Part shown: piece after piece, positions 1 to 64,000 of the stretch
Layout: the number at the start of each line of letters is the position of its first letter
Numbering within the stretch: the stretch's first letter is position 1
Source: Candidatus Levyibacteriota bacterium
Lineage (GTDB): Bacteria; Patescibacteriota; Microgenomatia; Levybacterales; UBA12049
Direction of reading: 5' to 3'
NCBI GenBank assembly: GCA_038254115.1
Contig: JBBSGK010000001.1
Location: 2,713-66,712, forward strand
DNA: 64,000 bases
The notes under the pieces: model-generated
Told to the model about the DNA's origin: nothing
The model's database searches: none
The model's input: the letters and a program-made list of their open reading frames with translations, nothing else
Program-made: the position numbers and the translations under genes

Positions 1-118
1 TTTAGCGCACCGCAGTAGATCCATAGTATATGTTTTTACTTATGTTTTTAATTCTCTCCTTTTCTTAGCCTTTATAAGAGGAGTATTTTCAAAAAATAGT
101 TCGCTTGGCGGTTGGACA

Positions 119-754
119 TTGTCAACGGTTACGAGTTATTATTTTTTACTAATTCTTGCTCCGGCTTTATTAATGACTCATCCTGAGATGCCAGTTCTTA
201 GGGATGATATTGAAAAAGGCGAGCTTGCCGGGCGCCTTCTAAAACCCTTCTCATATTACTGGCAAAGATTTTATCACGAAATTCCTTACCGTATTTTTCA
301 AGGATTATTAGCAGTAGTAATTTATTTCAGTTTGTCAGCGATATTTGGAAACTTTTTAAGATTAAACTTGTCATTGATGCAAGTAGCTTTAATTATAATA
401 ATCTTTGTCCTTGCATATATGATTTCGTTTACCTTCAAAATGATCATTGCTATTGTAGCCTTTTGGACCACAGATACCCGAGGTCTACATGAATTGACTG
501 ATGTAATAATATTAATTTTTGCAGGTTTTATTGTGCCGGTAAATTTATTACCCGGTATTCTTGAAAAAGCAGCTTATTTATTACCATTCTCGTATATTAT
601 TTATTTTCCGGTAATTGCTATTCAGGGCAAGCTATCAGTACTGTCAATGCTCTCCGTCATTTCATCTCAGATAATTTGGCTCTGCATGTTGGTAATTTTT
701 TTTAGATTTCAGTGGAAAAAAGCATTAATACGATTTACGGATTTGGGACACTAA
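119..754 (+). CDS. ABC-2 family transporter permease-like polytopic membrane protein (paralog 1 of 4); the ORF track begins at TTG, so the true start is uncertain
   Basis: It is hydrophobic with about 6 predicted TM segments. It shares the G-[DE]-[LF]-x3-L-[LI]-[KR]-P-[LF] motif (GELAGRLLKPFS) and a C-terminal LIRFTDLGH-like tail with the three following ORFs. The family assignment is from memory of PF06182-like permeases. Confidence 0.5.
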   Translation: MSTVTSYYFLLILAPALLMTHPEMPVLRDDIEKGELAGRLLKPFSYYWQRFYHEIPYRIFQGLLAVVIYFSLSAIFGNFLRLNLSLMQVALIIIIFVLAYMISFTFKMIIAIVAFWTTDTRGLHELTDVIILIFAGFIVPVNLLPGILEKAAYLLPFSYIIYFPVIAIQGKLSVLSMLSVISSQIIWLCMLVIFFRFQWKKALIRFTDLGH

Positions 755-756
755 AT

Positions 757-1548
757 ATGAAACATTACTTTCAAATTTACCTATTACTTATCAAGCTTAA
801 TTACAGGCGCAGTATTGCAAATAGAGCAGACTTATTTACCGGTCTTTTCGGGAGTCTTTCCTGGGGAGTTTTTTCTATCGTATCAATTTATATCTTGAGC
901 GCCAGGAGTTCTTCGGTATTCGGTTGGAGCCGCGCAGAATTATTTATTCTAATCGGAGTTTTTAATATTATGGTCGGAAGTACATTCCGAATGTTGTTTT
1001 CCCGTAATTTTGAAAACTTTTCAAAATTGATGAGGTATGGAGAATTGGATGGTGTTCTTCTAAAACCGCTTGATACGCAGTTCGCTGTCAGTACGCAGCA
1101 TATAAGCCTCTATGTAATTATCCGCGCTGTTATTGCGTGCATTTACACTTATATCGTAATTGTCCAATCAAATGCAGTAGTTAGTTTTTTGAGTTTTTTG
1201 AGTTTTTTCATACTTGCAATCATTGGACTAATTCTATTGTATGCTTGTTGGTTCTTGGTAATGACATTAACGGTTTGGCTTCCGGATATCTACAATCTTG
1301 ATGAGATTCTATATTCAACAGATGCACTTACGCGCTATCCTCCCCAAATTTTAAACGCTATGAAGATACTTGTCTTTTATTTATTTTTCCCGTTCACACT
1401 TGTTGTGAGCACCCCTACTAAGGCCCTGCTCCATAAATTATCTGTACTCGATGTTGTTATCCTAGTGGGTTTTGCTTGCGGGTTATTATTTATATCCAGG
1501 AAATTTTGGAAATTTGCGCTTCGTTATTACACAAGCGCGAGCGGATAA
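757..1548 (+). CDS. ABC-2 family permease-like membrane protein (paralog 2 of 4)
   Basis: The ATG at 757 lies 2 nt after the stop of paralog 1, in the same frame as track ORF 712..1548. It carries the GELDGVLLKPLD motif and the C-terminal ...LRYYTSASG tail. Confidence 0.55.
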   Translation: MKHYFQIYLLLIKLNYRRSIANRADLFTGLFGSLSWGVFSIVSIYILSARSSSVFGWSRAELFILIGVFNIMVGSTFRMLFSRNFENFSKLMRYGELDGVLLKPLDTQFAVSTQHISLYVIIRAVIACIYTYIVIVQSNAVVSFLSFLSFFILAIIGLILLYACWFLVMTLTVWLPDIYNLDEILYSTDALTRYPPQILNAMKILVFYLFFPFTLVVSTPTKALLHKLSVLDVVILVGFACGLLFISRKFWKFALRYYTSASG

Positions 1549-1550
1549 AT

Positions 1551-2345
1551 ATGAAAAAATATATTTTGGTTGCAAGAAATATGACAATTGAGATATTTAC
1601 ATACCGTCTCAATTTTGCGATGTGGCGGGCCCGCGTAGTACTAAATCTATTGACTACATATTTTCTTTGGTCCTCGCTCATTCCATCTGGGAGACAATTT
1701 TTTGGCTATTCATCATCTATGATGCTTACATATATTTTGGGTTCATATTTTGTAAGCTCATTTGTTCTGTCCACCAGAAGTTTTGGTATGGGGCAAGATA
1801 TTATTCAAGGCGATCTTTCAAACTTTTTAATAAGACCATTAAATTATTTCGGTTACTGGTTCGCAAAAGATATAGGAGACAAGCTGATGAATATCATTTT
1901 TACAATTTGTGAATTTACTATAATAGTACTAATACTAAAACCTCCTTTTTTTCTGCAGCAAGATCCTAGCTTAATATTTTTTAGTATTACAGCAATTTTT
2001 TTTGGTATATTAATTTACTTTTTATTTAATATACTTCTTGCCAGCATTGGCTTTTGGAGCCAAGAGGTCTGGGCGCCACGTTTCATTTTTGCGGTTTTAA
2101 TTAATTTTTTAGCCGGGAATTTATTTCCATTGGATATTCTCCCCAAACCGATATTTGTCGTTTTTCAGGCTCTTCCATTTTCCTATCTTATATATTTTCC
2201 TGTAAAAGTGTATCTTGGAAAATTGGGTCAACAATCAATTTTGTTGGGCTTATCAATTTCAATCACATGGATTTTTATATTGTTATTTTTGGTAAATTTT
2301 GTTTGGAGAAAAGGACTAAGAGATTACGCAGCTTATGGCAAATAA
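1551..2345 (+). CDS. ABC-2 family permease-like membrane protein (paralog 3 of 4)
   Basis: The ATG at 1551 (MKKYILVARNMT) lies 2 nt after the paralog 2 stop. It carries the GDLSNFLIRPLN motif and the C-terminal LRDYAAYGK tail. Confidence 0.55.
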   Translation: MKKYILVARNMTIEIFTYRLNFAMWRARVVLNLLTTYFLWSSLIPSGRQFFGYSSSMMLTYILGSYFVSSFVLSTRSFGMGQDIIQGDLSNFLIRPLNYFGYWFAKDIGDKLMNIIFTICEFTIIVLILKPPFFLQQDPSLIFFSITAIFFGILIYFLFNILLASIGFWSQEVWAPRFIFAVLINFLAGNLFPLDILPKPIFVVFQALPFSYLIYFPVKVYLGKLGQQSILLGLSISITWIFILLFLVNFVWRKGLRDYAAYGK

Positions 2346-3120
2346 ATATTTTAAAGTTTGGTGGTTACTTACAATCAAATCAGCGCAAACTGCATTTGAA
2401 TCTCGTTTTGGATCTATTATATTTTTCTTGGGAAAAATAATCCGGATTGTTTTGATGCTAGTTTTTATTATTGTTGTTGTATCTAAAACTAAGCAAATTG
2501 CAGGGTATAATATCTGGCAGGTCATATTTTTCTATGCAACTTTCAATTTAATAGATACGATTCCACAATTATTGATGAGGGAAGTGTACCGTTTCCGATC
2601 ATACGTAATAACAGGGGATTTTGATTATTTTTTGATTAAGCCTTTGTCTCCGTTGTTCCGCGTAATGTTTGGAGGAGCTGACGTTCTTGACAGTTTTGTT
2701 ATTCTCATTGCGATTGGATTATTAATTTTTTCTTCATCTAATATTCCAGGGATTACGGCAACCGGAGTATTATTATATATCCTGCTCATCCTAAACACTA
2801 TGCTTATTGCCGGAGCTATTCATATAGCCATTTCCGCCCTTGGAATAATAACTACAGAAGTGGATAGTGCGCTATGGATTTATAGGGATCTAACAAGTAT
2901 GGGTAGATTCCCTGTCGAAATTTATAGAGATCCTGTATCATTTTTTATCACATATGTTGTCCCGGTCGGAATTATGATTTCATTTCCCGCCAAGGCAATT
3001 CTCGGAATTCTTTCTACAACAAGTTTTATAGCGGCCTTTTTAGTAGGGGGAGTATTATTGGTGTTAAGTTTGTATTTTTGGAGATATGCGCTTTCGCAAT
3101 ATTCAAGCGCGAGTAGTTAA
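2335..3120 (+). CDS. ABC-2 family permease-like membrane protein (paralog 4 of 4)
   Basis: It overlaps paralog 3 by 11 nt. It carries the GDFDYFLIKPLS motif and the C-terminal LSQYSSASS tail. Confidence 0.55.
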   Translation: MANKYFKVWWLLTIKSAQTAFESRFGSIIFFLGKIIRIVLMLVFIIVVVSKTKQIAGYNIWQVIFFYATFNLIDTIPQLLMREVYRFRSYVITGDFDYFLIKPLSPLFRVMFGGADVLDSFVILIAIGLLIFSSSNIPGITATGVLLYILLILNTMLIAGAIHIAISALGIITTEVDSALWIYRDLTSMGRFPVEIYRDPVSFFITYVVPVGIMISFPAKAILGILSTTSFIAAFLVGGVLLVLSLYFWRYALSQYSSASS

Positions 3121-3159
3121 GATTGTTTTTAATACTATTTTGGGGTAAAATATGACCGA

Positions 3160-3520
3160 TCCCAGGAAGAAGGATCGCTATACTGCATCAAGAGATGTAG
3201 TAAGGAAAGTCCAGACAGGTGTAAGGTCGGGGATGGAGTTTACGCTCCGATTAGTGATAACTAGTGTTCAAGCTTTTATTCCACTAAACGAAGCTTGAAA
3301 CAGATCTTGAATTGACAAGATTTGAGAGCAACAGAGACGAGTGGATATGAAACGGGCAATCCCACCTGCTGCAACCTCCGAATTGGTACGTTTGAGGCGC
3401 TTTACCCGAGTACCTAAAGCTTGAGGGCACCTCGCCGAATAGGCGGGCAAGATGAGTTATATCATCATTGAGATAAATTGCGATTGAGAAACAGAATCTG
3501 GCTTACTCTCTTCCTGGGGT
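3160..3520 (+). ncRNA. rnpB: RNase P RNA (bacterial type)
   Basis: The P4 halves AGGAAAGTCCAGAC (about 3203-3216) and ACAGAATCTGGCTTA (3491-3505) covary, CAG with CTG, relative to the E. coli GGAAAGUCCGGGC / ACAGAACCCGGCUUA. The P1 helix pairs CCAGGAAGA (3162-3170) with TCTTCCTGG (3509-3517). The track ORF 3268..3450(-) lies inside this RNA and is therefore spurious. Confidence 0.8.
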
Positions 3521-3641
3521 TATTTTTAAAGTCTAAGATCCTATAGTTTGATTATTCAATAACAGTATGTTATACTATTGACATATGCCTACTTCAGCAG
3601 AAGTACAATCAGGGCGAGATTTAGAAGGTAAAGAGGCACCG

Positions 3642-4919
3642 ATGCAAAAACTTTCTATAAAAGGTCATTTGCTTCCCGGTGCAGATATTAGCGCAACCCA
3701 TGTTAATAAATTTTTAGTCGGACTCGGACCTGTCTGCGGAATGAATATATTTAATGGTCCTCATGTAAAAACTCCTGATTCCTACGATTCGGAAACTTTC
3801 AAGCGGCTTGGCAATAGACCGCCGGAAGATGTAAACGGGGCTGTAATGTGGGATGATTCTGGCGCGCAGATGTATGTTTTTCCTGATAGAAATAATTGGT
3901 TTACTCTTGATATCTATACATGTAAAAAATTTGATCCTGCTAAGGCTTTGGGATATGTGTATCAAGAATTAGATCCCAAAGCTGACATGGATTTTGCAGA
4001 GCAAGATCACAAAGTTAACACTCCTTGGCAGAGGTTTACACAACCAGAAGGAAGAGTATTGGATCCAGAGAATAAATTTACCCCAGAGATGGATGAATTA
4101 TTTGATACTGATCTTACTAACGTAAATGAAGTTATTGCAGCTGGGAAACGGTTAGAAGGTATTGTGGGTCGAGCTGTTACAGAAGGGTCTGGTAAACGGT
4201 TAGCAGCGACCTATACAAGAGGGCAGAGGGAGCAGCTAAGAGCTCTGCACAGTGATTTTGAAATAGCGGTAGATGACCGGATGATGGATGATGTTCTTTC
4301 AGGAGTAGCAACAAGCCCTGACGATTATCCATTCCAGCCAACGTATGACAGATTATCCTTGATGGAAGGACAAGCTGTAGGTGCAGACAATAAAAAACCG
4401 ATTATGCATATTGGTACCGGATGGCCGGGCACAGCGATTGGATTGTATCGCCAATTTGGAACTCCGGTGAAGTGTATTGAAATTGTTCCGGTTGTTGCGG
4501 AAAAATCCAGAAAAGCTTTGGATAAGTTGGGTTTACTCGGAGAAGACAAATTGCAAGTAATCACTGCTGATGGGAGCATGGTTAACCCTGAAGATCATAA
4601 AGCAGTTATCATTTCTGCAATGGTCCCAAATGAATATAAGAAGCAGGTAATATACAACATGAGACATTTTGCAGTAGGAAATTCGGAAGATCCATTATTG
4701 GTCTTAAGAAAGCCGCAAGATTCTGCGAGAGCGTTTTTCTATCAAGATTTTGGTGATGAAGTAATAGGTGGGGATGCTTTAGTAGATGATACTGGTAAAT
4801 TATTAAAACCTGAAGATCCGCTCCGGTCTTTAGTATATAAGGTTAGAGGTTTTGCCTCTGTGCGAGAAGGACATGATTATAAGTCAGTTTCAGCACGCGC
4901 AAGGTTGCAAAAAGTATAA
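3642..4919 (+). CDS. Fusion protein with an N-terminal S-adenosylmethionine decarboxylase (AdoMetDC/SpeD-fold)-like domain and a C-terminal Rossmann-like GxGxxG domain, possibly aminopropyltransferase- or nicotianamine-synthase-like
   Basis: DDSGAQMYVFPDRNNWFTLDIYTCKKFDP matches the class 1 AdoMetDC core pattern SxSHxxxHTWPE...DxFTCGxxDP. The C-terminal half contains IGTGWPGTAIGL. A Shine-Dalgarno sequence AAGAGG sits before the ATG at 3642, while the track ORF starts at 3585. Confidence 0.5.
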   Translation: MQKLSIKGHLLPGADISATHVNKFLVGLGPVCGMNIFNGPHVKTPDSYDSETFKRLGNRPPEDVNGAVMWDDSGAQMYVFPDRNNWFTLDIYTCKKFDPAKALGYVYQELDPKADMDFAEQDHKVNTPWQRFTQPEGRVLDPENKFTPEMDELFDTDLTNVNEVIAAGKRLEGIVGRAVTEGSGKRLAATYTRGQREQLRALHSDFEIAVDDRMMDDVLSGVATSPDDYPFQPTYDRLSLMEGQAVGADNKKPIMHIGTGWPGTAIGLYRQFGTPVKCIEIVPVVAEKSRKALDKLGLLGEDKLQVITADGSMVNPEDHKAVIISAMVPNEYKKQVIYNMRHFAVGNSEDPLLVLRKPQDSARAFFYQDFGDEVIGGDALVDDTGKLLKPEDPLRSLVYKVRGFASVREGHDYKSVSARARLQKV

Positions 4920-4964
4920 TTCTTGTATTTCTATTCTTAAATTCTCAAGAAAGTGAGAATAGAT

Positions 4965-5195
4965 TTAAGAGATGCGCTTAAAGAGATTGATCAACATTAT
5001 TAATAGAATAACTCCGCCGAGGAGTTTGCGGAGCCAGTTTATTCCGCTAGTCATTTCCTGATAAGACCAGATGATGAGTGTTGCAGTAAATAGGGTAATT
5101 CCAATTTTGTGAAGGGTTCCAGCGGTAAATCTGCCAATAAGAAATCCAACTCCGGCAGCAATTAACGGGGGATTTGGTTTTTGAATAATTGTCAT
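4965..5195 (-). CDS. small hydrophobic membrane protein
   Basis: It is a 76-aa protein with two TM-like segments. Its start overlaps the rmuC stop by 4 nt (ATGA coupling). Confidence 0.4.
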   Translation of the reverse strand: MTIIQKPNPPLIAAGVGFLIGRFTAGTLHKIGITLFTATLIIWSYQEMTSGINWLRKLLGGVILLIMLINLFKRIS

Positions 5196-6196
5196 ATTTC
5201 TTCTACCGATTCCTCAATTTCTTTTTTAATCTCACTACTCAATTGTTTTGCTGATGTGAGTTTTTGGCCCATGCCGGTAAAGCCCTTATTAACATTCATA
5301 TATTGATTGGATGCATTGCCTATGTGTTTTCCCAGAGTATCGAGTGATTCATTAACTTTTTCATAATCAATTTGGAGGGCTCTTAGTAATTGAAAGACCT
5401 GGCGGGATTCAGACTCAATCTTTTTGCCTTCAAAAGAGAGAAGAATTGTCTGAAGATGAGCATAAAGTGTGCTTGGTGAGACAATATATATTCTTCTGTT
5501 TTTTGCGTACTCCAGTAGCGATTCCATATTGACCAACTCATAAAACACTGACTCCGATGGAACATACATAAGGGCAAAATCCATAGTGCCCTCATCTGGC
5601 AAGATATATTTTCTGGCAATTGAGTCAATGTGTTTTTTTATATCCCGCTCAAATTCTTTTCTATATAGCTTGGTATCTTCTTCTGTTTTTGATTTGGAAA
5701 GTTTTTGAAAATTTTCCATGGGGAACTTGGCATCGATTGGCAAAATCCCTGCATCTGTTTTGATGGCAGCATCAACTTTCTCCCCGGATTTAAATGTATA
5801 TTGCAAGTTAAAGCTGTTTTTTGGAAAAATTTGAGTAATCAAATCTTTAAGGACTTGCTCTCCGATATTGCCGCGGAGCTTTGGGCTTTTAAGAAAATCC
5901 TGAAGCTCCTTCATAGACCTGCCTATCTCACTCATCTGCCCGACTTCATGTCCGACGTCACGTATTACAGCTGCCGCTTTATCCAGCCTGTCATTTAATT
6001 GTTTGGAATTTTCCTGAAGCGTCCGGACTGTACTAACTGAGCTGGAATCAATCGATGCCTGCATTGATTTAAGCCATTCAAGTAGAGCAGTATCAGGTTT
6101 GTCACTTTTTATATCAGATAACTTTTTGTTGAGGAAATATATTATTGCAAAAAAACCAAGAATGATAACGGTTAAAATAGGCAGTAGATTATTCAT
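5192..6196 (-). CDS. rmuC: DNA recombination protein RmuC
   Basis: It has an N-terminal TM anchor, a coiled-coil region, then the conserved RmuC core (…LRGNIGEQVLKDLI…DAAI…PIDAKFP…). Confidence 0.75.
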   Translation of the reverse strand: MNNLLPILTVIILGFFAIIYFLNKKLSDIKSDKPDTALLEWLKSMQASIDSSSVSTVRTLQENSKQLNDRLDKAAAVIRDVGHEVGQMSEIGRSMKELQDFLKSPKLRGNIGEQVLKDLITQIFPKNSFNLQYTFKSGEKVDAAIKTDAGILPIDAKFPMENFQKLSKSKTEEDTKLYRKEFERDIKKHIDSIARKYILPDEGTMDFALMYVPSESVFYELVNMESLLEYAKNRRIYIVSPSTLYAHLQTILLSFEGKKIESESRQVFQLLRALQIDYEKVNESLDTLGKHIGNASNQYMNVNKGFTGMGQKLTSAKQLSSEIKKEIEESVEEI

Positions 6197-6267
6197 ATAT
6201 GTATTTTAGCATGAAATTGCAAATTGTACTCCTTGAAAAAATTCTTCCAGATAGCTAGTATATAGAG

Positions 6268-6663
6268 ATGGATAAACAAAAAATATTGTTGATTGAGGAC
6301 GACAGGTTCATACGGGAAATTTATACATTTACCTTGCAAAAGGCAAATTACAAGGTGCTTACGGCAGTAGATGGGCAGGAGGGAGTTGCGCTTGCAAAAA
6401 ATAATCCTGATGCGAACTTGATACTTCTTGATGTCATAATGCCCAATATGAATGGGGTTGAGGTATTGCAGCTGCTAAAGGCAGGTGCCGCAACACAAAA
6501 CATACCGGTGATTCTTCTTTCAAATCTTACTGATGAGAAATTAATAGATGAAGCTATGAAGCATGGCGCTTATGGATACCTGGTTAAAGCGCAGATTGTC
6601 CCAACTCAACTTGTCGAGAAGGTAAAAGAGATGATCAAGTTTCATGGAAAAAATAAATCCTAG
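6268..6663 (+). CDS. stand-alone response-regulator receiver domain protein (CheY-like)
   Basis: Motifs include LLIEDD, the D in LILLDVIMP and a conserved T/K position. It has no output domain and no adjacent kinase. Confidence 0.8.
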   Translation: MDKQKILLIEDDRFIREIYTFTLQKANYKVLTAVDGQEGVALAKNNPDANLILLDVIMPNMNGVEVLQLLKAGAATQNIPVILLSNLTDEKLIDEAMKHGAYGYLVKAQIVPTQLVEKVKEMIKFHGKNKS

Positions 6664-6678
6664 AAAAGTATAGATGAC

Positions 6679-7773
6679 CTATTGACTGAAATATAATTCG
6701 GGATCCGCACTTATCTCTCTCCAGGATACAGGGTGATAGTTATAAAACCCGCAGGCAGCAATCATCGCTGCATTGTCAGTACAGAGAGATTTTTGAGGTG
6801 CAAAAATCTTAACTTTTAACTTTTCACTTTTAACTTTCAACTCGTTTCGGAGTGACTGATTGGCTGCCACACCACCCGAAATTAGAATTGATCTTACATT
6901 ATATTTTACTGCTGCTTTTAAAGTTTTTTTAATTAAAACATCAACTATTGCATCCTGGGTTGCAAATGCCAGATCTCTTACTGTTTGCGGATCAGGCTTA
7001 ATATTCTTTAAGCTTTGAGAACGGTTTAATTCCTGAACTTTCCGAAGGACTGCAGTTTTTAATCCGCTAAAACTAAAATCCAGATCAGTCGAGCCGACAA
7101 GCGGACGGGGGAACCGGAAACGTTTGGGATTACCTTTTTTGGCTTTTTTCTCAATTGCCGGTCCGCCAGGATAGGGAAGACCAATAAGTCTTGCAATTTT
7201 ATCAAATGCTTCCCCGGCCGCGTCATCCCGTGTGCCGCCGAGGAGTGTAAATATTCCATGTCCTGTCATAAGAAGTAAATCCGTATGACCTCCTGATACA
7301 ACTAAAGCAATTGCCGGAAATTCAATTTTAGCGTCTAGCATATAGCGTCTAGCGTTTAGTTTTGAGTTTGCACTAATAAAATTAGCGTAGATGTGACCCA
7401 CCATATGGTTAACTGGAATGATAGGCTTATTCAATACATATCCGATTGTTTTGGCTGTTTCAACCCCAACAAGAAGTGAACCAATCAGACCTGGTCCGTA
7501 AGTCAGCGCAATTGCATCAATTTTGTTTAAAGTAGCAAAAGTATCAAAGGTATCAGAAGTATCAAAAGCTTTTTTTAGAGCATCTTCAATAACCGGAAGG
7601 ATAAATTTTATTTGTTCCCGCGCTGCGTTTTCAGGGATAATTCCGCCTGTTTTAGTGTGAAGTGCAAAAGATGAAGCGATGACACTTGATTTAAGTATCA
7701 CATTGCTTCCTTGTCCTTCTATGATTGCAGCTGAAGTTTCGTCACAGCTTGTTTCTATTCCGAGGATTATCAT
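6679..7773 (-). CDS. tsaD: tRNA N6-adenosine threonylcarbamoyltransferase TsaD (Kae1/Gcp family)
   Basis: It starts MIILGIETSCDETSAAI and has the HMVGHIYA and VSGG signatures. Confidence 0.9.
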   Translation of the reverse strand: MIILGIETSCDETSAAIIEGQGSNVILKSSVIASSFALHTKTGGIIPENAAREQIKFILPVIEDALKKAFDTSDTFDTFATLNKIDAIALTYGPGLIGSLLVGVETAKTIGYVLNKPIIPVNHMVGHIYANFISANSKLNARRYMLDAKIEFPAIALVVSGGHTDLLLMTGHGIFTLLGGTRDDAAGEAFDKIARLIGLPYPGGPAIEKKAKKGNPKRFRFPRPLVGSTDLDFSFSGLKTAVLRKVQELNRSQSLKNIKPDPQTVRDLAFATQDAIVDVLIKKTLKAAVKYNVRSILISGGVAANQSLRNELKVKSEKLKVKIFAPQKSLCTDNAAMIAACGFYNYHPVSWREISADPELYFSQ

Positions 7774-7810
7774 GAGGTCAATTATAGCCGATTGGTGAGG
7801 CTTATCAAAA

Positions 7811-8314
7811 TTATAGATTTATTTCCAAGTTATCGCCTTTTTTGATATTGTATTTGTCTGAGAGTCCTGCGTTAATTTCAAGAACCTTATTTACATCTCC
7901 TCCTGATTTTATAATGGGAGGGTTGGATTCTCCAGATGGAGGAGTGGCATTTTTCTCAATTGATATGATTTTATCATCTTTGATAAAAATAATATCAAGC
8001 GGAAATTTCATGTTTTTCATCCAGAAATTATAATAGTCAGTTTTATCAAATACAAAGAGCATTCCGTGATCAGCAGGCAGTGAGTTTCTTCCGGACAGAC
8101 CTGCTTGCTGTTCTTTTGAAGATTTAGCCGTTTCAATTTTAAAAGTATGGTTATTTATGGTTACTGTATTCGCCGCATTTGTCGTAGTAGTGGAAGTTGT
8201 GACATGCTTGGCCGGCGTTTTTTTGGTAGTTTTGGAACTGAATTGGAAAAATACAACTCCCGCAAAAATAACCAGGATAATTCCAAAAATTATGATAAGT
8301 TTATTAATACTCAT
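7811..8314 (-). CDS. DUF192 (COG1430) family protein, membrane anchored
   Basis: It has an N-terminal TM segment and the DUF192-like core …HGMLFVF…FWMKNMKFPLDIIF…. Confidence 0.6.
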   Translation of the reverse strand: MSINKLIIIFGIILVIFAGVVFFQFSSKTTKKTPAKHVTTSTTTTNAANTVTINNHTFKIETAKSSKEQQAGLSGRNSLPADHGMLFVFDKTDYYNFWMKNMKFPLDIIFIKDDKIISIEKNATPPSGESNPPIIKSGGDVNKVLEINAGLSDKYNIKKGDNLEINL

Positions 8315-8351
8315 TGTGATAAGTTAAAATTTCAAAATGCAAAGTGCAAAA

Positions 8352-8834
8352 TTATAATTCATTTAATATGTTTACTAATCTTGTCGTCGAACTATTGCTG
8401 ACTGTTTCAACAACTTCAACAACTCTTGCTCCGATTAGCCTAGATTGGCGTTCTTTATGCGTTTTACTAGAATCTCCTTTTGTAGTAGCGATTATAGCAG
8501 GTTTTAGGGAAATTACCAGTCCGTCGTAGTCTTTGTCTTTTTTAAAGACCGGCAATGGAATAATGTAATCTACCATTTGGAGATTAGACAAAATCAGTGC
8601 GCGGTCCTTTTGAGCATTTATCGGGCGGTTCGGGCCTTTAATTTTTTTGATATTTTCATCTGATTCCAAAAACACAAAAAGGACATCTCCCTCTTTTTTT
8701 GCATTTGTGAGATATGCGATGTGTCCGGCATGGAGAATATCAAAACACCCCCCGGCAAGGACTATCTTTTTCCCTCCGGATTTTAGTTTGTTGCTAATTT
8801 GAGTTGCTTGAGGTGGATTAATAATCTTTCCCAT
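8352..8834 (-). CDS. cytidylyltransferase-like nucleotidyltransferase (HldE domain II / RfaE / TagD-like)
   Basis: It carries the (H/T)xGH nucleotidyltransferase signature GGCFDILHAGH. Confidence 0.65.
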   Translation of the reverse strand: MGKIINPPQATQISNKLKSGGKKIVLAGGCFDILHAGHIAYLTNAKKEGDVLFVFLESDENIKKIKGPNRPINAQKDRALILSNLQMVDYIIPLPVFKKDKDYDGLVISLKPAIIATTKGDSSKTHKERQSRLIGARVVEVVETVSNSSTTRLVNILNEL

Positions 8835-8839
8835 AAATT

Positions 8840-11080
8840 TTATATCTTCGTAACAGTTCCATTGTTGGTATTAAGCTTTATTGTATCACCGTTTTTTAGA
8901 ATCTCTGTTGCTGATTTCGTCCCAACAATGCAAGGAATACTTAGTTCCCGGCTTACAATTGCAGCGTGAGAGGTAAGTCCACCGGTATTGGTTATGATAG
9001 CTAATGCTTTACGCATTAATATAACGAATTCAGGACTTGTCGTCGGGCTGACAAGTATAGATCCTTCTTCAAAATCATCTTGGGGATCAAAAACTATGCT
9101 GACTTTTCCTGTAGTTATATTTTTTTTACCCTTACTTGCTACGATGCCTAATAATTGATTTTTTTCTGAGGTGCCTATTTGTTCCTTTGCGAAATTATTC
9201 CATGCAACTTCTGCTTCATCTAGCATTAAATTATTTTTTATAGTTGTTCCAATATATGCATGACTACTATTAGTATCCAGCTTCCCTGATTCTAAGGCTG
9301 TTATTATATCTTTGTAAAAATAATTTTCAAGAATATCGATATTTATATTTAGCAGAACTGATGCCCTCTTAAGTAGAGTGAATCTATAGAAATGGGTGAG
9401 AAGCGAAAGCCCTTTTCTTTTATCCTGCCAAATTATATTTTTCCAAATAAGATTGGACATTTTGACAATATTACCGGGTAAATTATATTTATCTATAATT
9501 TTTTTCTTTTCCTCCTTCGACATTTTAATTTTTTGTTTTACCTTTTCTTTTAAGTTCTTATCCAATTCTTTTTTTCTTTTCTCAAAAAAACTTAAGTTCA
9601 AAATTTTGGACCCTGAATAATTGTTCTGCAACCAAAAATAATTATTCAGATGTTTTTCCAAATCTGTTGCATTTGATAAATCAATTTCTTCCTGCTGGTT
9701 GTATGAGATCTCTTCAGGGGTTGTTAATATCTGGATTGCATCAGTAAGTTCTTTTTTATTTTTAATTATTCTTGAGAGATTTTCTTTTAACACTTCTGTT
9801 GACCCGTAATTTCCTAACTCAGCAGGAATTGTCGGCAGCCAAAAATTAACGGCCAACTTATAAAATTCCTGTATGATATTTTTTAAATCAGTTTTGGAAA
9901 GTGTATCTATTTTATTAGTCTCTAATTTATTTTGGAAATTCTCAAGTCTCGCAACTGCCATATCAAATTCTTGATGCCACTTAATCATATTTTTGTTCTT
10001 TAAAACATAGTCTGTGAATATTTTCATTCCTGATTCTGTCATTTCTTTTTGAACGCAGATCCATACCATTTGTACATTATGAAAAAGTAATAATGTTCCG
10101 GGAAAACTTGTACCCAGATATTTTTTAAGCTGTGAGGCAGCATCTACATAATCTGAAAGATAGAATATTTTCCCAGGCATTGGTCCCCAGCGAAAAAGTA
10201 TTTCGTTGTCCCACGGCGGGAGATTAGTTTTTTCTTTAACGTTTGATGGATCCGGAAGTGTAGTGATTGGTCTTGATTGGGTGATATAAAATCTACCTTT
10301 TTCAAATGCCCATTCGATGTCACATGGAAATCCATAATGATCTTCAATTCTTTTACCCAATTTAGTCAATTCTATAACCTGGTTATCATTAAGTGAAAAT
10401 TTATCTCTTAATTTTTCTGAAACATTAATAGATTTGTTTTTCTTGCCATCAAAAGCGTACATTTTATCTTTACTTCCCAAGTCTTTATTTAGGATTGAAA
10501 GTTTATTTTTGTCAACAATGTAATTATCGGGGGTAATTATTCCCTGTACAATATATTCGCCCAGTCCATATCCTGACTCAATTACTATTTCATCTTTATT
10601 TCCCGTTACTGGGTTTGCTGTGAATATTACTCCTGACACCTCACTATTAACCATCTTCTGGACAACAACAGCAACTGCCAGATCATCCTTTTTTGTTTTG
10701 TTGTCTTTTGCATATGCCTTTGCGCGGTCGGATTTGATAGAGCCAAAACATAGTATAATATTTTCCAGCAAATTTTCCCGGCTTACATTTAAATAACTCT
10801 CGAGTTGTCCGGCCCATGAGGCGCTTGAGGAATCTTCGGCAACAGCAGATGATCTGACTGCCACTCTTCCTGTTTTTAATTTATCGAAGGCAGATAAGAC
10901 TTCTTTTTTAAATGTTTCTGAAAAAGTTTTATCGCTAAAATCTTTAAATGCTTTAGTAGTTACGACAAATCCGGATGGAACAGGTATACCTGCATTTATC
11001 ATTTCTCTCAAAGATGCGCCCTTGCCTCCCGCTGTTGTAACATCATTTTTTGAAATGTCTTCAAATTTTTTTATATACAT
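8840..11080 (-). CDS. PEP-utilizing enzyme family protein (PpsA-type N-terminal nucleotide-binding domain plus a C-terminal swivelling phosphohistidine domain; rifampicin-phosphotransferase-like architecture)
   Basis: The N-terminus is …TTAGGKGASLREMINAGIPVPSGFVVT…. The C-terminus is …GGLTSHAAIVSRELSIPCIVGT…, with no TIM-barrel PEP-utilizers_C domain after it. Confidence 0.7.
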   Translation of the reverse strand: MYIKKFEDISKNDVTTAGGKGASLREMINAGIPVPSGFVVTTKAFKDFSDKTFSETFKKEVLSAFDKLKTGRVAVRSSAVAEDSSSASWAGQLESYLNVSRENLLENIILCFGSIKSDRAKAYAKDNKTKKDDLAVAVVVQKMVNSEVSGVIFTANPVTGNKDEIVIESGYGLGEYIVQGIITPDNYIVDKNKLSILNKDLGSKDKMYAFDGKKNKSINVSEKLRDKFSLNDNQVIELTKLGKRIEDHYGFPCDIEWAFEKGRFYITQSRPITTLPDPSNVKEKTNLPPWDNEILFRWGPMPGKIFYLSDYVDAASQLKKYLGTSFPGTLLLFHNVQMVWICVQKEMTESGMKIFTDYVLKNKNMIKWHQEFDMAVARLENFQNKLETNKIDTLSKTDLKNIIQEFYKLAVNFWLPTIPAELGNYGSTEVLKENLSRIIKNKKELTDAIQILTTPEEISYNQQEEIDLSNATDLEKHLNNYFWLQNNYSGSKILNLSFFEKRKKELDKNLKEKVKQKIKMSKEEKKKIIDKYNLPGNIVKMSNLIWKNIIWQDKRKGLSLLTHFYRFTLLKRASVLLNINIDILENYFYKDIITALESGKLDTNSSHAYIGTTIKNNLMLDEAEVAWNNFAKEQIGTSEKNQLLGIVASKGKKNITTGKVSIVFDPQDDFEEGSILVSPTTSPEFVILMRKALAIITNTGGLTSHAAIVSRELSIPCIVGTKSATEILKNGDTIKLNTNNGTVTKI

Positions 11081-11081
11081 C

Positions 11082-11654
11082 TTATCTAAACGGTTCTTCC
11101 GGATTGAGACCTAATTCTGCCCTCACTTTTTTTATTCGCTTTAAATACTCTTCAAAAATATCTGCTTGTTTATGTATTCTATAAAATCCTTCGGCATTTT
11201 TATAAAGTGAAGAATCAAGTACGTCAACATCTTTGACTATTTCTACATACGGATCATCCGAAATAATTTCTTTTTCGCTGTGATGGGCAACAGAATTTGA
11301 AATTGTTTTTATTTCCTCTTCCGTAAATCCTCCAACATCTCTTAAAATTTTTTCAGCAATTGGGGCACCCTTCGGTCCGTGATTTTTGTACGATCCGGTC
11401 GTAATTACATATATGTCATGAAGAGTGGATGCTGTTTCAGTAATTTCTACATTTAGATTTCTTTTTTGGGCGAGGATTCTTGCAATCTGCGTACATCCTG
11501 CAGCATGTTTTAATTCAAAGATTATTCCATTCTCCCTTTCTGAATCAGGAATTTTTGATTCAAGTATCATTTGAATTACTTTTCTCTCAACCTTTTCAAA
11601 TTTTGTTAAATCATTACCTTTATAGTGATGGAAATCTTTATATTGTTTGCTCAT
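11082..11654 (-). CDS. HD-domain phosphohydrolase
   Basis: It has the HD signature …LKHAAGCTQIARILA…LHDI…. Confidence 0.7.
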   Translation of the reverse strand: MSKQYKDFHHYKGNDLTKFEKVERKVIQMILESKIPDSERENGIIFELKHAAGCTQIARILAQKRNLNVEITETASTLHDIYVITTGSYKNHGPKGAPIAEKILRDVGGFTEEEIKTISNSVAHHSEKEIISDDPYVEIVKDVDVLDSSLYKNAEGFYRIHKQADIFEEYLKRIKKVRAELGLNPEEPFR

Positions 11655-11665
11655 TTATGTGAATA

Positions 11666-13123
11666 TTACTCTTTTGTGCCCCGTAAGTAAACCGCTTTCC
11701 AAGGGCGGTAGTTGGAGACAAATTTATCATCTGCAATTGTTTTTCCGTCTTTTTTGACACTCCGCGTGAAGTATACATTGGCTCCGCCTGCTGCAAAGTC
11801 AATTTGTTTGGTCTGTCCTTTTGGAAGAGTTGGGTCATCCTGGTATTCCGTCTCAGGCGCTGCGGATTGGCTCAAAATTACAGGTTTATTAATTATTGTT
11901 TCCCGAGTATCCCTGGTACCAAATAGCTGAAAAGTCAGACGCTGCTCCTGTAAATCTATAACGGTCTGGATCAATATATAATGACCTGTGTCATTTTTAA
12001 ATTTCAAATCAACACTGGGGGAATAAATCGCTGCATCAATCCCGGGCGGTGAGTCCTCTTCGTAATAACCGACTCTGTAGGCATGCTGATTGCGCTCGAC
12101 AATAGGCAAGCCTGCATTAAGCGCAGCACGAAAAAGAGTTGTTGAGACTTGGCAGACTCCTCCTCCATCTCCCAAAACAGTTTTCCCGCCAGATATAACA
12201 TACGCCTGCTTGTATCCGGTAAGAGACGTGATATCTCCGACTGTTTTGACAAAAGAAAAAGTTGCACCTGGTTTAATTAACGCTCCGTTGATTCTGGATG
12301 CTGCGAGGTTAACATTGTAAATCCTATTTTCTATCGAATGCCCAAAAAGCGATGTCCCCTCGGCAACAAGCTCTTTAATGCCGTAGTTATTAAGCTTCTC
12401 AGTTGAGACTTTTGGCTCAATTATTTTTATAGGGATATTTAATACAAAAACATGAGGTTTACCTGACGCGGCAATAGTATTCATTTCTGATAATATTTCA
12501 CTCTTCAGTTTTTCTTTATCAAGACCTTTCCCATTTTTGGAGAGCTTGAATGCTACAACACGTCCGTTTTCAAAGTTAAAGAGTCCTTCTACGGGATCAG
12601 TATTAATTTTTTTAGATAGGGGTGAAATTAGTTGATCCAATCTTTCTTCCTTATAATGGGTAGCCGGTGGAAGATGTATTCCTCCTACATATGCTTGCAG
12701 AACAATACTAATGTCGGAAAGGAGATTTCCCGATCTGCCGATTGTATATGCCTGCTGAGACAAAAGATCCTCATCGTAACCGAAATCTATTTGTTTTGCA
12801 GAAATTGTTGCTACTGTGTCATCTGAACTAAGGGTAAAAACGCTTTCCTGAATGTCTTTATTTTTTTTGGCAAAGTAGTTTTTTATTTTTTCCCGACTAT
12901 CACCCCCGAATTCGGTCCCGTTTACGTAAACACCTTCATAAATCTTGTCTGTATAATTTGTACGGTATGAAAGATAAATAAAGCTCACAAAGAAGAAAAA
13001 ACCTATTATTATTCCCAATGCAAACCAAAATGTAATTTTTGCAAACCTCTTGAATGGTTTTTCCTTTGCTGGAGGTGCTTTTTTAACTTTTATCTTCTTA
13101 GGCTTTGATGAAACCGTTTCCAT
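11666..13123 (-). CDS. VanW family protein
   Basis: It has an N-terminal TM anchor and a C-terminal VanW core …GGGVCQVSTTLFRAALNAGLPIVERNQHA…. Confidence 0.75.
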   Translation of the reverse strand: METVSSKPKKIKVKKAPPAKEKPFKRFAKITFWFALGIIIGFFFFVSFIYLSYRTNYTDKIYEGVYVNGTEFGGDSREKIKNYFAKKNKDIQESVFTLSSDDTVATISAKQIDFGYDEDLLSQQAYTIGRSGNLLSDISIVLQAYVGGIHLPPATHYKEERLDQLISPLSKKINTDPVEGLFNFENGRVVAFKLSKNGKGLDKEKLKSEILSEMNTIAASGKPHVFVLNIPIKIIEPKVSTEKLNNYGIKELVAEGTSLFGHSIENRIYNVNLAASRINGALIKPGATFSFVKTVGDITSLTGYKQAYVISGGKTVLGDGGGVCQVSTTLFRAALNAGLPIVERNQHAYRVGYYEEDSPPGIDAAIYSPSVDLKFKNDTGHYILIQTVIDLQEQRLTFQLFGTRDTRETIINKPVILSQSAAPETEYQDDPTLPKGQTKQIDFAAGGANVYFTRSVKKDGKTIADDKFVSNYRPWKAVYLRGTKE

Positions 13124-13162
13124 ATTTGTGGTAAAGGTATTATACTATAAATATCGACTATT

Positions 13163-14677
13163 ATGGACGAGAATGTAGTATTTGATCCTGAAAATAAAAA
13201 CGCTCAAGAGTCTTCACAGGCGAATGTTGTTGTGAAGCAGCCAGTAGACACAGTTCCTCAGCAAACGACAGCTGACACGCCTCAGAATGTTGAGGTAGCC
13301 CCCGTTACATCAGCAAATCCGGGACGAGATACGGGTGATGTTCCACCCAGTGATCCGCCGCCGATAAGATCAGGTATATCTGGAGGCGGAATTTTGAAAA
13401 AAATTATTATTGGCGTAATTATTTTAATAATTCTAATTGTTATTATTTTCATTTTTATCCCTAAAGGAAATGGCAATAAAAAAGCAAAACTGGTTTGGTG
13501 GGGATTGTGGGAGGATCAGGCAACCATGCAGCCTTTAATTTCAGATTTTCAGAAAGCACACCCCAACATTACTGTTGAATATATCAAACAAGACCCAAAG
13601 CAATATAGAGAAAAACTTATGACACGGATTAAAAATGGAACAGGTCCGGATATTTTCCGTTTTCACAATACCTGGGTTCCAATGCTTTCTGATGTATTAT
13701 CGCCGTTATCCTCAGATGTAATAACTGCCTCTGAATTTAAAAAGAATTATTATCCTGTTATGCAAAAAGATTTAACCCAAAATGGGGGAATTTATGGGAT
13801 TCCATTGGGTGCAGATTCTCTAGCACTTTTTGTTAACACAGATATTTTAGAGAAAGCAGGAGTCTCACCCCCCCCAAATTGGGTCGATTTTATAACAGTA
13901 GCCCGCGCTCTTACAGTAAAAGACCCGGAAACAAAAAAAATAAAAACTGCCGGGGCAGCCCTGGGTACATATGGGAATATAACGCATGCGCCAGATATTA
14001 TTTCTCTTCTTTTTATCCAACAAGGTGTTGATATAAAGAAATTTCCATCTTCAGGAGCTAACCAAATTGAAGCTCTTGATTTTTATACTAAATTTGCCAA
14101 GGGAGATAATACCGTTTGGGATAGCACGCTTGATGAATCTATTCTCGCTTTCGCCCGGGGAAATCTTGCTATGTACATTGGTTTTTCATGGGATATATTT
14201 AGAATCAAAACTCTCAACAAGGACCTTTCATTTAGTACTCATCCGGTCCCGCAACTTGTCGGTCAAAAAGCAACTCTTGCAAGTTATTGGGTTGAGGGTG
14301 TATCCGCAAAAAGCCCAAATCAAAAAGCGGCATTGCAGTTTATGCAGTATTTGAGCAAGAAAGAAACAGCCCAAAAGTTTTATAGTACAGTTAGCAAAAC
14401 CCGCCCATTTGGAGAACCTTTCCCGAGGCGCGACTTGGCAGCCTCATTAAAAGATAATAAGCTGGTATATCCATTCGTAACTCAGCTTGAAAGCGCTTCA
14501 TCTTCGTATTTTGCAAGCGATACAAATGATGGAGAAGGAGGTATAAATTTTCTTGTGAATACTTATCTTGGAAACACTGTGAACGCAATGGTCAGTGACA
14601 ATAGTTCGCCTCAAACGGTTGTTGAGACACTAGACAAGGGAGTTGGACAGGTTTATCAAAAATATGGAATACAATAA
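13163..14677 (+). CDS. ABC transporter extracellular solute-binding protein (family 1, sugar/MalE-like) with a Pro-rich N-terminal region and a TM anchor
   Basis: …LVWWGLWEDQATMQPLISDFQKAHPNITVEY… is typical of SBP_bac_1. It is membrane anchored rather than a lipoprotein. Confidence 0.75.
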   Translation: MDENVVFDPENKNAQESSQANVVVKQPVDTVPQQTTADTPQNVEVAPVTSANPGRDTGDVPPSDPPPIRSGISGGGILKKIIIGVIILIILIVIIFIFIPKGNGNKKAKLVWWGLWEDQATMQPLISDFQKAHPNITVEYIKQDPKQYREKLMTRIKNGTGPDIFRFHNTWVPMLSDVLSPLSSDVITASEFKKNYYPVMQKDLTQNGGIYGIPLGADSLALFVNTDILEKAGVSPPPNWVDFITVARALTVKDPETKKIKTAGAALGTYGNITHAPDIISLLFIQQGVDIKKFPSSGANQIEALDFYTKFAKGDNTVWDSTLDESILAFARGNLAMYIGFSWDIFRIKTLNKDLSFSTHPVPQLVGQKATLASYWVEGVSAKSPNQKAALQFMQYLSKKETAQKFYSTVSKTRPFGEPFPRRDLAASLKDNKLVYPFVTQLESASSSYFASDTNDGEGGINFLVNTYLGNTVNAMVSDNSSPQTVVETLDKGVGQVYQKYGIQ

Positions 14678-15626
14678 TCAAGCACAGGTTTTGAAAGCCA
14701 TTGACTCAGCGTGGCGTGCCCGCCTTGCTGCGAGGCGAGCAATCCTAAAAACCCTTTTATATAGCGATATTTTTGATTTTCCACTGAGTCGTATTGAGCT
14801 GTGGGAGTTTTTAGTAGCAGATAGAGATATAAGAAAAGATGTCTTTGAGCAAGCACTGGATAATTTATTACAAGTTGGATCCATTAGTCGCCGCGGTCAG
14901 TACTATTGCTTAGATGGAAAAATAAAAAATATTGAAAAGAGACTGAAAAATCTTCCGGAGGTTTCGAAGAAGTTGTTGATTGCGCAAAAAGCCGCGCGTT
15001 TCTTATCTTTTGTTCCGACAATCCAATTTATTGGAATAAGCGGGGGGCTCGCTATGCTAGACGCTGGAGAACAGGATGACATTGATTTTTTCGTAATTGT
15101 AAAAAGAAAAACAATTTTTATTACCAGGATTTGGATATTGGGGATACTTCAAATGCTAAAACTTAGAAGGACAAGGACAGATAGTAATCCGGCAGATAAA
15201 ATTTGCGTTAATTTTATGCTTGATGAGGACAACCTAAACTTTTCTAAAGAAAAGCGCGATATTTATATAGCTCACGAGATTGTTCAAGTAAAACCGCTTT
15301 TTGAAAGAGATAATACATATTCAAAATTTCTGAGAGCAAATACTTGGGTAAAAAAATTTTTTCCAAACTCTCAGCCACAACACTCTTACCTTTTGCGCAA
15401 AAACTCCGCGCTTCATGACTGTTTTAAGACATTTACTTTTCTTCTCCAGTTCAAGCCGTTTACCAATTTATTAAAATGGGCTCAGATCAGGTATTTAAAG
15501 AGGCATCAAACTATTGAAAAAGTCTCAGATCGCAGCATTGCATTTCACCCAAATGATTATAGGGTACAAACCATTAGGAAAATGAACCTAAAGCTTCGGC
15601 AATTAGGTTTATTGACAAACTTCTGA
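14664..15626 (+). CDS. hypothetical protein with a possible minimal nucleotidyltransferase-fold motif
   Basis: GISGGLAMLDAGEQDDIDFFVIV fits hG[GS]-x(9-13)-Dh[DE]h. A start at 14664 avoids a long overlap; the track ORF starts at 14643. Confidence 0.35.
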   Translation: MEYNNQAQVLKAIDSAWRARLAARRAILKTLLYSDIFDFPLSRIELWEFLVADRDIRKDVFEQALDNLLQVGSISRRGQYYCLDGKIKNIEKRLKNLPEVSKKLLIAQKAARFLSFVPTIQFIGISGGLAMLDAGEQDDIDFFVIVKRKTIFITRIWILGILQMLKLRRTRTDSNPADKICVNFMLDEDNLNFSKEKRDIYIAHEIVQVKPLFERDNTYSKFLRANTWVKKFFPNSQPQHSYLLRKNSALHDCFKTFTFLLQFKPFTNLLKWAQIRYLKRHQTIEKVSDRSIAFHPNDYRVQTIRKMNLKLRQLGLLTNF

Positions 15627-15671
15627 ATATTATTTATACTTTCACAGAATTAGCTTAGCTATTCATTTATT

Positions 15672-15702
15672 CCCTCCATCATTCAGTGTTGAGGGATTTT
15701 TT
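15672..15702 (+). terminator. rho-independent terminator candidate
   Basis: TCCCTC … GAGGGA forms a 6-bp stem with a long loop, followed by a T6 run. Confidence 0.45.
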
Positions 15703-15716
15703 ATAAATAATTTAAT

Positions 15717-16193
15717 ATGAGCTTGAGCAATAAAAAAATTTATTTGACTCCAAAGGGTTTGGAGGATCTTAAAAAAGAATATGACCAGCTAGTCACGACA
15801 CGGCGTAAGGAAGTTGTTGAAAGACTTTCCTCAGCCCGCGAGATGGGGGATCTGTCGGAAAATGCAGAATATACTGCGGCCCGTGAGGAGTTGGCATTTA
15901 TTGATGGGAGAATTGAGGAGCTTGAGATGCTTTTGAAACAAGCTGTTGTTATAACTGATGCAGGTCACCACGGTGGAAAAATTGTTGATCTGGGTTCAAA
16001 AGTGACTGTAAAGGTAAAAGATAAAGAAGAAATCTTCACTTTGGTGGGTGAGTGGGAAGCTGATCCTACTGATAAAAAGATATCTCACGAATCACCACTT
16101 GGGAAAGCGCTGATTGGGAAAACTGTTGGGGATGATATTGAAGTCGAAGCTCCTGCTGGCAAAATGGTCTACACAATTGTTGAGATAAAATAA
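15717..16193 (+). CDS. greA: transcription elongation factor GreA
   Basis: …LSSAREMGDLSENAEYTAAREELAFIDGRIEELE… matches GreA/GreB. Confidence 0.9.
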   Translation: MSLSNKKIYLTPKGLEDLKKEYDQLVTTRRKEVVERLSSAREMGDLSENAEYTAAREELAFIDGRIEELEMLLKQAVVITDAGHHGGKIVDLGSKVTVKVKDKEEIFTLVGEWEADPTDKKISHESPLGKALIGKTVGDDIEVEAPAGKMVYTIVEIK

Positions 16194-16253
16194 TATATTT
16201 TTTTAAACATTGACCTCATAACTCCTAAGATTTATAATACAAACACCTAAAAT

Positions 16254-19028
16254 ATGGACCGTGATATTGAAAAAATCAAAGCCTATACCCGCGCCGCCAA
16301 TTATTTGACGGTGTCACAAATTTATCTCAAAGATAATTTTCTTCTCGATAGGCCTCTAAAACCTGATGATATCAAGCCGAGACTTGCCGGACACTGGGGG
16401 ACTTGTCCCGGGGTTAATTTTGTTTATGCGCATTTGAATCATCTTGTCAAAAAGCACAAGCAATCATCAATTTTTGTTCTGGGGCCGGGCCATGGAATGG
16501 GAGGGCTTCAGGCAAATTTATTTCTTGAGGGAACACTGCAGAAGTACTACAGTGAGGCTAAGCGGGATGAAAAAGGAATTGGATACATTTCAAAGCGGTA
16601 CACATGGCCATATGGATTTTCAAGCCACAGCAGTCCTGAGACTCCAGGATTAATACTTGAAGGCGGGGAATTAGGCTACTCGTTATCTAGCGCTTATGGT
16701 GCTATTCTGGACAATCCCGATTTGCTTGCTGCATGTTTGATAGGGGATGGGGAAGCCGAAACAGGCGCAATTGCGGGAGCGTGGCATATCAACAAACTGA
16801 TTGATCCTGCAACCAATGGCGCTGTCTTACCGATCCTTCATGTTAATGGGTATAAAATTTCAGGTCCTACAATCTTTGGCCGGATGAGTAATAAAGAGCT
16901 TGAGGAATTATTTAGCGGATATGGGTATGAACCATTTTTTGTTGAAGGCAAAGATTTGGATGAGCAAATGTATAAAACTCTTGAGATATGCTATCAACGT
17001 ATCAAAAATATCCAACAAGTTGCCCGGGGTATTAATCCACCATTTAAGCCCCGTTTCCCAATGATTGTTATGCGGACTCCAAAAGGGATGACAACTGTTA
17101 AAGAGTTAAGGGGGCAAAAAATAGAAGGAACTATTCTTTCACACCATGTTGTAATGCCTACTGTTAAAGGCGATGAACACGAACTTCAAGCGCTTGAGGC
17201 ATGGCTTAAGTCATATCATTTCGAAGAATTGTTTGATAAAAAGAAAGGCTTTTCACAAGATATTCTGGACAACATTCCACCAGACAAATTTTTAATTGGT
17301 GACAATCCTCATATGTTCGGAAAAAAATACAAGCCTCTTATTTTGCCAAAAAGTAAAGAATTAGAAAAGGCGGTTGCAACACCAGGTGAGATACAGTCAA
17401 ATTCCATGCGTATGGCAGGAGTTTATCTGAAAGAGATTTTTACGCTTAATAAAAAAGAAAACAATTTTCGCCTGATGTCACCTGATGAGACTTATTCCAA
17501 TCGGCTTGATAATGTATTTGAAGTGACTGGGCGGGCATGGGTTTGGCCGCATGAGGAAGGGGATCGCGATATGACTAGGTCGGGTAAGGTCATGGAAATG
17601 CTTTCTGAGCAAAACTTACACGGGCTTGCTCAGGGATATACGTTAACTGGAAGACATGTTGCATTCACTACGTATGAAGCTTTCGCGCAAATTTTTGCCA
17701 GCATGGCACACACTTATCAAAAGTTTCTTAAATATGTAAGGAAAATGCCATGGAGACAGGATATCCCCAGTCTTAATTATTTTATAACCTCAACCGTTTG
17801 GAGGCAGGAACGAGATGGTTATTCTCACCAGAATCCGGGGTTTATCTCCGGCATGCTTGAGAAGCATAATGATTTTATCAAAGCCTATTTTCCGGTTGAT
17901 GATAATAGTATGCTAGCAACACTTGACGAAACAATGGCTTCAAAAAATCAGATAAATATTATAACTGCCGGTAAAACACCAGAACCCCGTTGGTTGACAT
18001 ATGCACAAGCAAAAAAATCACTTGAGCAGGGTCTTTCTACGTGGGAATTTGCGAGTGATGAGAATCCACACATTGTTTTGGTTGGAGTTGGAGATTATGT
18101 GACCAAAGAGGCAATGGCTGCAATTGAGACGATTAAGTTGGATGCTTCAGAGATTAGAATTCGATTTGTAAATATTGCCCGCCTGCAGGCTGCTTGTGAA
18201 TGCGAGGATGAATTTCATCCTCAAATTCCTGAGGCTGAAAAATACTTCACAGTTGATAAGCCGGTGATTGTCAACTTTCATGGATATCCTGAAGCCATGC
18301 AGTCAATATTGTTTGGTGTCAAGAATCCTCAGCGTTTTTCAGTTCATGGATATAACGAATGGGGAGGAACAACGACGCCTTTTGATTTGTTAGTCCGAAA
18401 CAGGACAGACAGATATCATTTGGCAATTGAAGTTGCTGAGACTATGGCAAAAGAGGAAGTCATAACGCATGAGAAAAAAGAAGTGTTGATTAATAAATAC
18501 AAAAAAGCTCTGTCAGATCACCATGATTATATTGTGAAAAATGGTTGTGAGCCAGCAGAAATTGAAAATTGGCAATGGTTAGGAAAACAGTCAGAAAAAG
18601 TGACAGTAAGTGAAATAAATCATAATGAAATTTTAAAAAGTGCCCGCACAATTGCATTTATTGGTTTGTCAGATAATCCCGAGAGACACAGTAACCGGGT
18701 AGCGAAATATTTCCAAAATAAAGGATATCGGATCATTCCGGTTAATCCAAATGTTGAGGAGGTACTGGGTGAGAAATCATACAAAACTTTTACATCAATT
18801 CCGATAGATACTCATATTGATATAGTAGATATTTTCAGAAAGCCTGCGGATGCAATAGCGCATATGAGGGAAATTGTTGAGCGGGGAGGCATAAAAACGG
18901 TCTGGCTTGCAGATGGTGTAAATAGTCCGGAAGCTGAAGATTTCGCAGAGGATTATGGTCTTTCTATGGTTACTAATTATTGTATAATGGATGCATACAA
19001 GGATCTGGAAAAACAAAAAATTATATGA
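16254..19028 (+). CDS. xfp: xylulose-5-phosphate/fructose-6-phosphate phosphoketolase fused to a C-terminal CoA-binding (YccU/CoA_binding_2-like) domain
   Basis: The N-terminal roughly 800 aa match XFP (…AGHWGTCPGVNFVYAHLNHL…, thiamine-diphosphate enzyme). The extra roughly 120 aa (…IAFIGLSDNPERHSNRVAKYFQNKGYRIIPVNPN…VDIFRKPAD…IKTVWLADGV…) match the stand-alone CoA-binding domain. Confidence 0.85.
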   Translation: MDRDIEKIKAYTRAANYLTVSQIYLKDNFLLDRPLKPDDIKPRLAGHWGTCPGVNFVYAHLNHLVKKHKQSSIFVLGPGHGMGGLQANLFLEGTLQKYYSEAKRDEKGIGYISKRYTWPYGFSSHSSPETPGLILEGGELGYSLSSAYGAILDNPDLLAACLIGDGEAETGAIAGAWHINKLIDPATNGAVLPILHVNGYKISGPTIFGRMSNKELEELFSGYGYEPFFVEGKDLDEQMYKTLEICYQRIKNIQQVARGINPPFKPRFPMIVMRTPKGMTTVKELRGQKIEGTILSHHVVMPTVKGDEHELQALEAWLKSYHFEELFDKKKGFSQDILDNIPPDKFLIGDNPHMFGKKYKPLILPKSKELEKAVATPGEIQSNSMRMAGVYLKEIFTLNKKENNFRLMSPDETYSNRLDNVFEVTGRAWVWPHEEGDRDMTRSGKVMEMLSEQNLHGLAQGYTLTGRHVAFTTYEAFAQIFASMAHTYQKFLKYVRKMPWRQDIPSLNYFITSTVWRQERDGYSHQNPGFISGMLEKHNDFIKAYFPVDDNSMLATLDETMASKNQINIITAGKTPEPRWLTYAQAKKSLEQGLSTWEFASDENPHIVLVGVGDYVTKEAMAAIETIKLDASEIRIRFVNIARLQAACECEDEFHPQIPEAEKYFTVDKPVIVNFHGYPEAMQSILFGVKNPQRFSVHGYNEWGGTTTPFDLLVRNRTDRYHLAIEVAETMAKEEVITHEKKEVLINKYKKALSDHHDYIVKNGCEPAEIENWQWLGKQSEKVTVSEINHNEILKSARTIAFIGLSDNPERHSNRVAKYFQNKGYRIIPVNPNVEEVLGEKSYKTFTSIPIDTHIDIVDIFRKPADAIAHMREIVERGGIKTVWLADGVNSPEAEDFAEDYGLSMVTNYCIMDAYKDLEKQKII

Positions 19029-20779
19029 GTGACAAAGGAAAAATTATAACTAAAGATCTTAAAAAATTTGCTAAATCCCCCAATCTTTCCGATTACGATA
19101 AAACTTATAAATCCTTTTCCTGGGAAAACGCAGCAAAAGAAGAAATAGAATTTTTTCCGGACGGCACTCTAAATATTGTCTACAATTGCATTGACCGTCA
19201 TGCAAAAGGCAAGCGGAAAAACAAGGTTGCTTTACTTTTTGAAGGAGCAAAAGGTGAGAAAGAAAAATACACGTTCTCTGATTTAAAAAAACTTATAGAT
19301 AAATTTGCAAATGTTCTTGTTTCAAAAAATGTTAAAAAGGGAGATAGGGTTTTTATCTTTCTTCCTCCAATTCCTGAGCGCTATGTTGCATTCCTCGGGA
19401 TTTTAAAAATGGGGGGAGTTGTCGGTACTATGTTTTCAGCTTTTCAGGAAATGGCGCTTTTGGACCGTCTATCAGACAGCGGTGCAAAAGTAGTGATCAC
19501 CAACTCCGCTTTATATCCACGCATTGAAAAGATCTGGAAGGACTTGCCTGATTTAGAGAAAATAATTATCGTTGACCGGGGGGGGGATGACCTGCTGGAG
19601 GGAAAAAATATTGTTCATTATAAAAAAGAAATGGATGCTGCACCGGATGATTTTGAGATAGCGCATATGAAAAAAGATGATTATTCATATATGTTATATA
19701 CATCTGGCACTACAGGGACGCCAAAGGGAGTAATGCACTCTCACTATGATATTCTTCAGGCAATTGTTACTACAAAATATGTTCTGGATGTTCAGGAAAA
19801 TGATATATATTGGTGTACTGCCGACATCGGTTGGGTTACAGGTGTTGTTTATGCAACCCTTGGACCTTGGGGATTGGGGGTAACTCAGGTATTGTTTGAA
19901 GGAAGATTTAGCCCTGATGCATGGTACAAGATTATGCAGGATTATAAAGTTACCCTGTGGTATACAGCTCCTACTGCCGTTCGGATGCTGATGGGATCAG
20001 ATGTGTCTCCCAAAAAATATAATTTATCGAAATTAAGAGAAATTTTTAGTGTAGGTGAACCTCTAAATCCTGAAGCGATTTGGTGGGGACTTGAAGCTTA
20101 CGGTTTGCCATTTCATGACACTTGGTGGCAGACAGAACTCGGGGGAATATCAATCACTAACTATCCGGTTATGGATGTAAGACCGGGTTCTATGGGCAAA
20201 CCTTTGCCCGGGATAAAAGCTGCAATTATTGATGATAATGGGAAAGAACTTGAAGATGGTGAGGAAGGGCATCTGGCACTTTTGTCATCCACAATCTCTT
20301 CGCTTATGAAAACAATCTGGAACAACAAAAAAAAGTTTGATTCCTATTTTATTGGCAAATGGTACATCTCAGGAGATAAAGCATTCCGGGATAAAGATGG
20401 TTATTATTGGTTTGTCGGCCGTGCCGATGATGTGATCAAAACATCAGGTGAGCGGGTCGGGCCATTTGAGGTTGAGAGCGCTCTCGTTTCCCACCCTCAT
20501 GTAATTGAGGCCGGAGTTATCGGAAAGCCTGATGAGGTAAGGGGCGAGATAATCAAAGCTTTTGTTGTTACAAAGCCCGGAGTTGAGCAGACTGAAGAGC
20601 TGAAGGAAGAGCTGAAACTGCATGTAAAAAAACATCTTGCGGGACACGCATATCCGCGGGAAATTGATTATATTGATAAACTGCCGAAGACAAGATCAGG
20701 AAAAATCATGAGACGTGTTTTGAAAGCAAAAGAACTGGGACTTCCAGTTGGTGATACCTCAACGCTTGAGGATTATTAA
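19025..20779 (+). CDS. AMP-forming acetyl/acyl-CoA synthetase
   Basis: It has the YTSGTTGTPKGV AMP-binding motif and a C-terminal …PKTRSGKIMRR…. Its ATG overlaps the xfp TGA by 4 nt (ATGA). Confidence 0.8.
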   Translation: MSDKGKIITKDLKKFAKSPNLSDYDKTYKSFSWENAAKEEIEFFPDGTLNIVYNCIDRHAKGKRKNKVALLFEGAKGEKEKYTFSDLKKLIDKFANVLVSKNVKKGDRVFIFLPPIPERYVAFLGILKMGGVVGTMFSAFQEMALLDRLSDSGAKVVITNSALYPRIEKIWKDLPDLEKIIIVDRGGDDLLEGKNIVHYKKEMDAAPDDFEIAHMKKDDYSYMLYTSGTTGTPKGVMHSHYDILQAIVTTKYVLDVQENDIYWCTADIGWVTGVVYATLGPWGLGVTQVLFEGRFSPDAWYKIMQDYKVTLWYTAPTAVRMLMGSDVSPKKYNLSKLREIFSVGEPLNPEAIWWGLEAYGLPFHDTWWQTELGGISITNYPVMDVRPGSMGKPLPGIKAAIIDDNGKELEDGEEGHLALLSSTISSLMKTIWNNKKKFDSYFIGKWYISGDKAFRDKDGYYWFVGRADDVIKTSGERVGPFEVESALVSHPHVIEAGVIGKPDEVRGEIIKAFVVTKPGVEQTEELKEELKLHVKKHLAGHAYPREIDYIDKLPKTRSGKIMRRVLKAKELGLPVGDTSTLEDY

Positions 20780-20785
20780 CCACAC

Positions 20786-21237
20786 ATGAACTTTATCCAC
20801 GAAAAAGCAATATTGAAGGTGATGTAACTCTCGGAGAAAATGTCAGCGTTTGGCCCTTTGCATCAATTCGTGGGGACGAAGGGCAAATCATAATTGGGGA
20901 AAATACAAGCGTTCAGGATAATGTCACAATTCATGGAAAAGTAAAGATTGGAAAAAATGTGACAATCGGTCATGGCGCAGTAATTCACGGAGCAAAAATA
21001 GGCAGCAATGTGCTGATCGGTATGAATAGTACTATTCTTGATGGAGTTGAGATTGCGGATTGGTGCATAATCGCTGCAGGAAGTGTCCTAACACCCAAGA
21101 CAAAAATTGAAACAGAATCGCTCGTCATGGGAATTCCGGGCAAAGTCACCAGAAAACTCGAGCAAAAAGACAAAGACCATATAGTCTCCGCATACAAAAA
21201 TTACCTAACCAAAATCAAAGTGACACAAAACTATTAA
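20786..21237 (+). CDS. gamma-class carbonic anhydrase / hexapeptide-repeat (LbH) family protein, disrupted by an apparent 1-nt frameshift near its 5' end
   Basis: Frame 1 (20770-21237) encodes …NIEGDVTLGENVSVWPFASIRGDEGQIIIGENTSVQDNVTIHG… with no start codon. Frame 2 has ATG 20786 MNFIHEK followed by a stop. One extra A in the A5 run at 20803-20807 would join the two frames. Confidence 0.55.
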
Positions 21238-21282
21238 ATATCTCCATTGTATCTCATTGTATGACATGGTATAATCCATTTC

Positions 21283-22380
21283 ATGCCTAAACAGATACTT
21301 ACCATCAAACAAGCGGCGAAATTACTTCAAGTTGATCCCAACACTATTTATCGCTGGGCAAGATCCGGAAAATTTCCGGGATCCAAGATTGGAAAAGAAT
21401 GGAGGGTCCTGCACTCGGATGTAATCAAGTTTATCGAGTCCAACAAAAAGAGAACGCAATTTCTTTCAGAATCCCAAGAAGCAGAGCTGATAACAGCACT
21501 TGTCGGAAGACGCGAGATTCCTCTCAAATTTGAGTATATTGGCATAGGAGCCGAAAGATATGTTTCACTGTCATTTCCCAATGTTGGAGGCGGATCAGAG
21601 TTTGATATTATCCTAGATAATAAGAAAAAGCTCTCATCATTTTTGGGAAAAAGACCCTTCAATTTATTAGATCTTGGTTCAGGGGATGGAAAAAAAGCAG
21701 CATTTTTTATAAATAATATAAATAAAAGTACCTCAGGATATTTCGCATTGGATATAAGTTCGAGAATGCTTGCGATTGCAACAAGTAATATAGAGTTGTC
21801 ATTTCCAAATTTACCCCATGAAACATTCATAGGGGACTTTGAAAACGGGAATATTGCACAGCAGACATATTATCTGCAAAGGAGATATCAAAATAATAAT
21901 CTTATTTTATTTTTGGGAAATACGATCGGTAATCTTCCAGATGCACATAGGGTACTTATGAATTTACGGGATAGTATGACTGAGGAGGATTATCTATTAG
22001 TTGGTCTTGCTTTCTATAACCCAAACAATATTCCTTTGGAATCATATAACAGTGAGAGGGTTAAAGACTGGTTATGGAGTGTGCCTCAAAAAATAGGAAT
22101 AACTTCAAAAGATGCAAAAATTTATGCATCATACAACAAGCAAAGACGTCAAATTGAAATGCAACTTGAATTCGATAGAGATTGGGGACAGACTTATGGA
22201 TTAAATCTCCTATCGTTTAATGAGGGACAAAGAATAAGGTTGGCTATTTCGAGGCGATTCACAAAAGATGATATTTTTGAGTTGTTTGCCGGGGCTGGAT
22301 TTAAAATAGAGCTATTAACACACGATAAAGATAACGCGCTTGTTCTTGTCCGCCCCCACACATGGGAGAAGAAAATTTAG
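21283..22380 (+). CDS. N-terminal excisionase/MerR-type HTH DNA-binding domain fused to an EgtD-like (Methyltransf_33/DUF2260) SAM-dependent methyltransferase
   Basis: The HTH is TIKQAAKLLQVDPNTIYRWARSGKFPGSKIGKEWRV. The methyltransferase motifs LDLGSGDGKK, GDFENG and LFLGNTIGNL resemble the EgtD motifs ELGSG…, GDFE…, FLGSTIGNF. Confidence 0.55.
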   Translation: MPKQILTIKQAAKLLQVDPNTIYRWARSGKFPGSKIGKEWRVLHSDVIKFIESNKKRTQFLSESQEAELITALVGRREIPLKFEYIGIGAERYVSLSFPNVGGGSEFDIILDNKKKLSSFLGKRPFNLLDLGSGDGKKAAFFINNINKSTSGYFALDISSRMLAIATSNIELSFPNLPHETFIGDFENGNIAQQTYYLQRRYQNNNLILFLGNTIGNLPDAHRVLMNLRDSMTEEDYLLVGLAFYNPNNIPLESYNSERVKDWLWSVPQKIGITSKDAKIYASYNKQRRQIEMQLEFDRDWGQTYGLNLLSFNEGQRIRLAISRRFTKDDIFELFAGAGFKIELLTHDKDNALVLVRPHTWEKKI

Positions 22381-22400
22381 TATAATTAGATACATTCCTT

Positions 22401-23372
22401 ATGCAAATTCAAAATGATTTTCCTCTTAAAGACGTTCTATTTTATAAAATAGGCGGTATTGCAAAGTATTTTATAACTTGCGAGAATAAACAGGACATAA
22501 TTGACGCTCTTGAGTTTATAAAAACAAAAAATATTAACAAAGTTTTCGTTCTAGGTCTTGGGTCAAACTTGATTTTTACAGATGATTATTTTGATGGGGC
22601 GGTTATCCAGATAGGGCAAGGGCGCAATAGTGCAAATGAGATTAAAGTTAACCCAGATGGGTTGGTTGAGTGTTTTGCCGGTGAAATTTTGGATAATGTT
22701 ATAAAGTTTGCGCTTGACAATAATTTGCTGGGTCTTGAGTGGGCAGGGGGACTACCCGGAACTGTGGGCGCTGCAGTACGCGGGAATGTCGGCGCATTTG
22801 GCGGGGAGATAAAAGATAGCATCGTATCTGTTGATGTTTTGGATTACTCAACTGAACAGCCGGTTCTCAAAACATTAACCAATCAAGAACTGCAATTTGT
22901 TTACCGCGGAAGCATAGTCAAGACACACAAAAAAATGGTAGTCATTACCGCCTATTTTAAATTACAAAAAGGTAGTAAAGAAGACACAGAAAAAGCGCAG
23001 GAAGTTTACGATAAAAATAAGCAATTCAGAAAAGATCACCATCCTCTTGAATATGCCAACTGCGGATCTGTGTTTAAAAATCTGAGAGATAAGGAGCAAA
23101 TAAAAAAAGTTTTGTCAATCTATCCTGATCTACGCGAAAATGTTGAAAAAAAATGGTATGGAAAAGTGGCAGTTGCAAGTCTGATTGAAAAATTAGGTTT
23201 GAAGGGTTATCAAATAGGAGATGCACAAGTTTCAGAAAAGCACGCGTTATTTATTGTAAATTTAGGCAAGGCAAAGTTTGATGACGTTCTCCAGATAATT
23301 GCACATGTTCAGCAAAAATTCCAAGATACTTTTGGATTCGAGCTCGAGATTGAGGTTGAGATAGTAAATTAA
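22401..23372 (+). CDS. murB: UDP-N-acetylenolpyruvoylglucosamine reductase MurB
   Basis: It has an FAD-binding PCMH-type N-terminus (…YKIGGIAKYF…LGLGSNLIF…) and a MurB C-terminal domain. Confidence 0.85.
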   Translation: MQIQNDFPLKDVLFYKIGGIAKYFITCENKQDIIDALEFIKTKNINKVFVLGLGSNLIFTDDYFDGAVIQIGQGRNSANEIKVNPDGLVECFAGEILDNVIKFALDNNLLGLEWAGGLPGTVGAAVRGNVGAFGGEIKDSIVSVDVLDYSTEQPVLKTLTNQELQFVYRGSIVKTHKKMVVITAYFKLQKGSKEDTEKAQEVYDKNKQFRKDHHPLEYANCGSVFKNLRDKEQIKKVLSIYPDLRENVEKKWYGKVAVASLIEKLGLKGYQIGDAQVSEKHALFIVNLGKAKFDDVLQIIAHVQQKFQDTFGFELEIEVEIVN

Positions 23373-23502
23373 AACTTGTCACGAGCACATGTATCTGATA
23401 AAATAGTAAGTAATATGATAAGAAAAATACAATTCAGCTCAGAAACAAAGAAGCGCCTTTCTTAGGGGGTTTTCTTTGCGTATCAAAATTCACAAGAAAC
23501 AC

Positions 23503-23522
23503 CCCTCTCCGGAGGGTTTTTT
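23503..23522 (+). terminator. intrinsic terminator or attenuator hairpin immediately upstream of dapL
   Basis: The stem CCCTC / GAGGG with loop TCCG is followed by a T6 run, 13 nt before the dapL ATG. An upstream GGGGG (23465-69) could pair with CCCCT as an antiterminator. Confidence 0.4.
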
Positions 23523-23534
23523 AATAAAAAATTT

Positions 23535-24758
23535 ATGGCAAAAATTAATAAAAACTTTCAAAAATTAAAATCTAGCTATCTTTCTGTTCAAATTAACAAA
23601 AGAACAAAAGCTTTTCAAGTAAAACATCCGGGTAGCCAGATATACAAACTGGGCATAGGCAACACAACCGAGCCATTGCCAGGGAGTGTTATTAGTGGGC
23701 TTCAGGCAGGTGTTGATAAGCTTTCTGATGTCAAAACATATACCGGTTATGGAGAGGAAACAGGGGATAATAGACTTAGGGAAGCGCTTTCGGAAAAGTA
23801 TTCTAAAAATGGTATTATACTTGATTTTCAAGAAATATTTATAAGTGATGGCGCAAAGCCGGATACCGCAAACATTCAATCTATTTTTTCAATTGACAGT
23901 GTAGTGGCAGTTCAAGATCCGGTTTACCCTGTGTATGTTGAGACAAATGTAATTGCCGGAAGAACCGGAGAGTATGAAAATGGGAAATACAAAGGCCTTG
24001 TTTATCTTCCATGTACGAAAGAGAATAATTTCGTACCTTACCTACCGGAAATAAAAGTTGATCTTATGTATTTGTGTAGTCCCAATAATCCAACAGGTGC
24101 AGTTCTTACAAAAGAACAATTAAAAAAATTTGTTGATTATGCGCTGAAAAATAAAGCAATTATCATTTATGATGCAGCTTATGAGGCATTCATCAGGAAT
24201 AATGATTTGCCACATAGTATTTATGAAATTGAGGGAGCTAAAGAATGTGCAATTGAGGTGGGTAGCTTTTCAAAATCTTCCGGCTTTACCGGTGTCCGGG
24301 TTGGCTGGACAGTTGTACCAATGGATTTGGTTGGAGAGGATGCAAAAAAAGGTGAAGTAAATGCTTTGTGGGCTAGAAGACAGGTGACAATGTTCAATGG
24401 AGCATCAAATATCGCGCAGGAAGGAGCACTAGCAGTGTTATCAGATAAAGGACAGAAAGAGTGTAATAAAATAGTTGCGTATTACATGGAAAATGCACAA
24501 ATTATAAAAACCGCTTTTGACAATCTGGGATTTGAAGTTTTTGGCGGAGAAAACGCTCCTTATATATGGATTAAAACGCCGGGAAAACTAACATCATGGG
24601 AATTTTTTGATAAATTGCTGGATGAGGCACATGTCGTCGGAACACCGGGCTCTATTTTCGGCCCTCACGGCGAAGGCTACTTCAGACTTTCGGCATTTGG
24701 ACATAGGGAAGACATAGAAAAAGCGGTAAAAAGTATAGAGGAGAAATTAAAAATATGA
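23535..24758 (+). CDS. dapL: LL-diaminopimelate aminotransferase (DapL-type class I aminotransferase)
   Basis: …LGIGNTTEPLPG…YTGYGEE…PVYPVYVETNVIAG…LCSPNNPTG…SFSKSSGFTGVRVGW… matches the DapL family. The PLP lysine lies in SFSKS. Confidence 0.75.
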   Translation: MAKINKNFQKLKSSYLSVQINKRTKAFQVKHPGSQIYKLGIGNTTEPLPGSVISGLQAGVDKLSDVKTYTGYGEETGDNRLREALSEKYSKNGIILDFQEIFISDGAKPDTANIQSIFSIDSVVAVQDPVYPVYVETNVIAGRTGEYENGKYKGLVYLPCTKENNFVPYLPEIKVDLMYLCSPNNPTGAVLTKEQLKKFVDYALKNKAIIIYDAAYEAFIRNNDLPHSIYEIEGAKECAIEVGSFSKSSGFTGVRVGWTVVPMDLVGEDAKKGEVNALWARRQVTMFNGASNIAQEGALAVLSDKGQKECNKIVAYYMENAQIIKTAFDNLGFEVFGGENAPYIWIKTPGKLTSWEFFDKLLDEAHVVGTPGSIFGPHGEGYFRLSAFGHREDIEKAVKSIEEKLKI

Positions 24759-26008
24759 AAAAAACAATTCCTTTTACAAAAGCGCAAATTGAAGAAGTTA
24801 TAAAAAAATATCCCACGCCATTTCATATTTATGATGAAGAAGCGATCATTAACAATGCTCGCAAACTTTATAAAGCATTTGATTGGGTTGAGGGATTCAA
24901 GAATTATTATGCTGTAAAAGTTAATCCAAACCCTCATATAATTAAAATTCTTAAAGAAGAAGGTATGGGACTGGATTGCAGCTCCCTGCCGGAGCTTATC
25001 TTAGCTGAAAAGCTCGGTTTTAAAGGTGATGAAATTATGTTCAGTTCCAATGACACGGCTTATGGGGAATTTAAGAAAGCATATGACATGGGAGCGATAA
25101 TAAATCTTGATGATATAACTCACATTGAAATTTTGGAAAAATATGCAGGTATCCCTAATATTATTTGTTTTAGGTACAATCCTGGACCACTTAGAAAACA
25201 TAAAGGTAATGTTATTATTGGCAATCCTGAAGATGCGAAATTTGGTATGACGCGTGAACAATTATTTGATGCATATAAAATAATGAAAACAAAAGGGGTA
25301 AAGAGATTTGGTTTGCATGCGATGATTGCATCAAATGAATTGGATAAAAACGCGTTCGTTGAAACAGCTGAGCTTCTTTTGGATCTGGTCGTTGAAATAT
25401 CAAAAAAAGTAGGAATAAAATTTGAATTTATTAATTTAGGAGGGGGAATAGGAATTCCTCAAAAGCTTACAGAAAATCCAGTGGATCTAGAATTTGTTTC
25501 ACAAGGTATAAAAAAATTATATCAGCAAAAAATCGTTAAAAATAAATTGGCGTCGCTTAGCATGGTTATGGAAAATGGTAGAGTAATTGCAGGGCCATAT
25601 GGATATTTAGTAACAAAAGTTATACATCAAAAAAATATATACAAAAAATATATAGGAGTGGACGCTTCAATGGCGAATTTTATGCGCCCTGCAGTATACA
25701 AAGCATATCATCATGAGACAGTGCTTGGTAAAGAAAATAGCCCCAGTACAGAGACATATGATGTTGTCGGATCGCTATGTGAGAATAATGATAAATTTGC
25801 TATTGATAGAAAGCTTCCAAAAATTGAAATTGGAGATCTTATCGTGATTCACGACACAGGTGCTCACGGACACGCAATGGGATTTAATTATAATGGCAAA
25901 CTTCGATCAGCTGAATTATTGCTCCGTCCTGATAAAACAGTAAAACTGATAAGAAGGGCAGAAACCATAGATGATTATTTCGCAACATTGGATTTTAAGA
26001 ATTTATAA
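24755..26008 (+). CDS. lysA: diaminopimelate decarboxylase
   Basis: It has the fold-III PLP decarboxylase motifs (…YAVKVNPNP…, …GGGIGIP…, …EPGR-like…CENND…). Its ATG overlaps the dapL TGA. Confidence 0.8.
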   Translation: MKKTIPFTKAQIEEVIKKYPTPFHIYDEEAIINNARKLYKAFDWVEGFKNYYAVKVNPNPHIIKILKEEGMGLDCSSLPELILAEKLGFKGDEIMFSSNDTAYGEFKKAYDMGAIINLDDITHIEILEKYAGIPNIICFRYNPGPLRKHKGNVIIGNPEDAKFGMTREQLFDAYKIMKTKGVKRFGLHAMIASNELDKNAFVETAELLLDLVVEISKKVGIKFEFINLGGGIGIPQKLTENPVDLEFVSQGIKKLYQQKIVKNKLASLSMVMENGRVIAGPYGYLVTKVIHQKNIYKKYIGVDASMANFMRPAVYKAYHHETVLGKENSPSTETYDVVGSLCENNDKFAIDRKLPKIEIGDLIVIHDTGAHGHAMGFNYNGKLRSAELLLRPDKTVKLIRRAETIDDYFATLDFKNL

Positions 26009-26013
26009 AACAT

Positions 26014-27345
26014 ATGATAGTTGCAAAATTTGGAGGAAAATCAGTCGGGAGCGCGAAAAGCGTTGAGACAATTTGTCGGATAGTAAAATCGGAAATAAAA
26101 AAAAATCCGGTGATTGTTGTTTCTGCGGTTAGTCAGGTAACCAATATGCTTGTCGCGCTTGCTGATGCCGATTTCGGGACATTTGATGAGATATTTAACA
26201 AAATCAAGGCAGCGCATTTTGATTTGATAGCTTCTTTGTGGGAAATAAGTCCAACAGAACTTACGGGATATATTGATAGCTGTCTAAACAGTCTAAAAGC
26301 TATTGCATCTCAAGAAAGTAAAACAAAAGCAGATATGGATTCTCTTCTGATGCATGGGGAGATGATGTCTTCATATATTATCGCGCATTATTTAACCGAA
26401 TCAGGGATAAAGTCCCAACAAGTACTTGCAACGGAGTTGATTGTTACTGATCGGGAATTCGGATCTGCAGAGTTTATCCCTGATCTAACCGCCAAAAAAA
26501 CTAAAACAATAATCGAACCGTTACTTAACGCGGGCATTGTACCGGTGATCACCGGTTTTCTCGGAGCAACAGAAAAGGGAGAGCCGACAACTTTGGGACG
26601 CGGAGGATCTGATTACAGCGCTTCAATAATAGGGTTTGCTCTCAACGCCTCAGAAGTTCAGATTTGGTCAGATGTTGACGGGATTTTTTCGGCTGATCCG
26701 CGTGCCGTATCTAAAGCAAAGCTTATAAAAAACATATCTTTTAAAGAGGCATCAGAGCTTGCTTATTTTGGGGCAAAAATACTTCATCCAAGTACTCTTC
26801 GTCCAGCAATGAAAGCAGGTATTCCTGTCCGGGTTATGAATACAATGAATCCCAAAAATTCAGGGACAACTATTCAAAAAGATTCCCTATCCGTGAACGA
26901 AATTAAAGCAATAACCTCAAAAAAAAATATAAAGCTTATCAATCTTTATTCAGCAGATATGCTTTTTGGTAAAGGATTTTTGGCTCGTATTTTTGCAATT
27001 TTTTCAAAACATAATGTATCTATTGATTTGGTGAGTGTTTCGGAAGTAAGTGTTTCTGTAACTATGGATAATCAGGATAACCTAAAATTGGCGCTACAGG
27101 AGCTTTCAGAATTTACATCTGTTGCAAATCTGCCAGACTTTGGTATAGTATCTCTAGTCGGGGATAGAATCGTAAAAATTCCCCATATCATGAAAAATAT
27201 ATTTACTATTCTAGATGCACAAAAAATTGGAGTTAAAATGATCTCACTCGGAGCAACGGATATTAATATAAGTGTGGTTATAGAATCTTCTAAAATTGAG
27301 ACAGCAGTTGAAAGTTTGCACAATGAATTATTATTAAAATTATGA
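26014..27345 (+). CDS. lysC: aspartate kinase
   Basis: MIVAKFGGKSVGS…, the amino-acid kinase fold and C-terminal ACT domains. Confidence 0.85.
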   Translation: MIVAKFGGKSVGSAKSVETICRIVKSEIKKNPVIVVSAVSQVTNMLVALADADFGTFDEIFNKIKAAHFDLIASLWEISPTELTGYIDSCLNSLKAIASQESKTKADMDSLLMHGEMMSSYIIAHYLTESGIKSQQVLATELIVTDREFGSAEFIPDLTAKKTKTIIEPLLNAGIVPVITGFLGATEKGEPTTLGRGGSDYSASIIGFALNASEVQIWSDVDGIFSADPRAVSKAKLIKNISFKEASELAYFGAKILHPSTLRPAMKAGIPVRVMNTMNPKNSGTTIQKDSLSVNEIKAITSKKNIKLINLYSADMLFGKGFLARIFAIFSKHNVSIDLVSVSEVSVSVTMDNQDNLKLALQELSEFTSVANLPDFGIVSLVGDRIVKIPHIMKNIFTILDAQKIGVKMISLGATDINISVVIESSKIETAVESLHNELLLKL

Positions 27346-28079
27346 AAATAGCATTAATAGGTTACGGAAAAATGGGACAGGAAATTGAGCAAGTTGTTCG
27401 CGCGGGGAAAAAACATGAGATTGTTTCTGTGAGTTTTAGAACGACCAGCGATACTCTTGATATCGACAGAATAAAAAATGCGGATGTGGCGATTGATTTT
27501 ACGTCACCGGAAATAGTTCTAAAAAATATTCAACAAGTTTCAGGACTGGGCATAAATATGGTCGTTGGAACAACAGGTTGGTATGATCAATTATCGGAAG
27601 TTGAAAAACTTGTTGAAAAAGCAAATATTGGATTAGTATTCGGACAAAATTTCTCAATTGGCGCAAATATCTTTTTTGATATTATAAAATACGCAAGTAA
27701 TCAGATTAACAGGTTTGAAGGATATGATGTATTTGGTGTTGAAACTCATCACACTGGTAAAAAAGATAGCCCGAGCGGTACGGCAAAAAAGCTTGGGGAA
27801 ATTATACTCAAGAATTATCCGAGCAAAAAAATATTGCAAACTGAAAAATTGGATAGACCTGTTAAACCCGAAGAACTGCATTTCGCATCAGTTAGGGGTG
27901 GAAGAAATCCCGGGCGTCATGAAATCGCATTTGATAGTAAGGCAGACGAGATAAGACTTATTCATCAAGCTTGGGGAAGAAAAGGATTTGCTGAAGGAGC
28001 AGTTGTCGCGGCAGAATTTATAAAAGATAAAAAGGGCTTGTATGATTTTAGTGAGATATTTAATGAGGTAAATAAATAA
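27342..28079 (+). CDS. dapB: 4-hydroxy-tetrahydrodipicolinate reductase
   Basis: MKIALIGYGKMGQ… is a Rossmann N-terminus, with a DapB C-terminal domain (…FEGYDVFGVETHHTGKKDSPSGTA…). It overlaps the lysC stop (ATGA). Confidence 0.8.
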   Translation: MKIALIGYGKMGQEIEQVVRAGKKHEIVSVSFRTTSDTLDIDRIKNADVAIDFTSPEIVLKNIQQVSGLGINMVVGTTGWYDQLSEVEKLVEKANIGLVFGQNFSIGANIFFDIIKYASNQINRFEGYDVFGVETHHTGKKDSPSGTAKKLGEIILKNYPSKKILQTEKLDRPVKPEELHFASVRGGRNPGRHEIAFDSKADEIRLIHQAWGRKGFAEGAVVAAEFIKDKKGLYDFSEIFNEVNK

Positions 28080-28080
28080 T

Positions 28081-28965
28081 ATGAAAAAAATTACAGGCAC
28101 ACTTACAGCGCTTGTTACTCCATTTCAGGAAAATGGAGAGATTGACGTACAAGCGCTTAAAGATTTGGTTTCCTGGCAAATAGAAAGCGGAATCAATGGT
28201 TTGGTTCCTTGCGGTTCAACAGGGGAGGCAGCGACAATGAGCTTTGCCGATTATAAACTGGTGGTCTCAACTGTCGTTGAGGAAACAGCGGGCCGCGTGC
28301 CAGTTATAGCAGGCGCAACAAGTAATGACACGGAAAAAGCTATAGAGTTTTCAAAAATAGCAAAAGAGGCCGGAACCGACATGCTTCTTCATGCAACTCC
28401 TTTTTACAATAAACCCACTCTAAACGGACTTATAGCACATTATAAATCAATTGCAAACAAGGTAAATCTCCCAATACTTATTTATAATGTGCCAGGCCGT
28501 ACAGCTTTGAATGTTACAGCTCCGATGCTGTTTGAAATAATAAAAAAAGTTCCAGAAGTTGTAGGTGTGAAAGAGGCAGCGGGGGATATCAAGCAAGCAA
28601 TGAATATCCTAAAAGGAGTGCCAGATGATTTTTCTACACTTGCGGGAGATGACTTTATTACTCTTCCCATGATGGCACTTGGGGGACAGGGAATTATATC
28701 TGTTGTATCAAATGAGATACCTGCGGAAATGACACAACTTTCTCAGTCAGCGATGGCTGGGTACTGGGAGAAAGCAAGAAAATTGCATTTTGAATGGCTT
28801 GATCTCATGAACGTTAACTTTATCGAGTCAAATCCTCAACCCGTCAAAACAGCTCTTTCAATGATGGGAAAAATAAAAGAGGTTTTTCGTTTGCCTCTTG
28901 TAAAAATGGAAGAATCAAATAAATTAATCCTCAAAAAAATTCTTCAGGAGCACAAATTGATATGA
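28081..28965 (+). CDS. dapA: 4-hydroxy-tetrahydrodipicolinate synthase
   Basis: …GTLTALVTPF…GLVPCGSTGE…; the Schiff-base lysine context is …VVGVKEAAGD…. Confidence 0.85.
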   Translation: MKKITGTLTALVTPFQENGEIDVQALKDLVSWQIESGINGLVPCGSTGEAATMSFADYKLVVSTVVEETAGRVPVIAGATSNDTEKAIEFSKIAKEAGTDMLLHATPFYNKPTLNGLIAHYKSIANKVNLPILIYNVPGRTALNVTAPMLFEIIKKVPEVVGVKEAAGDIKQAMNILKGVPDDFSTLAGDDFITLPMMALGGQGIISVVSNEIPAEMTQLSQSAMAGYWEKARKLHFEWLDLMNVNFIESNPQPVKTALSMMGKIKEVFRLPLVKMEESNKLILKKILQEHKLI

Positions 28966-30035
28966 AAATTTCCGTTGGAATCTTGGGTGCAACAGGTATG
29001 GTCGGACAGAGGTTTATCGAGCTTCTTTCCAATCATCCCTGGTTTGAAATAAAAGCTTTGGCTGCATCACCCCGCTCTGCCGGTAAAACATATGAAGAAG
29101 CAGTATCCGGAAAATGGTTTTCAAAAAATCCAATCCCCCAAAATATTTCATCGATAAAGGTTTTAGCAGTTGAGGATGATATAGACACTATCAGTAAAGA
29201 TGTACAGCTCGTTTTTTCGGCCCTTGATTTGGATAGTGAAAAAGTTAAAAAAATTGAGGAGGATTATGCATCTAAAGGCGTTTTTGTTGTTTCAAATAAT
29301 TCCGCAAACAGGTGGACTCCAGATGTTCCTATGATAATTCCTGAGATAAATCCTGAGCATTTAGAAATTATTAATACGCAAAGAACAAACAGAGGATTGA
29401 AAAGCGGAGGAATAGTAGTAAAGTCCAATTGCTCGATTCAATCTTATGTTCCGGTTCTTCATGCATGGTCCGAGTTTGAACCAACTGAGGTTATAGTGAC
29501 GACAAATCAAGCGATTTCGGGTGCTGGAAAAACATTTGAGACTTGGCCCGAAATAATTGACAACGTAATTCCATACATAGGTGGAGAGGAAGAAAAAAGT
29601 GAGAAAGAGCCTTTGAAGATTTGGGGAGAAATAAAAAATGGAAAAATTGAAAATGCAAAACTACCTGTTATTTCAGCAACATGTATTAGGGTCGCTGTAA
29701 CGGACGGTCACATGGCAGCGGTTAGTGTGAAGTTTAAAAATAAACCGACTAAAGATCAATTGATAAGCGCACTAGTAAATTATAAAAATCCAATTGCGGA
29801 TCTTGATCTGCCATCATCCCCAAAGATATTTCTAAAATATTTTGAAGAGGAAGATAGACCTCAGACCAATCTAGATCGCAATACCGGAAGAGGAATGACA
29901 ATATGCATTGGAAGAATAAGAAATGATCAAGTTCTTGATTATAAATTTGTTGCGTTGTCCCACAATACAATAAGGGGTGCAGCAGGCGGCGCAGTATTGG
30001 CAGCAGAGTTATTAAAAGCAAAAGGTTATATATAA
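28962..30035 (+). CDS. asd: aspartate-semialdehyde dehydrogenase
   Basis: MKISVGILGATGMVGQRF…, with the active-site Cys in …KSNCSIQSYVP…. It overlaps the dapA stop. Confidence 0.85.
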   Translation: MKISVGILGATGMVGQRFIELLSNHPWFEIKALAASPRSAGKTYEEAVSGKWFSKNPIPQNISSIKVLAVEDDIDTISKDVQLVFSALDLDSEKVKKIEEDYASKGVFVVSNNSANRWTPDVPMIIPEINPEHLEIINTQRTNRGLKSGGIVVKSNCSIQSYVPVLHAWSEFEPTEVIVTTNQAISGAGKTFETWPEIIDNVIPYIGGEEEKSEKEPLKIWGEIKNGKIENAKLPVISATCIRVAVTDGHMAAVSVKFKNKPTKDQLISALVNYKNPIADLDLPSSPKIFLKYFEEEDRPQTNLDRNTGRGMTICIGRIRNDQVLDYKFVALSHNTIRGAAGGAVLAAELLKAKGYI

Positions 30036-30038
30036 ATT

Positions 30039-31340
30039 ATGGCAAAAGAAAAAAAGCAAGTTAATGTTGGATTAATTGGTTTTGGTAATATCGGAAAAGG
30101 CGTTGTAAGATATTTCCAAGAAGGACATGGAAAAAACTTCAATATCCATCTCAAGCGGATTGCAGTCCGGGACCTTACTAAGCAAAGAGAAATAGATGTT
30201 GAGCTGACGGACAAAGTTGATGATATTTTTAACGATCCGGAAATAGACATCGTCGTTGAGTTGATTGGAGGGCTGGATCCTGCAAAGCAATATATAATCA
30301 AATCCATAGAAAAAGGAAAAAGTGTAGTTACTGCCAATAAAGCAGTTATGTCGCGTTTTACTAAAGAATTATTTGACGTTGCACGGGAAAACAATGTGGA
30401 TCTTGCTTTTGAAGCGGCTGTTGGAGGTGGAATACCCATAATTAATACCCTTAACCGTTACAAGGGAGAAAAAATTGAGCGGGTTCTAGGAGTATTAAAT
30501 GGAACTACAAATTTTGTTCTTACGCAAATGGAACAGGGATTGGACTTTAATACCGCTATAAAAATAGCACAAGAAAAAGGATTTGCCGAAGCTGATCACA
30601 TTCTCGATACAGGCGGGTTTGATACCAGGGACAAGTTGGCACTTATCGCCTCCCTTATTTTTAATTCGCAAGTTGATCCCGAAAAGATCCAAACACACGG
30701 AATAACAGAAATTACTCCTGTGGATATTGACTTTGCGGATAAATATAAAGTAGCGGAAGGAGGACGGGGATATGCGATAAAACTCCTTGCAATAGCCGAG
30801 CGGCGAGACGGTGATGTTGAGTTAAGTGTTGGTCCTGCTTTGATAAGCCGTGATCATCCGTTGGCATCAATAAGGGATGAGGTCAATGCAGTTTACGTTG
30901 AGGGAGAGCTTGCCGGTCCTCAAACATTCTCCGGTAAAGGTGCCGGTACAAATCCGACTTCAAGCGCAGTTGTTTCAGATATTCTCCGGTTGGCAAACAA
31001 TATGCAAAGGGGAGTTGTGGATGAATTGCCGGATCTTAATTCAAAAGTCAGCTACATAAAACACGAAAAGATGGAACAAAAGGGTTATATACGTGTTAAT
31101 CTCAAGCATCAACCCGGCAGCCTTTATGCGGTTACAGGGATTCTGTCTCAGCATGGACTAAATATTGATGATTCAATTCAGAGAGGAGATTACGGTTACG
31201 ATATAGGAAAGGTCAGGTTTGTTCCTGATATTATTACACTCGAACCGGCCCCGGTCAAGGTCATAGAGAAAGTATTAGCCGAGTTGAGTAAATCGGATAG
31301 AGTGGACGGGGATCCGCTTTTTATGAATATTGAGGAGTAA
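30039..31340 (+). CDS. hom: homoserine dehydrogenase with a C-terminal ACT domain
   Basis: …VNVGLIGFGNIGKGV… and …LNGTTNFVLTQME… are the Hom catalytic domain. The C-terminus is ACT-like. Confidence 0.8.
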   Translation: MAKEKKQVNVGLIGFGNIGKGVVRYFQEGHGKNFNIHLKRIAVRDLTKQREIDVELTDKVDDIFNDPEIDIVVELIGGLDPAKQYIIKSIEKGKSVVTANKAVMSRFTKELFDVARENNVDLAFEAAVGGGIPIINTLNRYKGEKIERVLGVLNGTTNFVLTQMEQGLDFNTAIKIAQEKGFAEADHILDTGGFDTRDKLALIASLIFNSQVDPEKIQTHGITEITPVDIDFADKYKVAEGGRGYAIKLLAIAERRDGDVELSVGPALISRDHPLASIRDEVNAVYVEGELAGPQTFSGKGAGTNPTSSAVVSDILRLANNMQRGVVDELPDLNSKVSYIKHEKMEQKGYIRVNLKHQPGSLYAVTGILSQHGLNIDDSIQRGDYGYDIGKVRFVPDIITLEPAPVKVIEKVLAELSKSDRVDGDPLFMNIEE

Positions 31341-31354
31341 GTTATTGAAAATCT

Positions 31355-32875
31355 ATGTTTTGGGCTGATGAAGTTGCTGAAAAATTAAAAAAAAGAAAAT
31401 TGCCTCTTGAATGGGTTGATGATATGAAGACGCCTTCGGGAAGAATTCACGTTGGGTCTTTGTTTGGCGTTGTTTTTCATGACTTAGTCTATAAAGCCTT
31501 GAAAGACCAAGGTGTTAAAGCAAAGTACACCTACGTTTTTGAAAATCACGATCCGATGGATGATATCCCATCATATTTGCCCCGGGAGAAATTTGAGAAG
31601 TATCTCGGTATGCCTCTTTTTAAAATTCCATCACCTGTAAAAGGTTTTGAAAACTTCGCCCAATATTATGCCTTTGAATTTAAAGAAACGTTTAATAAGC
31701 TCGGGTCTGATCCCGAAATAATCTGGACAAAGGATTTGTATACATCAGGCAAAATGAATAAAGGAATTAAACGCGTTCTGGATAGTTCAGAAGAAATTAG
31801 GAAAATCTATAAAGAAATGTATAAAAAAGAGATTGCAACTGATTGGTATCCGTTTCAGGTTTATTGTGAGAAATGCGGAAAAGTTTCAACAACCCGGGTT
31901 TATAATTGGGACGGGGAATTTGTTTATTACCGTTGTCCTGTTGCCGCAACAAAATGGACTAAAGGATGTGGAAATGAGGGGAAAACATCACCATTTAGTG
32001 ATGAAAAAGGTATGAAAGGAAAAATGCCTTGGAAAGTTGAATGGCCGGTAAAGTGGCAGGCAATTGGTGTGACGGTTGAGGGAGCGGGTAAAGACCATAT
32101 GAGTCGTGGGGGGTCGCACGATTTGGCAACGCAAGTTGCAGAACGAGTGCTGAAGTGCCCTGTTCCATATCCGGTCAGTTACGAATTTATGTTGATAGGT
32201 GGCCGGAAAATGTCTTCATCAAAAGGTCATGGTTTTGCGGCAGGAGATATATTGGAAATACTTCCTCCTGATTTAGCCCGGTTCTTGATAGTAAAAATGG
32301 ATATTAAACAACAGACAAATTTTGATCCGACTGAAAAAGATACTGTGCCAAAATTATTTGATGATTACCAAAAAGCAGCAGACGCTTACTTCGATAAGAT
32401 TGATAAGAATTTGGCAAGAGTTTTTGAACTGTCGCAAGTTGGTGAAATTAAAAAACCGCCAACTGTAAGATTTTCCGTTCTTGCCCAGTGGGTGCAGATG
32501 CCAAATATGGCGGATAAGATTAGGGAAGAGGGTTTGGAAGAGTGGGTAAAATATGCAAAAGTATGGCTTGAAAAATACGCGCCTGAATCGGAAAAGTTTG
32601 AGCTGCAAGAAGCTTTGCCAGAAGCAGTAAAAGACTTAACAAATAAGCAAAAAGAATTATTAAAAAAAATCTCAGCAGAGATTGATAGAAAATGGGATCC
32701 TGAAGAATTTCAGACACGGATTTATGAGATAGGTAAAGAATTGGGATTAAACGGTAAGGAAACATTTGCCGCAATCTACTTATCGCTTCTTGGAAAAGAC
32801 CACGGACCAAAGGCAGCATGGCTTATTTTGTCAGCCGGCAAAAAGTTTATAAAAAAAAGATTTAATGAATTTTAG
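31355..32875 (+). CDS. lysK: lysyl-tRNA synthetase, class I (archaeal-type LysRS-1)
   Basis: It has the HIGH-type motif …SGRIHVGSL… and the KMSKS-type motif …KMSSSKG…. Its length and overall pattern match class I LysRS rather than class II. Confidence 0.8.
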   Translation: MFWADEVAEKLKKRKLPLEWVDDMKTPSGRIHVGSLFGVVFHDLVYKALKDQGVKAKYTYVFENHDPMDDIPSYLPREKFEKYLGMPLFKIPSPVKGFENFAQYYAFEFKETFNKLGSDPEIIWTKDLYTSGKMNKGIKRVLDSSEEIRKIYKEMYKKEIATDWYPFQVYCEKCGKVSTTRVYNWDGEFVYYRCPVAATKWTKGCGNEGKTSPFSDEKGMKGKMPWKVEWPVKWQAIGVTVEGAGKDHMSRGGSHDLATQVAERVLKCPVPYPVSYEFMLIGGRKMSSSKGHGFAAGDILEILPPDLARFLIVKMDIKQQTNFDPTEKDTVPKLFDDYQKAADAYFDKIDKNLARVFELSQVGEIKKPPTVRFSVLAQWVQMPNMADKIREEGLEEWVKYAKVWLEKYAPESEKFELQEALPEAVKDLTNKQKELLKKISAEIDRKWDPEEFQTRIYEIGKELGLNGKETFAAIYLSLLGKDHGPKAAWLILSAGKKFIKKRFNEF

Positions 32876-32883
32876 AGACCTCA

Positions 32884-33483
32884 ATGCAAAAACTTCTTAT
32901 CGCCACTTTTAACAAAGGAAAACTTGAAGATTATAAATTTTTTCTAAAAAATTTACCTTTTAAATTAGTAACCCTTGAAAATTTGGGTATCACAGAAGAT
33001 TTTGAAGAAGTTTGCGAAACATTTGAAGAAAATGCTTCTGCAAAGGCAGAATTCTATGCTAAACTCTCAGGTTTGACTACCCTTGCAGATGATAGTGGAG
33101 TCGAAATTCCTTTTTACAAAATGGCGCCTGGGGTACATACGAAAAGGTGGGACGGAGTTGGGAAAAATGATGAGCATTATCAAAAATTCATCCTCGAGAA
33201 AATAAAAGCAATTCCTAAGGATCAAAGAAAAGCACAGTTGCGGGCAGTCCTAGCATTATCTATTAATGGAGAGACTCACATGAGCGAAGGAATAATAAAA
33301 GGAATTTTAACAGAGAAGGTATATCCAAATTCAGACACTCAAGGATATCCCTGGGACCGAGTGTTTATTATTCCGCAATTAAATAAGTATTATGAAGAAC
33401 TTAGCGACAAGGAAAATTACAAATATAATCACCGCCGGCGAGCTCTTGAAAATCTCAGATCAGTAATTGAAACAGCTTTATAA
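32884..33483 (+). CDS. rdgB: non-canonical purine NTP pyrophosphatase (RdgB/Ham1, dITP/XTP)
   Basis: …ATFNKGKLEDY… , …TFEENASAKA… and …LADDSGVEI… are Ham1 family motifs. Confidence 0.75.
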   Translation: MQKLLIATFNKGKLEDYKFFLKNLPFKLVTLENLGITEDFEEVCETFEENASAKAEFYAKLSGLTTLADDSGVEIPFYKMAPGVHTKRWDGVGKNDEHYQKFILEKIKAIPKDQRKAQLRAVLALSINGETHMSEGIIKGILTEKVYPNSDTQGYPWDRVFIIPQLNKYYEELSDKENYKYNHRRRALENLRSVIETAL

Positions 33484-33586
33484 TTGATTAATTTTGTCTA
33501 TTGCATTTGGGGAGAAGTTTATTTGATAATTAAATCAGTTCGAGCCCGCTTTACAAGAATTTGGCGGTTAAAGGAGGTGATTAATT

Positions 33587-34036
33587 ATGGTACATGAATC
33601 AAAAAATAGCTTTATAGACACACTGGAAGATTTTTTCAAAAAAGCACCTGCGCTTCCTACAAATGGACGTGAAGGAATTGTTAAGATCACTCCTGCTCTT
33701 TGCCTTATCTTTGGAATACTAGGTATCATTGTTGCAGTCGCAGGTTTGGGAGTATTTACATTCTTAGCACCTTTTGCAGCAATAGGCGGAGCACATGAAG
33801 TTTCATCACTGGGCAGCGGTTATATTACAGTTTTATTTTCGCTGGTAGCAGCAGTATTTTTGCTCGCAGCGTATCCTGGTACAAAGGCCCGTAAAGCGAG
33901 TGGATGGAAAATGCTTTTTTGGAGTGAGGTAGTGAATATTATTAGCTCACTAGTAGCAGGTGCAATCGTATCTGCAATAATAGGAGCTCTTATCGGATTT
34001 TACTTATTATTCCAGATTAAATCTTATTACAAGTAG
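33587..34036 (+). CDS. hypothetical polytopic membrane protein
   Basis: It is Gly/Ala-rich with 3-4 TM segments. A strong Shine-Dalgarno sequence AAAGGAGGTG lies 7 nt before the ATG. Confidence 0.5.
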   Translation: MVHESKNSFIDTLEDFFKKAPALPTNGREGIVKITPALCLIFGILGIIVAVAGLGVFTFLAPFAAIGGAHEVSSLGSGYITVLFSLVAAVFLLAAYPGTKARKASGWKMLFWSEVVNIISSLVAGAIVSAIIGALIGFYLLFQIKSYYK

Positions 34037-34059
34037 GTCTTTTTCGAATTTATTTATAT

Positions 34060-34095
34060 AAAAATCCACCTCAGATAAATGGGGGTGGATTTTTG
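34060..34095. terminator. bidirectional intrinsic terminator hairpin
   Basis: AAAAATCCACC-[loop]-GGTGGATTTTT is a 7-bp GC-rich stem flanked by A and T runs. Confidence 0.55.
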
Positions 34096-34191
34096 GTGCA
34101 TGATTACTCCGAACTTTTTGTCTTCTTAATAAAAATTTGGTTTGTCAATTTTATACCTGTTTGATAAGATGAAAGGTACATTGTTATACTC

Positions 34192-35034
34192 ATGAAAAAA
34201 ATATTTATTATCCTTGTCTCAGCTCTTATTCTTGGAATTTTGTTTTTTGTTCTTTTTCAATATTTTATTAAATCCCATTCTCAAAAAGGCGCTTTGCAGG
34301 TAACATCCGCTCCTGAAAGTAAAGTTTATCTGAACGATAAATATTTGGGACAGACTCCGCTTTGTAAATGTGAGGCAGTGGACATGCAGCAATCAGGCGA
34401 TTATATCATCCGTTTGGTGCCAAAAGATAAAAATTTATCAGAGTTTCAGGAGAAAATAAAAATTTCAGAAGGAGTTTTGACAGTGATTGACAGAAAATTT
34501 GGCAAGGACTCTGATTCTTCAGGAAGTGTAATTTCATTGACACCACTTGATGACAAGAAGGCAACAGAGCTTCTGGTTGTTTCAATTCCTTCTAAATCAA
34601 ATATTTTTCTTGATAATAATCAGATTGGAGATACCCCAATACTCTACAAAAATCCTACAGAATCAGACCACGTTTTACAGGTGGGCAAGGAAGGATATAA
34701 AGAAAAAACGGTTAGGATCCGCACACCGCTTGGTTATAAGCTTACAGTTACAATATATTTAAGTACAAGTGGGGAGCCGGTGGAAGCATCAAAATCAGCA
34801 TCAGCTGCTCCAACCGCTTCTCCACCTCCGGCACTTGGCAAGGTAGCTATTCTTGAGACGCCAACAGGCTTTTTACGGGTAAGAGATAGCGCGTCAATTG
34901 GTTCCTCGGAGATTTCAAGAGTGGCGTCACCCGACGTATATGAAGTGGTCAGCGAGCAGGCAGGGTGGTTTCAAATCAAACTGAAAGATGGGAAAGTAGG
35001 CTGGATCAGTAGTCAGTATGCGAGGAAGCAGTAA
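34192..35034 (+). CDS. membrane-anchored protein with two PEGA domains and a C-terminal SH3b (SH3_3) domain
   Basis: It has an N-terminal TM anchor. The PEGA-like segments are …SKVYLNDKYLGQTP… and …SNIFLDNNQIGDTP…. The C-terminus …GWFQIKLKDGKVGWISSQYA… is SH3b-like. Confidence 0.6.
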   Translation: MKKIFIILVSALILGILFFVLFQYFIKSHSQKGALQVTSAPESKVYLNDKYLGQTPLCKCEAVDMQQSGDYIIRLVPKDKNLSEFQEKIKISEGVLTVIDRKFGKDSDSSGSVISLTPLDDKKATELLVVSIPSKSNIFLDNNQIGDTPILYKNPTESDHVLQVGKEGYKEKTVRIRTPLGYKLTVTIYLSTSGEPVEASKSASAAPTASPPPALGKVAILETPTGFLRVRDSASIGSSEISRVASPDVYEVVSEQAGWFQIKLKDGKVGWISSQYARKQ

Positions 35035-35036
35035 AT
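34984..35036 (+). repeat. direct repeat copy 1 (3' end of the PEGA/SH3b gene, including its stop codon)
   Basis: A 26-nt exact core GGCTGGATCAGTAGTCAGTATGCGAG (34999-35024) has imperfect flanks repeated at 35445-35507. Confidence 0.8.
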
Positions 35037-35078
35037 GAAAGCATTAATTGATTAATTCTGACAAACTTTAAATTGCTT

Positions 35079-35378
35079 CTATTTTTGTTGTCTTTCTGGC
35101 TGGCCAACTTGGACTCTGTATAGTTGTAGCTTTACGGGAACGCCTTCTTCTAATTTGCCGCCTGCTGAATTTCTATCTCTTCTACCTCTTCGAGAAAATT
35201 TAGATATTAATCGAGGCAGTATATTATTTGCTTCTAACACACCTTTTCCGTTGGGTTCTAAGCCTACTTCTTCATCGTTGTCACTATTTGCAGGTTTCGC
35301 TAAATATTCTGCTCGCGGTATCGGTGGAGAGAAAAGTCCAGGAAAACCAAAAATTGGATTGGCGTGTTCACGTCCCAT
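35079..35378 (-). CDS. hypothetical ORF inside the repeat-flanked segment, possibly a remnant
   Basis: It is a 99-aa ORF with no recognisable motifs. An 81-aa plus-strand ORF overlaps it. Neither is convincing. Confidence 0.2.
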   Translation of the reverse strand: MGREHANPIFGFPGLFSPPIPRAEYLAKPANSDNDEEVGLEPNGKGVLEANNILPRLISKFSRRGRRDRNSAGGKLEEGVPVKLQLYRVQVGQPERQQK

Positions 35379-35444
35379 AATGATATTATATCATAACTAA
35401 AATGAAAAACAATAGACAATATCGTAATAACTAGGGTTAAAATA

Positions 35445-35507
35445 AATTAAAATTGAAAGAAGGTAGAACAGGCTGGATCAGTAGTCAGTATGCGAGAAAG
35501 CAATAAT
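35445..35507 (+). repeat. direct repeat copy 2; a relic reading frame encodes NKLKLKEGRTGWISSQYARKQ-stop, a diverged duplicate of the upstream gene's C-terminus
   Basis: The exact 26-nt core lies at 35471-35496. Translation of 35441-35506 matches the last 20 aa of the 34192..35034 product, with synonymous or conservative changes outside the core. Confidence 0.75.
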
Positions 35508-35550
35508 TCTCATAGCTATTTGATTTGCTGTCTGATGATATAATTCCCAC

Positions 35551-36105
35551 GTGAGAAAAGAAACAGAGCATCCATTTGTTGAACCAAGGTCTTTTTTAGA
35601 GAGGCCATATGAAAAAATAGAGATAGGACGAATGCCGATTCCGCCGGAAATAGGTTTTCTTCGGTGGTTAACCACGAGAGTGGACGAAACTGGTTTAGTT
35701 TTAATAAAACCTGCTTGGTATATTATTAAAGCAAGCGATCGAGGTGTGCCTACATGGACAATGCCTCATTATGCTGATGTATTAGTTCATTCTCATCCTC
35801 AAGAAGAAGATGAAAAACAGAATGATAGCTCCGTTCCAAGTCTTCGAGATTTTATTAATAGTTCACCTACAGCAAAGAATTTCATAGTCTCTTATAGAGG
35901 TATTACTCAGTACGGTCCAATAGAAGAAGAAGTAGCGAGATATGTTCGAGATGTTGTGATATTTCAAGAGCATTACAGATTTGGCAGAGGCAAGGAGAGG
36001 GAATATCTAAAGTACTTAGATGAGATTAATGCAGAATTTATAGTTCACCGATGGGAGGACATAAACGAAACAAAATTAAATAAATTGTTTGATAATAAAA
36101 TCTAG
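35551..36105 (+). CDS. hypothetical protein with a possible JAMM/MPN+-like metal-binding motif
   Basis: VLVHSHPQ…SVPSLRD resembles HxH…SxxD, but the spacing is longer than the canonical motif. Confidence 0.4.
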   Translation: MRKETEHPFVEPRSFLERPYEKIEIGRMPIPPEIGFLRWLTTRVDETGLVLIKPAWYIIKASDRGVPTWTMPHYADVLVHSHPQEEDEKQNDSSVPSLRDFINSSPTAKNFIVSYRGITQYGPIEEEVARYVRDVVIFQEHYRFGRGKEREYLKYLDEINAEFIVHRWEDINETKLNKLFDNKI

Positions 36106-37046
36106 GCTTTGATGAAGTAGATTATAAGCACTACAAGTAATCCCCAGATGACAACAGAGGTTAGAAGTGCGCGGTCTGAGAAAAGAACCCGCTCAGGTGA
36201 CTCTCCTTCATGCTTTTCATAGATCCGCTGCAGGTAACGCATTATTCCATACACAACAGGTATGATAGTGATCATAAGCCATTTGCGCTGTAGATATGTC
36301 CCCAGAATATCTGCGGGAAGAAGATCTGTTGTGAACTGGCGCCCACGTGGATTTTCAATAAAGGTAAACAAGGAATAAAAGACGAATGCGGATGTTGCAA
36401 ATATAGAAATATAAGCATCTAGCAATTTTTCTGTATAGTGTGAAAGTGTTTTTCTGGTTGTTGAAATTTTTAAAGCGGTATAATTCGCCAATAGTGTAAG
36501 CTCTGATCTGCGTTTGCCGATAGCCAGAAAGAGAGAGAGCGCAATTGTGGTCATAAGAAGCCAGGCCGAGATATGAAAACCGCTTACAACTTCTCCAGCC
36601 AGAACGCGGAGAATATATCCCCCGGCAAGTGTCAGGATGTCGATAATCTCAATTTGCTTTAGAAAGGCCGAATAGGACAGGTGTAATAGGAAATATACGA
36701 CAGTTATTACAAAAAATGCAGGTGCAATGAAATAGCTCAAAAAGATGGAACTTAATGCCAGTAAAGCAGCGATGAGCACGGCTGTTTTTATGGATATATT
36801 TTCTTGAGCAAGAGGCCTGTATTTTTTAAACGGATGAAGTCTATCTTTTTTAACGTCAAAAATATCGTTAGTTACATAAATAGCGCTACTCATCGCGCAA
36901 AACACAATAAAGCCATAGAAAACTTTTTGAAAGATCAGAGGATTGAAGAGCTGCCCGCTAAATATCAAGGCAGCAAAAATAGCAAAATTTTTTATCCATT
37001 GACGAGGACGTAGAAGCCGTAAATTTTCACGAAACATGTTATTCAT
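36102..37046 (-). CDS. UbiA-family prenyl/phosphoribosyl transferase (decaprenyl-phosphate phosphoribosyltransferase/DPPRS-like)
   Basis: It has about 8 TM segments and the first Asp-rich motif NDIFDVKKD (NDxxDxxxD) in …YVTNDIFDVKKDRLHP…. Confidence 0.7.
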   Translation of the reverse strand: MNNMFRENLRLLRPRQWIKNFAIFAALIFSGQLFNPLIFQKVFYGFIVFCAMSSAIYVTNDIFDVKKDRLHPFKKYRPLAQENISIKTAVLIAALLALSSIFLSYFIAPAFFVITVVYFLLHLSYSAFLKQIEIIDILTLAGGYILRVLAGEVVSGFHISAWLLMTTIALSLFLAIGKRRSELTLLANYTALKISTTRKTLSHYTEKLLDAYISIFATSAFVFYSLFTFIENPRGRQFTTDLLPADILGTYLQRKWLMITIIPVVYGIMRYLQRIYEKHEGESPERVLFSDRALLTSVVIWGLLVVLIIYFIKA

Positions 37047-38121
37047 TTGTATCTCCCGGATCCCCGATAACAGAATGCAGGAATAGTAATATTCCGCCTG
37101 TAACCACAGTTAACATAATAAGAGCAAATACCTTACTTTTTGCATCAAGAGTTAACGAAATTAATCCCAATATAGCAGAAAGACACCAATAAAACAACGC
37201 AACTTGCCGCTGAGTGTAGCCAAGTTTTAGCAGATTGTGATGAAGATGCTTATCGTCACCATGAAATGGAGATTTTTTATCGGCAATTCTTCTTATTATA
37301 GTAAAAACAAAGTCTACAAGAGGAACCCCCATGACAAGAACTGCTGTTGCCAGTTTTGCGCTCGAAAGAATAGATACGACTCCCAGTAATAGATATATAC
37401 TTGTCGCTCCGTAGCCCGGAAAAATTTTGGCAGGGTAGAAATTGTACAAAAGAAATCCCATAGAGGCTCCTGCTATAATAAATGACAGTTGCGCATCAAT
37501 TGAATGGCCTTGCCCCGTAGGGTTTAATTTGAGGCTTAAAATTCCAATTACAATTGCTGATATGGCAACAATTCCCGGCATTTGACCATCAACGCCTTTA
37601 CTCCAATTTATCATGTTCATAACCCAGATAAGCCATAGGACTGACAATACATCCGAGAGTAGAAAGTTTAAGATTGGAAGCCTCATAGCGTCTAAATGCA
37701 GGATTCCGCCGCCAAAAGGATTGGTGATAAAATGAATACTTACTCCACTCCCAACAATGATAATAGCTGTGGCAATATTTATCAGAAAACGGAAGTATGG
37801 CGAAACATCTCTCGACTTAGAGTTAAGTTTGTCATCAATTACACCAATAAAAAGGGCAAGAAAAGAGGCCGTGAAAAGAGAAATAGTAATTTTTGTGATT
37901 GGGAGAAAAAATAGTCCCGCAATAAGAATTCCTATGAAAAGCGGTATGCCTCCTCCTCTGGGAACAGCTTTTTTGTGAATCATTGCCGGGTGTTTGTGAA
38001 GTTTTGGATCATCAACAATACCTAGTTTTTTAAGAAAAAAAATAGCAATTGGGGTCGCAAGAGCTGTTCCCGCAAGTGCAGTTAAAAATGGCAGAAAAAA
38101 GAAATCATTGGGAAATGTCAT
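37039..38121 (-). CDS. polyprenyl-phosphate N-acetylhexosamine-1-phosphate transferase (WecA/MraY/TagO family, Glycos_transf_4)
   Basis: …FIGVIDDKLN… is the DD motif. It has 10-11 TM segments, and …VMGVPLVDFVFTIIRR… is typical of the family. It overlaps the UbiA gene by 8 nt. Confidence 0.8.
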   Translation of the reverse strand: MTFPNDFFFLPFLTALAGTALATPIAIFFLKKLGIVDDPKLHKHPAMIHKKAVPRGGGIPLFIGILIAGLFFLPITKITISLFTASFLALFIGVIDDKLNSKSRDVSPYFRFLINIATAIIIVGSGVSIHFITNPFGGGILHLDAMRLPILNFLLSDVLSVLWLIWVMNMINWSKGVDGQMPGIVAISAIVIGILSLKLNPTGQGHSIDAQLSFIIAGASMGFLLYNFYPAKIFPGYGATSIYLLLGVVSILSSAKLATAVLVMGVPLVDFVFTIIRRIADKKSPFHGDDKHLHHNLLKLGYTQRQVALFYWCLSAILGLISLTLDAKSKVFALIMLTVVTGGILLFLHSVIGDPGDTNE

Positions 38122-38537
38122 TATATTAGTAAATATACTGTCCTGACGATAAAAATAAAAGACAAAAGGGATGCTAAAAGTGTAGTGATGCTTAACATGC
38201 GGGAAAGAAGCGGGGTTTTTTTATACAATCGCGCTGATGTTATAAAGTTAATAATTAAAAATAAAATTGCCAGAAGAACAGGAATAAATATTTCCGGTCT
38301 GCTACCAAGTCTTTTTTCTCCCCAGGGTAATTGATTAAAAAGGGGCAGCAGAGGAGGTAGAGAGAAATAATAAATTCCAATAGATATAATTCCAAGTACC
38401 AAAAAAATACCTGAAAGTATCAAGCCCCATCTGGTAATCTTATCTTCTAAAATTAATTTATAAGGTCCTTTCATAAATAACGACGTCATTAAAAACAAAC
38501 CTAGCACCATATTGTGACAGAGAGAAAGGAATTGCAT
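38121..38537 (-). CDS. small polytopic membrane protein; start uncertain, with internal Met candidates at 38510, 38489 and 38474
   Basis: It is hydrophobic with 3-4 TM segments and overlaps the 3' end of the upstream GT39 gene. Confidence 0.4.
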   Translation of the reverse strand: MQFLSLCHNMVLGLFLMTSLFMKGPYKLILEDKITRWGLILSGIFLVLGIISIGIYYFSLPPLLPLFNQLPWGEKRLGSRPEIFIPVLLAILFLIINFITSARLYKKTPLLSRMLSITTLLASLLSFIFIVRTVYLLI

Positions 38538-39960
38538 GGGATTCCGGAAAAGTAATAATATATTTAGGATTTGCAGTATTTAGATCTGATTGAGTTTGTG
38601 AAAAAGCCATTTGAGATTGAGTTATGTGATAGGCAACTGTATATTTGCCAGGAGGAATTTTTCCGGATAGGGCATATATTTGTGCACTGTCTCCCCAAAT
38701 AAATACATTATCCGTGGATGATGTGTGGGTTCTTATGAAGGAGGCAATGTCATAATCACGTGGTGTCTTGTGATCAAAAAAAGTTTGGTAAGAAATTACA
38801 TCTTTTTTGTTCATTAGGAAAGATACGGCATTCTCATAATAACTAACCGATTTTTTTACATTTGGTTTAAAAGTCACGCATAAAATAATGGTTGTAAAGA
38901 TAAGGATTAATAAATAAATAAATTTTTCTCTCTGTTTGTTCACCGTGACCATTAGTCCGATCAGAAGACACAAGCTAGGCGCAGTCACAAGAGTATAGTG
39001 AGTGTATGGACGTCCGGAAAAAAAAGTATTGAAAAGAGAAAAAGCAAACCATATGATAATAAATATTGAAGCCTCGCTCATAAATTTTCTCTTCAAGAAA
39101 ACAAAAAAAGTAACTGATGCAAGCACAAGTAATTTGAGTATTAAAAGCCCCTGAGGAATAATCAATTTATTACCATACCCAACATATCCAACGTTGCTAA
39201 AAAATACAGCGCGTGTAAAATCCGAAAAAGCATGATTGATCAAAAAATATAAAACAGTAACAGATAGAGGAATAATAAAGCCAAATAATAATATGAGAAT
39301 AGGTTTTAGATCTTTTTCAATAAAAGATTTTATTTTAGAAAAAGAATTTGAAAATTTATCCGGGAAACTAACAATGATTAAGAAAAGACAAAATGCTGCC
39401 AGGTCAAAGACAGCAACTATTTTAAACAAAAATGAAACTCCCAATAGTAACCCAGCAAGTATTAGCGTATTGCGAATAGCGTATACCGTATAGTTTTTTA
39501 TTGAAATTTTATAAACTAGGTATCCAGCGGCTATGATTGGTAGCAGCATAAAATTTTCAGCATTGGCAATGTTTCCCTCAAGAAGCGGAGTCCCAAAAAG
39601 TAAAACAAAAAGAATTGTTGAGATTATACTAACTTTTAATTGTTTAAATAGTAATTGGGTAAGTTTAAAAAATACTACTACCGCAAGAAGGCCGCTGATT
39701 AAAGAAAAAAGTCTTACCTGAAATTGGTCACCGTGAAAAAATGCGTAGACGATATATAGAAGAGGGGGTTTGTTGTCCCAAATTTGGGAATAGAGCATAC
39801 GGTTTCTATTCATAGCAAGTCCAATTACCTGATATATTCCTTCGTCGCCATACCAGTTAGGTTCTATAAGAGAGGGAAGACGCAGTATGAAAAAGAATAA
39901 AGATAAAGATAGTAAGTACCAGAAGGATTTGCTTTTTTCTAGAATTTTTAGGGCTTTCAT
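38458..39960 (-). CDS. GT-C fold glycosyltransferase (family 39/83, ArnT/PMT-like), polytopic
   Basis: It has an N-terminal …RLPSLIEPNWYGDEGIY… loop with a DE motif and about 12 TM segments, typical of lipid-linked-sugar-dependent GT-C enzymes. Confidence 0.7.
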   Translation of the reverse strand: MKALKILEKSKSFWYLLSLSLFFFILRLPSLIEPNWYGDEGIYQVIGLAMNRNRMLYSQIWDNKPPLLYIVYAFFHGDQFQVRLFSLISGLLAVVVFFKLTQLLFKQLKVSIISTILFVLLFGTPLLEGNIANAENFMLLPIIAAGYLVYKISIKNYTVYAIRNTLILAGLLLGVSFLFKIVAVFDLAAFCLFLIIVSFPDKFSNSFSKIKSFIEKDLKPILILLFGFIIPLSVTVLYFLINHAFSDFTRAVFFSNVGYVGYGNKLIIPQGLLILKLLVLASVTFFVFLKRKFMSEASIFIIIWFAFSLFNTFFSGRPYTHYTLVTAPSLCLLIGLMVTVNKQREKFIYLLILIFTTIILCVTFKPNVKKSVSYYENAVSFLMNKKDVISYQTFFDHKTPRDYDIASFIRTHTSSTDNVFIWGDSAQIYALSGKIPPGKYTVAYHITQSQMAFSQTQSDLNTANPKYIITFPESHAIPFSLSQYGARFVFNDVVIYERTL

Positions 39961-40006
39961 TTTATTAGGTATCCGACTAAATCAATTTGGCTATAAATAA
40001 AATTCT

Positions 40007-41500
40007 TCAAACCTTTTCAGTTACCTTGTATTCAAGTCTCTTATTAAACATCAACTGAGTATGTGAGATAAGTGCAGGGAGTGAGGAGAGAAAAAATCCA
40101 ACAACTGGCATAAGAAGAAATTCAAAGGGGAAAAGAATCTTTTTGTACAGTGGTAAATGTTCATCTGCAGGTCTATTTTTGTACTCCAAATACATCATCG
40201 CCAATAACGCAACAAGACAAAAATTGAGAATTAAACCAGCCATTCGGGGAAGACTAAACCCCAGTGCAGTCCGTGAATATACGGGATTTATAATTGCCAT
40301 AAGATTTGCTGCAATCGTGATTATAAACCAATTGGCCGGCCAGAGAATGTGATCCAGCAAAACGTGATAAACAATCGCTGTTTTTCTCATAAACGGCATT
40401 TCAGGTACCGTAAACCACCATTTGATAAAAAGGGGATTGTCTGATACGCCCCATGACCAGCGACGTTCCTGGATGTATTTATTTTTGAGGCTTTTCATGT
40501 AGCTGGTTGACTGGGCCGCATCCATAGATGTTTTTAAGAATATCGGCTCTACCCATATATTACCTTTTTTCATAAAAAATGATTTAAAAAATATTCGGTA
40601 ATCCTCAGGAATTACGTCAGTATCCCAATAGCCAACCTCGCGTAAAAGCTTGAATGAAAGCGAATATGTTGATTGCGTGATGAGTCTATCTCCTTGGACT
40701 AAGAGAGCTATGCGCCAGAGACTTCCAAAGAATGAAAGGATTCGGGTGGGGGCCGGAATCTGCCAGGTGTTATTGTAAAAAACAACCGCCGACTGCCAAA
40801 ATTTATTATAACGCTTGTTATCACCAAGAAATTTATAAGTTAGATAGGAAAAATATTCTTTGTGAAACAAAGAATCAGCGTCAACCGATGAAACAGTTGT
40901 ATAATCCAAATCAAGGCTGCCATTGTGAAATAATTTTTCATATGCGGCCCGTCCAGCGTATGCTTCATTTGATGATTTACCTTTTGTTTCACCTGCAACA
41001 TCCGGATGATAGGTTGCGAAGATACTTCCAAAGATATGACTGAATTCTTTGATTAAAATTGCTGCCCGTTCTTTTGCCTCCGGTTCCCGTTCCTCCATTG
41101 CCAGCACTATATGTAAATTTTTTCTTGGGAATGATTGATTAGCAAGTACATTAAGTGTCACTCTTACTTTTTCGGCCTTTTCTTTGTAGTTGGGAATTAT
41201 TAGTACATGATGTACCTTTAGGACATCTGGAAACTTTTTTGCTCTCTCAAACCAATTTTCTTTTTCTGCAACTTTAATTCTTTTTGATGCCAAATAAGCA
41301 GTACGTACCAAAGAGAAAGACTTAAAAAGCCAGTAAACATCAAAGAAAAGAATGAAGTAGGCAAGAAGCGTTGGGATAAAAAAAGATCCCCAAAGAGGGA
41401 AAAGAATAACTGTCCAAGCTATAAATCCCGGAAAGACTTCCAAAGCTCTCCGCGTTTTTATTGGATATTTTGTAAATATCTTATTGAAGAAGTTTGTCAT
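40007..41500 (-). CDS. membrane glycosyltransferase family 2 (processive cellulose/chitin-synthase-like)
   Basis: It has TM helices at the N- and C-termini, a GT-A catalytic core with …VDADS… and the Q-x-x-R-W motif (QERRWSWG). Confidence 0.7.
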   Translation of the reverse strand: MTNFFNKIFTKYPIKTRRALEVFPGFIAWTVILFPLWGSFFIPTLLAYFILFFDVYWLFKSFSLVRTAYLASKRIKVAEKENWFERAKKFPDVLKVHHVLIIPNYKEKAEKVRVTLNVLANQSFPRKNLHIVLAMEEREPEAKERAAILIKEFSHIFGSIFATYHPDVAGETKGKSSNEAYAGRAAYEKLFHNGSLDLDYTTVSSVDADSLFHKEYFSYLTYKFLGDNKRYNKFWQSAVVFYNNTWQIPAPTRILSFFGSLWRIALLVQGDRLITQSTYSLSFKLLREVGYWDTDVIPEDYRIFFKSFFMKKGNIWVEPIFLKTSMDAAQSTSYMKSLKNKYIQERRWSWGVSDNPLFIKWWFTVPEMPFMRKTAIVYHVLLDHILWPANWFIITIAANLMAIINPVYSRTALGFSLPRMAGLILNFCLVALLAMMYLEYKNRPADEHLPLYKKILFPFEFLLMPVVGFFLSSLPALISHTQLMFNKRLEYKVTEKV

Positions 41501-41510
41501 AAGTAAAAAT

Positions 41511-42317
41511 TTATTTTAACCGGTTAAAGAAACTAAAAATATTTTTGTCTGTTTGCTCAACCAATTTTTCAAACGATATACCTTTTAATTTGCTCAAGAA
41601 TTCTGCTGTAATTATAGCATGTTTGGGCTCATTACGCTTTCCGCGAAAAGGAATGGGTGTGAGATAGGGACTGTCTGTTTCAATAACGATCCGCTCAAGA
41701 GGGGTAAGTTTGGCCAGCTCGGAAAGAGAAACGGTTTCACCCGGCGCTAAGCCTTTATACGTTATGTTCCCGTCAAATCCTATACAAAAACCCATCTGCA
41801 AAGCCGCTTTTAGAGTTTCCGTGTCTCCTGCAAAACAATGGAACATACCTGGTTTATTCAGCAACAAATGTTGATGAGATTTTAAAATTTCAATAATATC
41901 GTGCCCTGCATGGCGGTTATGAATTTGAAGAGGCAATTTTAGTTGATGCGCTAGCTCTATCTGATCAATAAACATTTTTTTCTGTAAAACTGGATCTACA
42001 ATGTCGTTTGATTGATACGAATAATAATCCAATCCTATCTCCCCAATTGCCAAGACTTTTTTGTTTTGGGCGAGTTTTTTTAGTCTTTCGATCCAATCTG
42101 ATTCGAGGTTGTGTTTGTCTGCATGATGCGGATGGACGCCAACAATTGCGTAAAGCTCAGGATATTTTTCAGCAAATTCTACCGCTTTTTGGCTTGATTC
42201 TACGCGGGTTCCGACATTAATTATTCTTGTAATTCCCGCCGCGAATGCATCTTGAATAACTTTCTTGTAATCATTTTCAAAAGCCTCAAACTGAAGGTGG
42301 CAATGAACGTCGATCAT
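41511..42317 (-). CDS. tatD: TatD family metal-dependent hydrolase / DNase
   Basis: MIDVHCHL…, …VGVHPHHA… and …IGEIGLDY… are TatD motifs. Confidence 0.85.
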   Translation of the reverse strand: MIDVHCHLQFEAFENDYKKVIQDAFAAGITRIINVGTRVESSQKAVEFAEKYPELYAIVGVHPHHADKHNLESDWIERLKKLAQNKKVLAIGEIGLDYYSYQSNDIVDPVLQKKMFIDQIELAHQLKLPLQIHNRHAGHDIIEILKSHQHLLLNKPGMFHCFAGDTETLKAALQMGFCIGFDGNITYKGLAPGETVSLSELAKLTPLERIVIETDSPYLTPIPFRGKRNEPKHAIITAEFLSKLKGISFEKLVEQTDKNIFSFFNRLK

Positions 42318-43756
42318 GTTATTCTTGGAAATAGCGGAGTTTGACTTTTGATTTTTGGGCCTTTGAATTGTTCGATAATACTTTCCGAAGTTGCGGGCAT
42401 AAAAGGTTGAAGAAGAATTGCAATTTCCTGAATCTGGTCAACGCAGTGGGCAAGTACACTTTTTGTCCGCTCCGGGTCTGTTTTTAATAATTGCCACGGT
42501 TTTTCACTTTGTATGTATTGATCGACCTTTGTGATTTTTTTCCACAGAAAGGAAAGCGCATCATTAAATTTATATTCAGAAAGTGCTTTTATATAAGTAT
42601 CATCCGTCAGTATATGTTCAGTTGTTTTGTTTTTTGATCCAGTTTCTGTGTAGTCAGTTGTTTCGCACAATTTGGCAACACGGGCGACAAGATTTCCCAG
42701 CCCATTGGCAAGATCTGCGTTATAAACTTCTTTAAAGCGTGAAAGAGTAAAGTCTCCGTCATCAAATGCGGGAATCTCGCGAAGTAAATAATAACGCAGC
42801 GCATCTGTTCCATATTCTTTCACAAGATCAAATGGATTAACTACATTTCCAATACTTTTACTCATTTTTTGGCCCCCGCTATTTATAAAACCATGAATCA
42901 ATATTTGTCTTGATGGTTCAATTCCGGCTGACATAAGCATTGCCTGCCACATGGCGGACTGTTGCCTGAGATTATCTTTTCCTGCGAGCTGAATAACCGG
43001 CCAATATTGCCCGAATCTTTCTAAATCCTCAGGCCAGCCGATTGCCGAAATATAATTAACCAGCGCATCAAACCACACATACATTACATGGTCATCATCA
43101 CCAGGAACAGGTACGCCCCATGGCATCTTGTTTTTAAGTCTTGAGATACTGAAATCTTCAAGGCCTCGTTTTACAAATGATTTTATTTCATTGAAACGGA
43201 AATCAGGAAGTACAAAATCCGGTCTTTTTCTATATAGTTCCAAAAGAGGTTTTTGGTATTTAGAGAACCGGAAAAAATAATTCTCCTCATCAATTATTTC
43301 TATTTCAGCATTTGGATGTATCGGACAGCGTCCCTCAACAAGTTCGGAGTCTGTTTTTTCCAGTTCACAGCCAACGCAGTATTTTACTTTATACGCCTTT
43401 TTATAAATATCGTCACTTTCAAGGCATCTTTTCCAGAACTCCTGTGCTGCTTTCTTGTGAAATGGAGCAGTAGTTCTTATGAAATTGACATCCTCTACCA
43501 ATCCCAAAGCGCCTTTGAGATCTTTAAATTTTTCTGCATACTCATCAACATATTTCTGTGTATCTTTTTTACTTTCCTGGGCCTTTCTGTGGATTTTGAG
43601 TCCGTGTTCATCAGTCCCTGTATTGAAAAAAACATCATTTCCAAGAGATCTTAAGTAACGGACATTTGTATCTGCTTGGACCAACTCAAGCGCAAAACCA
43701 ATATGGGGCTCAGCATTGACATATGGAAGAGTGGTGGTAATATAAAATTTACTCAT
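42314..43756 (-). CDS. metG: methionyl-tRNA synthetase
   Basis: …TTLPYVNAEPHIGFA… is the HIGH motif, with a CxxC knuckle and a KMSKS motif. Its stop overlaps the tatD start (ATGA). Confidence 0.9.
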   Translation of the reverse strand: MSKFYITTTLPYVNAEPHIGFALELVQADTNVRYLRSLGNDVFFNTGTDEHGLKIHRKAQESKKDTQKYVDEYAEKFKDLKGALGLVEDVNFIRTTAPFHKKAAQEFWKRCLESDDIYKKAYKVKYCVGCELEKTDSELVEGRCPIHPNAEIEIIDEENYFFRFSKYQKPLLELYRKRPDFVLPDFRFNEIKSFVKRGLEDFSISRLKNKMPWGVPVPGDDDHVMYVWFDALVNYISAIGWPEDLERFGQYWPVIQLAGKDNLRQQSAMWQAMLMSAGIEPSRQILIHGFINSGGQKMSKSIGNVVNPFDLVKEYGTDALRYYLLREIPAFDDGDFTLSRFKEVYNADLANGLGNLVARVAKLCETTDYTETGSKNKTTEHILTDDTYIKALSEYKFNDALSFLWKKITKVDQYIQSEKPWQLLKTDPERTKSVLAHCVDQIQEIAILLQPFMPATSESIIEQFKGPKIKSQTPLFPRIT

Positions 43757-43825
43757 AGGTTCATGAAAATTGTATCAGAGGCAGGGAAGTTAGACAAGGT
43801 TTATGCCGCAGTTTTTCTAGAAAAG

Positions 43826-44002
43826 TTACTTTGACTGTAATCTTCTATCTTGTTTTTGTAATTTATCCTCTAATTCTGCTCTGCGCTCAAATAAAACAGT
43901 TGGAACAGTTGCCCCAGTCCTTTTGAGGTTTCTTTCTCTTCTTCTGTTTTTTTTAAGCTCTTGTAATGTTTGGCTATATCTACGTCTCTCTTTGTCAGTC
44001 AT
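43826..44002 (-). CDS. possible small basic protein (58 aa), below the ORF-track size cutoff
   Basis: The translation is MTDKERRRYSQTLQELKKNRRRERNLKRTGATVPTVLFERRAELEDKLQKQDRRLQSK. It lies between a minus-strand terminator and metG and has no recognised family. Confidence 0.25.
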   Translation of the reverse strand: MTDKERRRYSQTLQELKKNRRRERNLKRTGATVPTVLFERRAELEDKLQKQDRRLQSK

Positions 44003-44070
44003 TTGTTATTTATTTAATTTTTTATAAGATTAAAAAATCTTCATCAAATTTGTTTGTTTTGAGATTAAGC

Positions 44071-44094
44071 AAAAAAACTCCCCAAAAGGGAGTT
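44071..44094 (-). terminator. rho-independent terminator (minus strand)
   Basis: The minus strand reads AACTCCC-TTTT-GGGGAGTTTTTTT: a perfect 7-bp stem with a T7 tail. Confidence 0.65.
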
Positions 44095-44343
44095 ATTAGT
44101 TATTTCCTTACGTATTTCTACGTGGCTAATCCTTCCCGTATGGGTTTGGGTTTAGCACCGTTTCCCGATTTAATCAGGATCGGTTGCTGGATGGGTCATC
44201 GAGCCAAAACTCTTACCATCACTCTTGATTAAATTTATAATATCATACACTTTGGTCTATGACAATAGGCTAAAGTATATGTTTTGATATTTGTTATCTG
44301 AAATTTGCAACAGTTGAGTTGCTTACTACTGAGTTCAAAAGTA

Positions 44344-44712
44344 TTAAATTTTTACTTCAGGATCATTGAGGGAGCTTGGCCACATAGCCGGATCGCCGTG
44401 GATATTTTGTGTCGTACTGACGAGGACAGCCTTTTCTGACGGATTGTGGTTTGATACCCGGAGCCGGTCTTCGTAGACTCTTCTCGCAAATTTTTGAAGC
44501 TGGTAAGCTTTTGGTTCACCTGTCATTCCATCAAAGTGTTTTTGTATCGCTTCCTTTGTAGCCCAAACCTCATAATTCCGGACAGGTTTATTGTCCTCGC
44601 CAACATGCCCAATGCTCATTTTGTATAGATTGCCTTTGGGACTGTACTTCATGCCACGGCTCACATTTATGGTTCCACGGGGCGGTAATGGTTGAAGAAC
44701 TCCAATATTCAT
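44344..44712 (-). CDS. hypothetical protein
   Basis: It is a 122-aa ORF divergent from hrcA with no recognised motifs. Confidence 0.45.
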   Translation of the reverse strand: MNIGVLQPLPPRGTINVSRGMKYSPKGNLYKMSIGHVGEDNKPVRNYEVWATKEAIQKHFDGMTGEPKAYQLQKFARRVYEDRLRVSNHNPSEKAVLVSTTQNIHGDPAMWPSSLNDPEVKI

Positions 44713-44752
44713 ACAAGTATTTTTCTTAGTTTAGCGTATCACATTATCTTGG

Positions 44753-44791
44753 ACTTGACAAGATTTGGCACTCATGGTATATTATTGCTAA
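44753..44791 (+). promoter_or_regulatory. sigma-A-type promoter (TTGACA-N17-TATATT) overlapping a CIRCE-like HrcA operator
   Basis: TTGGCACTC-N9-TATTGCTAA (44765-44791) resembles the CIRCE consensus TTAGCACTC-N9-GAGTGCTAA. The TTGACA at 44753 and TATATT at about 44776 would drive hrcA. Confidence 0.5.
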
Positions 44792-44805
44792 TCCAAATTA
44801 AGTTT

Positions 44806-45537
44806 ATGCATAATCTAACTCAACGCCAAATTGAAATTCTCAAAAGTATCATTGAGGAATACATCGAATCTGCAGAAGCGGTAGGATCTGAAACTATTGA
44901 GAAAAAACATAGTGTTAGCGCCAGTCCGGCAACAATCCGAAATGAAATGGTAAAGCTTGCAGAATATGGATACATCAAAAAACCGCATTCATCAGCTGGG
45001 CGTGTTCCGACAGGTTCGGGGCTTAAATTCTATGTACGTGAGCTGATGAAGGAAAAAGAGCTTTCAACCGTTGAAGAAGTTGCACTGAAAGAAAAAGTTT
45101 GGGATTACCGCGATAAAATGCAGCGTTTTTTGAAAGAAACAACAAAGTCTCTAGCTACCAAAACCAATGCCCTGGCAATAGCAACTACCAATGAGGGGGA
45201 TATATTTTGCTCCGGCTATGCAAATATTCTGGAAATGCCGGAATTTTTTGATATCGATGTCACAAAGAATTTACTCGAGGCGCTGGATGAATATGATTGT
45301 TTTGAAAATATTTTTGCAAATACACAGGGCGGTTCGGAGATTCATGTTTTGATTGAAGATGAGCTTGGAGATAGCCTGCAAGGACCTTATGGATTTATCT
45401 TCACCGAATATGCAACACCTTTAAATATTCAGGGCAGAATTGGAGTATTGGGGCCGGCTAGACTTGCATATACCTCGATAATTCCAACTGTGCGTTATTT
45501 TGGAGAAATGATTAGAGAGAGCGCTAAGGGGTGGTAA
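44806..45537 (+). CDS. hrcA: heat-inducible transcription repressor HrcA
   Basis: MHNLTQRQIEILKSIIEEYIESAEAVGSETI… is a winged-helix N-terminus. The ORF track's N-terminal extension 44692- covers the promoter and is unlikely. Confidence 0.85.
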   Translation: MHNLTQRQIEILKSIIEEYIESAEAVGSETIEKKHSVSASPATIRNEMVKLAEYGYIKKPHSSAGRVPTGSGLKFYVRELMKEKELSTVEEVALKEKVWDYRDKMQRFLKETTKSLATKTNALAIATTNEGDIFCSGYANILEMPEFFDIDVTKNLLEALDEYDCFENIFANTQGGSEIHVLIEDELGDSLQGPYGFIFTEYATPLNIQGRIGVLGPARLAYTSIIPTVRYFGEMIRESAKGW

Positions 45538-45570
45538 TTCTGCAAAGCAGAATACTAATAACTAATAACA

Positions 45571-46083
45571 ATGACAAAGAAAAATGAAAAGAAAATAGAA
45601 GATATAGATGGAGCAGACGAGATTGATTCAGACGCAATTGTGGAAGAAGCAGGTGAAGAAGGTGATTCGGAAAGTGAAGATTTAAGGGTAAAGCTTGTGG
45701 AATTTGACAATAACTATAAAAGAGCGCTTGCAGATTATCAAAATTTGCAGAAACGGGTAAGTGAGGAAAGACGGGATTTGATATTGGCAGCGAACAAAGA
45801 TTTGCTCTTGCGAATTTTATCAGTTTTGGATACACTAGTACTTGCAAATCATCACGACGGAAGTGAAGGTTTGAAAGTCGCTATCAAGCAATTTTTGGAT
45901 GTATTGAAAGCGGAGGGAGTAACACAAATAGAAACGGCCGGAAAAGAGTTTGATCCTCATCTGATGGAGGCAGTAGCAATTGACTCAGGAGAAGAGAATA
46001 AAGTCTTAGAAGAAATGCGCTCAGGATTTGTATTGAATGAAAAGGTTTTGCGTCCGGCGCAAGTAAAGGTAGGAAAGGAATAA
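45571..46083 (+). CDS. grpE: nucleotide exchange factor GrpE
   Basis: It has an acidic N-terminus, a coiled coil …YKRALADYQNLQKR… and a GrpE C-terminal beta domain. Confidence 0.85.
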   Translation: MTKKNEKKIEDIDGADEIDSDAIVEEAGEEGDSESEDLRVKLVEFDNNYKRALADYQNLQKRVSEERRDLILAANKDLLLRILSVLDTLVLANHHDGSEGLKVAIKQFLDVLKAEGVTQIETAGKEFDPHLMEAVAIDSGEENKVLEEMRSGFVLNEKVLRPAQVKVGKE

Positions 46084-46089
46084 AATAAT

Positions 46090-48012
46090 ATGGGAAAAAT
46101 AATTGGAATAGATTTAGGAACAACAAATTCATGCGTTGCAGTAATGGAGGGTGGAAGTCCCAAAGTTATCCATTCGGCTGAAGGACGTAACACAATTCCC
46201 TCAGTTGTGGATCCGATCTCACACATTGTCGGTGATGTTGCAAAGCGCCAGATGGCTCTTAAGCCAAAAAGAACAATTTTCTCAATCAAGAGATTAATTG
46301 GGCGAAAGTTTAGCGATAAAACAGTTAAGGAAGATATCAAATGGCTTCCATACACTGTTAAGGCCGGGCGCGACGACATGGCAGTTGTTGAAGTTGAGGG
46401 GAAAACATTTACTCCTCAGGAGCTCTCAGCCCAAATTCTCCAAAAAATCAAAGCAGATGCGGAATCGTATCTTGGTGATAAAGTAACACAAGCTGTTATT
46501 ACAGTTCCTGCATATTTTGATGACAGTGAGCGTCAGGCAACCAAGCAAGCCGGTGAAATCGCGGGTCTTGAGGTATTGCGTATCATTAACGAGCCGACTG
46601 CAGCCGCGCTTGCATACGGACTGGATAAGAAAAACGCCCACACGATAGCAGTTTATGACTTGGGAGGGGGAACATTTGATATTTCTATTCTTGAGCTTGG
46701 AGAAGGCGTTTATCAAGTTAAATCAACCAATGGTGATACGCATCTTGGAGGAGATGATTTTGACCAAAAGATAATTAATTATCTCGCGGATGAATTCCAA
46801 AAAGAAAACGGAATTGATCTGAGAAAAGACCCCCAAGCGCTTCAAAGACTGAAAGAATCAGCAGAAAAAGCAAAAATTGAACTTTCAAGCAGTCAGGAAG
46901 CATCAATAAATCAGCCGTTTATTACCCAGGGAAAAGACGGACCGCTTCATCTTACCTTGAGTTTGTCCCGCTCAAAGCTTGAGCAAATCGTTGATGATCT
47001 GATCCAAAAAACACTAATTCCTTTAGAAAAAGCAGTCAAAGATGCTGGAGTTAAAGTGTCAGATGTCGAGGAAATTATTTTAGTTGGTGGAATGACCCGC
47101 ATGCCTAAAGTGGCTGAAGCAGTTGAAAAATTCTTTGGTAAAGAAGCCAACCGTTCAGTCAATCCTGATGAAGTTGTCGCAATCGGAGCCGCCGTACAGG
47201 CAGGAGTTTTGGGCGGTGAGGTCAAAGACGTATTGCTTTTGGATGTCACACCTTTGACTCTCGGGATTGAAACTCTCGGCAGTGTTTCAACTCCTTTGAT
47301 TGAGCGCAATACAACAATCCCGACCTCGAAATCTCAAACATTTTCAACGGCTGGTGATAATCAGACACAGGTTGAAATAAATGTTCTGCAGGGAGAGAGA
47401 CCAATGGCAGCAGACAATAAATCTTTGGGCCGATTTGATCTGCAAGGTATTCCTCCTGCTCCCCGTGGCGTCCCACAAGTAGAGGTCACGTTTGACTTGG
47501 ATGCCAACGGGATTTTGAATGTGTCCGCAAAAGACAAGGCAACCGGTAAGGAGAACAAAATCCAAATTACTGGGTCAACGGGGCTTTCAAAAGAAGAAGT
47601 TGAGAAAATGACCAAGGATGCTGAGGTAAATGCCAAAGAGGATGAGGAGAAAAAAGGAAAAATAGAAGCACGCAATCACGCGGATTCACTTATCTTTACT
47701 TCTGAAAAATCGCTGAAGGACGCAGGCGATAAATTAGCAGAAGATATCAAAAAAGAAGTTGAGGAAAAGATCAAAGCCCTAAAAGATATTTTGGATAGTG
47801 GTGCAAAAGAGGAATTGGAATCAAAAACCAACGAACTTTCAGAATCACTTCAAAAAATAGGGCAGGCTACATATCAAGAGGGACAAAAAGCGCAAGAAGA
47901 GCCGGAAATTGAGACAGAGGAAAAAGAGGGCAAAACGGAGACAGATGGTACAAAAGAGACAAAGGACAAAAAGGATAAAGACGAACCTGTTGAAGGGGAA
48001 GTTGTAGAATAA
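46090..48012 (+). CDS. dnaK: molecular chaperone DnaK (Hsp70)
   Basis: [14 protein letters not shown]…, …[12 protein letters not shown]… and …[11 protein letters not shown]… are Hsp70 motifs. Confidence 0.95.
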
Positions 48013-48077
48013 AGTTTGGAGTAAGTTGATCGCATTAATTTTTAGGCGCGGAAGCGTTTTTTTAGTATAATAGGCAT

Positions 48078-48941
48078 ATGGCAGACAAAGATTATTACAG
48101 TGTACTTGGAGTTTCCAAATCGGCATCGGCCGATGAGATAAAAAAGGCCTACCGCAAACTTGCCTTGGAATATCATCCTGACCGGAATAAAGGTAAAGAG
48201 GCAGGAGCTAAATTCAAAGAAGTGACCAAGGCCTACGAAGTCTTATCCAACGAGGAAAAAAGGAAAACTTATGATCAGGTGGGACATTCAGGTTTTGAGC
48301 AAGGAGGATTTGGCGGAGCAGGAGGACCAGCTGGCGGGCAGCAGGGCGGACAATATGGGCCATTTTCATATACCTATTCGGCAGGTGGAAATGGAGCAAA
48401 TTTTGACTTTGGAGGATTCTCGGATCCTTTTGAAATATTTGAGCAGTTTTTTGGCGGAGCGTCTCCATTCGGTTCGCATGAAAGACGGGATTCTTATTCT
48501 ATGAGAATTAGTTTTGATGAAGCAGTCCATGGCGCAGAAAAACAGGTAAATATAAAAGGAAAAAGTCAGAAGATAAAAATCCCCCAAGGCGTAGACCGCG
48601 GATCTCGCATAAGATTTGGTGATTACGACGTAGTAATAGATGTAGGTCAAAGTGATAAATTTGGACGTGAAGGATATAATATAGTTTCAGAAAAAGAGAT
48701 TTCTTTTCCTCAGGCAGCACTTGGTGGTGAGATGAAGGTTGAGACAATTGATGGGGAAGTAAAAATCCGGATACCTGCCGGTACACAGCCTGAGACTGTA
48801 ATCCGCCTCGCGGGTAGGGGGGTAAAGCATGTGCAGGGAAATGGGCGGGGAGATCACTATGTCAGGATAAAGATAACAATCCCCAAAAAACTAACACGTC
48901 AACAAAAAGAACTCCTGGAAAAGCTCCAAAACTCCACATAA
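48078..48941 (+). CDS. dnaJ: J-domain co-chaperone (type II DnaJ/CbpA-like, lacking the Cys-rich zinc-finger region)
   Basis: It has a J-domain with HPD (…YHPDRNKG…) and a G/F-rich linker. There are no CxxCxGxG repeats, but the C-terminal substrate-binding domains are present. Confidence 0.8.
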
Positions 48942-48992
48942 AAGTAATCCTATAATTGACAAAAGGCTCATAGTATGATATAAAACAGTTCT

Positions 48993-49691
48993 ATGGCAAT
49001 GGAAATGGAGGACTTAGCAGGAAGAGGTCGGGGTACACATCCTGTTTGGGCGAAAGAACTCGCAAGACTTGCCCGTCTTTTTAGAGAAGCAGGTGGGCCT
49101 GAACGCTTTCCTGTAGAGGAAGAGTTGGGCGCTAGGCAATTTTCTAAAGAGCAGATGGTAGGGTTAAAAGGAGTAGGTTTTGATTTTTTTGTAGACATAG
49201 AGTCAAAAACCGTTGAGCAGTTATTGGAGGAAGCGCCTGGACGCATTAAAAAAGGTGATAAACGTATGAAGTTGCCGGCCGGATCGCCTAAAGTTCGTAA
49301 TGTTGCCGTACGAACAGCAGGGTTAGTTATCCCTGGTAGCAATAACTTGTCATTCCACCAGCAAAGTGAGAAATTAGCAGAGTGGGAGCAGGAAATTAGG
49401 AGTAGGCAGTTGGAAAGAGGAACTCTTGATGGAGTTGGTTTTGGAATTGGACACCCTTCAGAGCATTTGCAGATTGATCTTGCCTATCAAAATGCAAATA
49501 GTGGGCTGCCTCTTTATTCAGAAATATTTGCATGCAGCGATTCCCCGGATGAGCCCAATGCTGATAATGCGATAATTATTGGGCGGATTGATCCTAATGA
49601 TCCGCCGACAATTTATAATGATCCCGGTGTAGCTCACCGCCGGGTTTATGTGGCTCCAGTTGCTTATCCACTCCCAGTATTAAGAAAATAA
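48993..49691 (+). CDS. hypothetical protein in a compositionally distinct, GC-richer segment
   Basis: It is a 232-aa ORF rich in Gly/Arg/Pro (…IDPNDPPTIYNDPGVAHRRVYVAPV…). The sequence is visibly more GC-rich than its flanks, which also produces a spurious antisense ORF at 48968..49342. Confidence 0.45.
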   Translation: MAMEMEDLAGRGRGTHPVWAKELARLARLFREAGGPERFPVEEELGARQFSKEQMVGLKGVGFDFFVDIESKTVEQLLEEAPGRIKKGDKRMKLPAGSPKVRNVAVRTAGLVIPGSNNLSFHQQSEKLAEWEQEIRSRQLERGTLDGVGFGIGHPSEHLQIDLAYQNANSGLPLYSEIFACSDSPDEPNADNAIIIGRIDPNDPPTIYNDPGVAHRRVYVAPVAYPLPVLRK

Positions 49692-49842
49692 TTACTTTTA
49701 TTTTTAGGTTTAAGATAGTTATTACACTCACAAAACTAAGAACTTCTGGAAAAATTCACTGATTAGTTACAAGGCGGATTTACCTCAATATTTATGTTAA
49801 GCATGCTTGTTTATTGAAGTATTTTTGTGCTACTGTTAAAGT

Positions 49843-50139
49843 ATGGCACTTTGCGGAGTAAACGAGGTAAGTACTGACTTTGGTTGTTTTAAAAATGATC
49901 CGATCGGATTTGTTCAGCAATTCTATGGTATTGGTTTGGCATTTGTAGGAGCTGTGTCCCTAATCGCAATCATCATCGGCGGTTATACTATCATGACATC
50001 GCAAGGTGATCCTCAGCGCGTGCGGTCAGGAAAATCCTGGATTTTTTACGCTATTGGGGGATTACTTCTTGCAATTTTTGGATTTGTTATTATTCAGACA
50101 ATTGCAGGGGGTATATTGAAGGTTCCAGGTTTTCAATAG
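49843..50139 (+). CDS. small two-TM hairpin protein with TrbC/VirB2-type pilin-like topology (tentative)
   Basis: It is 98 aa: hydrophobic helix YGIGLAFVGAVSLIAIIIGGYTIM, short polar loop TSQGDPQRVRSGKS, hydrophobic helix WIFYAIGGLLLAIFGFVIIQTIAGGIL. It lies 6 nt upstream of the giant membrane protein. Confidence 0.4.
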   Translation: MALCGVNEVSTDFGCFKNDPIGFVQQFYGIGLAFVGAVSLIAIIIGGYTIMTSQGDPQRVRSGKSWIFYAIGGLLLAIFGFVIIQTIAGGILKVPGFQ

Positions 50140-50145
50140 TTAGAT

Positions 50146-53100
50146 ATGAAAAAATTTCTGCCCGCTTTTTTATTAAGTATTAGTTTTTTTGCTATACTTT
50201 TCATTTTTCCGCATAAAGTTCATGCTGATCCCGTTACGATAGATAAAGCACCTGTTACTGCTGATGACAAATGGGTTATAGATCCTGAGGTCACATTTAT
50301 CGGTAAAAACGCAGCAAGGTCGGGTAATCTATTAAACTTCACACTTCTAAATTATCATTGGGTCTGCGTAAAACAGCTTCCTAGCGGACAGTGTGATGAT
50401 AGTAAAAATCCTATTGCCGCGGTCTGGTTAACAACCGTTACATATATCGTTGTACCGCTTCTTTTTGTAGTTATTCTTGCAACGGCAATCATAATTATTG
50501 TGACCCGCGGACGCAGTATTACCGTTATGCGTTTTCTGCCGCGGTTTGTTGCGGTTATCATATTGATATTTTTCTCTTTTGCGCTTCTTCAATTTTTCTA
50601 TCAATTTGTAGATGTAATTCAGGGATTTTTCCTGCGGTCTCATTCAGGAGCTTGCCCTCCTGACTGTATTTCGAATGCTGATTTGCTGTATGTAGGATGG
50701 AAATATCAGGATTTCCAAGGCCTTAGGTTATTGGGGGATAAAAATACAGAATCGGCTTTTATCACTCTACTTCTTACCAAATTAACAGCCCTTACTTACT
50801 TTGTGATGGTTGGATTACTTTTTCTTAGAAAAGTAATTCTTTGGCTTTTTATAATTGTATCTCCAATTTTTCCACTTCTTCTACTATATTATCCAGTTAG
50901 AAATACCGGTAAAATCTGGATTGGAGAATTCTTCCGCTGGTTACTTTATGCTCCACTATTTGCCATTTTTCTAAAAGGGCTCGTATCGTTATGGAGAGCA
51001 GGAATTCCACTAGTATTTACAACGGTTTCCCATAGCGACCCAAACCTTATTGTATACCCGACAGCCGTTAATATTCTTTTGGGCGGACCCAAAGAATTTG
51101 TAACCCTCGGCAATAGCATCAATCTCACAGAAACATTTGCTTTGTATGTCGTATCCCTCCTTATGTTGTGGGGAGTAATAATATTGCCATGGATACTTTT
51201 GCAGATTTTTCTTGATTATGCATCCAATTTGGGAGTTGGAGATAGCGCAGTAATGAAGAACATGATTAATATGGTTAATAATAGGCAGGGAGTGCCACCA
51301 TCTCCATCATCACATCCTCCTGCAGGCGGGGGAGCGACTATAAATCTTCCATTCACCAAGAAATTCAGTATGCCGGTTCCACCGAGCGCTCCGACCGGTA
51401 CAGCCCGGGAAATTCCTGTGTCTTCCTCTAAATTCTCAACAACCGCATTTATGCCATCGGCGCAGGTCAAGGCTCAGGTATTAACTCTTACGAACATGTC
51501 TCTTCCAACGATGCGCGATATTGCCAAATATGATACATCCCTCATATCCCGCGATAGCTCTACTAAGAAAGAAGCTTTGACTATCAGGGACAATCTTATC
51601 AAGATCGGCAATCCGGAATCGGCAACGTCAACCAGCGATAAGGAAAGATATGTTGAAATCCGGGAAAAACTAACACAGGAAAGTACTAAGGGAAATACTC
51701 TGGCAACATCTATTCTAAGCGCTGCGAGTACAGTTTCAAGACGAAGTAGTCAGGCATCAACATCTCAGATTAAGAGTATGCTTACTCAGATTGCCAATCC
51801 ACAAGCCGCGTCTGCTGCGGGAGCAACATCTGTTATCAACAGGGAAAAACTATCGAAGTTGAATGAATCCCTGACGAAAGAGAAAAAAGAAGGCAACACT
51901 TTGGCTGCTTCTATCCTTTCGGTAAACGAAAAAACATCCTCAGCCGAAATCGAAAAACTCCAAGAGAAGATATTGGATGCAAAGACAAAGGGAGAACCTG
52001 TTGGAGTACAGCTTGCAAATGCGTTACAGAAGAAAGAAGCATTGCCTCTTGCAAACAGAGTCCAAACTGTAAGTAAAGAAGACTACCAAGCAGTAAAGGA
52101 TATGTGGAAAGAGAATTACAAAAATCTTGAGGTTCCTCAAGGAATGGCAGGGACAAGGGAAGAATGGGTAAAGGATGATATAGCAAAGATAGACAGTATT
52201 ATCGGACTTTTGGATTCAAAGGATGATGAAAAGATTGCTCAGGGAATGGAAGAGGTCTCAAGCATTTTGCCTTTCCTTTTGGTTGGCGGTTTCTCACAGA
52301 CGGAAATTATTTCTTATCTTAAAGCCAAACAGGATGCTGCAAAAGAGGTAACTGTGGAATTGACGCAGGAAGAAGAAGATAAAGTTTCGGTTTCGGTAAA
52401 AAAGACCGCAACTGCCCAGCAGACTATGTCAGCAACTATCCCGGAGTCATCAGAAGATGATACAGATGGTTCGGATTTGAGTAACGCTTCTGCAAAAGCT
52501 GGCTCCAAGGTCATTCCTAATGCGTCGGTTGATATTTTAAATATGGCCAATCTTGAGCTGCCCAAATTAACAGACATCGTGAAATACGAAATGAGGCATC
52601 TTACAAAAGATAAAACCGAGTCTGAAAGAATAGAAAAAATGCACGGAGTGCTCGAGAGAATTGGAAATCCTGCATCTATTCAGTCTGAAGCGGAGCGGAA
52701 TCAATACGAGACTCTCCGTGAAAAGCTTGGGGAAGAAAGCCTAAGTGGCAATGCTACGGCATCCACAATTCTTTCTGCTGTTTCGAGGTTAACTCAGACA
52801 ACATCGGACATTGATGCGACTCTTGTTGAACTAAAAACAATCCTCAAACAAATTGCGAATCCACAAAACTTAGAGTCTAGTGAAGACCGTGATTATTACA
52901 CCCGGCTTCACCAATATCTTGAAAATGAAATTAAACAAAATAGTAGTACCGTTTCCCAAAGTATTCTTTCGGTAAACGACACCACCAAGATGTCAGATAT
53001 TCAAAATATTAAGGAACAACTGAGCATAGGTAATAATGCAGGAAGTCCCGCGCTTCCGCAATTGACGTCCGCAGTAAATGATGTTTCAAGAGCAAGGCAG

Positions 53101-53793
53101 TTGAGATCAGTGATCTCACAGATTCTTGCACCTGCTGAAATAAAATCGCAAGTTGATAAAAAGACCTATACAACTATCAAAAAATCAATAGACGATGCAA
53201 GTAAAAAGGGCGATTCTTTAGCTGCCTCATTACTATCAATCAATTCTAAAACTCCGGACATTGTCCTTACTCAAATGCACAAAAAACTTGTAGATGCAGG
53301 AAATAAAGGTGACGAAACGGCAAAGACAATTCTTGCGCAAGTTTCAGAACCACTCGCTTTATCCAGCGTAAGCCGTTTGCAGGAAGTAAAGCCTGAAGAA
53401 TACGAAGAGGCAAAAGAGCTATGGAAGAAAGCATATATGCAGTATTTTGTTCCCTCAGGATTTACAGAAGATGTTAAAGGAAGACTAGAATGGATAAATA
53501 ACGATGCCCTCGATATTGAAGACACAATTGGGCTCTTGCAGTCACCGGACGCAGAAAAGAAAAACACGGGACTAAAAAAAGTTTCAAGTATATTGCCATT
53601 CCTTCTTCTAGGAGGTTTCTCAACTTCTGAAATGATTCAATATCTTCAAACTAAACTGGATGCGGCAAAGGAAGCAATTACAGCTATAAATGCGGAGGAA
53701 GATAAATCAGTCCAGGTTGCTGTAAAAAAAGATGAAAAGGCTGAAGATAAAGCAATGAGTGAGGAAGTTCCTGATGAAGAAGAAAAGAAATAA
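50146..53793 (+). CDS. giant membrane protein with a signal peptide, an N-terminal polytopic (about 6-7 TM, VirB6/TrbL-like topology, tentative) domain and a roughly 830-aa hydrophilic C-terminal region built from repeated helical modules
   Basis: The signal peptide is MKKFLPAFLLSISFFAILFIFPHKVHA, followed by TM clusters through about aa 370. The C-terminal region contains two roughly 300-390-aa super-repeats, each with 2-3 copies of a roughly 75-aa module (…NP…K[DE][KR]Y…L…KGN.LA.SILS[VI]N[DE].T…) and a conserved roughly 90-aa end module (…WK..Y…VP.G…IGLL.S.D.EK…VSSILPFLL.GGFS..E.I.YL..K.DAAKE). Confidence 0.5.
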   Translation: MKKFLPAFLLSISFFAILFIFPHKVHADPVTIDKAPVTADDKWVIDPEVTFIGKNAARSGNLLNFTLLNYHWVCVKQLPSGQCDDSKNPIAAVWLTTVTYIVVPLLFVVILATAIIIIVTRGRSITVMRFLPRFVAVIILIFFSFALLQFFYQFVDVIQGFFLRSHSGACPPDCISNADLLYVGWKYQDFQGLRLLGDKNTESAFITLLLTKLTALTYFVMVGLLFLRKVILWLFIIVSPIFPLLLLYYPVRNTGKIWIGEFFRWLLYAPLFAIFLKGLVSLWRAGIPLVFTTVSHSDPNLIVYPTAVNILLGGPKEFVTLGNSINLTETFALYVVSLLMLWGVIILPWILLQIFLDYASNLGVGDSAVMKNMINMVNNRQGVPPSPSSHPPAGGGATINLPFTKKFSMPVPPSAPTGTAREIPVSSSKFSTTAFMPSAQVKAQVLTLTNMSLPTMRDIAKYDTSLISRDSSTKKEALTIRDNLIKIGNPESATSTSDKERYVEIREKLTQESTKGNTLATSILSAASTVSRRSSQASTSQIKSMLTQIANPQAASAAGATSVINREKLSKLNESLTKEKKEGNTLAASILSVNEKTSSAEIEKLQEKILDAKTKGEPVGVQLANALQKKEALPLANRVQTVSKEDYQAVKDMWKENYKNLEVPQGMAGTREEWVKDDIAKIDSIIGLLDSKDDEKIAQGMEEVSSILPFLLVGGFSQTEIISYLKAKQDAAKEVTVELTQEEEDKVSVSVKKTATAQQTMSATIPESSEDDTDGSDLSNASAKAGSKVIPNASVDILNMANLELPKLTDIVKYEMRHLTKDKTESERIEKMHGVLERIGNPASIQSEAERNQYETLREKLGEESLSGNATASTILSAVSRLTQTTSDIDATLVELKTILKQIANPQNLESSEDRDYYTRLHQYLENEIKQNSSTVSQSILSVNDTTKMSDIQNIKEQLSIGNNAGSPALPQLTSAVNDVSRARQLRSVISQILAPAEIKSQVDKKTYTTIKKSIDDASKKGDSLAASLLSINSKTPDIVLTQMHKKLVDAGNKGDETAKTILAQVSEPLALSSVSRLQEVKPEEYEEAKELWKKAYMQYFVPSGFTEDVKGRLEWINNDALDIEDTIGLLQSPDAEKKNTGLKKVSSILPFLLLGGFSTSEMIQYLQTKLDAAKEAITAINAEEDKSVQVAVKKDEKAEDKAMSEEVPDEEEKK

Positions 53794-53870
53794 ATTTACA
53801 AGTCAGTTTATGTAAATATGTTGACTTGTTATTTATCGGAATTTAGTATTTAATAGAAGATAATTGTATT

Positions 53871-56800
53871 ATGTTTGGAACTTTTTTTAATTCAAAAAAG
53901 CCGGACGAAGCAGATGCAAGCAATATTCCTGCCCAGCCGATAACGGATCAGAATCCACCGGTTGTCGGATTAGCGCAAGCTCCTGCTTCGGCGCCTTTAT
54001 CTCAAGAGCCTGTTTCCCCAAGTCCTGTGTCAACGCAAGCGCCCAATCATGATCTCAGTATTCAGAATTCAGCAGTTAACCAACAACCAGTGAGTGTCGC
54101 ACCTCAATCTATAAATAATCCGGCCGTGCGGGCTGATACATCGGCTCTTTCTCATCTCGATCCAAGGGCGGGACAAGTCCTAACACATGCGCAGGAGGAG
54201 ACAAAAAGGATTAAGCAGCAATTTATAGAGCCTTCTCAAATTATATTTGGTCTATTGTATGATGAGCAGGTTTATAAGCTTCTCTCCGAATTCCAAGCTG
54301 ATGGTGGAGCTCTTTCCAAAGAAATACAGTCGAAGGAAGTAATGGGAGTTTTTCGAAGCCAGCCGGCTCTCAGTAAAGTAGCGATGGCTGTTTTTGATCA
54401 GGCGTATAAAGATGCCAAAATGCGTGGATCAAACTTCGTAACACCTGAGGATTTATTGATAGTATTATTTGATCCGCAGTTTGGCGTATCCGGCTCTTTG
54501 GAGTCCCGCGGTCTTAAGAAAGAAGCAGTTGTTGAAAAAGTTTCAAAAAATCCCAATCTAAATTTTGGCAAAAAAACCATTCTTGAAAAATACGGAGTCG
54601 ATCTGAATGAAGAAGCAAGAGCGGGTAAACTTGATCCAATCGCCGGCCGTGACGAAGAAATTGACAGAATCATTCACATCCTTTTGCGTAGGACAAAAAA
54701 CAATCCGATTATAATTGGTGAGACGGGGGTTGGTAAAACCGCAATTGTTGAAGGATTAGCACAAAAAATAGTAGCAGGACAAGTTCCAAAAGATTTGGCC
54801 GAAAAAAGAGTTTTTCAGCTCGATGTTGCCTCTTTGGTGGCCGGGGCCTCTCACCGCGGAGAATTTGAAGAAAGACTAAGAGGAGTTATCAATGAAGTGC
54901 TGGGATCAGGCAACAAGATAATTCTTTTTATTGATGAAATTCACTCCCTCATGGGAACAGGTGAGGAGGGGATGAATGCTGCGAACATTATAAAACCCCA
55001 TCTTGCCAGAGGCCATTTACAGTTAATTGGCGCTACAACAACTATTGAATACAGAAGAAATTTTGAAAAAGATAAAGCTTTTGAGCGCCGTTTTCAGCCC
55101 GTTACAGCCGAGGAACCATCTGAGGAACACGCTTTTGAGATGCTTAAAGTTATTAGACCAAAGTATGAAAAATTTCACAAGATTACTATTTCTGATGATA
55201 CTCTGATGGAATGCGTGAAACTCTCCAAAAAATACATTGGGGAACGCTATCTACCAGACAAAGCTGTGGATTTGCTTGATGAAGCAGGGTCTGAGGTACA
55301 CCTTCAGGCGGATGAAGGTAAAAGAGGCGATAATCAGGTTAAAAAAACTGATATTGAAAAAGTGGTTAGCGGATGGACAGGAATTCCAATTACCAAATTG
55401 ACTGAGGATGAATCGGAAAAGCTTCTAAAATTGGAAGACAGAATACACCATAGATTGATAGATCAGATGGAGGCAGTTGTTGCTGTATCAGAAGCAGTCC
55501 GGCGCGGACGGATTGGTTTGGCTGCTGCTAACCGGCCGATTGCATCGTTCGTTTTCCTAGGCCCTACTGGGGTCGGTAAAACAGAGCTTGCTAAAACACT
55601 CGCCGAGCTTCTCTTTGGCCGTGATGATGCAATGGCAAGGCTTGATATGTCAGAGTATATGGAGAAGCATGAAGTGGCGAAGCTTATCGGAGCGCCTCCG
55701 GGGTATGTCGGATATGAAGAGGGAGGTCAATTGACAGAGGCGGTCAGGAAAAAGCCGTATTCCATTGTTTTGTTTGACGAGATAGAAAAAGCTCATCCTG
55801 ATGTTTTCAATATTTTGCTCCAGCTTCTTGAGGACGGACGGCTTACGGATAATAAAGGAAATACAATATCATTTAAAAACACTATTGTCATTTGTACATC
55901 AAACATCGGGAGCTCGCTGATTCAGGAAAAGCTTAGCCAGGTTGATTCCAAGGAGAAAAAATCAGCTGAAGAATCCGCAAAGACATTTAAAGAGCTCTCA
56001 GAAGTTGTCAAGCAGGAGCTAATCAAATTTTTCCGGCCTGAATTACTTAACCGTTTTGACGATGTTGTGATTTTCAAACCCCTTCTTCAGGAGCATATGG
56101 CAGGAATTGCCCGATTGGGAATTGCCAAAACAGCAGGTCTTCTAAAAGAGCAGGGATTTACTCTTCAGATTACCGAAAAAGGTGTCGCGCAACTCGCAAA
56201 AGACGGTTATGATCCGGTATATGGCGCCAGACCTCTTAGGCGTTTGATCCAGACAGCTATAGAAAATCCAATTGCTCTTGAGATCATTTCCAAAAAATTT
56301 GAGGCCGGGGATACTATCGTTGTTGATTACAATGATACCAACAATGAATTTACATTTTCCAAGGGTCAGGATAGTGTGAATGAATCGGAAAATCTAAAAA
56401 AGACACTCCTTGAGATAAATAACCCCGGCGCCATATCAGATACTGCCAAGAAAGATAAGTATACAAGACTTCATGATGAATTGGTTCCAGCAAGTAAACA
56501 GGGAGATAAACTTTCGGAAGCAATCCTTTCGGTAAACGAAGGCACATCTGATGAAGTGATTAAAAAAATATTGGAAGATCTGAAAATAGCGCAAAATAAA
56601 GGGAATCAGCTTGCGTCCGATATAATGGCCATAGTGGGTGCGGAAAATGTCAAAGAAGCTGAGATAACTCACGATGCAGCTCCGGTTACAAAATTTAAGA
56701 AAACCCTGCAACAGGTAATAAATCCTCTCTACCTTGCGGCACCGGGCAATAAAGATAAGTTTAGCGCATTATATGATAAGCTCACTACTGCAAATCAGGA

Positions 56801-57557
56801 AAATAATGCATTGGCAAAACCAATCTTATCAATCACAGACATAACTCCTGACTCGGATATACAGCAATTGAAAACTCAGCTTGAAAGTGCAAAGGCGCAA
56901 GGTGATCCTTTGGCGATTGAAATTTTAGATACTATTGAGGCAGGCATAAAAACAGAAGAGGTGGCAAAACTCAAAGAAACATTGCTTCTAATAGTTAATC
57001 CAATTAGCGCACAAATACCAATTGAGAAGGAGAAGTTTATTGCCTTGCATGATAAAATTTCTCAGGCCAGCGAAAAAGGCAACGCTCTGGCGGCATCAAT
57101 TCTGGCCATTAACGATACAACTTCAGACGATGCTTTGATTCAGCTTAAAAATCAGTTGGAGGCTGCATTGGCTCAGAATGATGAAGTAGCATTATTGGTA
57201 TTAAATGCCGAATCTGCGCCGGGTGTTGTAGATCAACCAACGCAGGAAAATCCTGAACAGGCTTATCCTTTTGGTATGGGTCAGCAAGAAGAGGCAGCTG
57301 CCACTCAATTAACTCCGGATCCCGCCGCTCAAGGGGCGGTTTTACAGGAAGGCACAGTTCCTCAACCAGTACCGGTTACTCCGTCTCTTAGCACGCCTAC
57401 AGTAGAACAACCAAGTGGTGGATCTGCTTTTCAGCCCCCATCTTCTACGCCACAGGCTGGTGTAAGCGCCGGGATGAGCGCGCTGAACGAGATTTTACAA
57501 AGAGACGCCGATCCTTTTGGTAATCCAGTTGAGCCCGAGGAGGAAAGGGTCAGATAA
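53871..57557 (+). CDS. atypical Clp/Hsp100 AAA+ ATPase with a low-complexity N-terminus, two Clp_N repeats, D1 and D2 domains, no M-domain, no ClpP-binding IG[FL] loop, and a roughly 400-aa C-terminal extension carrying the same repeat module as the upstream membrane protein
   Basis: The D1 Walker A is [16 protein letters not shown], the D2 Walker A is [16 protein letters not shown], and the sensor region …[10 protein letters not shown]… is present. The D1-D2 linker is only about 35 aa. The C-terminus has three copies of …I.NP……K[DE]K[YF]..L.D.L…..GN.LA..ILS[IV]N[DE].T.D…I..LK.QLE.A…GD..A..IL…. Confidence 0.8.
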
Positions 57558-57671
57558 GCTGCAGATCTAGTAAATAAATAAACCCCTTGTTATCAATACA
57601 ATATTTATGTAATATTAGCGCATACAAACCGCCTAAGTTTAATCTCTTGGTCGGTGAAAGGAGGTGAGTAT

Positions 57672-58130
57672 ATGAATAAAAATATTTTAATCGCATTGGT
57701 AGTTATCGTTTTACTCGTCTTGGGATTTGTAATTGTCAAAGGCAGCTCAAATAAAGCTGTTACGCCAACAGTTACACCTAGCGCAACGACTGAAAAACCA
57801 TCCAGCTCTCCATCTGCGATGGAAAAATCACCATCCAAGGAACCAGAGGCAATGTCTCAAAAAGAAGACACAGTTACATTGAGCGCAAGCGGTTTTGAAC
57901 CTGCAACAATCACAGTTAAAAAAGGAGATAAAGTTGTATGGGTAAATAAGAGTGGAGATAGCGCAACTGTTGATTCAGACAATCATCCAACTCATCTTCT
58001 TTATCCGCCCTTAAACATGGGTACTTTTGATGATGGGGCTAAGCATGAGTTAGTTTTTGATAAAGCAGGAACTTACACATACCACGACCATTTCCATCCA
58101 TCCAGACGAGGGAAAGTGGTTGTAGAGTAA
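57672..58130 (+). CDS. membrane-anchored cupredoxin-like domain protein lacking the canonical type-1 copper Cys
   Basis: A Shine-Dalgarno sequence AAGGAGGTG precedes the ATG at 57672. It has a TM anchor and a Pro/Ser/Thr linker. The C-terminal …TITVKKGDKVVWVNKSGDSATVDSDNHP…GTYTYHDHFHPSRRGKVVVE is a cupredoxin fold pattern with His but no Cys. Confidence 0.5.
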   Translation: MNKNILIALVVIVLLVLGFVIVKGSSNKAVTPTVTPSATTEKPSSSPSAMEKSPSKEPEAMSQKEDTVTLSASGFEPATITVKKGDKVVWVNKSGDSATVDSDNHPTHLLYPPLNMGTFDDGAKHELVFDKAGTYTYHDHFHPSRRGKVVVE

Positions 58131-58151
58131 AAAGCGTGCTAAAATGGGGCA

Positions 58152-61109
58152 ATGGCAGAGTACAAGTTAAATCCGGAGCAGCAGAGAGCTGTAAGTCATG
58201 GTAGTGGTCCTCTTCTTATAATAGCCGGTGCCGGAACCGGCAAAACAACTGTTATTACAAAGCGCATCCAAAATCTGATTCTTGAAAAAAAGGTTCCTCC
58301 CTCCAATATTCTTGCCCTTACATTTACTGAAAAAGCAGCTGCCGAGATGGAAGCGAGGGTTGATGAGATAATGCCTTTTGGCTATACACAGATGTGGATT
58401 GAAACGTTCCATGCGTTCTCAGATCGGATTTTGAGGCAAGAAGCAATACATATTGGTCTAAATCCCGGATTCCAGTTGTTAACTGAAGCTGAAAGTTTGC
58501 TTTTCCTAAGAAAACATTTATTTGAATTTGATCTGGAGTATTTCCGACCTCTTGGGAATCCGATGAAATTTCTACAGGGAATGCTCAATCACTTCGCCCG
58601 CCTTAAGGATGATGATATTAACCCTCAGCAGTATTTAAAGTATGCTGAGGAAATCCGAAATCCGAAATCCGAAATCCGAAATGATGATGAGATTAAGAAA
58701 ACACTGGAGCTGGCAAACGCATTTAAAAAATATGAGGATTTAAAGGCTAAAGAAGGCGTGATGGATTTTTCAGATTTGATAAGTAATACGCTTAAGCTTT
58801 TCAGAACACGTAAAAATATTTTGGCCGAATATCAAGAATTGTTCCAATACATTTTGGTTGATGAATTTCAGGATACAAATTACGCGCAGAATGAACTTGC
58901 AATACTTTTAGCCGGCGAAAAGAAAAATATAACTGTTGTAGGCGACGATGATCAAAGTATTTATAGATGGAGGGGGGCTGCTATATCCAACATGCTTCAG
59001 TTCAAATCTCATTTTTCTGATGCGGCAATAGTCACTCTTAATAAGAATTACCGCTCAACCCAGAATATATTGGATGCATCTTATAAATTAATTCAAAATA
59101 ACAACCCGGATAGGCTTGAGGTTAAAGAAAAAATTGATAAAAAGCTTGTGTCAGAACGCGAAATTAAAGGCACAGAACCAGAGTTTATCTATACAAATAA
59201 AGCAGAGGATGAGGCAGAGGAGGTCGCAAAAAAGATTATCGAACTTTCAAAATCCAATTACAAATATAGTGATTTTGCAATTTTAGTCCGTGCCAATGAC
59301 CACGCAACTCCTTTTCAGCGCTCTCTTGAGAGGCGGCGCATTCCTTATCAATTCTTGGGGCCTGGGCATTTATTTCAACAGTCGGAAATTAAAGATCTGA
59401 TTGCATATCTTCACAGTCTGGCAAATTTTGAAGATACAGCTTCTTTATATAGAGTAATTACCCTTCAGATTTTTGCTATAGAAGCGCGGGACATTGCCGC
59501 TATGCTTAACTTTTCCAAGAAAAATAATCTTTCTCTTTTTGAAGCTATGGAAAATGTTGAAGATTCCAGTTTGACCGCCAACGGCAAAGAGAAAATCAAG
59601 CGGATTACAGATATGATGAAACGTCATCTTGCTAAGGTTCCGAAGGAAACAGCCGGGCAAATTCTTTACTATTTCTTTGAAGATTCAGGTCTTTTGGGTC
59701 ATTATCTTGATCCGCAGTCTCAAAGGACTGAAAAAGAGGCACAAAATGTAGCCAAATTATTTGAAAAGCTACAAAATTTTGCAAGTAACCGGGATGATGC
59801 ATCTGTTTTTGCGGTTGTTGATTGGATAGATCTATCAATGGAGCTTGGTGAGAGTCCGCTTGCAGCTGACATCGACTGGACACAGAATAACGCAGTAAAT
59901 ATACTAACTGTCCATTCAAGTAAAGGTCTTGAATTTCCGGTTGTATTTGTCGTGAATCTTGTTATACAGCGCTTCCCATCACGTGACAGAAAAGAGCAAA
60001 TTCCGGTGCCGACTGATTTGATCAAAGAAATTCTCCCGACAGGCAATGAATCGCTTCAAGAAGAAAGACGGCTCTTTTATGTCGCAATTACACGGGCAAA
60101 AGATAATTTGTTTCTCGCGGCTAGTAAGTTTTATGGAGAAGCCAAAAGAGAGCGGAAACTTTCACCGTTTATCGCCGAAGCATTAGGTGAGGATGTAGTC
60201 AAAAGCATTATAAATAAAAAAATTAATCAGCCGCCTGTGCAACAGCTATCCCTTCTTGAGATTGTTAACGCAAACATTCAAAATACCTCTGAAAAACAAC
60301 AAGAACTATCAGCAATTAGACATCAGCCATTAGCAATTAATTATATTTCCTATTCACAAATTGCAACTTTTCTGACTTGTCCTCTTCATTACAAACTCCG
60401 CTATATTCTCAATTTTCCATCGCCTCCGGCGCCTGCATTAAGCTATGGAATTAGCGTTCATAGCAGCCTTCGTGACATTTTACTTTCTCAGAGAGCAGGG
60501 AGTAAGATTAACGACACAGAAGTAAAAAGTATTCTTAAAGAGAACTGGATAAATGAGGGCTACAGCAGCAAAACTCATGAGCTGCAAACATATGCACAGG
60601 CCGGAAAAATACTCGGTGAGTTCTGGAAAAATTATAAGAGCGATAAACCAAATACTGTGGGTATCGAAACACCATTTAGTTTTTGGTTAAAAAGCCTGCC
60701 TAACGGACAGGCAGGCCTGCCTGCCGGTAGGCAGGTAAAAGTTGGGGGCCGGATCGACCGTATTGACGCTTTAACTGACAAAAAAATTGAAATAATTGAT
60801 TATAAAACAGGAAAAAACATGTTGGATCCCAAAAAAGCAAAAGATGATTTGCAGTTGTCATTTTACGCGCTGGCGGCGACAGAAGTGCATGACTCAATTT
60901 TTGGAAAAGCACCTGATGAGGTTGTTTTGACTCTTCACTATCTAGAATCAAATCAGAAAGTATCAACCACCCGCTCAAAAGAAGAGCTTGAAATGGCAAA
61001 AGAAAAAATCTTGAAAATAGTTTCAGAGATTGAAACAAGTGACTTTAAGTGTACAGGGGGAATGTTCTGCAAAAATTGTGAATACAAGATGATCTGTCAG
61101 ACAGTTTAA
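58152..61109 (+). CDS. UvrD/PcrA-type superfamily 1 helicase fused to a C-terminal PD-(D/E)XK (RecB/Cas4-like, Cys-cluster) nuclease domain
   Basis: The Walker A is GAGTGKTTVIT. Helicase motifs include …VDEFQDTNYAQ… and …TVHSSKGLEFPVVFVV…. The C-terminus has …GRIDRID…IIDYKTGK… plus C-x-n-C…CxxC (CTGGMFCKNCEYKMIC). Confidence 0.8.
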   Translation: MAEYKLNPEQQRAVSHGSGPLLIIAGAGTGKTTVITKRIQNLILEKKVPPSNILALTFTEKAAAEMEARVDEIMPFGYTQMWIETFHAFSDRILRQEAIHIGLNPGFQLLTEAESLLFLRKHLFEFDLEYFRPLGNPMKFLQGMLNHFARLKDDDINPQQYLKYAEEIRNPKSEIRNDDEIKKTLELANAFKKYEDLKAKEGVMDFSDLISNTLKLFRTRKNILAEYQELFQYILVDEFQDTNYAQNELAILLAGEKKNITVVGDDDQSIYRWRGAAISNMLQFKSHFSDAAIVTLNKNYRSTQNILDASYKLIQNNNPDRLEVKEKIDKKLVSEREIKGTEPEFIYTNKAEDEAEEVAKKIIELSKSNYKYSDFAILVRANDHATPFQRSLERRRIPYQFLGPGHLFQQSEIKDLIAYLHSLANFEDTASLYRVITLQIFAIEARDIAAMLNFSKKNNLSLFEAMENVEDSSLTANGKEKIKRITDMMKRHLAKVPKETAGQILYYFFEDSGLLGHYLDPQSQRTEKEAQNVAKLFEKLQNFASNRDDASVFAVVDWIDLSMELGESPLAADIDWTQNNAVNILTVHSSKGLEFPVVFVVNLVIQRFPSRDRKEQIPVPTDLIKEILPTGNESLQEERRLFYVAITRAKDNLFLAASKFYGEAKRERKLSPFIAEALGEDVVKSIINKKINQPPVQQLSLLEIVNANIQNTSEKQQELSAIRHQPLAINYISYSQIATFLTCPLHYKLRYILNFPSPPAPALSYGISVHSSLRDILLSQRAGSKINDTEVKSILKENWINEGYSSKTHELQTYAQAGKILGEFWKNYKSDKPNTVGIETPFSFWLKSLPNGQAGLPAGRQVKVGGRIDRIDALTDKKIEIIDYKTGKNMLDPKKAKDDLQLSFYALAATEVHDSIFGKAPDEVVLTLHYLESNQKVSTTRSKEELEMAKEKILKIVSEIETSDFKCTGGMFCKNCEYKMICQTV
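58651..58682 (+). repeat. heptanucleotide microsatellite (AAATCCG)x4 plus a partial copy inside the helicase-nuclease CDS, followed by (GAT)3
   Basis: aaatccg aaatccg aaatccg aaatccg aaat encodes EIRNPKSEIRN. The unit length is 7, not a multiple of 3. Confidence 0.85.
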
Positions 61110-61642
61110 AGGCACTGGGTAGTTGCGATAAGCCATGCACCATTTATTTTGTCAAGCTCAACTGCATAAAGTTGTTTGCCGCCTTGCGCACTTTCCCGGA
61201 TTGTGACGTATGCTACATTCCCGTCTACACTGTATTCCGGGGTATCAACAATAAAATCTTTTACTCTATTGGCAGGACAAAAAATGGGATCATTTTTCCC
61301 ATCGTATTGGGCTTGTACAAAATTTATGAGTTCCTGTGAAACGCGTTTATCCTTTTTATAACCGCCAGATGACAATAAGTCTGGAGATGATTTGTAAGAT
61401 AAATAAAAGTTTTTAACCACTTGGTCGGGTGTCAAAGAATTGTTTCCAGGCGAAGATTGATTAATGTCTGCTTGGGTTTTGTTTGTATTTAAGTTTTGTT
61501 CAGTATTAGATTCAGGAGACGTTGGCGTTATTTGTTTTTGTTCAGATGCTTTTTCTGATGCAGATTGTATTGCCACAAGTATCACGAAAACAACCACAAC
61601 AAATCCACCGGCTATTGCTAAATATATATATTGCTTTTTCAT
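61106..61642 (-). CDS. hypothetical membrane-anchored (N-terminal TM) secreted protein
   Basis: It is a 178-aa ORF with a TM anchor, a low-complexity Ser/Thr/Asn linker and a C-terminal globular part. It overlaps the helicase gene stop by 4 nt on the opposite strand. Confidence 0.5.
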   Translation of the reverse strand: MKKQYIYLAIAGGFVVVVFVILVAIQSASEKASEQKQITPTSPESNTEQNLNTNKTQADINQSSPGNNSLTPDQVVKNFYLSYKSSPDLLSSGGYKKDKRVSQELINFVQAQYDGKNDPIFCPANRVKDFIVDTPEYSVDGNVAYVTIRESAQGGKQLYAVELDKINGAWLIATTQCL

Positions 61643-61680
61643 ATACGCTTAATTCTAACTATAAAAGAACTTTGTCCCAT

Positions 61681-61696
61681 GTGTCAACAAGTTGAC
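61681..61696. promoter_or_regulatory. perfect palindrome TGTCAAC-AAG-TTGACA in the divergent intergenic region, providing a TTGACA -35 hexamer on each strand
   Basis: TTGACA-N18-TATACT points rightward and TTGACA-N17-TATAGT points leftward on the complementary strand. This is a possible shared operator. Confidence 0.3.
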
Positions 61697-61730
61697 AAAA
61701 TTTTTTAAAAATCTTTATACTGGTATAGAT

Positions 61731-62579
61731 ATGAAAATTAGTTGGGAAGATAAAGGAAGCGCAGGAGGCGGTACGCTTTATGTAGTTCTTATCATGCTGA
61801 TAGTTGGCGCATTGGCATTTGAGATGATGGGTGGAAAGTTGCCAACCGCTCAACCTGTGCCACCTCAATCAGATTCATCTCAATTGTCTCCGGCACCTTC
61901 TCAGGGTTGGCAAGAAGTGATAATTGATCCTTTTGTGCCGCAATCAGATAAGAAAAATCTTCAACTGTATACGTTTTCAGGACACAAGCCTGTTCCCACT
62001 ACTCCGCTTCCGACCACAACTCCCACCACCTGTGAACATAGCGCTATTAACCAAGAGGATACGATGATTATCGGGTTTGATCCCGGATATGATAAATCAG
62101 TTGGGGCAGGAGGAGATATCAGAGTATGGTTTACCGATGAAAATCCCCCAATGGTTTCAATAGGTGAAGTTGTTGATCCGGCAACCGGAGAAATAACAAA
62201 AAAAGGAAACACTGGTATCTTGGATACCTGCTCAACAGGAAAAAGTTTAAACATTCCGTTTGAGCCATCGCTTACTATTGGAGACAAAGTATCTTACCCG
62301 AATAAAATTAAAGGAATATTTTATCCTTCCTCTACTTGTACCTATGATCCTAAGCGAAAGGGTCCCAATGGTCCATCCATCGATGATTTCAAGCCTTATC
62401 AAGCCGGCACTCCGGGTTTTAAGCACTACGGCGCTGGAAAAAAAGACAGCTACGTAGCAGAGTATATTTGGCACGTAAGTTCGCTGTCATTGTCTTCGGG
62501 AAACTACAAGGCCAGAATTATTGCACACGATGGAGATAGGGAGATAGGCATGCTTTGCGCAAATATTACAATTCAATGA
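61731..62579 (+). CDS. hypothetical membrane-anchored secreted protein (Thr/Pro-rich linker, Cys-containing C-terminal domain)
   Basis: The start is chosen at MKISWEDKG (61731), downstream of the putative -10 TATACT. The track ORF begins at 61692. Confidence 0.5.
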   Translation: MKISWEDKGSAGGGTLYVVLIMLIVGALAFEMMGGKLPTAQPVPPQSDSSQLSPAPSQGWQEVIIDPFVPQSDKKNLQLYTFSGHKPVPTTPLPTTTPTTCEHSAINQEDTMIIGFDPGYDKSVGAGGDIRVWFTDENPPMVSIGEVVDPATGEITKKGNTGILDTCSTGKSLNIPFEPSLTIGDKVSYPNKIKGIFYPSSTCTYDPKRKGPNGPSIDDFKPYQAGTPGFKHYGAGKKDSYVAEYIWHVSSLSLSSGNYKARIIAHDGDREIGMLCANITIQ

Positions 62580-62634
62580 TCCCTCAGTTGTAATTTAAAA
62601 ATATACCAAATATACTAGAATTACGCTTAGTCAC

Positions 62635-62964
62635 ATGAATAACTATCTTTTTCTGCCTTTTGTTTTTTTGAAATTTTGGTATATCGAAAGCCCCCGCGAA
62701 ATCATCGGTTTTTTCGTATCACTCAATAAAGCTTTTTTTCAGATGTTTGCACTTCCCTTATTTCTAAGGACATTCTTCAAACCTTTAAAAAATGAATATA
62801 GACAAGGATTGGTCGGATTTTCAAGGGCTATGGGCATGATAATTAAAACTTTTTTTATCATAGCCGATGTTATTCTATTAATTCCCCTTTTGGTATTTGA
62901 AATCGTGGTATTAGTTTTATTTCTTGCCTTTCCGATATTAACGGCGGGTTTGTTATTTTATTAG
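62635..62964 (+). CDS. small hypothetical membrane protein
   Basis: It is 109 aa with 2-3 hydrophobic segments. Confidence 0.35.
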   Translation: MNNYLFLPFVFLKFWYIESPREIIGFFVSLNKAFFQMFALPLFLRTFFKPLKNEYRQGLVGFSRAMGMIIKTFFIIADVILLIPLLVFEIVVLVLFLAFPILTAGLLFY

Positions 62965-62971
62965 ACAAAAC

Positions 62972-64000
62972 ATGATTGATCACGTAAAAATATATCTTTA
63001 CTACCGCAGAGCCCTAATACGGAGCATACGGCTTGTTGTTTTTGCAATTTTACTCTTTACCATTCTTAATCTATTTGCGCAGAATATTTCTCCTAAATTT
63101 CCATTATTTCTTTTTAATCTATTTGTTATGTTTGAAGTCTTTTTTCACTTCAAGATAAGCAAAAGCAGGCCAACTCTTCTTATTTCTAAAAACTCAGGCA
63201 AGGACCTTCCTGCCGGCAAGGCAGGTATCTATCAATCTTTTACCATGCATGCATTGTCCCCATTTGTTACAGATCAAAAAACAAGCGGAATTATTAAAAA
63301 GTTAATTAAATATCCTCAGGTAAAACTATTTCTGCAAAAAGCCAACATAACCCAAAAGGATTTGCCGTTTGTGGATTTGGATAAAGAAACTCTCGCAAAA
63401 AGCGCGTTTGATACAGCAAGTACATTTAAGGGTAAATTTGTCACAACAGTTGATATACTCGTTGCTTATCTTTTTCTGATTGAACCCGAGAAAAAATTGC
63501 TTTTTGCAAAGCAACTTAAATCTGAAGACTTATACAATATTTCCGAATGGATCAGACTTGAATATCCTGATGAGGAAAGCCCCAAAAAGTTCCGTGTACG
63601 TTTTGAGGGAGGAGGAATCGGGGAGAGTCTCGTTTCCGGGTGGACACCTGAAACAAAAAAATACACAGCGTTATTTACCTCTTTTGCGCTTAAATATACT
63701 CCACTTATACGCGGGCGGGAAAATGAATTCAAGACAATGATTGAAGCTTTGATAAAAGTAGAAAATAATAATGTGCTTTTGGTTGGGGATATCGGGGCTG
63801 GAAAAGAGAATTTGGTACGCGCTCTTGCCTACTTCAGTTTCGAGGGAGAATTGGGAGCGTATCTTAATTACAAACGGATTTTGGAACTTTTGGTCGGCGC
63901 ATTGACAGCGGGTGCTACCAATAGGTCAGAGTTGGAGGAAAGGCTTCAATCAATAATCGCTGAAATTTCCCATGCGCAGGATATCTTGCTGTATGTTCCT
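62972..64000 (+). CDS. membrane-anchored Clp/Hsp100-like AAA+ ATPase, 5' portion; the ORF runs off the window end and is absent from the ORF track
   Basis: The open frame from ATG 62972 has no stop through 64000. It encodes two N-terminal TM helices, Clp_N-like repeats (…LAKSAFDTASTFKGKFVTTVDILVAYL…, …LKSEDLYNISEWIR…) and a ClpB D1-like …NNVLLVGDIGAGKENLVRALA…RSELEERLQSIIAEISHAQDILLYVP…. The Walker A is atypical, GAGKE instead of GVGKT. Confidence 0.7.
   Translation, partial: MIDHVKIYLYYRRALIRSIRLVVFAILLFTILNLFAQNISPKFPLFLFNLFVMFEVFFHFKISKSRPTLLISKNSGKDLPAGKAGIYQSFTMHALSPFVTDQKTSGIIKKLIKYPQVKLFLQKANITQKDLPFVDLDKETLAKSAFDTASTFKGKFVTTVDILVAYLFLIEPEKKLLFAKQLKSEDLYNISEWIRLEYPDEESPKKFRVRFEGGGIGESLVSGWTPETKKYTALFTSFALKYTPLIRGRENEFKTMIEALIKVENNNVLLVGDIGAGKENLVRALAYFSFEGELGAYLNYKRILELLVGALTAGATNRSELEERLQSIIAEISHAQDILLYVP

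Follow-up and report, generated by a model that had tools for sequence, protein, structure and literature searches.

A single gene in an ultra-small, Patescibacteria-like bacterium encodes a relative of S-adenosylmethionine decarboxylase (AdoMetDC) joined to a relative of nicotianamine synthase (NAS). The open reading frame lies at positions 3585-4919 of the forward strand in the 64 kb window (the whole stretch of DNA analyzed), starts with ATG, codes for 444 aa, and ends with a TAA stop; the proenzyme has a mass of 49.3 kDa as predicted from the sequence. The reading frame is genuine and its two halves are largely as described in the original prediction, with one correction that concerns the C-terminal partner, and the interpretation offered there is partly supported overall. 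Literature searches gave no published description of such an AdoMetDC-NAS pairing.

The N-terminal domain (aa 20-150; 3642-4034, forward strand) has a class 1b AdoMetDC fold, an alpha-beta sandwich, assigned with Pfam PF02675, by profile comparison with PDB entries 2III and 1TLU, and from an AF2 model searched with Foldseek. The Pfam match scores 26.9 bits against a gathering threshold of 25 (E 6.3e-6) and is limited to the central region, aa 79-132, while the NCBIfam equivalog TIGR03330 (SpeH) gives 21.9 bits and is below its cut-off of 75.65. Profile comparison with AdoMetDC proenzymes gives E values of 9e-8 for A. aeolicus and 3.8e-4 for T. maritima, and the AF2 model, with a pLDDT of 96.8, has the T. 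maritima enzyme (1VR7/1TLU) as its top PDB match with a TM score of 0.74 and an rmsd of 2.7 Å. The AdoMetDC resemblance is well above chance by the Pfam, profile and AF2/Foldseek matches alike, and an AdoMetDC-fold domain with a self-processing Ser and a catalytic Cys is present as predicted. Relative to the class 1b enzymes (SpeH/SpeD; T. maritima TM0655), the fusion family carries two additional elements: an acidic, family-specific insertion of 25 residues (aa ~62-86) and the attached 285-aa transferase.

Profile alignment places S92 (codon at 3858-3860, forward strand) on Ser63 of T. maritima AdoMetDC, the residue that forms the pyruvoyl group, and C113 (codon at 3921-3923, forward strand) on Cys83, the catalytic Cys and proton donor. 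The sequence around S92 reads W-D-D-S-G-A-Q-M-Y-V-F-P, and in the AF2 model S92 lies within a turn that connects two strands, the same position as the pyruvoyl Ser of class 1b AdoMetDCs. All of the motifs quoted in the original prediction were found, with DDSGAQMYVFPD at aa 90-101, FTLDIYTCKKFDP at aa 106-118 and, in the C-terminal half, IGTGWPGTAIGL at aa 276-287. Among the 38 aligned fused relatives, Ser is found at the S92 position in 36 and Cys at the C113 position in all of them, and both residues are retained even where N-domain identity is only about 20-28%. Self-cleavage between D91 and S92 is predicted to yield a beta chain of 9.8 kDa and an alpha chain of 39.5 kDa. The residue preceding the Ser, at the position of T. 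maritima E62, is indeed Asp (D91) rather than the Glu of class 1b AdoMetDCs; it is Asp in 29 of the fused relatives, Asn in four, and others elsewhere.

Immediately downstream, Y97-V-F-P100-D101 (3873-3887, forward strand) is the counterpart of H68-T-W-P-E72 in AdoMetDC, the Pro and an aromatic residue of this motif being common to both. The position of the processing His, five residues past the Ser, is occupied by Tyr (Y97) in nearly the entire family, a substitution missed in the original prediction. The ribose-binding Glu72 position holds D101 in this protein and N, D, S, T, E, K, R, G or H family-wide. In AdoMetDC the processing His is needed for self-processing, and all functional homologues characterized to date retain it (PMC10407285); E62 and E72 of the T. 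maritima enzyme are in contact with the AdoMet adenine and ribose (PMC1282579). Judging from the alignment, neither SAM-contacting Glu position is maintained, each being lost or variable, and the N-domain appears to have shed the residues for AdoMet-specific recognition while keeping those for catalytic chemistry. With Tyr replacing His68, a Glu72 position that varies, and a TIGR03330 score so far below the cut-off, a neofunctionalized decarboxylase, which had been raised as a second option, fits the N-domain better than a bona fide AdoMetDC.

The C-terminal domain (aa 160-444; 4062-4916, forward strand) consists of two parts, first a helical N-subdomain and then a class I Rossmann SAM-binding subdomain, as identified by phmmer, profile and Foldseek comparisons. 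The predicted Rossmann-type domain is thus real, SAM-binding and of the aminoalkyl-transfer type, but with the helical subdomain included it spans about 285 aa rather than the estimated 200 aa or so. The suggestion that it forms one of the reported fusions of AdoMetDC with a SpeE/SpmSyn-type aminopropyltransferase does not hold, as it has no GGGDG motif, no spermidine-synthase Pfam or NCBIfam hit, and its best matches are MtNAS and CntL. The match to MtNAS (3FPE) has an E value of 5e-6 with phmmer and 2.5e-10 by profile, and Foldseek matches the domain to MtNAS (3FPE/3FPJ; E 3e-11, TM 0.76-0.80) and to CntL (TM 0.70-0.75), which together make up the top 12 hits. Spermine synthase is among the fold matches of both halves; the human enzyme matches the C-domain only with an rmsd of 17 Å. 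The Pfam NAS model PF03059 has no hit to the window protein even at E values up to 10, and two distant fused relatives (P0056 and P0081) pass it with 36.9 and 34.6 bits against a gathering threshold of 27.1.

The two-subdomain fold, the acid and Tyr pair, and a non-acidic motif I are common to MtNAS, S. aureus CntL (7C7M) and the fusion. Within E226-I-A-V-D230 (4260-4274, forward strand), D230 aligns with Glu81 of MtNAS, which has a catalytic role (PMC10491745), and E226 is the second acid, conserved superfamily-wide; their counterparts in AtNAS1 are E77 and E73 (PMC10248798). Tyr254 (codon at 4344-4346, forward strand) aligns with the catalytic Tyr107 of MtNAS, and the D230/Y254 pair corresponds to E81/Y107 in MtNAS and E77/Y106 in AtNAS1. 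The putative SAM-binding glycine loop, motif I (H275-I-G-T-G-W-P-G-T283; 4407-4433, forward strand), lacks an acidic residue as it does in NAS, where the motif (described in PMC1282579) has the pattern F-x-G-S-G-P-x-P; its first residue, H275, is invariant, where other NAS-like proteins have Phe and methyltransferases D/E. The NAS hallmark residues are kept (E226, D/E230, Y254, E261, the G277/G279 loop, E299, K352, R375 and Y386), including the superfamily-wide E261, K352, R375 and Y386 that are also present in MtNAS and CntL. Three active-site changes set the close family apart from other NAS-like proteins, namely E to D230 (invariant in the close family), Y to Q251 and F to H275, and W280 stands where L/F is usual. 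The divergent fused subfamilies have a generic NAS site, with E at 230, Y/H/Q/F at 251, and M/H/F at 275. On the strength of sequence and fold model, the C-domain appears to be a complete NAS/CntL-type SAM 3-amino-3-carboxypropyl (ACP) transferase. MtNAS and CntL transfer the 3-amino-3-carboxypropyl group of SAM itself, and the fusion differs from both in bearing an N-terminal domain of the pyruvoyl-decarboxylase type.

The fusion family is rare: clustering at 90% identity gives about 30 groups, which come from Patescibacteria-like and DPANN-like contigs; only one locus was found in the GTDB species representatives and only five in JGI metagenome contigs. The same domain architecture is present in about 27 homologues from independent assemblies, and the fusion recurs across several highly divergent subfamilies in which the Ser and Cys are still in place. 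No viral relatives were found. In two other lineages the halves occur as separate genes side by side: as divergent adjacent genes in Ca. Shapirobacteria contigs (hhalign probability 99.6, E 4.9e-24), and as overlapping co-directional reading frames in one further contig (E 6.9e-43). Because the fusion recurs in divergent subfamilies and the halves adjoin where they are split, the two domains are probably functionally linked; and because Ser92, Cys113 and the NAS hallmark residues are kept, both appear to be catalytically competent. There are also stand-alone C-domains within the close family (P0030 and P0031), a stand-alone N-domain (P0043), and one split N-domain with Leu at the Ser position, so that the two activities are evidently not obligatorily coupled. 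A further candidate for a stand-alone C-domain, P0028, was set aside as a gene severed by a contig end.

In every context examined the fusion gene stands alone among unrelated housekeeping genes, with no conserved neighbors besides those of lineage synteny. The opine dehydrogenase CntM and metallophore transporters are absent from the examined contexts (about a dozen loci), including that of the window gene, and no CntK gene is found nearby. The 464-bp intergenic region 5' of the fusion gene was considered as a riboswitch or leader but is an RNase P RNA gene, so the fusion gene forms no operon with the ABC transporter upstream, which is itself missing in other lineages. The search for speE, speB and agmatinase suggested in the original prediction identified neither these nor other polyamine genes in the 64 kb window, which is only a fraction of the genome, and no reading frame in the window contains a GGG[DE]G motif. 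A PLP-dependent decarboxylase at 24755-26008, the sole such decarboxylase found, was considered as a polyamine gene but is LysA within a lysine operon. A 292-aa gene downstream of the homologue P0008 was also considered and is not NAS-like.

We tentatively propose, as a possibility rather than a probability, that the NAS domain places the ACP group of SAM on an amine and that this adduct is then decarboxylated by the pyruvoyl domain, so that the amine is in net terms aminopropylated with no recourse to decarboxylated SAM (dcSAM) or SpeE. The analysis itself shows both folds, conservation of the catalytic residues, disappearance of those specific to AdoMet, and a domain linkage that is conserved; self-processing, the order of the steps, and the acceptor are what we infer. 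In the first step the C-terminal NAS-type domain would bind SAM and transfer its ACP group to the amine. For the second, the proenzyme would have cleaved itself at the D91-S92 bond, converting S92 to a pyruvoyl group with which the N-domain, using C113 as proton donor, would remove CO2 from the ACP adduct at its alpha-amino acid end. Overall, this would amount to amine + SAM -> aminopropyl-amine + MTA + CO2, a polyamine-type synthesis with no need for a SpeE-type enzyme or for free decarboxylated SAM; as the acceptor we can only guess at a di- or polyamine, putrescine for example. As a single polypeptide would hold the complete short pathway, a lone gene is what would be expected.

The ACP-amine adduct would have the ACP skeleton of SAM, with a protonated amine in place of the sulfonium and no adenosine, and this would match the pattern of residues kept and lost in the N-domain. 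The NAS-type active site of the fusions resembles that of unfused relatives, and K352 and R375, basic residues found superfamily-wide, are unchanged, which argues that the donor would still bear its carboxylate. There is precedent for ACP transfer followed by decarboxylation in the maturation of microcin C, where MccD and MccE generate an aminopropyl group by the same logic (PMC10491745), although MccD is a different methyltransferase-fold enzyme, MccE is PLP-dependent rather than pyruvoyl-dependent, and the acceptor is a phosphoramidate. Against this reading, self-processing would have to proceed with Tyr at a position where the characterized functional homologues all keep His (PMC10407285), stand-alone domains exist, and there are no polyamine-related genes nearby.

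A doubtful but possible alternative is that the N-domain is an amino-acid decarboxylase, the amine product of which is a starter for the NAS domain and is extended by at least one ACP group from SAM. The product would then be carboxylated, either nicotianamine-like or a carboxy-polyamine, for example a metal chelator, and the characterized NAS-like enzymes do begin with an amino acid and make chelators. AdoMetDC has repeatedly given rise to amino-acid decarboxylases, including within the candidate phyla radiation and also in DPANN archaea (PMC10407285). SpeDA and SpeDC, the pyruvoyl-dependent L-arginine and L-ornithine decarboxylases (Li et al. 2023, PMC10407285), are like the fusion family in having an AdoMetDC fold with a probably changed substrate, in occurring in those same groups, and in having lost the AdoMet ribose-binding Glu, a loss that is equally consistent with an amino-acid substrate. 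However, characterized SpeDA and SpeDC members all keep Gly, Ser, His and Cys where the fusion family has Tyr for His, the SpeDC signature Q..ETS....GHF (compared with the Fig. S5 sequences, PMC10407285) is not present in the fusion family, and none is reported joined to a NAS-like domain. The nearest stand-alone relatives also have Tyr for His and none adjoins speE, and one of them, in Bathyarchaeia, lies beside methanofuran genes where a tyrosine decarboxylase would be expected; both observations favor amino-acid decarboxylation. Against this alternative, no context contains an opine dehydrogenase or conserved exporter or importer genes, and the ABC transporter upstream of the window gene is set off by the RNase P RNA gene and not shared with other lineages.

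The main reading of the original prediction, in which the N-domain is a true AdoMetDC and, now with a NAS-like partner, the C-domain has been recruited as a dcSAM aminopropyltransferase, is unlikely. The protein would then parallel the known AdoMetDC-SpdSyn/SpmSyn fusions, but with a transferase outside the SpeE family, and functional bacterial AdoMetDC-aminopropyltransferase fusions do exist (PMC12803844). These and animal spermine synthase (3C6K) have the same domain order as the protein described here, with a class 1b AdoMetDC-type domain first and a Rossmann aminoalkyl transferase second; in all of them, though, the transferase is SpeE-type (GGGDG, dcSAM) rather than NAS-type, and in the bacterial fusions the N-domain is a proven AdoMetDC. 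The close family does retain the fold, Ser, Cys and the H-x-W-P-E Pro, a residue that bona fide AdoMetDCs conserve and Arg decarboxylases do not, but the base- and ribose-contacting Glu residues are lost or variable, His is replaced by Tyr, and the score is far under the SpeH cut-off. NAS and SpeE share SN2 chemistry at C-gamma of the methionine moiety, and the close-family changes at D230, Q251 and H275 could mean an altered donor; with a generic NAS site in the divergent fused subfamilies, however, no donor-related change is common to all fusions, and motif I has gained no acidic residue, unlike the GGGDG of SpeE.

It is improbable that the N-domain is a non-catalytic module for structure or dimerization and that the NAS-like domain, as an ordinary ACP transferase, is the only enzymatic part. 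Animal spermine synthase provides a precedent, as its N-domain has no AdoMetDC activity and serves dimer formation, and the human enzyme is also among the fold matches; the missing processing His, the close stand-alone C-domains that occur without an N-domain, and the Leu for Ser in one split N-domain would all be accounted for. Yet AdoMetDC-like domains that have degraded, such as SpeD2 of V. vadensis, drop their catalytic residues, whereas Ser and Cys survive here at the low N-domain identities noted above, and stand-alone N-type proteins of 124-141 aa retain E/D-S and Cys. An ordinary class I SAM-dependent methyltransferase that carries an accessory domain, as implied by the NCBI name of the homologue P0018 (class I SAM-dependent methyltransferase) and by weak, sub-threshold methyltransferase Pfam and PDB hits, is scarcely credible given that NAS and CntL, rather than methyltransferases, match best in both sequence and fold and that the protein has the NAS acid/Tyr pair and a NAS-type motif I devoid of acidic residues.

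Polyamine biosynthesis counts as a well-charted field, and to our knowledge all known cases of SAM-dependent aminopropylation of polyamines proceed via AdoMetDC and a SpeE-type transferase. If ACP transfer followed by decarboxylation is correct, both dcSAM and the SpeE family would be bypassed, and an AdoMetDC-fold enzyme would generate its pyruvoyl group with Tyr where a supposedly essential His normally stands, challenging the rule that the processing His is indispensable. The family might then constitute an unrecognized polyamine route, in which one polypeptide aminopropylates amines from SAM in Patescibacteria and DPANN archaea, ultra-small symbionts from both domains, although we hold this view only tentatively. 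As NAS enzymes act iteratively, the cycle might repeat to give longer polyamine chains. The conserved fusion and gene pair points either to a third, dcSAM-independent route or to a new class of nicotianamine-like metabolites, and its hosts are organisms with very little biosynthetic capacity, in which each retained enzyme informs on the symbiotic lifestyle.

The fusion gene is preceded by a promoter-like site, TTGATT-17-TATACT with a TG extension (3548-3576, forward strand), identified by its match to consensus only. The site ends 8 nt upstream of the ATG, and because of this short distance the fusion-gene mRNA may be leaderless.

The fusion gene is an unbroken open reading frame, 3585-4919 (+), that begins with ATG, has 444 codons and stops at TAA. 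Its G+C content of 41% is close to the 38.6% of the window, and the frame contains the strings quoted in the original prediction: DDSGAQMYVFPD at residues 90-101, FTLDIYTCKKFDP at 106-118 and IGTGWPGTAIGL at 276-287. A promoter-like TTGATT-17-TATACT, a consensus match only, ends 8 nt 5' of the ATG. The N-terminal half had been proposed to have the fold of S-adenosylmethionine decarboxylase (AdoMetDC), and Pfam, profile and AlphaFold2 comparisons agree on that fold rather than an unrelated one. Residues 79-132 match PF02675 with 26.9 bits, slightly above the gathering score of 25, and a profile (A2) of N-domains from both fused and stand-alone relatives finds the A. aeolicus AdoMetDC proenzyme (2III, E 9e-8) and the T. 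maritima enzyme (1TLU, E 3.8e-4) in the PDB, pairing S92 with the pyruvoyl-forming Ser63, Y97 with His68, P100 with Pro71, D101 with Glu72 and C113 with Cys83. In the PDB the model of residues 18-152 (pLDDT 96.8, pTM 0.90) is matched best by T. maritima AdoMetDC (TM 0.74, rmsd 2.7 Å), then by eukaryotic AdoMetDCs and human spermine synthase's N-terminal domain.

In T. maritima AdoMetDC S63, H68 and C83 are all essential (Li et al. 2023, PMC10407285); in AdoMetDC a Glu ending the strand before the Ser touches adenine, and a second Glu, within H-x-x-P-E, holds both ribose hydroxyls (Kozbial and Mushegian, PMC1282579). The corresponding positions were counted in an alignment of 39 fused and 8 short relatives, in which the central region of the T. 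maritima row agrees with the PDB alignment. Among the 38 fused sequences aligned, 36 have the pyruvoyl Ser, while two have an insertion with H-S there and are probably misaligned; the catalytic Cys is found in 38/38 and Pro at the P100 position in 32. The His68 position is Tyr nearly throughout the N-domain family (two sequences have Cys), Asp (29), Asn (4) or other residues take the place of the first Glu, and the ribose-binding Glu position varies (N, D, S, T, E, K, R, G or H). The chemistry-bearing residues are thus strongly constrained and the AdoMet-specific ones are not. The protein scores 21.9 bits with the NCBIfam SpeH equivalog model, below the cut-off of 75.65, and judged by its sequence the domain is probably not a bona fide AdoMetDC.

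Two other AdoMetDC-like proteins of the Tyr-for-His type were seen. P0074, a 319-aa protein found in the representative search, joins two such domains in tandem; only the second has the E-S cleavage motif (W-A-E-S-G, against M-S-G-A-S in the first), and the architecture resembles the pseudo-dimeric eukaryotic AdoMetDC. P0169 (123 aa, W-A-E-S-G-V-A-L-Y-S-W) is encoded at 5001-5372 of Bathyarchaeia contigs L012-L015 beside methanofuran-biosynthesis-like genes (4HFCP_synth/MfnB, ATP-grasp_3, AA_kinase, Hydantoinase_A), and might be a pyruvoyl tyrosine decarboxylase replacing MfnA.

By profiles and models, the C-terminal domain is nicotianamine-synthase (NAS)-like, not SpeE-like. The sole phmmer match in the PDB is the thermonicotianamine synthase of M. 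thermautotrophicus (MtNAS; E 5e-6, or 2.5e-10 with the family profile), and the full-length AlphaFold2 model (pLDDT 90.1, pTM 0.84) superimposes on MtNAS with TM 0.76-0.80 over ~270 columns and on CntL with TM 0.70-0.75. The original assignment to a Rossmann-type domain holds in these matches; an aminopropyltransferase partner of SpeE type does not, as motif, Pfam and NCBIfam searches gave neither a GGG[DE]G motif nor a spermidine-synthase match. PF03059 (NAS) does not match the window protein; two distantly related fusions, P0056 and P0081, score above its gathering threshold. Invariant D230 aligns with MtNAS Glu81 and Y254 with Tyr107, a pair that takes a proton off the acceptor amine (PMC10491745) and whose AtNAS1 counterparts, E77 and Y106, are essential (PMC10248798). 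Comparison of 40 close relatives, 12 distant fused relatives and 116 unfused NAS-like representatives shows E226, D/E230, Y/F254, E261, G277, G279, P281, T/S283, C297, E/D299, K352, R375 and Y386 common to all three groups, with the close family differing at D230 (Glu elsewhere), Q251 (Tyr), H275 (Phe) and W280. Elsewhere in the window, 21283-22380 (+) encodes an excisionase-type HTH_17, also weakly similar to the MADS1 anti-phage HTH, fused to an EgtD-like SAM methyltransferase domain (Methyltransf_33, histidine-specific) scoring well under the EgtD equivalog cut-off.

The fusion family is rare, with 32 clusters at 90% identity among 5.8 billion and 25 representatives with E < 1e-30 among 1.84 billion; GTDB species representatives hold a single locus and JGI metagenome contigs five, and the viral contigs searched have none. 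Source names, where given, include 'Patescibacteria group bacterium' and 'Candidatus Woesearchaeota archaeon', and one homologue context looks archaeal. All named homologues are from Patescibacteria or DPANN archaea except that of L020 (CAYGGJ010000025.1), the sole GTDB-representative contig with the gene, titled 'uncultured Gammaproteobacteria bacterium'; its few neighbours (M23 and M16 peptidases, prepilin peptidase, glycosyltransferase) include none specific to Gammaproteobacteria, and mis-binning may explain the title.

Subfamilies with N-domains only ~20-28% identical to that of the window protein carry the fusion too (P0036, P0050, P0052, P0053, P0056, P0057, P0063, P0073, P0081 and P0083). 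Ca. Shapirobacteria contigs carry two divergent genes 33 bp apart, one for a 124-aa N-type protein standing alone (W-E-E-S-G-C-H-V-Y-I-W), the other for a 292-aa protein that shows homology to the C-domain (hhalign probability 99.6%, E 4.9e-24) and has the same D230/H275 signature. Genuine stand-alone halves also occur (C-domain P0030 and P0031, N-domain P0043); P0028 was rejected as a stand-alone C-domain, its gene being merely cut by a contig end. A split version at L031 437-1721 has a 151-aa N-type and a 280-aa C-type (E 6.9e-43) ORF overlapping by 14 nt, and decay of the copy, a frameshift or faulty assembly could account for it; the N-type ORF may be decaying because it has Leu where the pyruvoyl Ser is expected.

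Known AdoMetDC fusions have SpeE-type spermidine/spermine synthases or a second SpeD homologue as partner, and animal spermine synthase carries the AdoMetDC domain in degraded form (PMC10407285, PMC12803844), whereas here the partner is NAS-type. Known NAS-like enzymes are single-domain, the bacterial ones lying in cnt-type metallophore operons, in contrast to the window protein with its AdoMetDC-type N-domain. A full-text literature search for an AdoMetDC or pyruvoyl domain with NAS, of incomplete coverage and so amounting to absence of evidence, found nothing relevant. Both domains fall in known superfamilies, and we rate as undescribed their pairing, the AdoMetDC-like clade with Tyr for His, and the reaction that this would imply.

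Both domains look catalytically intact, and their association is conserved through fusion and adjacency. We tentatively propose that the NAS domain would move SAM's 3-amino-3-carboxypropyl (ACP) moiety onto an amine, releasing MTA, and that the pyruvoyl domain would then take a carboxylate off the adduct, giving aminopropylation without decarboxylated SAM (dcSAM) or SpeE. This order is favoured because the N-domain keeps catalytic and aromatic residues and loses exactly the adenosine-holding ones, and because an ACP-amine adduct has the ACP skeleton of SAM with ammonium for sulfonium and no nucleoside. The NAS active site and superfamily-wide basic residues are unchanged in divergent fused subfamilies, which suggests a donor still carrying its carboxylate and favours the same order, as does, by analogy, the MccD/MccE precedent. 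That the gene always stands alone, with no conserved neighbours past lineage synteny found across contexts, favours a self-sufficient two-step enzyme.

It is conceivable, if rather doubtful, that the N-domain is an amino-acid decarboxylase making the starter amine for a NAS-type chelator synthase. The dcSAM route of the original prediction accords with the AdoMetDC fold but is unlikely, the Glu positions that contact adenine and ribose being lost or variable. That the N-domain is non-catalytic, like the one in animal spermine synthase, is improbable beside the retained Ser and Cys. Ordinary methyltransferases rank under MtNAS and CntL among the fold matches of the full-length model, and a plain methyltransferase is barely credible.

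The window and its syntenic relatives share recA, recX, RNase Y, HU, an ABC ATPase (just beyond the window start) and four consecutive paralogous ABC2_membrane_6 permease genes (119-3120, +) on the 5' side, then an RNase P RNA gene, the fusion gene and, on the opposite strand, rmuC. The RNase P RNA gene (bacterial type A, 3162-3521, +) is intergenic, directly 5' of the fusion ORF, and matches over its full length (58.5 bits, E 2.5e-17) with hallmarks GGAAAGUCC and ACAGAAUCUGGCUUA visible; a default Rfam scan misses it because the score is far under the gathering score of 100, and at gathering thresholds the 64-kb window gives no Rfam matches. ARAGORN finds no tRNA or tmRNA gene over the whole 64 kb. 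The window also gave no speE, agmatinase, ADC/ODC or carboxyspermidine genes and no metK-type motif. In other lineages the fusion gene is flanked by ruvC and a gene for a class I aminoacyl-tRNA synthetase, or adjoins genes for M16 peptidase and glycosyltransferase.

LysA is the sole PLP-dependent decarboxylase found in the 64-kb window. Its gene belongs to a lysine (diaminopimelate) operon that looks complete; this operon, at 23535-32875 (+) and followed by a class I lysyl-tRNA synthetase gene, encodes LL-DAP aminotransferase, LysA, aspartate kinase-ACT, DapB, DapA, Asd and homoserine dehydrogenase, a notable biosynthetic capacity in an otherwise Patescibacteria-like genome. The region 16254-20779 (+) encodes a 924-aa phosphoketolase (XFP_N/XFP/XFP_C) with a C-terminal CoA_binding_2 domain, its ORF end overlapped by an AMP-binding (acyl-CoA synthetase-like) ORF. 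TrmB-family regulator genes directly adjoin a homologue in two unrelated contexts, at L004 7021-7839 (-), divergent from P0008, and at L010 4280-5996 (+), where two in tandem precede the stand-alone C-domain P0031; D-2-hydroxyacid dehydrogenase genes lie nearby in L008 and L010.

What the first reader, a model, noticed from the sequence alone, without database searches (positions are those of the whole stretch)
34984..35507. att-like direct repeat duplicating the 3' end of a protein-coding gene, with the peptide preserved at the amino-acid level
A 26-nt exact core is repeated 472 bp apart. Translating the second copy gives NKLKLKEGRTGWISSQYARKQ-stop. This is the same C-terminal peptide as the upstream PEGA/SH3b gene (…KLKDGKVGWISSQYARKQ-stop), with synonymous or conservative codon differences outside the core. 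This is the signature of site-specific integration into the 3' end of a gene, where the element supplies a surrogate 3' end and the displaced original stays in frame-less isolation. The enclosed segment is only about 440 bp with one doubtful ORF, so it is probably a decayed remnant. The downstream 35551..36105 JAMM-like ORF could be cargo if the right boundary lies further on.
Basis: seen in the sequence. Interest (0 to 1): 0.55.

Follow-up and report, generated by a model that had tools for sequence, protein, structure and literature searches.

The report
Stranded gene tail marks DNA insertion
A 472-bp piece of foreign DNA was inserted at the very end of a conserved cell-envelope gene of an uncultivated Levybacterium, leaving a second, orphaned copy of the gene's last 20 codons; the same scar recurs in other lineages at this gene-swapping hotspot, but no integrase is in sight.

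Summary
The repeat is real. A 27-nt exact block lies inside a 62-nt in-frame repeat (84% identity), 472 bp apart. It is the only such repeat in the window. An independent Logan assembly reproduces it.

Copy 1 is the functional 3' end of a PEGA+SH3b gene. Copy 2 is an orphan with an in-frame stop just upstream and no other PEGA remnant.

Of 147 Levybacteria loci, 110 have the PEGA stop within 40 nt of the convergent UbiA stop, which is the empty site. Twenty-seven carry unrelated cargo there: HicAB, Phd/ParE, BrnT, PIN, Fic, methyltransferases and others.

Four other lineages also have a stranded PEGA 3' fragment downstream of cargo, of variable length. In L123 the stranded copy matches another lineage's PEGA end better than its own.

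No recombinase, hairpin site or free attP was found.

Best reading (0.5): homology-dependent additive insertion with 3'-end displacement, as in rhs and T6SS arrays, at a horizontal-transfer hotspot. Integrase-mediated integration is the rival (0.25).

The mechanism is not shown, and the JAMM label is not supported. This is a new variant of a known kind, of moderate interest.

The parts
34192..35034 (+). PEGA + bacterial SH3 (SH3_3) gene, 280 aa. It is conserved and syntenic across Candidatus Levybacteria. Its 3' end is the recurrent junction.
   Evidence: Pfam PF08308 at 4e-13 and PF08239 at 1.7e-9. There are 1174 homologues. Synteny is Ham1 - 149-aa membrane protein - PEGA - [slot] - UbiA(-).
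34973..35034 (+). Repeat copy 1. It is the functional last 20 codons plus stop of the PEGA gene (QIKLKDGKVGWISSQYARKQ*).
34998..35024 (+). 27-nt block identical in both copies (copy 1 side). It is the candidate crossover or conversion tract. It carries synonymous codon choices seen in no other Levybacteria PEGA end: the other 161 ends differ from it by at least 4 positions.
35035..35444 (.). Inserted segment X, 410 bp. It has no counterpart in any related locus and no match in phage, plasmid, Rfam, Pfam, NCBIfam, PHROGs or PADLOC.
35079..35378 (-). orf99m, a 99-aa ORFan inside X. Its codon-usage score is 0.124. That equals the highest of 29 spurious ORFs (mean -0.08) and lies inside the range of real genes (0.03-0.24). 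A TGnTATAAT box lies 6 nt upstream of the ATG. Whether it is a real gene is unsettled.
   Evidence: Only itself is found among 5.8 billion proteins. AT and GC skew favour the minus strand here.
35385..35393 (-). Extended -10-like box (TGATATAAT on the minus strand), 6 nt upstream of the orf99m start. This is a leaderless-type arrangement.
   Evidence: Read from the sequence. Neighbouring weaker promoter-like matches were reported.
35445..35506 (+). Repeat copy 2, the stranded PEGA 3' end (KLKLKEGRTGWISSQYARKQ*). An in-frame TAA at 35438-35440 precedes it. It has no start codon and no upstream PEGA sequence.
   Evidence: (nhmmer E=1.3e-8, profile positions 32-89)
35470..35496 (+). 27-nt block identical in both copies (copy 2 side).
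35536..35544 (+). Extended -10-like box TGATATAAT, 6 nt upstream of the GTG start of the 184-aa ORF.
   Evidence: Read from the sequence.
35551..36105 (+). ORF184, older or separate cargo of the same slot. It belongs to a real, small protein family of unknown function with a confident predicted fold. Its stop overlaps the UbiA stop by 4 nt (CTAG).
   Evidence: 67 cluster representatives, aligned from residue 2. Homologues at 44-46% identity lie in unrelated contexts. The AF2 model has pLDDT 93.6. No PDB match was found.
36102..37046 (-). UbiA-family prenyltransferase gene, the convergent right border of the slot.
   Evidence: Pfam PF01040. It is present and convergent in 147 of the related loci.

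Best explanation
The repeat is the scar of an additive, homology-dependent acquisition of DNA at a horizontal-transfer hotspot.

The hotspot. In Candidatus Levybacteria the PEGA/SH3b gene and the UbiA gene normally end tail-to-tail within a few bases. This junction is a slot where unrelated accessory genes come and go. The conserved last ~60-100 nt of PEGA serves as the homology that incoming DNA pairs with.

The event in this genome. A DNA molecule carrying a PEGA 3'-end segment from another allele, plus the 410-bp segment X, recombined with the resident PEGA 3' end. The likely routes are:
- a single, Campbell-type crossover inside the 27-nt identical block;
- one homologous end and one microhomology end, that is, homology-facilitated illegitimate recombination (HFIR).

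The outcome. One 3' end now completes the gene, so the protein is unchanged. The other is pushed 472 bp downstream and stranded in front of the older cargo, ORF184.

No element-encoded integrase is needed. Host RecA-type recombination on taken-up DNA would do it. Recombination between the two copies would delete X again and restore an intact gene.

What is shown: the insertion, the empty site, the hotspot, the recurrence, the absence of a recombinase, and the foreign-allele origin of the stranded copy in L123.

What is inferred: the type of recombination, the direction (which copy is native in this genome), and the DNA-uptake route.
For: Empty site and hotspot:
- 110 of 147 loci have a PEGA-UbiA gap of 40 nt or less.
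- 27 loci carry more than 150 nt of mutually unrelated cargo.
- Cargo includes HicA/HicB, Phd/ParE, BrnT, PIN, Fic, an SNF2-sigma fusion and a Trp-repressor-like protein. PADLOC also flags the Fic and the SNF2 protein.
- The close relatives differ from the window. L003 is empty and L001 has an unrelated 176-aa ORF.

Recurrence with variable geometry. A profile of the PEGA 3' end finds second copies only in the window, L123, L108, L025 and L036:
- L123, after hicBA;
- L108, after a Fic gene with its own promoter;
- L025, after a 1274-aa SNF2 gene;
- L036, a partial copy after a Trp-repressor-like ORF.
The stranded fragment starts about 61, 66, 63, at least 97 and 35 nt before the stop in the window, L123, L108, L025 and L036 respectively.

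Born divergent:
- All copy pairs are only 84-90% identical.
- In L123 the stranded copy differs from the genuine PEGA end of lineage L138 by 4 of 66 positions and from L072 by 7 of 66, but from its own gene's end by 10 of 66.
- Its downstream cargo, ORF198, sits next to a genuine PEGA end in L072 at 90-100% identity, against about 82% for the flanking genes.
- L123 is therefore two slot alleles stacked.

Microhomology. L131 is a relative of L123 with PEGA-hicBA. It ends its cassette in TTCAAAATAAAAA, which matches the PEGA sequence where L123's stranded copy begins.

Non-uniform identity:
- In the window there are 0 of 27 differences in the block against 8 of 26 in the left arm (Fisher p=0.004). 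The run-length test gives P=0.019.
- L025 has a 31-nt exact block at a different position, P=0.024.
- Both blocks are close to the 23-27 bp minimum identity reported for efficient RecA-dependent recombination in E. coli (own knowledge: Shen and Huang 1986).

No recombinase and no folded site.

Precedents:
- rhs C-terminal displacement by a circle plus a single crossover, with core fragments of variable length (PMC2935791).
- T6SS effector-immunity arrays by HFIR, with scarless replacement the commoner outcome (PMC5361080). Here too, 22 of 27 occupied slots have no scar.
- Patescibacteria carry competence and homologous-recombination genes, and Saccharibacteria are naturally competent (PMC10633639, PMC12455944).
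Against: - The donor of X is unknown. X and orf99m have no relative anywhere, and ORF184 homologues are never found next to PEGA. Allele stacking is therefore shown only by analogy with L123.
- A foreign allele sharing a 27-nt block that no other sampled Levybacterium has, while differing by 31% just upstream, is awkward for plain homologous recombination. It needs either a donor already adapted to this lineage or later gene conversion. An exact core with diverged arms is the classical look of attL/attR.
- The left edges in three cases fall within about 5 nt of each other (-61, -63, -66). A specific site would also explain this.
- A 472-bp circle or fragment is a very small recombination substrate.
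- Recombination and competence genes of this organism were not examined here.
Confidence: 0.5

Rival explanations
1. An integrative element used a tyrosine or serine recombinase to integrate at an attB in the PEGA 3' end. It carried a surrogate 3' end in its attP, as e14 does in icd. It has since been whittled down to 410 bp, or it is a non-autonomous cassette mobilised in trans. The 27-nt block is the att core.
For: - There is an exact 27-nt core flanked by diverged but homologous arms, and the peptide is kept in both copies.
- Empty sites exist.
- The left edges of the stranded copy cluster at -61, -63 and -66 in three lineages.
- Cargo elsewhere is typical of mobile elements: TA pairs, Fic, and an IS in L036.
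- The e14/icd precedent has a 163-bp duplicated icd' (PMC6379469).
Against: - No recombinase is present in the insert, in the conserved neighbourhood, among 10 mid-size window ORFs, or within 3-4 kb of PEGA in 163 loci. For tyrosine recombinases this rests on a crude box-II motif scan; serine recombinases were not specifically scanned.
- The exact block is at -37..-10 in the window but at -97..-66 in L025, and it is absent in L123 and L108. There is no common core.
- No copy of the core was found in viral or metagenome contigs, and no match of X in phages or plasmids.
- In L123 the stranded copy and its cargo are simply another lineage's slot allele.
- Five cases would each need independent decay down to a single cargo gene.
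Confidence: 0.25
2. In-situ origin. A short tandem duplication of the PEGA 3' end arose by replication slippage or a staggered break. X was inserted between the copies, or the duplication arose as a long target duplication during the insertion. The unselected copy then drifted.
For: - Copy 2 is closest overall to the genome's own copy 1: 10 differences, against at least 13 to any other lineage. The two share lineage-specific synonymous codons in the block.
- In L108 and L123 the differences are spread evenly.
Against: - Differences in the window are not uniform (P=0.019). The left arm of copy 2 is as far from copy 1 (8 of 26) as from other species (minimum 5 of 26).
- L123's stranded copy is closer to other lineages than to its own gene.
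- No fresh, near-identical pair was seen among five cases.
- No known transposition mechanism gives 60-100-nt target duplications, and X has no transposase or terminal inverted repeats.
Confidence: 0.1
3. Copy 2 is kept because it now does something. It lies in the 172-bp divergent control region between orf99m and ORF184. It could act as a promoter or operator spacer, or be translated as a small peptide.
For: - Copy 2 lies between two TGnTATAAT boxes, each 6 nt upstream of a start codon.
- The 21-codon frame is still open.
Against: - Copy 2 has no start codon. The frame opens directly after a stop codon, and none of its codons is ATG, GTG or TTG until TTG at 35453.
- No Rfam family matches and there is no stable fold.
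- The L108 copy is frameshifted and the L036 copy is truncated. Retention therefore does not need function.
- This reading explains retention, not origin.
Confidence: 0.05
4. Metagenome assembly chimera. Two strains or molecules were joined wrongly through the shared 27-mer.
For: The source is a metagenome-assembled contig. Repeats are classic mis-join points.
Against: - Two assemblies agree base for base across both copies: the window, and the Logan contig L164 at 100% over 4789 nt.
- The exact repeat is only 27 nt, shorter than the k-mers normally used. Logan uses k=31 (own knowledge). Each junction is therefore spanned by unique k-mers.
- The same architecture occurs in four other assemblies from other studies.
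Confidence: 0.02

Closest known systems
rhs 'C-terminal displacement' and orphan toxin/immunity arrays (Jackson et al. 2009, PMC2935791; V. cholerae T6SS effector-immunity arrays, Kirchberger et al. 2017, PMC5361080)
   Same: - An intact gene is followed by stranded fragments of its own conserved 3' region, each still attached to older downstream cargo.
- The fragments are of variable length.
- The new material comes from other lineages.
- Most exchanges are scarless replacements, and additive ones are the minority.
- No dedicated recombinase is involved. The proposed mechanisms are a circle plus a single homologous crossover, or HFIR.
   Different: - The anchor gene is not a polymorphic toxin. 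It is a conserved PEGA/SH3b envelope protein whose sequence does not change.
- What is swapped is not the gene's tip but separate downstream genes (TA pairs, Fic, ORFans).
- The stranded piece is only 35-100 nt.
- The host is an ultra-small CPR bacterium.
- Arrays here have at most one stranded copy.
Prophage or island integration into the 3' end of a protein-coding gene with a surrogate end (e14 and phage 21 in E. coli icd; summarised in PMC6379469)
   Same: - Direct repeats that duplicate the gene's 3' end.
- The protein is preserved with synonymous or conservative differences.
- There is an identical core.
- The empty site is found in relatives.
- Excision would restore the gene.
   Different: - There is no integrase, no excisionase and no phage genes.
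- The insert is 0.4-3.9 kb, not tens of kb.
- There is no shared core among independent insertions.
- No attP-bearing element was found.
Core-gene-flanked HGT hotspots without mobile-element genes (Oliveira, Touchon and Rocha 2017; own knowledge, not retrieved here)
   Same: - One interval between two conserved genes concentrates unrelated accessory genes across a clade.
- Defence and TA genes are over-represented.
- Turnover is attributed to homologous recombination in the flanks.
   Different: That work is statistical and mostly concerns cultivated phyla. Here the scar of the joining event is preserved at nucleotide level, in Levybacteria.
Integron gene cassettes (attC) and Acinetobacter pdif modules
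   Same: Small promoter-plus-gene units, often TA pairs, stacked next to a fixed point, each followed by a repeated about 60-nt sequence.
   Different: - There is no intI and no Xer-type palindromic site.
- The repeat does not fold into a hairpin.
- The repeat is a copy of a host gene's coding end.

Membership tests
Integrase-mediated site-specific integration into a gene 3' end (e14/icd type) | Direct repeats (attL/attR) with an identical core flanking the insert | tested here: met
   A 27-nt exact block sits inside a 62-nt repeat.
Integrase-mediated site-specific integration into a gene 3' end (e14/icd type) | The insert supplies an in-frame surrogate 3' end, and an unoccupied attB exists in relatives | tested here: met
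   Both copies encode ...GWISSQYARKQ*. 110 of 147 loci are empty.
Integrase-mediated site-specific integration into a gene 3' end (e14/icd type) | A tyrosine or serine recombinase encoded in or next to the element | tested here: not met
   - The insert is 410 bp with one ORFan and no family hit.
- The syntenic neighbours carry no recombinase domain.
- 10 mid-size window ORFs contain no recombinase.
- No box-II motif was found in the window or in 163 loci. The motif scan is crude and does not cover serine recombinases.
Integrase-mediated site-specific integration into a gene 3' end (e14/icd type) | The same crossover core is used by independent insertions | tested here: not met
   The exact block is at -37..-10 in the window and at -97..-66 in L025. 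L123 and L108 have only 12-13-nt runs.
Integrase-mediated site-specific integration into a gene 3' end (e14/icd type) | A free element carrying attP | tested here: not met
   The core is absent from viral and metagenome contigs. X is absent from the phage and plasmid collections. The searches were for exact or near matches only, so a diverged attP would be missed.
Homology-dependent additive displacement (rhs C-terminal displacement / HFIR-type stacking) | An intact gene followed by a stranded fragment of its own conserved 3' region, attached to older cargo | tested here: met
   Seen in the window, L123, L108, L025 and L036.
Homology-dependent additive displacement (rhs C-terminal displacement / HFIR-type stacking) | Stranded fragments of variable length among events | tested here: met
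   The fragments start at about -61, -66, -63, at least -97 and -35 nt.
Homology-dependent additive displacement (rhs C-terminal displacement / HFIR-type stacking) | The stranded fragment and the functional end derive from different alleles or lineages | tested here: inconclusive
   Met in L123: 4 of 66 differences to L138 against 10 of 66 to its own gene, and ORF198 is 90-100% identical to L072. In the window, the left arm is as far from copy 1 as from other species, but the core is shared only with copy 1.
Homology-dependent additive displacement (rhs C-terminal displacement / HFIR-type stacking) | Scarless replacement at the same locus is the commoner outcome | tested here: met
   22 of 27 occupied slots show no second copy.
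Homology-dependent additive displacement (rhs C-terminal displacement / HFIR-type stacking) | The host has DNA uptake and RecA-type recombination | not tested
   Known for Patescibacteria in general (PMC10633639, PMC12455944). Not checked for this genome.
Integron cassette / attC | An imperfect-palindrome site that folds as single-stranded DNA, with intI nearby | tested here: not met
   Folding z-scores are -0.5 to +1.3 on both strands and in three loci. No integrase was found.
Transposon target-site duplication | Short identical duplication, terminal inverted repeats and a transposase | tested here: not met
   The repeat is 62 nt and 84% identical. X has no terminal inverted repeats and no transposase.
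Xer/dif-dependent integrative element (IMEX) | Location at the replication terminus, with a dif-like 28-bp site with palindromic arms | tested here: not met
   GC skew keeps its sign across the slot. The core contains a direct repeat (TCAGTAGTCAGTA), not an inverted one.
JAMM/JAB (MPN+) metalloprotease, for ORF184 | MPN fold with an E...HxHx7Sx2D zinc site | tested here: not met
   - There is no Pfam hit.
- The conserved residues are H82, P96, S97 and D100, but the spacing is 14 rather than 7.
- The confident AF2 model has no significant PDB match by Foldseek; the best E-value is 0.9.
- The family profile has no PDB hit.

The most novel reading that the evidence does not exclude
Levybacteria, and perhaps other CPR bacteria, have an integrase-independent, or trans-acting, cassette-capture system. 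The last about 65 nt of a conserved envelope gene would act as a reusable docking site. Small self-promoted modules (TA pairs, Fic, ORFans) each carry a mimic of that gene tail. They are inserted, stacked and excised without ever damaging the gene. Functionally this would be an integron-like platform built from a coding sequence. The clustering of three left edges at -61 to -66, the stop codon of the cargo lying 5-6 nt from the repeat in L108 and L123, and the exact 27-nt and 31-nt blocks are not excluded by anything found here.
Probability: 0.12. Interest if true: 0.7.

Novelty: new variant of a known kind. Interest (0 to 1): 0.4.

Why it matters
CPR/Patescibacteria have tiny genomes, few recognisable mobile elements and few cultured members, so how they acquire accessory and defence genes is poorly documented.

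This locus gives a nucleotide-level record of one route. A single tail-to-tail gene junction is used again and again across a whole candidate phylum, mostly for toxin-antitoxin and defence-type genes. Joins made through the conserved end of a housekeeping-like gene leave a datable scar.

If the mechanism is host homologous recombination on taken-up DNA, it would show that natural competence shapes the accessory genome of these organisms without dedicated mobile-element machinery. The stranded tails could then serve as markers to find such events in metagenomes.

If a trans-acting recombinase is responsible instead, it would be a new cassette system.

In either case the finding is a scar of past recombination rather than a new molecular machine. 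Its general interest is moderate.

Tried and rejected
- Copy 2 as the end of a hidden or decayed PEGA paralogue: rejected. Only residues 261-280 match.
- X as a known RNA: no Rfam match.
- X or its ORFs as a known protein, TA, phage or defence family: nothing in Pfam, NCBIfam, PHROGs or PADLOC.
- X in phage or plasmid collections: no match.
- The exact core in viral or metagenome contigs: no match.
- Close relatives found with the single protein in genome contigs: none. The alignment query worked, but the nearest relative is only 76-79% identical. No sister strain with or without X could be compared.
- attC-like hairpin: rejected.
- Terminus/dif location: rejected.
- ORF184 arriving together with copy 2 from a donor in which PEGA is followed by ORF184: no such locus among 163. 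ORF184 homologues sit in unrelated contexts with different upstream genes and no PEGA-tail remnant.
- A similar 3'-end duplication of ftsZ next to ORF184 homologues: none.
- A clear recombination tract in L123 bounded by copy 2: only partly seen. ORF198 is 90-100% identical to L072, but the boundaries are not sharp.
- JAMM assignment of ORF184: not supported.
Full report
THE OBSERVATION

Shuffles expect none. The identical run is 27 nt. It sits in a 62-nt in-frame repeat, 34973-35034 versus 35445-35506, with 10 differences; both copies end in TAA. It is the only direct repeat of at least 35 nt within 6 kb in the whole window.

Copy 1 is the end of a 280-aa PEGA + SH3_3 gene. Copy 2 is preceded by an in-frame TAA and reads NKLKLKEGRTGWISSQYARKQ*. 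Nothing else in 35035-35560 resembles PEGA. Copy 2 is therefore neither the end of a longer gene nor a decayed paralogue.

An independently built Logan contig is identical over 4789 nt spanning both copies.

CONTEXT

The PEGA protein has more than 1000 homologues. The genomes that hold them are Candidatus Levybacteria (Microgenomates, CPR).

The neighbourhood is syntenic: aspartate-semialdehyde dehydrogenase, homoserine dehydrogenase, class I LysRS, Ham1, a 149-aa membrane protein and PEGA on one strand. UbiA, a family-4 glycosyltransferase and PMT_2 proteins converge from the other strand.

- In the 74%-identical relative L003 the PEGA stop is 4 nt from the UbiA stop.
- In the 76% relative L001 an unrelated 176-aa ORF sits between them.

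I fetched 160 further loci. Among 147 with both genes:

| PEGA-UbiA gap | Loci |
|---|---|
| 40 nt or less | 110 |
| 41-150 nt | 10 |
| more than 150 nt | 27 |

The cargo in the 27 occupied slots is almost never shared between lineages. It includes:
- HicA/HicB, Phd/ParE, BrnT and PIN toxins;
- a Fic protein that also matches SoFic-type defence models;
- methyltransferases, a kinase, a histidine phosphatase and a Trp-repressor-like protein;
- one IS.

The junction is thus a clade-wide hotspot. The window's 1067 bp between PEGA and UbiA (X, copy 2 and ORF184) is lineage-specific content of that slot.

RECURRENCE OF THE SCAR

An nhmmer profile of the last 90 nt of PEGA finds a second copy in five places only.

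| Locus | What precedes the stranded copy | Fragment starts (nt before the stop) |
|---|---|---|
| Window | 410-bp X with an ORFan | about 61 |
| L123 | hicB-hicA pair with its own promoter; the hicA stop is 5 nt before the copy | 66 |
| L108 | Fic gene with a perfect TTGACA-17-TACAAT promoter; the copy is frameshifted | 63 |
| L025 | 1274-aa SNF2-sigma70 fusion on the other strand; the locus is cut by its end | at least 97 |
| L036 | Trp-repressor-like ORF before it and an IS after it | 35 (partial copy) |

- The copy pairs are 84-90% identical.
- No case holds a recombinase.
- None of the other 22 occupied slots has a detectable second copy.

WHAT DISTINGUISHES THE MODELS

1. Distribution of differences.
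   - In the window the left arm differs at 8 of 26 positions, the block at 0 of 27 and the right arm at 2 of 10.
   - Fisher's test of arm against block gives p=0.004, and the run-length test gives P=0.019.
   - The block carries synonymous codons that none of 161 other Levybacteria PEGA ends has (minimum 4 differences).
   - The left arm of copy 2 is no closer to copy 1 than to other species.
   - L025 has a 31-nt exact block, but at the left edge of the repeat (P=0.024). L123 and L108 have none.
   - A single shared att core is therefore not seen. Exact blocks of about the size needed for RecA-dependent exchange occur at varying places.

2. Origin of the stranded copy.
   - In L123 it differs from the genuine PEGA end of L138 by 4 of 66 positions and of L072 by 7 of 66, but from its own gene's end by 10 of 66.
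   - The cargo to its right, ORF198, lies directly after a genuine PEGA end in L072 and is 90-100% identical there. The flanking PEGA and UbiA genes are about 82% identical.
   - The cargo to its left, hicBA, follows PEGA in L131.
   - L123 is therefore two alleles of the slot stacked one after the other, the second keeping only the tail of its PEGA gene.
   - In L131 the hicBA cassette ends in TTCAAAATAAAAA. This is a near match to the PEGA sequence where the L123 stranded copy starts, and it suggests a microhomology join.

3. Recombination machinery and sites.
   - No integrase domain occurs in the insert or the neighbours.
   - No tyrosine-recombinase box II motif occurs in the window or in 163 loci.
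   - The repeat does not fold.
   - GC skew does not flip at the slot.
   - No attP-like copy of the core was found in viral or metagenome contigs.
   - X has no phage or plasmid match.

BEST EXPLANATION

The best explanation is a homology-dependent additive insertion with displacement of the resident 3' end.

- DNA carrying a PEGA tail plus cargo pairs with the chromosomal PEGA tail.
- A single crossover of a circular or concatemeric molecule, or one homologous plus one microhomology join, adds the cargo.
- One tail then completes the gene and the other is stranded.

[quoted passage not shown] It is also the logic proposed for T6SS effector-immunity arrays, where HFIR is invoked and scarless replacement is commoner (PMC5361080). 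Patescibacteria carry competence and recombination genes, and Saccharibacteria are naturally transformable (PMC10633639, PMC12455944).

I give this reading 0.5.

Its weak points:
- The donor of X is unknown. orf99m is an ORFan among 5.8 billion proteins.
- ORF184 homologues are never next to PEGA.
- A foreign tail sharing a lineage-specific 27-mer needs either later gene conversion or a donor already resident in this population.
- Three left edges cluster within 5 nt of each other.

RIVAL EXPLANATIONS

- Integrase-mediated integration with a surrogate end, as with e14 in icd (PMC6379469): 0.25. It accounts for the exact core and the clustered edges. It fails on the recombinase, on a common core and on attP.
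- In-situ duplication followed by drift: 0.1. It fails on the non-uniform differences and on L123.
- A function for copy 2: 0.05.
- An assembly chimera: 0.02.

THE CARGO IN THE WINDOW

- X has no family, RNA or database match.
- orf99m (35079-35378, minus strand) has a codon-usage score of 0.124. This equals the highest of 29 spurious ORFs and lies within the range of real genes. Strand composition favours the minus strand. A TGATATAAT box lies 6 nt upstream of its ATG.
- ORF184 has the same box at the same distance from its GTG. It belongs to a real family of about 67 clusters.
- ORF184 conserves H82, P96, S97 and D100 and gives a confident AF2 model with pLDDT 93.6.
- That model has no significant PDB neighbour, and the family profile has no PDB hit. 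The JAMM label is not supported.

VERDICT

The integrase mechanism is unproven and less likely than recombination through the conserved gene tail.

The kind of scar is known from polymorphic-toxin loci and from prophage att sites. New here are the setting (a CPR phylum), the non-toxin anchor gene, the TA and defence cargo, and the recurrence.

Interest is 0.4, as a new variant of a known kind.

Noticed in passing
window 31240-32330 (class I lysyl-tRNA synthetase gene 31355..32875): Nucleotide identity to the orthologues in L001 and L003 falls to 40-60% over the 5' two-thirds of the gene. The flanking genes and the gene's own 3' third are 70-85% identical. The protein is 506 aa, against 496 aa in the relatives. 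This looks like a mosaic or xenologous replacement of part of lysS.
   Followed up: no
window 35551-36105 (ORF184): - It is a small conserved family of about 67 clusters at 50% identity, found in unrelated genomic contexts.
- The nearly invariant residues are H82, P96, S97 and D100 (HSHP...PSxxD).
- The AF2 model is very confident (pLDDT 93.6).
- There is no significant PDB match by Foldseek and no PDB hit by sequence profile.
- It may be an undescribed fold or enzyme. The JAMM reading is not supported.
   Followed up: partly
window 35385-35393 (-) and 35536-35544 (+): Both genes flanking copy 2 have an identical extended -10 box, TGATATAAT, exactly 6 nt upstream of the start codon, and neither has a Shine-Dalgarno sequence. 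This suggests leaderless transcripts. The two boxes form a 10-nt inverted repeat around copy 2. The L108 Fic cassette shows TACAAT 6 nt before its second ATG.
   Followed up: no
L108 3850-3912: The Fic cassette carries a perfect sigma-70 promoter (TTGACA-17 nt-TACAAT) overlapped by an inverted repeat, AATTCACG...CGTGAATT, that looks like an operator.
   Followed up: no
L025 4877-8701 (-): A single 1274-aa protein fuses an SNF2 helicase (SNF2-rel_dom, Helicase_C) to sigma-70 regions 2 and 4. It has weak matches to ZorD and BrxH defence helicases. It occupies the slot between the two PEGA tails.
   Followed up: partly
L123 1715-2311 (-), L072 and L162 (same gene, split by a frameshift): A 198-aa protein with no Pfam or PADLOC hit is 90-100% identical at nucleotide level between lineages whose flanking core genes are about 82% identical. 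This suggests recent lateral exchange of this cargo.
   Followed up: partly
L131 3865-4142: The hicBA pair at the slot is decayed. hicB is truncated and most of hicA is deleted, while the cassette's 3' boundary sequence is kept.
   Followed up: no
window 36102-36105: The stop codons of ORF184 (+) and UbiA (-) overlap in the palindrome CTAG. There is therefore no intergenic space at the right edge of the slot and no room for a third repeat copy.
   Followed up: no
L167 14-4561 and L168 1-1213: ORF184 homologues lie downstream of ftsZ, directly in L168 and after two unannotated genes in L167. This hints at another variable slot, but no duplication of the ftsZ 3' end was found.
   Followed up: partly

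What the first reader, a model, noticed from the sequence alone, without database searches (positions are those of the whole stretch)
49843..57557. Three-gene module: pilin-like two-TM protein, giant polytopic membrane protein and Clp-like AAA+ unfoldase sharing a novel roughly 75-aa repeat
Seen in sequence: two adjacent giant proteins of entirely different classes carry the same helical repeat module in long C-terminal extensions. One (50146..53793) is a signal-peptide-bearing polytopic membrane protein. The other (53871..57557) is a soluble double-ring Clp/Hsp100 ATPase. The module reads …I.NP…K[DE][KR][YF]..L…L…KGN.LA.SILS[VI]N[DE].T.D…I…L…, with at least 5 copies in the first protein and 3 in the second. 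A 98-aa two-TM hairpin protein with TrbC/VirB2-like topology sits 6 nt upstream. A shared repeat suggests a common docking partner or a direct repeat-repeat interaction that recruits the unfoldase to the membrane complex. This would fit a secretion/pilus-like or membrane protein-extraction machine. The type IV secretion analogy is inference only; no VirB4/VirD4 is present in the window. I do not recognise this repeat as a named domain.
Basis: partly seen in the sequence, partly recalled or inferred. Interest (0 to 1): 0.85.

Follow-up and report, generated by a model that had tools for sequence, protein, structure and literature searches.

The report
VirB6-like membrane protein sharing repeats with ClpB
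In a group of uncultivated ultrasmall bacteria (Levybacteria), a pilin-like gene and a secretion-system-type membrane protein sit inside the heat-shock chaperone operon, next to an altered ClpB unfolding motor that has copied the membrane protein's own novel helical repeat, which suggests (but does not prove) that the two proteins work together.

Summary
The three ORFs exist as described. A repeat profile built only from the Clp copies finds five copies in the membrane protein (184 bits; 500 shuffles reach at most 7.9). The repeat matches no Pfam or PDB family and is very rare: 146 clusters among 1.84 billion proteins.

- **Small protein:** a VirB2/T4SS_pilin-type hairpin.
- **ATPase:** derived from ClpB. 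It lacks the DnaK-docking M-domain and the D1 pore-loop tyrosine.

New context: in 80 Levybacteria species genomes the trio sits inside the heat-shock operon, in the order hrcA-grpE-dnaK-(dnaJ)-pilin-VirB6like-clpB. Only one subclade (21 of 63 full-length Clp proteins) has the repeats on Clp. They were acquired once and are positionally orthologous since.

Physical coupling of the unfoldase to the membrane platform is the best reading, but it is inferred. The side of the membrane on which the tail lies is unresolved. No VirB4 or VirD4 is nearby.

The parts
44755..44791 (+). Sigma-70-like promoter (TTGACA-17-TATATT, TG-extended) overlapping a CIRCE-like inverted repeat (TTGGCACTC-N9-TATTGCTAA). 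This is the likely HrcA-controlled start of the operon that contains the module.
   Evidence: It is the only CIRCE-like match in the window (expected 0.01) and the best promoter score in 44000-58300. Function is inferred.
44692..48941 (+). Context genes: hrcA (44692..45537, the true start is probably further downstream), grpE (45571..46083), dnaK (46090..48012) and dnaJ (48078..48941).
   Evidence: The same order is seen upstream of the module in 61-68 of 80 related loci.
49843..50139 (+). VirB2/T4SS_pilin-like protein with a two-TM hairpin. It has no leader peptide, two N-terminal Cys residues and a basic loop between the TM helices.
   Evidence: PF18895 at 21.6 bits (below the gathering threshold of 26.6) and NF045849 at 31.4 bits. 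30 of 30 orthologues match PF18895, best E = 6e-8. It lies immediately upstream of MP in 72 of 80 loci.
50146..50226 (+). MP signal peptide (aa 1-27, ...HKVHA|DP).
   Evidence: Sequence and hydropathy. Cleavage is inferred.
50227..51285 (+). MP VirB6/TrbL-like membrane domain (aa 28-380). It has seven long helices and conserved Cys pairs at 74/83 and 170/174.
51286..51501 (+). MP Pro/Gly-rich low-confidence linker (aa 381-452).
   Evidence: pLDDT below 50; sequence.
51502..52401 (+). MP tail block 1: anchor LPTMRDIAKY (51502..51531), repeat R1 (51571..51756, short), repeat R2 (51757..52041, long) and END module 1 (52054..52401).
   Evidence: The AF2 model is all-helical with pLDDT 69.9.
52552..53700 (+). 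MP tail block 2: anchor LPKLTDIVKY (52558..52587), repeats R3 (52627..52818, short), R4 (52819..53088) and R5 (53089..53361), and END module 2 (53374..53700). An acidic tail follows to 53790.
53871..54155 (+). Clp N-terminal Pro/Gln/Ser-rich disordered extension (aa 1-95).
   Evidence: Sequence. Poorly conserved, 30-39% identity to orthologues.
54156..56360 (+). ClpB-derived core: Clp_N domain, D1 AAA+ (Walker A GETGVGKT, pore loop SHR in place of KYR), no M-domain, D2 AAA+ (GPTGVGKT, pore loop GYVGY) and D2-small. It has no IGF/IGL loop for ClpP.
56382..57215 (+). Clp repeat array: three long copies (56382..56681, 56682..56957, 56958..57215), homologous and collinear with the repeat array of MP block 2.
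   Evidence: Positional orthologues occur in 21 other species. Identity to orthologues is 44-67%, against 27-48% for the flanking disordered regions.
57216..57557 (+). Clp C-terminal Pro/Gln-rich disordered tail, with the YPFGMGQQ motif and an acidic end.

Best explanation
**Shown.** This is a lineage-specific cassette of Levybacteria (Patescibacteria). It lies inside the heat-shock operon hrcA-grpE-dnaK-dnaJ and has three genes.
1. A VirB2/T4SS_pilin-type two-TM protein.
2. An 'extended VirB6'. It combines a TrbL/VirB6-fold membrane domain with a helical tail of about 800 aa. The tail is built of blocks: anchor motif, then 1 to n helix-turn-helix repeats, then an END module.
3. A ClpB-derived double-ring AAA+ unfoldase with intact Walker motifs. 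It has lost the M-domain, which is the DnaK docking and repressor element, and the D1 pore-loop Tyr.

In one subclade, which includes this genome, the unfoldase acquired a collinear copy of the VirB6 tail's repeat array. This happened once, and the array has been kept under constraint since.

**Inferred.**
- The VirB6-like oligomer, together with the pilin-like subunit, forms a membrane platform. In R388, VirB6 is the pentameric base that recruits VirB2.
- The MP tail faces the cytoplasm.
- The ClpB-like hexamer can no longer be targeted through an M-domain. It is tethered to the platform through the shared repeats. The tether is either repeat-to-repeat packing or binding to the site on MP that MP's own repeats bind, for example the END module that Clp lacks.
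- At the platform, Clp supplies ATP-driven unfolding or extraction. The substrate would be the pilin-like subunit or proteins to be exported or removed from the membrane. This role resembles what VirB4 or T4CP ATPases do in canonical T4SSs.
- The cassette is co-expressed with DnaK/DnaJ/GrpE under HrcA control.
For: - Repeat homology between the two proteins.
- Rarity and restriction of the repeat to the MP family and Clp tails.
- VirB6 fold and family.
- Pilin family.
- ClpB core without an M-domain in nearly all orthologues.
- Intact ATPase motifs and an altered D1 pore loop.
- Synteny in 80 species genomes: pilin immediately upstream in 72, Clp immediately downstream in 68, dnaK upstream in 68. 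In 15 loci the trio lies between dnaK and dnaJ.
- All 79 Clp repeats best-match the same-position repeat of another species' Clp, never their own MP.
- 14 of 15 repeat-bearing taxa form an exclusive bipartition on a DnaK tree.
- The repeats are better conserved than the flanking disordered regions.
- A CIRCE-like operator and a promoter lie upstream of hrcA.
- In R388, VirB6 is the base that recruits VirB2, and VirB4 is proposed to lever the pilin up (PMC9259494).
- Extended VirB6 proteins with large hydrophilic domains of unknown role are a recognised class (PMC12857230).
- VirB6 was reported as scarce in Microgenomatia, 'suggesting extreme sequence divergence' (PMC12102498).
Against: - No interaction was tested.
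- Tail topology is unresolved. A plain hydropathy count (signal peptide plus 6 TM helices) puts the tail outside the cell. In the R388 structure only two VirB6 helices cross the membrane (PMC9259494). The charge bias across 72 orthologues only mildly favours a cytoplasmic C-terminus.
- Two thirds of orthologous Clp proteins have no repeat, yet they keep the same gene order. The repeat therefore cannot be the general coupling device.
- clpB lies next to dnaK operons in other bacteria for purely regulatory reasons.
- Both AF2 models have moderate confidence (pLDDT about 70).
Confidence: 0.5

Rival explanations
1. Common partner, no direct contact. The helical repeat is a docking module for the Hsp70 system encoded in the same operon (DnaK, DnaJ or GrpE). 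On ClpB it replaces the lost M-domain as the DnaK-coupling element. On the VirB6-like tail it concentrates DnaK at the membrane platform. The two proteins share a ligand rather than binding each other.
For: - The M-domain, the canonical DnaK docking site, is missing.
- The cassette lies between dnaK and dnaJ in 15 loci and after dnaJ in 48.
- The MP and Clp repeat consensuses share 16 strongly conserved columns. This fits a shared binding function.
Against: - M-domain loss is clade-wide, but the Clp repeats occur in only about one third of species. Most of these ClpBs would therefore lack any DnaK-coupling element.
- The repeat has no detectable similarity to known Hsp70-binding modules such as TPR, the J-domain or the M-domain.
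- The shared conserved columns are mostly hydrophobic or helix-capping positions, which could be purely structural.
Confidence: 0.2
2. Neighbour-to-neighbour domain shuffling without functional coupling. The MP tail is an extracellular or cell-wall-spanning helical stalk of an extended VirB6. An ancestral unequal recombination between adjacent genes copied the array onto ClpB. There it serves as a generic spacer, an oligomerisation element or a solubility element in the cytoplasm.
For: - The genes are adjacent and on the same strand.
- The Clp array is collinear with one MP block.
- A naive TM count and the R388 VirB6 architecture both allow an external C-terminus (PMC9259494).
Against: - The array has been kept with positional orthology and 44-67% identity across the clade, while the flanking disordered regions drift.
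- The repeat occurs nowhere else among 1.84 billion proteins. That is unexpected for a generic spacer.
- The pilin-MP-Clp order is conserved far beyond the repeat-bearing clade.
Confidence: 0.17
3. Ordinary parts, co-regulated only. The pilin-like protein and the VirB6-like protein are the divergent VirB2 and VirB6 of the normal Patescibacteria T4SS, whose VirB4 is encoded elsewhere. The Clp is simply the organism's housekeeping disaggregase. They share only a stress-regulated operon.
For: - VirB4-based T4SSs are widespread in Patescibacteria, including Microgenomatia, and VirB6 is reported as hard to find there (PMC12102498).
- In the Clp-repeat clade, related loci carry a Cys-rich protein with a T4SS_pilin domain divergent from hrcA.
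Against: - This reading does not explain why ClpB acquired and kept the VirB6 tail repeat.
- It does not explain why a T4SS pilin/VirB6 pair should sit between dnaK and dnaJ.
- No VirB3, VirB4, VirB8 or T4CP was seen in the window. No recurrent unexplained gene family was seen in the 20-kb loci.
Confidence: 0.13

Closest known systems
Extended VirB6 proteins (TrbL/VirB6 family, PF04610; structural reference TrwI of R388, PDB 7O3V)
   Same: - PF04610 matches in half of the orthologues.
- A large C-proximal hydrophilic domain, as in 'extended VirB6'.
- Encoded next to a VirB2-like gene.
   Different: - The window protein itself does not reach any Pfam threshold.
- No VirB3, VirB4, VirB5 or VirB8 nearby.
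- The tail is made of a repeat and an END module found in no other family.
- The gene lies inside the heat-shock operon rather than in a transfer or secretion locus.
Patescibacteria T4SS with VirB2-like pilin arrays (PMC12102498; Southlakia epibionticum work cited in PMC12857230)
   Same: - A monoderm CPR lineage.
- PF18895-type pilin-like proteins and a VirB6-like protein.
- A Cys-rich protein with a pilin domain nearby in related loci.
   Different: - The described systems are centred on virB4 and often lie near dnaA/dnaN.
- Here there is a single leaderless pilin-like gene plus a VirB6-like gene, flanked by dnaK/dnaJ and clpB. No VirB4 is within 10 kb in 80 genomes.
ClpB/Hsp104-DnaK bichaperone disaggregase
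   Same: - N-domain and two AAA+ rings with intact Walker A/B motifs.
- ClpB-type D2 with no ClpP-binding loop.
- Best PDB match is E. coli ClpB (675 bits).
- Encoded with the dnaK operon.
   Different: - The M-domain is deleted: the alignment jumps from ClpB residue 409 to 526.
- The D1 pore loop is SHR in place of KYR.
- It scores below the NCBIfam ClpB cut-off (858 against 1232).
- It has long disordered N- and C-terminal extensions.
- It has a C-terminal array of three repeats borrowed from a membrane protein.
ClpV/TssH of type VI secretion (an Hsp100 dedicated to one secretion machine)
   Same: It sets the precedent for a ClpB-like unfoldase that lost general disaggregase coupling and is targeted to a secretion apparatus by an appended or modified domain.
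   Different: - ClpV targets through its N-domain to the VipB sheath and keeps a middle domain.
- Here the appended element is C-terminal and homologous to the partner's own tail.
- The TIGR03345 score is 652, below its cut-off of 885.
- No T6SS genes are present.
VirB4 pilin dislocase/lever in T4SS pilus biogenesis
   Same: The proposed role is the same: a cytoplasmic hexameric ATPase acting on VirB2 subunits held at VirB6.
   Different: - A different ATPase superfamily branch (the VirB4 family against Hsp100 AAA+).
- No sequence relationship.
- The role is purely inferred here.

Membership tests
TrbL/VirB6 (PF04610) | Sequence match to the family profile | tested here: inconclusive
   The window protein has no Pfam hit at E <= 0.1. 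36 of 72 orthologous N-domains match with E <= 0.1, best 6.9e-6. Homologue P0119 scores 27.8 bits against a gathering threshold of 25.9.
TrbL/VirB6 (PF04610) | VirB6 fold: a bundle of about seven long, mostly hydrophobic helices | tested here: met
   [not shown]
TrbL/VirB6 (PF04610) | Encoded with VirB4 and the other T4SS inner-membrane components | tested here: not met
   No VirB4/VirD4-sized unexplained ORF is in the 64-kb window. None is among the recurrent families in the 80 loci of up to 21 kb. The rest of the genome was not available.
VirB2/TrbC / T4SS_pilin (PF18895, PF04956) | Small protein with two TM helices joined by a short basic loop | tested here: met
   Sequence: TM helices at about 28-51 and 65-88, with the loop SQGDPQRVRSGKS. 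The pattern is conserved in 30 orthologues.
VirB2/TrbC / T4SS_pilin (PF18895, PF04956) | Profile match | tested here: inconclusive
   The window protein scores 21.6 bits against a gathering threshold of 26.6. 30 of 30 orthologues match with E <= 0.01, best 6e-8. 2 of 30 also match PF04956 TrbC/VirB2.
VirB2/TrbC / T4SS_pilin (PF18895, PF04956) | Cleavable N-terminal leader, and polymerisation into a pilus | tested here: not met
   There is no room for a leader. The ORF starts 27 aa before TM1 and no upstream start codon exists. Polymerisation cannot be tested with these tools.
ClpB/Hsp104 | Two AAA+ modules with Walker A/B motifs, and no ClpP-binding IGF/IGL loop | tested here: met
ClpB/Hsp104 | Coiled-coil M-domain inserted in D1-small (Hsp70 docking) | tested here: not met
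   The alignment to E. coli ClpB skips chain residues 410-525. There are 41-43 aa between the LPDKAxD and WTGIP motifs in nearly all orthologues.
ClpB/Hsp104 | NCBIfam equivalog score, and the D1 pore-loop KYR | tested here: not met
   TIGR03346 scores 858 bits against a cut-off of 1232. The pore loop is SHR in 59 of 65 orthologues.
ClpA/ClpC (ClpP-coupled unfoldases) | IGF/IGL/VGF tripeptide loop in D2 | tested here: not met
   No such motif lies between SNIGS and FRPELLNR. TIGR02639 scores 695 against a cut-off of 993.
ClpV/TssH, ClpG/ClpK | Family-specific profile above its cut-off | tested here: not met
   TIGR03345 scores 652 against 885. ClpK scores 657 and ClpG 628, both against 1900.
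Named helical repeats (TPR, Sel1, HEAT, spectrin and others) | Profile or fold match for the repeat or the tail | tested here: not met
   [not shown]

The most novel reading that the evidence does not exclude
A ClpB-derived AAA+ unfoldase is the dedicated cytoplasmic motor of a minimal VirB6/VirB2 membrane machine that works without VirB4. The machine is wired into the heat-shock regulon. It would be a chaperone-powered device for assembling a pilus-like structure, or for extruding or extracting proteins across or from the membrane. The shared repeat would be the coupling element in one subclade.
Probability: 0.25. Interest if true: 0.9.

Novelty: new variant of a known kind. Interest (0 to 1): 0.72.

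Why it matters
- **T4SS biology in Patescibacteria.** T4SS components in Patescibacteria attract attention because they are essential for epibiotic growth, yet VirB6 was reported as nearly undetectable in Microgenomatia. This locus supplies a strongly conserved, very divergent VirB6/VirB2 pair for one Microgenomatia order. It also places the pair in an unexpected setting, the core chaperone operon.
- **ClpB biology.** The locus documents a natural ClpB lineage without the M-domain, the element considered indispensable for DnaK-coupled disaggregation. One branch of that lineage has taken up a domain from a membrane protein.
- **If the coupling is real.** It would be a new way of powering or servicing a T4SS-type membrane platform. 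It would also assign a role to the enigmatic hydrophilic extensions of 'extended VirB6' proteins.
- **Regardless of mechanism.** The repeat and the END module are two new, cleanly delimited domain families that are ready for profile building.

Tried and rejected
1. A word-indexed homologue search with Clp D2-small plus tail was swamped by generic Clp D2 fragments. It did not even return the query, so it said nothing about the distribution of the tail.
3. An MP homologue (P0022) appeared to be fused to an NRPS condensation domain, which would have argued for a cytoplasmic tail. It lies at the frameshift-ridden end of a long-read contig and is an artefact.
4. 'END-only' and 'repeat-only' hits of the exhaustive search could have been soluble stand-alone proteins. 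They are fragments that start at internal Met residues or at contig edges.
5. Weak hits to Ldt_C (PF17969, and NCBIfam LdtE) and to the 'Tri-helical' family did not recur when the eight repeat copies were scanned separately. They were dropped.
7. A midpoint-rooted DnaK tree did not show the repeat-bearing taxa as a clade. The unrooted test shows 14 of 15 in one exclusive bipartition.
8. Membrane-anchored M4 and S8 proteases downstream of Clp in many loci were considered as possible substrates. They have ordinary N-terminal signal anchors, so they give no evidence either way.
9. A profile of the full MP alignment against PDB sequences found only designed helical bundles.


Full report
**1. The observation**

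They are 49843..50139 (98 aa), 50146..53793 (1215 aa, called MP here) and 53871..57557 (1228 aa, called Clp here). All are on the + strand, and the first two are 6 nt apart.

I delimited five repeat copies in MP and three in Clp:
- MP: aa 476-537, 538-632, 828-891, 892-981 and 982-1072.
- Clp: aa 838-937, 938-1029 and 1030-1115.

The similarity is not an effect of composition:
- BLASTP with composition correction aligns the whole Clp array collinearly with MP 825-1069, at E = 2e-20.
- An HMM built only from the Clp copies finds all five MP copies (184.5 bits). The reverse test gives 152.6 bits. 500 shuffles of the MP tail reach at most 7.9 bits.
- Nothing else in the six-frame translation of the window carries the repeat.

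**2. Anatomy of the repeat and the tails**

Aligning 382 copies from related genomes shows the structure of the unit. It is a helix ending in I-A-N-P, followed by one or two homologous helix-turn-helix subunits of about 30 aa with the pattern 'x..L...L....KG[ND].LA..IL'. Subunit 1 against subunit 2 gives hhalign probability 97.5% and E = 7e-12. Short copies of about 60 aa have one subunit. Long copies of 87-90 aa have two.

The MP tail is two tandem blocks. Each block is an anchor motif (LPxxRDIAKY), then repeats, then an END module of about 110 aa. The END module is very well conserved (...ILPFLLxGGFS...YLKAKxDAAKE). Clp has only the repeats: three long copies, with no anchor and no END.

An AF2 model of block 1 is all-helical with pLDDT 69.9.

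**3. Is the repeat a known domain?**

It is not:
- Pfam and NCBIfam give nothing for MP beyond noise.
- The eight copies scanned one by one at E <= 10 share no family.
- A repeat profile against all PDB sequences gives a best E of 0.041.

An exhaustive profile search of 1.84 billion representative proteins finds only 146 clusters. They break down as follows:
- About 125 are MP-family proteins.
- Two contain a Clp core.
- The remaining short hits are fragments of Clp C-termini or of MP tails.
- One is junk.

**4. What the three proteins are**

*Small protein.* It has two TM helices joined by a basic loop. It scores 21.6 bits on PF18895 T4SS_pilin, below the gathering threshold, and 31.4 bits on the mycoplasma ICE pilin-like family NF045849. 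All 30 orthologues tested match PF18895, with a best E of 6e-8. Two also match TrbC/VirB2. It has no leader peptide.

*MP membrane domain.*
- The AF2 model has pLDDT 70.6 and seven long helices after the signal peptide.
- Foldseek's top hit is also the R388 complex.
- PF04610 TrbL/VirB6 matches 36 of 72 orthologous domains, and no other family recurs. One homologue passes the gathering threshold.

MP is therefore an 'extended VirB6'. This is a recognised class whose hydrophilic extensions have no known role (PMC12857230).

*Clp.* Its best relative with a solved structure is E. coli ClpB, at 675 bits. The alignment jumps from ClpB residue 409 to residue 526, which means the M-domain is deleted.
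- Both Walker A/B pairs are intact.
- There is no ClpP-binding loop.
- The D1 pore loop reads SHR in place of KYR.
- It fails the NCBIfam cut-offs for ClpB, ClpA, ClpV, ClpG and ClpK.

**5. Context and distribution**

MP has 635 detectable homologues, and those that carry an informative source name are labelled Patescibacteria or Levybacteria. A scan of one genome per GTDB species found relatives in 152 genomes, and I examined 80 loci. Many records carry wrong automatic taxon names.

Gene order is very well conserved: hrcA-grpE-dnaK-(dnaJ)-pilin-MP-Clp-(dnaJ)-(small ORF + second Hsp100). The counts over 80 loci are:

| Feature | Loci (of 80) |
|---|---|
| Pilin gene immediately upstream of MP | 72 |
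| Clp immediately downstream of MP | 68 |
| dnaK upstream | 68 |
| dnaJ upstream of the trio | 48 |
| dnaJ after Clp, so the trio sits between dnaK and dnaJ | 15 |

In the window, a strong promoter-like site overlaps the only CIRCE-like inverted repeat, just upstream of hrcA. The rest of the window is housekeeping, and no VirB4/VirD4-sized ORF is unaccounted for.

**6. History of the shared repeat**

- M-domain loss is clade-wide.
- Only 21 of 63 full-length orthologous Clp proteins carry repeats, 2 to 5 copies each. The others have only a Pro/Gln-rich tail.
- All 79 Clp repeats best-match the same-position repeat of another species' Clp, never their own MP.
- On a DnaK tree, 14 of 15 repeat-bearing taxa form one exclusive bipartition.
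- The array is 44-67% identical between species. The Clp core is 80-90% identical and the flanking disordered regions are 27-48% identical.

So the array was copied from an MP block once. It has been retained under constraint, and it is not being homogenised with MP. It is not an assembly artefact.

**7. Mechanism**

What is shown: a VirB2-like/VirB6-like pair and an M-domain-less ClpB form a conserved unit inside the chaperone operon, and in one subclade they share a private domain.

What is inferred: the VirB6-like oligomer and the pilin-like subunit form a membrane platform, and its tail and the Clp tail bring the unfoldase to that platform. The inference about the platform draws on R388. 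There, VirB6 is the pentameric base that recruits VirB2 through a TM helix, and VirB4 is proposed to lever the pilin up (PMC9259494). In this model Clp does an analogous job of extraction or unfolding. Clp lacks the END module that every MP block has, so Clp repeats docking on MP's END is one concrete and testable version.

The main weakness is topology:
- A plain hydropathy count (signal peptide plus six TM helices) puts the tail outside the cell.
- AF2 merges two predicted TM helices into one 51-residue helix. That gives five passes and a cytoplasmic tail.
- Charge bias over 72 orthologues mildly favours a cytoplasmic C-terminus: +1.3 and +2.7 after the last helix.
- In R388 only two VirB6 helices actually cross the membrane.

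I put the tail in the cytoplasm at roughly 2:1. The main reason is that the same domain works in a protein that is certainly cytoplasmic.

**8. Rival explanations**

- The repeat may bind a common partner, most plausibly the co-encoded Hsp70 system, and so replace the lost M-domain.
- It may be a neutral or generic spacer copied between neighbouring genes, with the MP tail outside the cell.
- The pair may be the missing VirB2/VirB6 of a VirB4-based T4SS encoded elsewhere, merely co-regulated with chaperones. Note that VirB6 was reported as scarce in Microgenomatia (PMC12102498).

None of these is excluded. Each explains less of the retention, rarity and synteny data than the main model does.

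**9. Novelty and verdict**

I found no paper describing this linkage, an M-domain-less ClpB of this kind, or the repeat. The components belong to known kinds: VirB2-like, extended VirB6, and Hsp100. Three things appear to be new:
- the combination of these components;
- the placement in the heat-shock operon;
- the private shared domain.

I rate it a new variant of a known kind, with interest 0.72. There is a 25% chance that it is a genuinely new Clp-powered VirB6 machine.

Noticed in passing
window 48993..49691 (+): A 232-aa ORF lies between dnaJ and the pilin-like gene. It has no Pfam or NCBIfam match and is absent from all 80 related loci. It looks like a genome-specific insertion into the operon. 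A hairpin without a clear T-run sits near its 3' end (49623..49644), followed by a 151-nt gap.
   Followed up: partly
window 44755..44791 (+): A strong sigma-70-like promoter and a CIRCE-like inverted repeat lie inside the longest hrcA ORF, which starts at TTG 44692. The real hrcA start is therefore probably downstream. Orthologues are about 245 aa, against 281 aa here.
   Followed up: partly
L012:2875-4245 (-), and the same position in L003-L025: In the Clp-repeat clade, a Cys-rich secreted protein ending in a T4SS_pilin domain (PF18895, 37.3 bits) is encoded divergently from hrcA. The window has no such gene at that position.
   Followed up: partly
L031:17860-20604 (+) and most loci from L008 onward; window 57654..61109: Most related genomes carry a small ORF of 115-147 aa plus a second Hsp100 of about 800 aa after the first Clp. 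In the second Hsp100, Pfam detects no AAA domain in D1 while D2 is normal. In the window this position holds a cupredoxin-like protein and a UvrD/PD-(D/E)XK (AddA-like) helicase-nuclease instead.
   Followed up: partly
L031:15529-17808, L037:14951-16795 and 35 other loci: Membrane-anchored M4 (thermolysin-type) and S8 (subtilase) proteases with SdrD_B-like domains recur just downstream of the Clp gene. They have ordinary N-terminal signal anchors.
   Followed up: partly
window 54800-54830 (Clp aa ~316-318) and orthologues: The D1 pore-loop tyrosine of Hsp100 proteins (KYR) is replaced by SHR in 59 of 65 orthologues. None of the 65 keeps the tyrosine.
   Followed up: partly
window 57216..57557, and the Clp C-termini in L002-L081: The disordered Clp tails carry conserved short motifs. 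YPFGxGQQ follows the repeats. The C-terminal ends read ...DGTQMQPQN, or ...NAYNYSGIP..RP.NY.APQ.RQEE[IV]E, or, in this genome's group, ...G[MF]SALNE[IH]L..D....ES[DE]G..I. These may be partner-binding peptides.
   Followed up: no
window 16254..19028 (+): A phosphoketolase (XFP_N/XFP/XFP_C) is fused to a C-terminal CoA_binding_2 domain (924 aa). Its end overlaps the start of an AMP-binding (acyl/acetyl-CoA synthetase-like) ORF at 18980..20779.
   Followed up: no
L037:9929-13369: This is the only one of the 80 loci in which the extended VirB6 sits outside the heat-shock operon. It has no pilin, dnaK or Clp nearby, and it lies next to an inositol-monophosphatase-like gene and subtilases. It suggests a rearrangement in that genome.
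   Followed up: no
L082:8001-12797 (protein P0022): An apparent fusion of the extended VirB6 to an NRPS condensation domain lies at the end of a long-read contig. That contig also has a split dnaK and fragmented NRPS genes. The fusion is an assembly or frameshift artefact, not a real architecture.
   Followed up: yes
window 62942..64000 (+): An ORF running off the end of the window has weak similarity to the Clp core (47 bits, E = 3e-14) but no Pfam hit at 1e-3. It may be another AAA+ or related protein.
   Followed up: no
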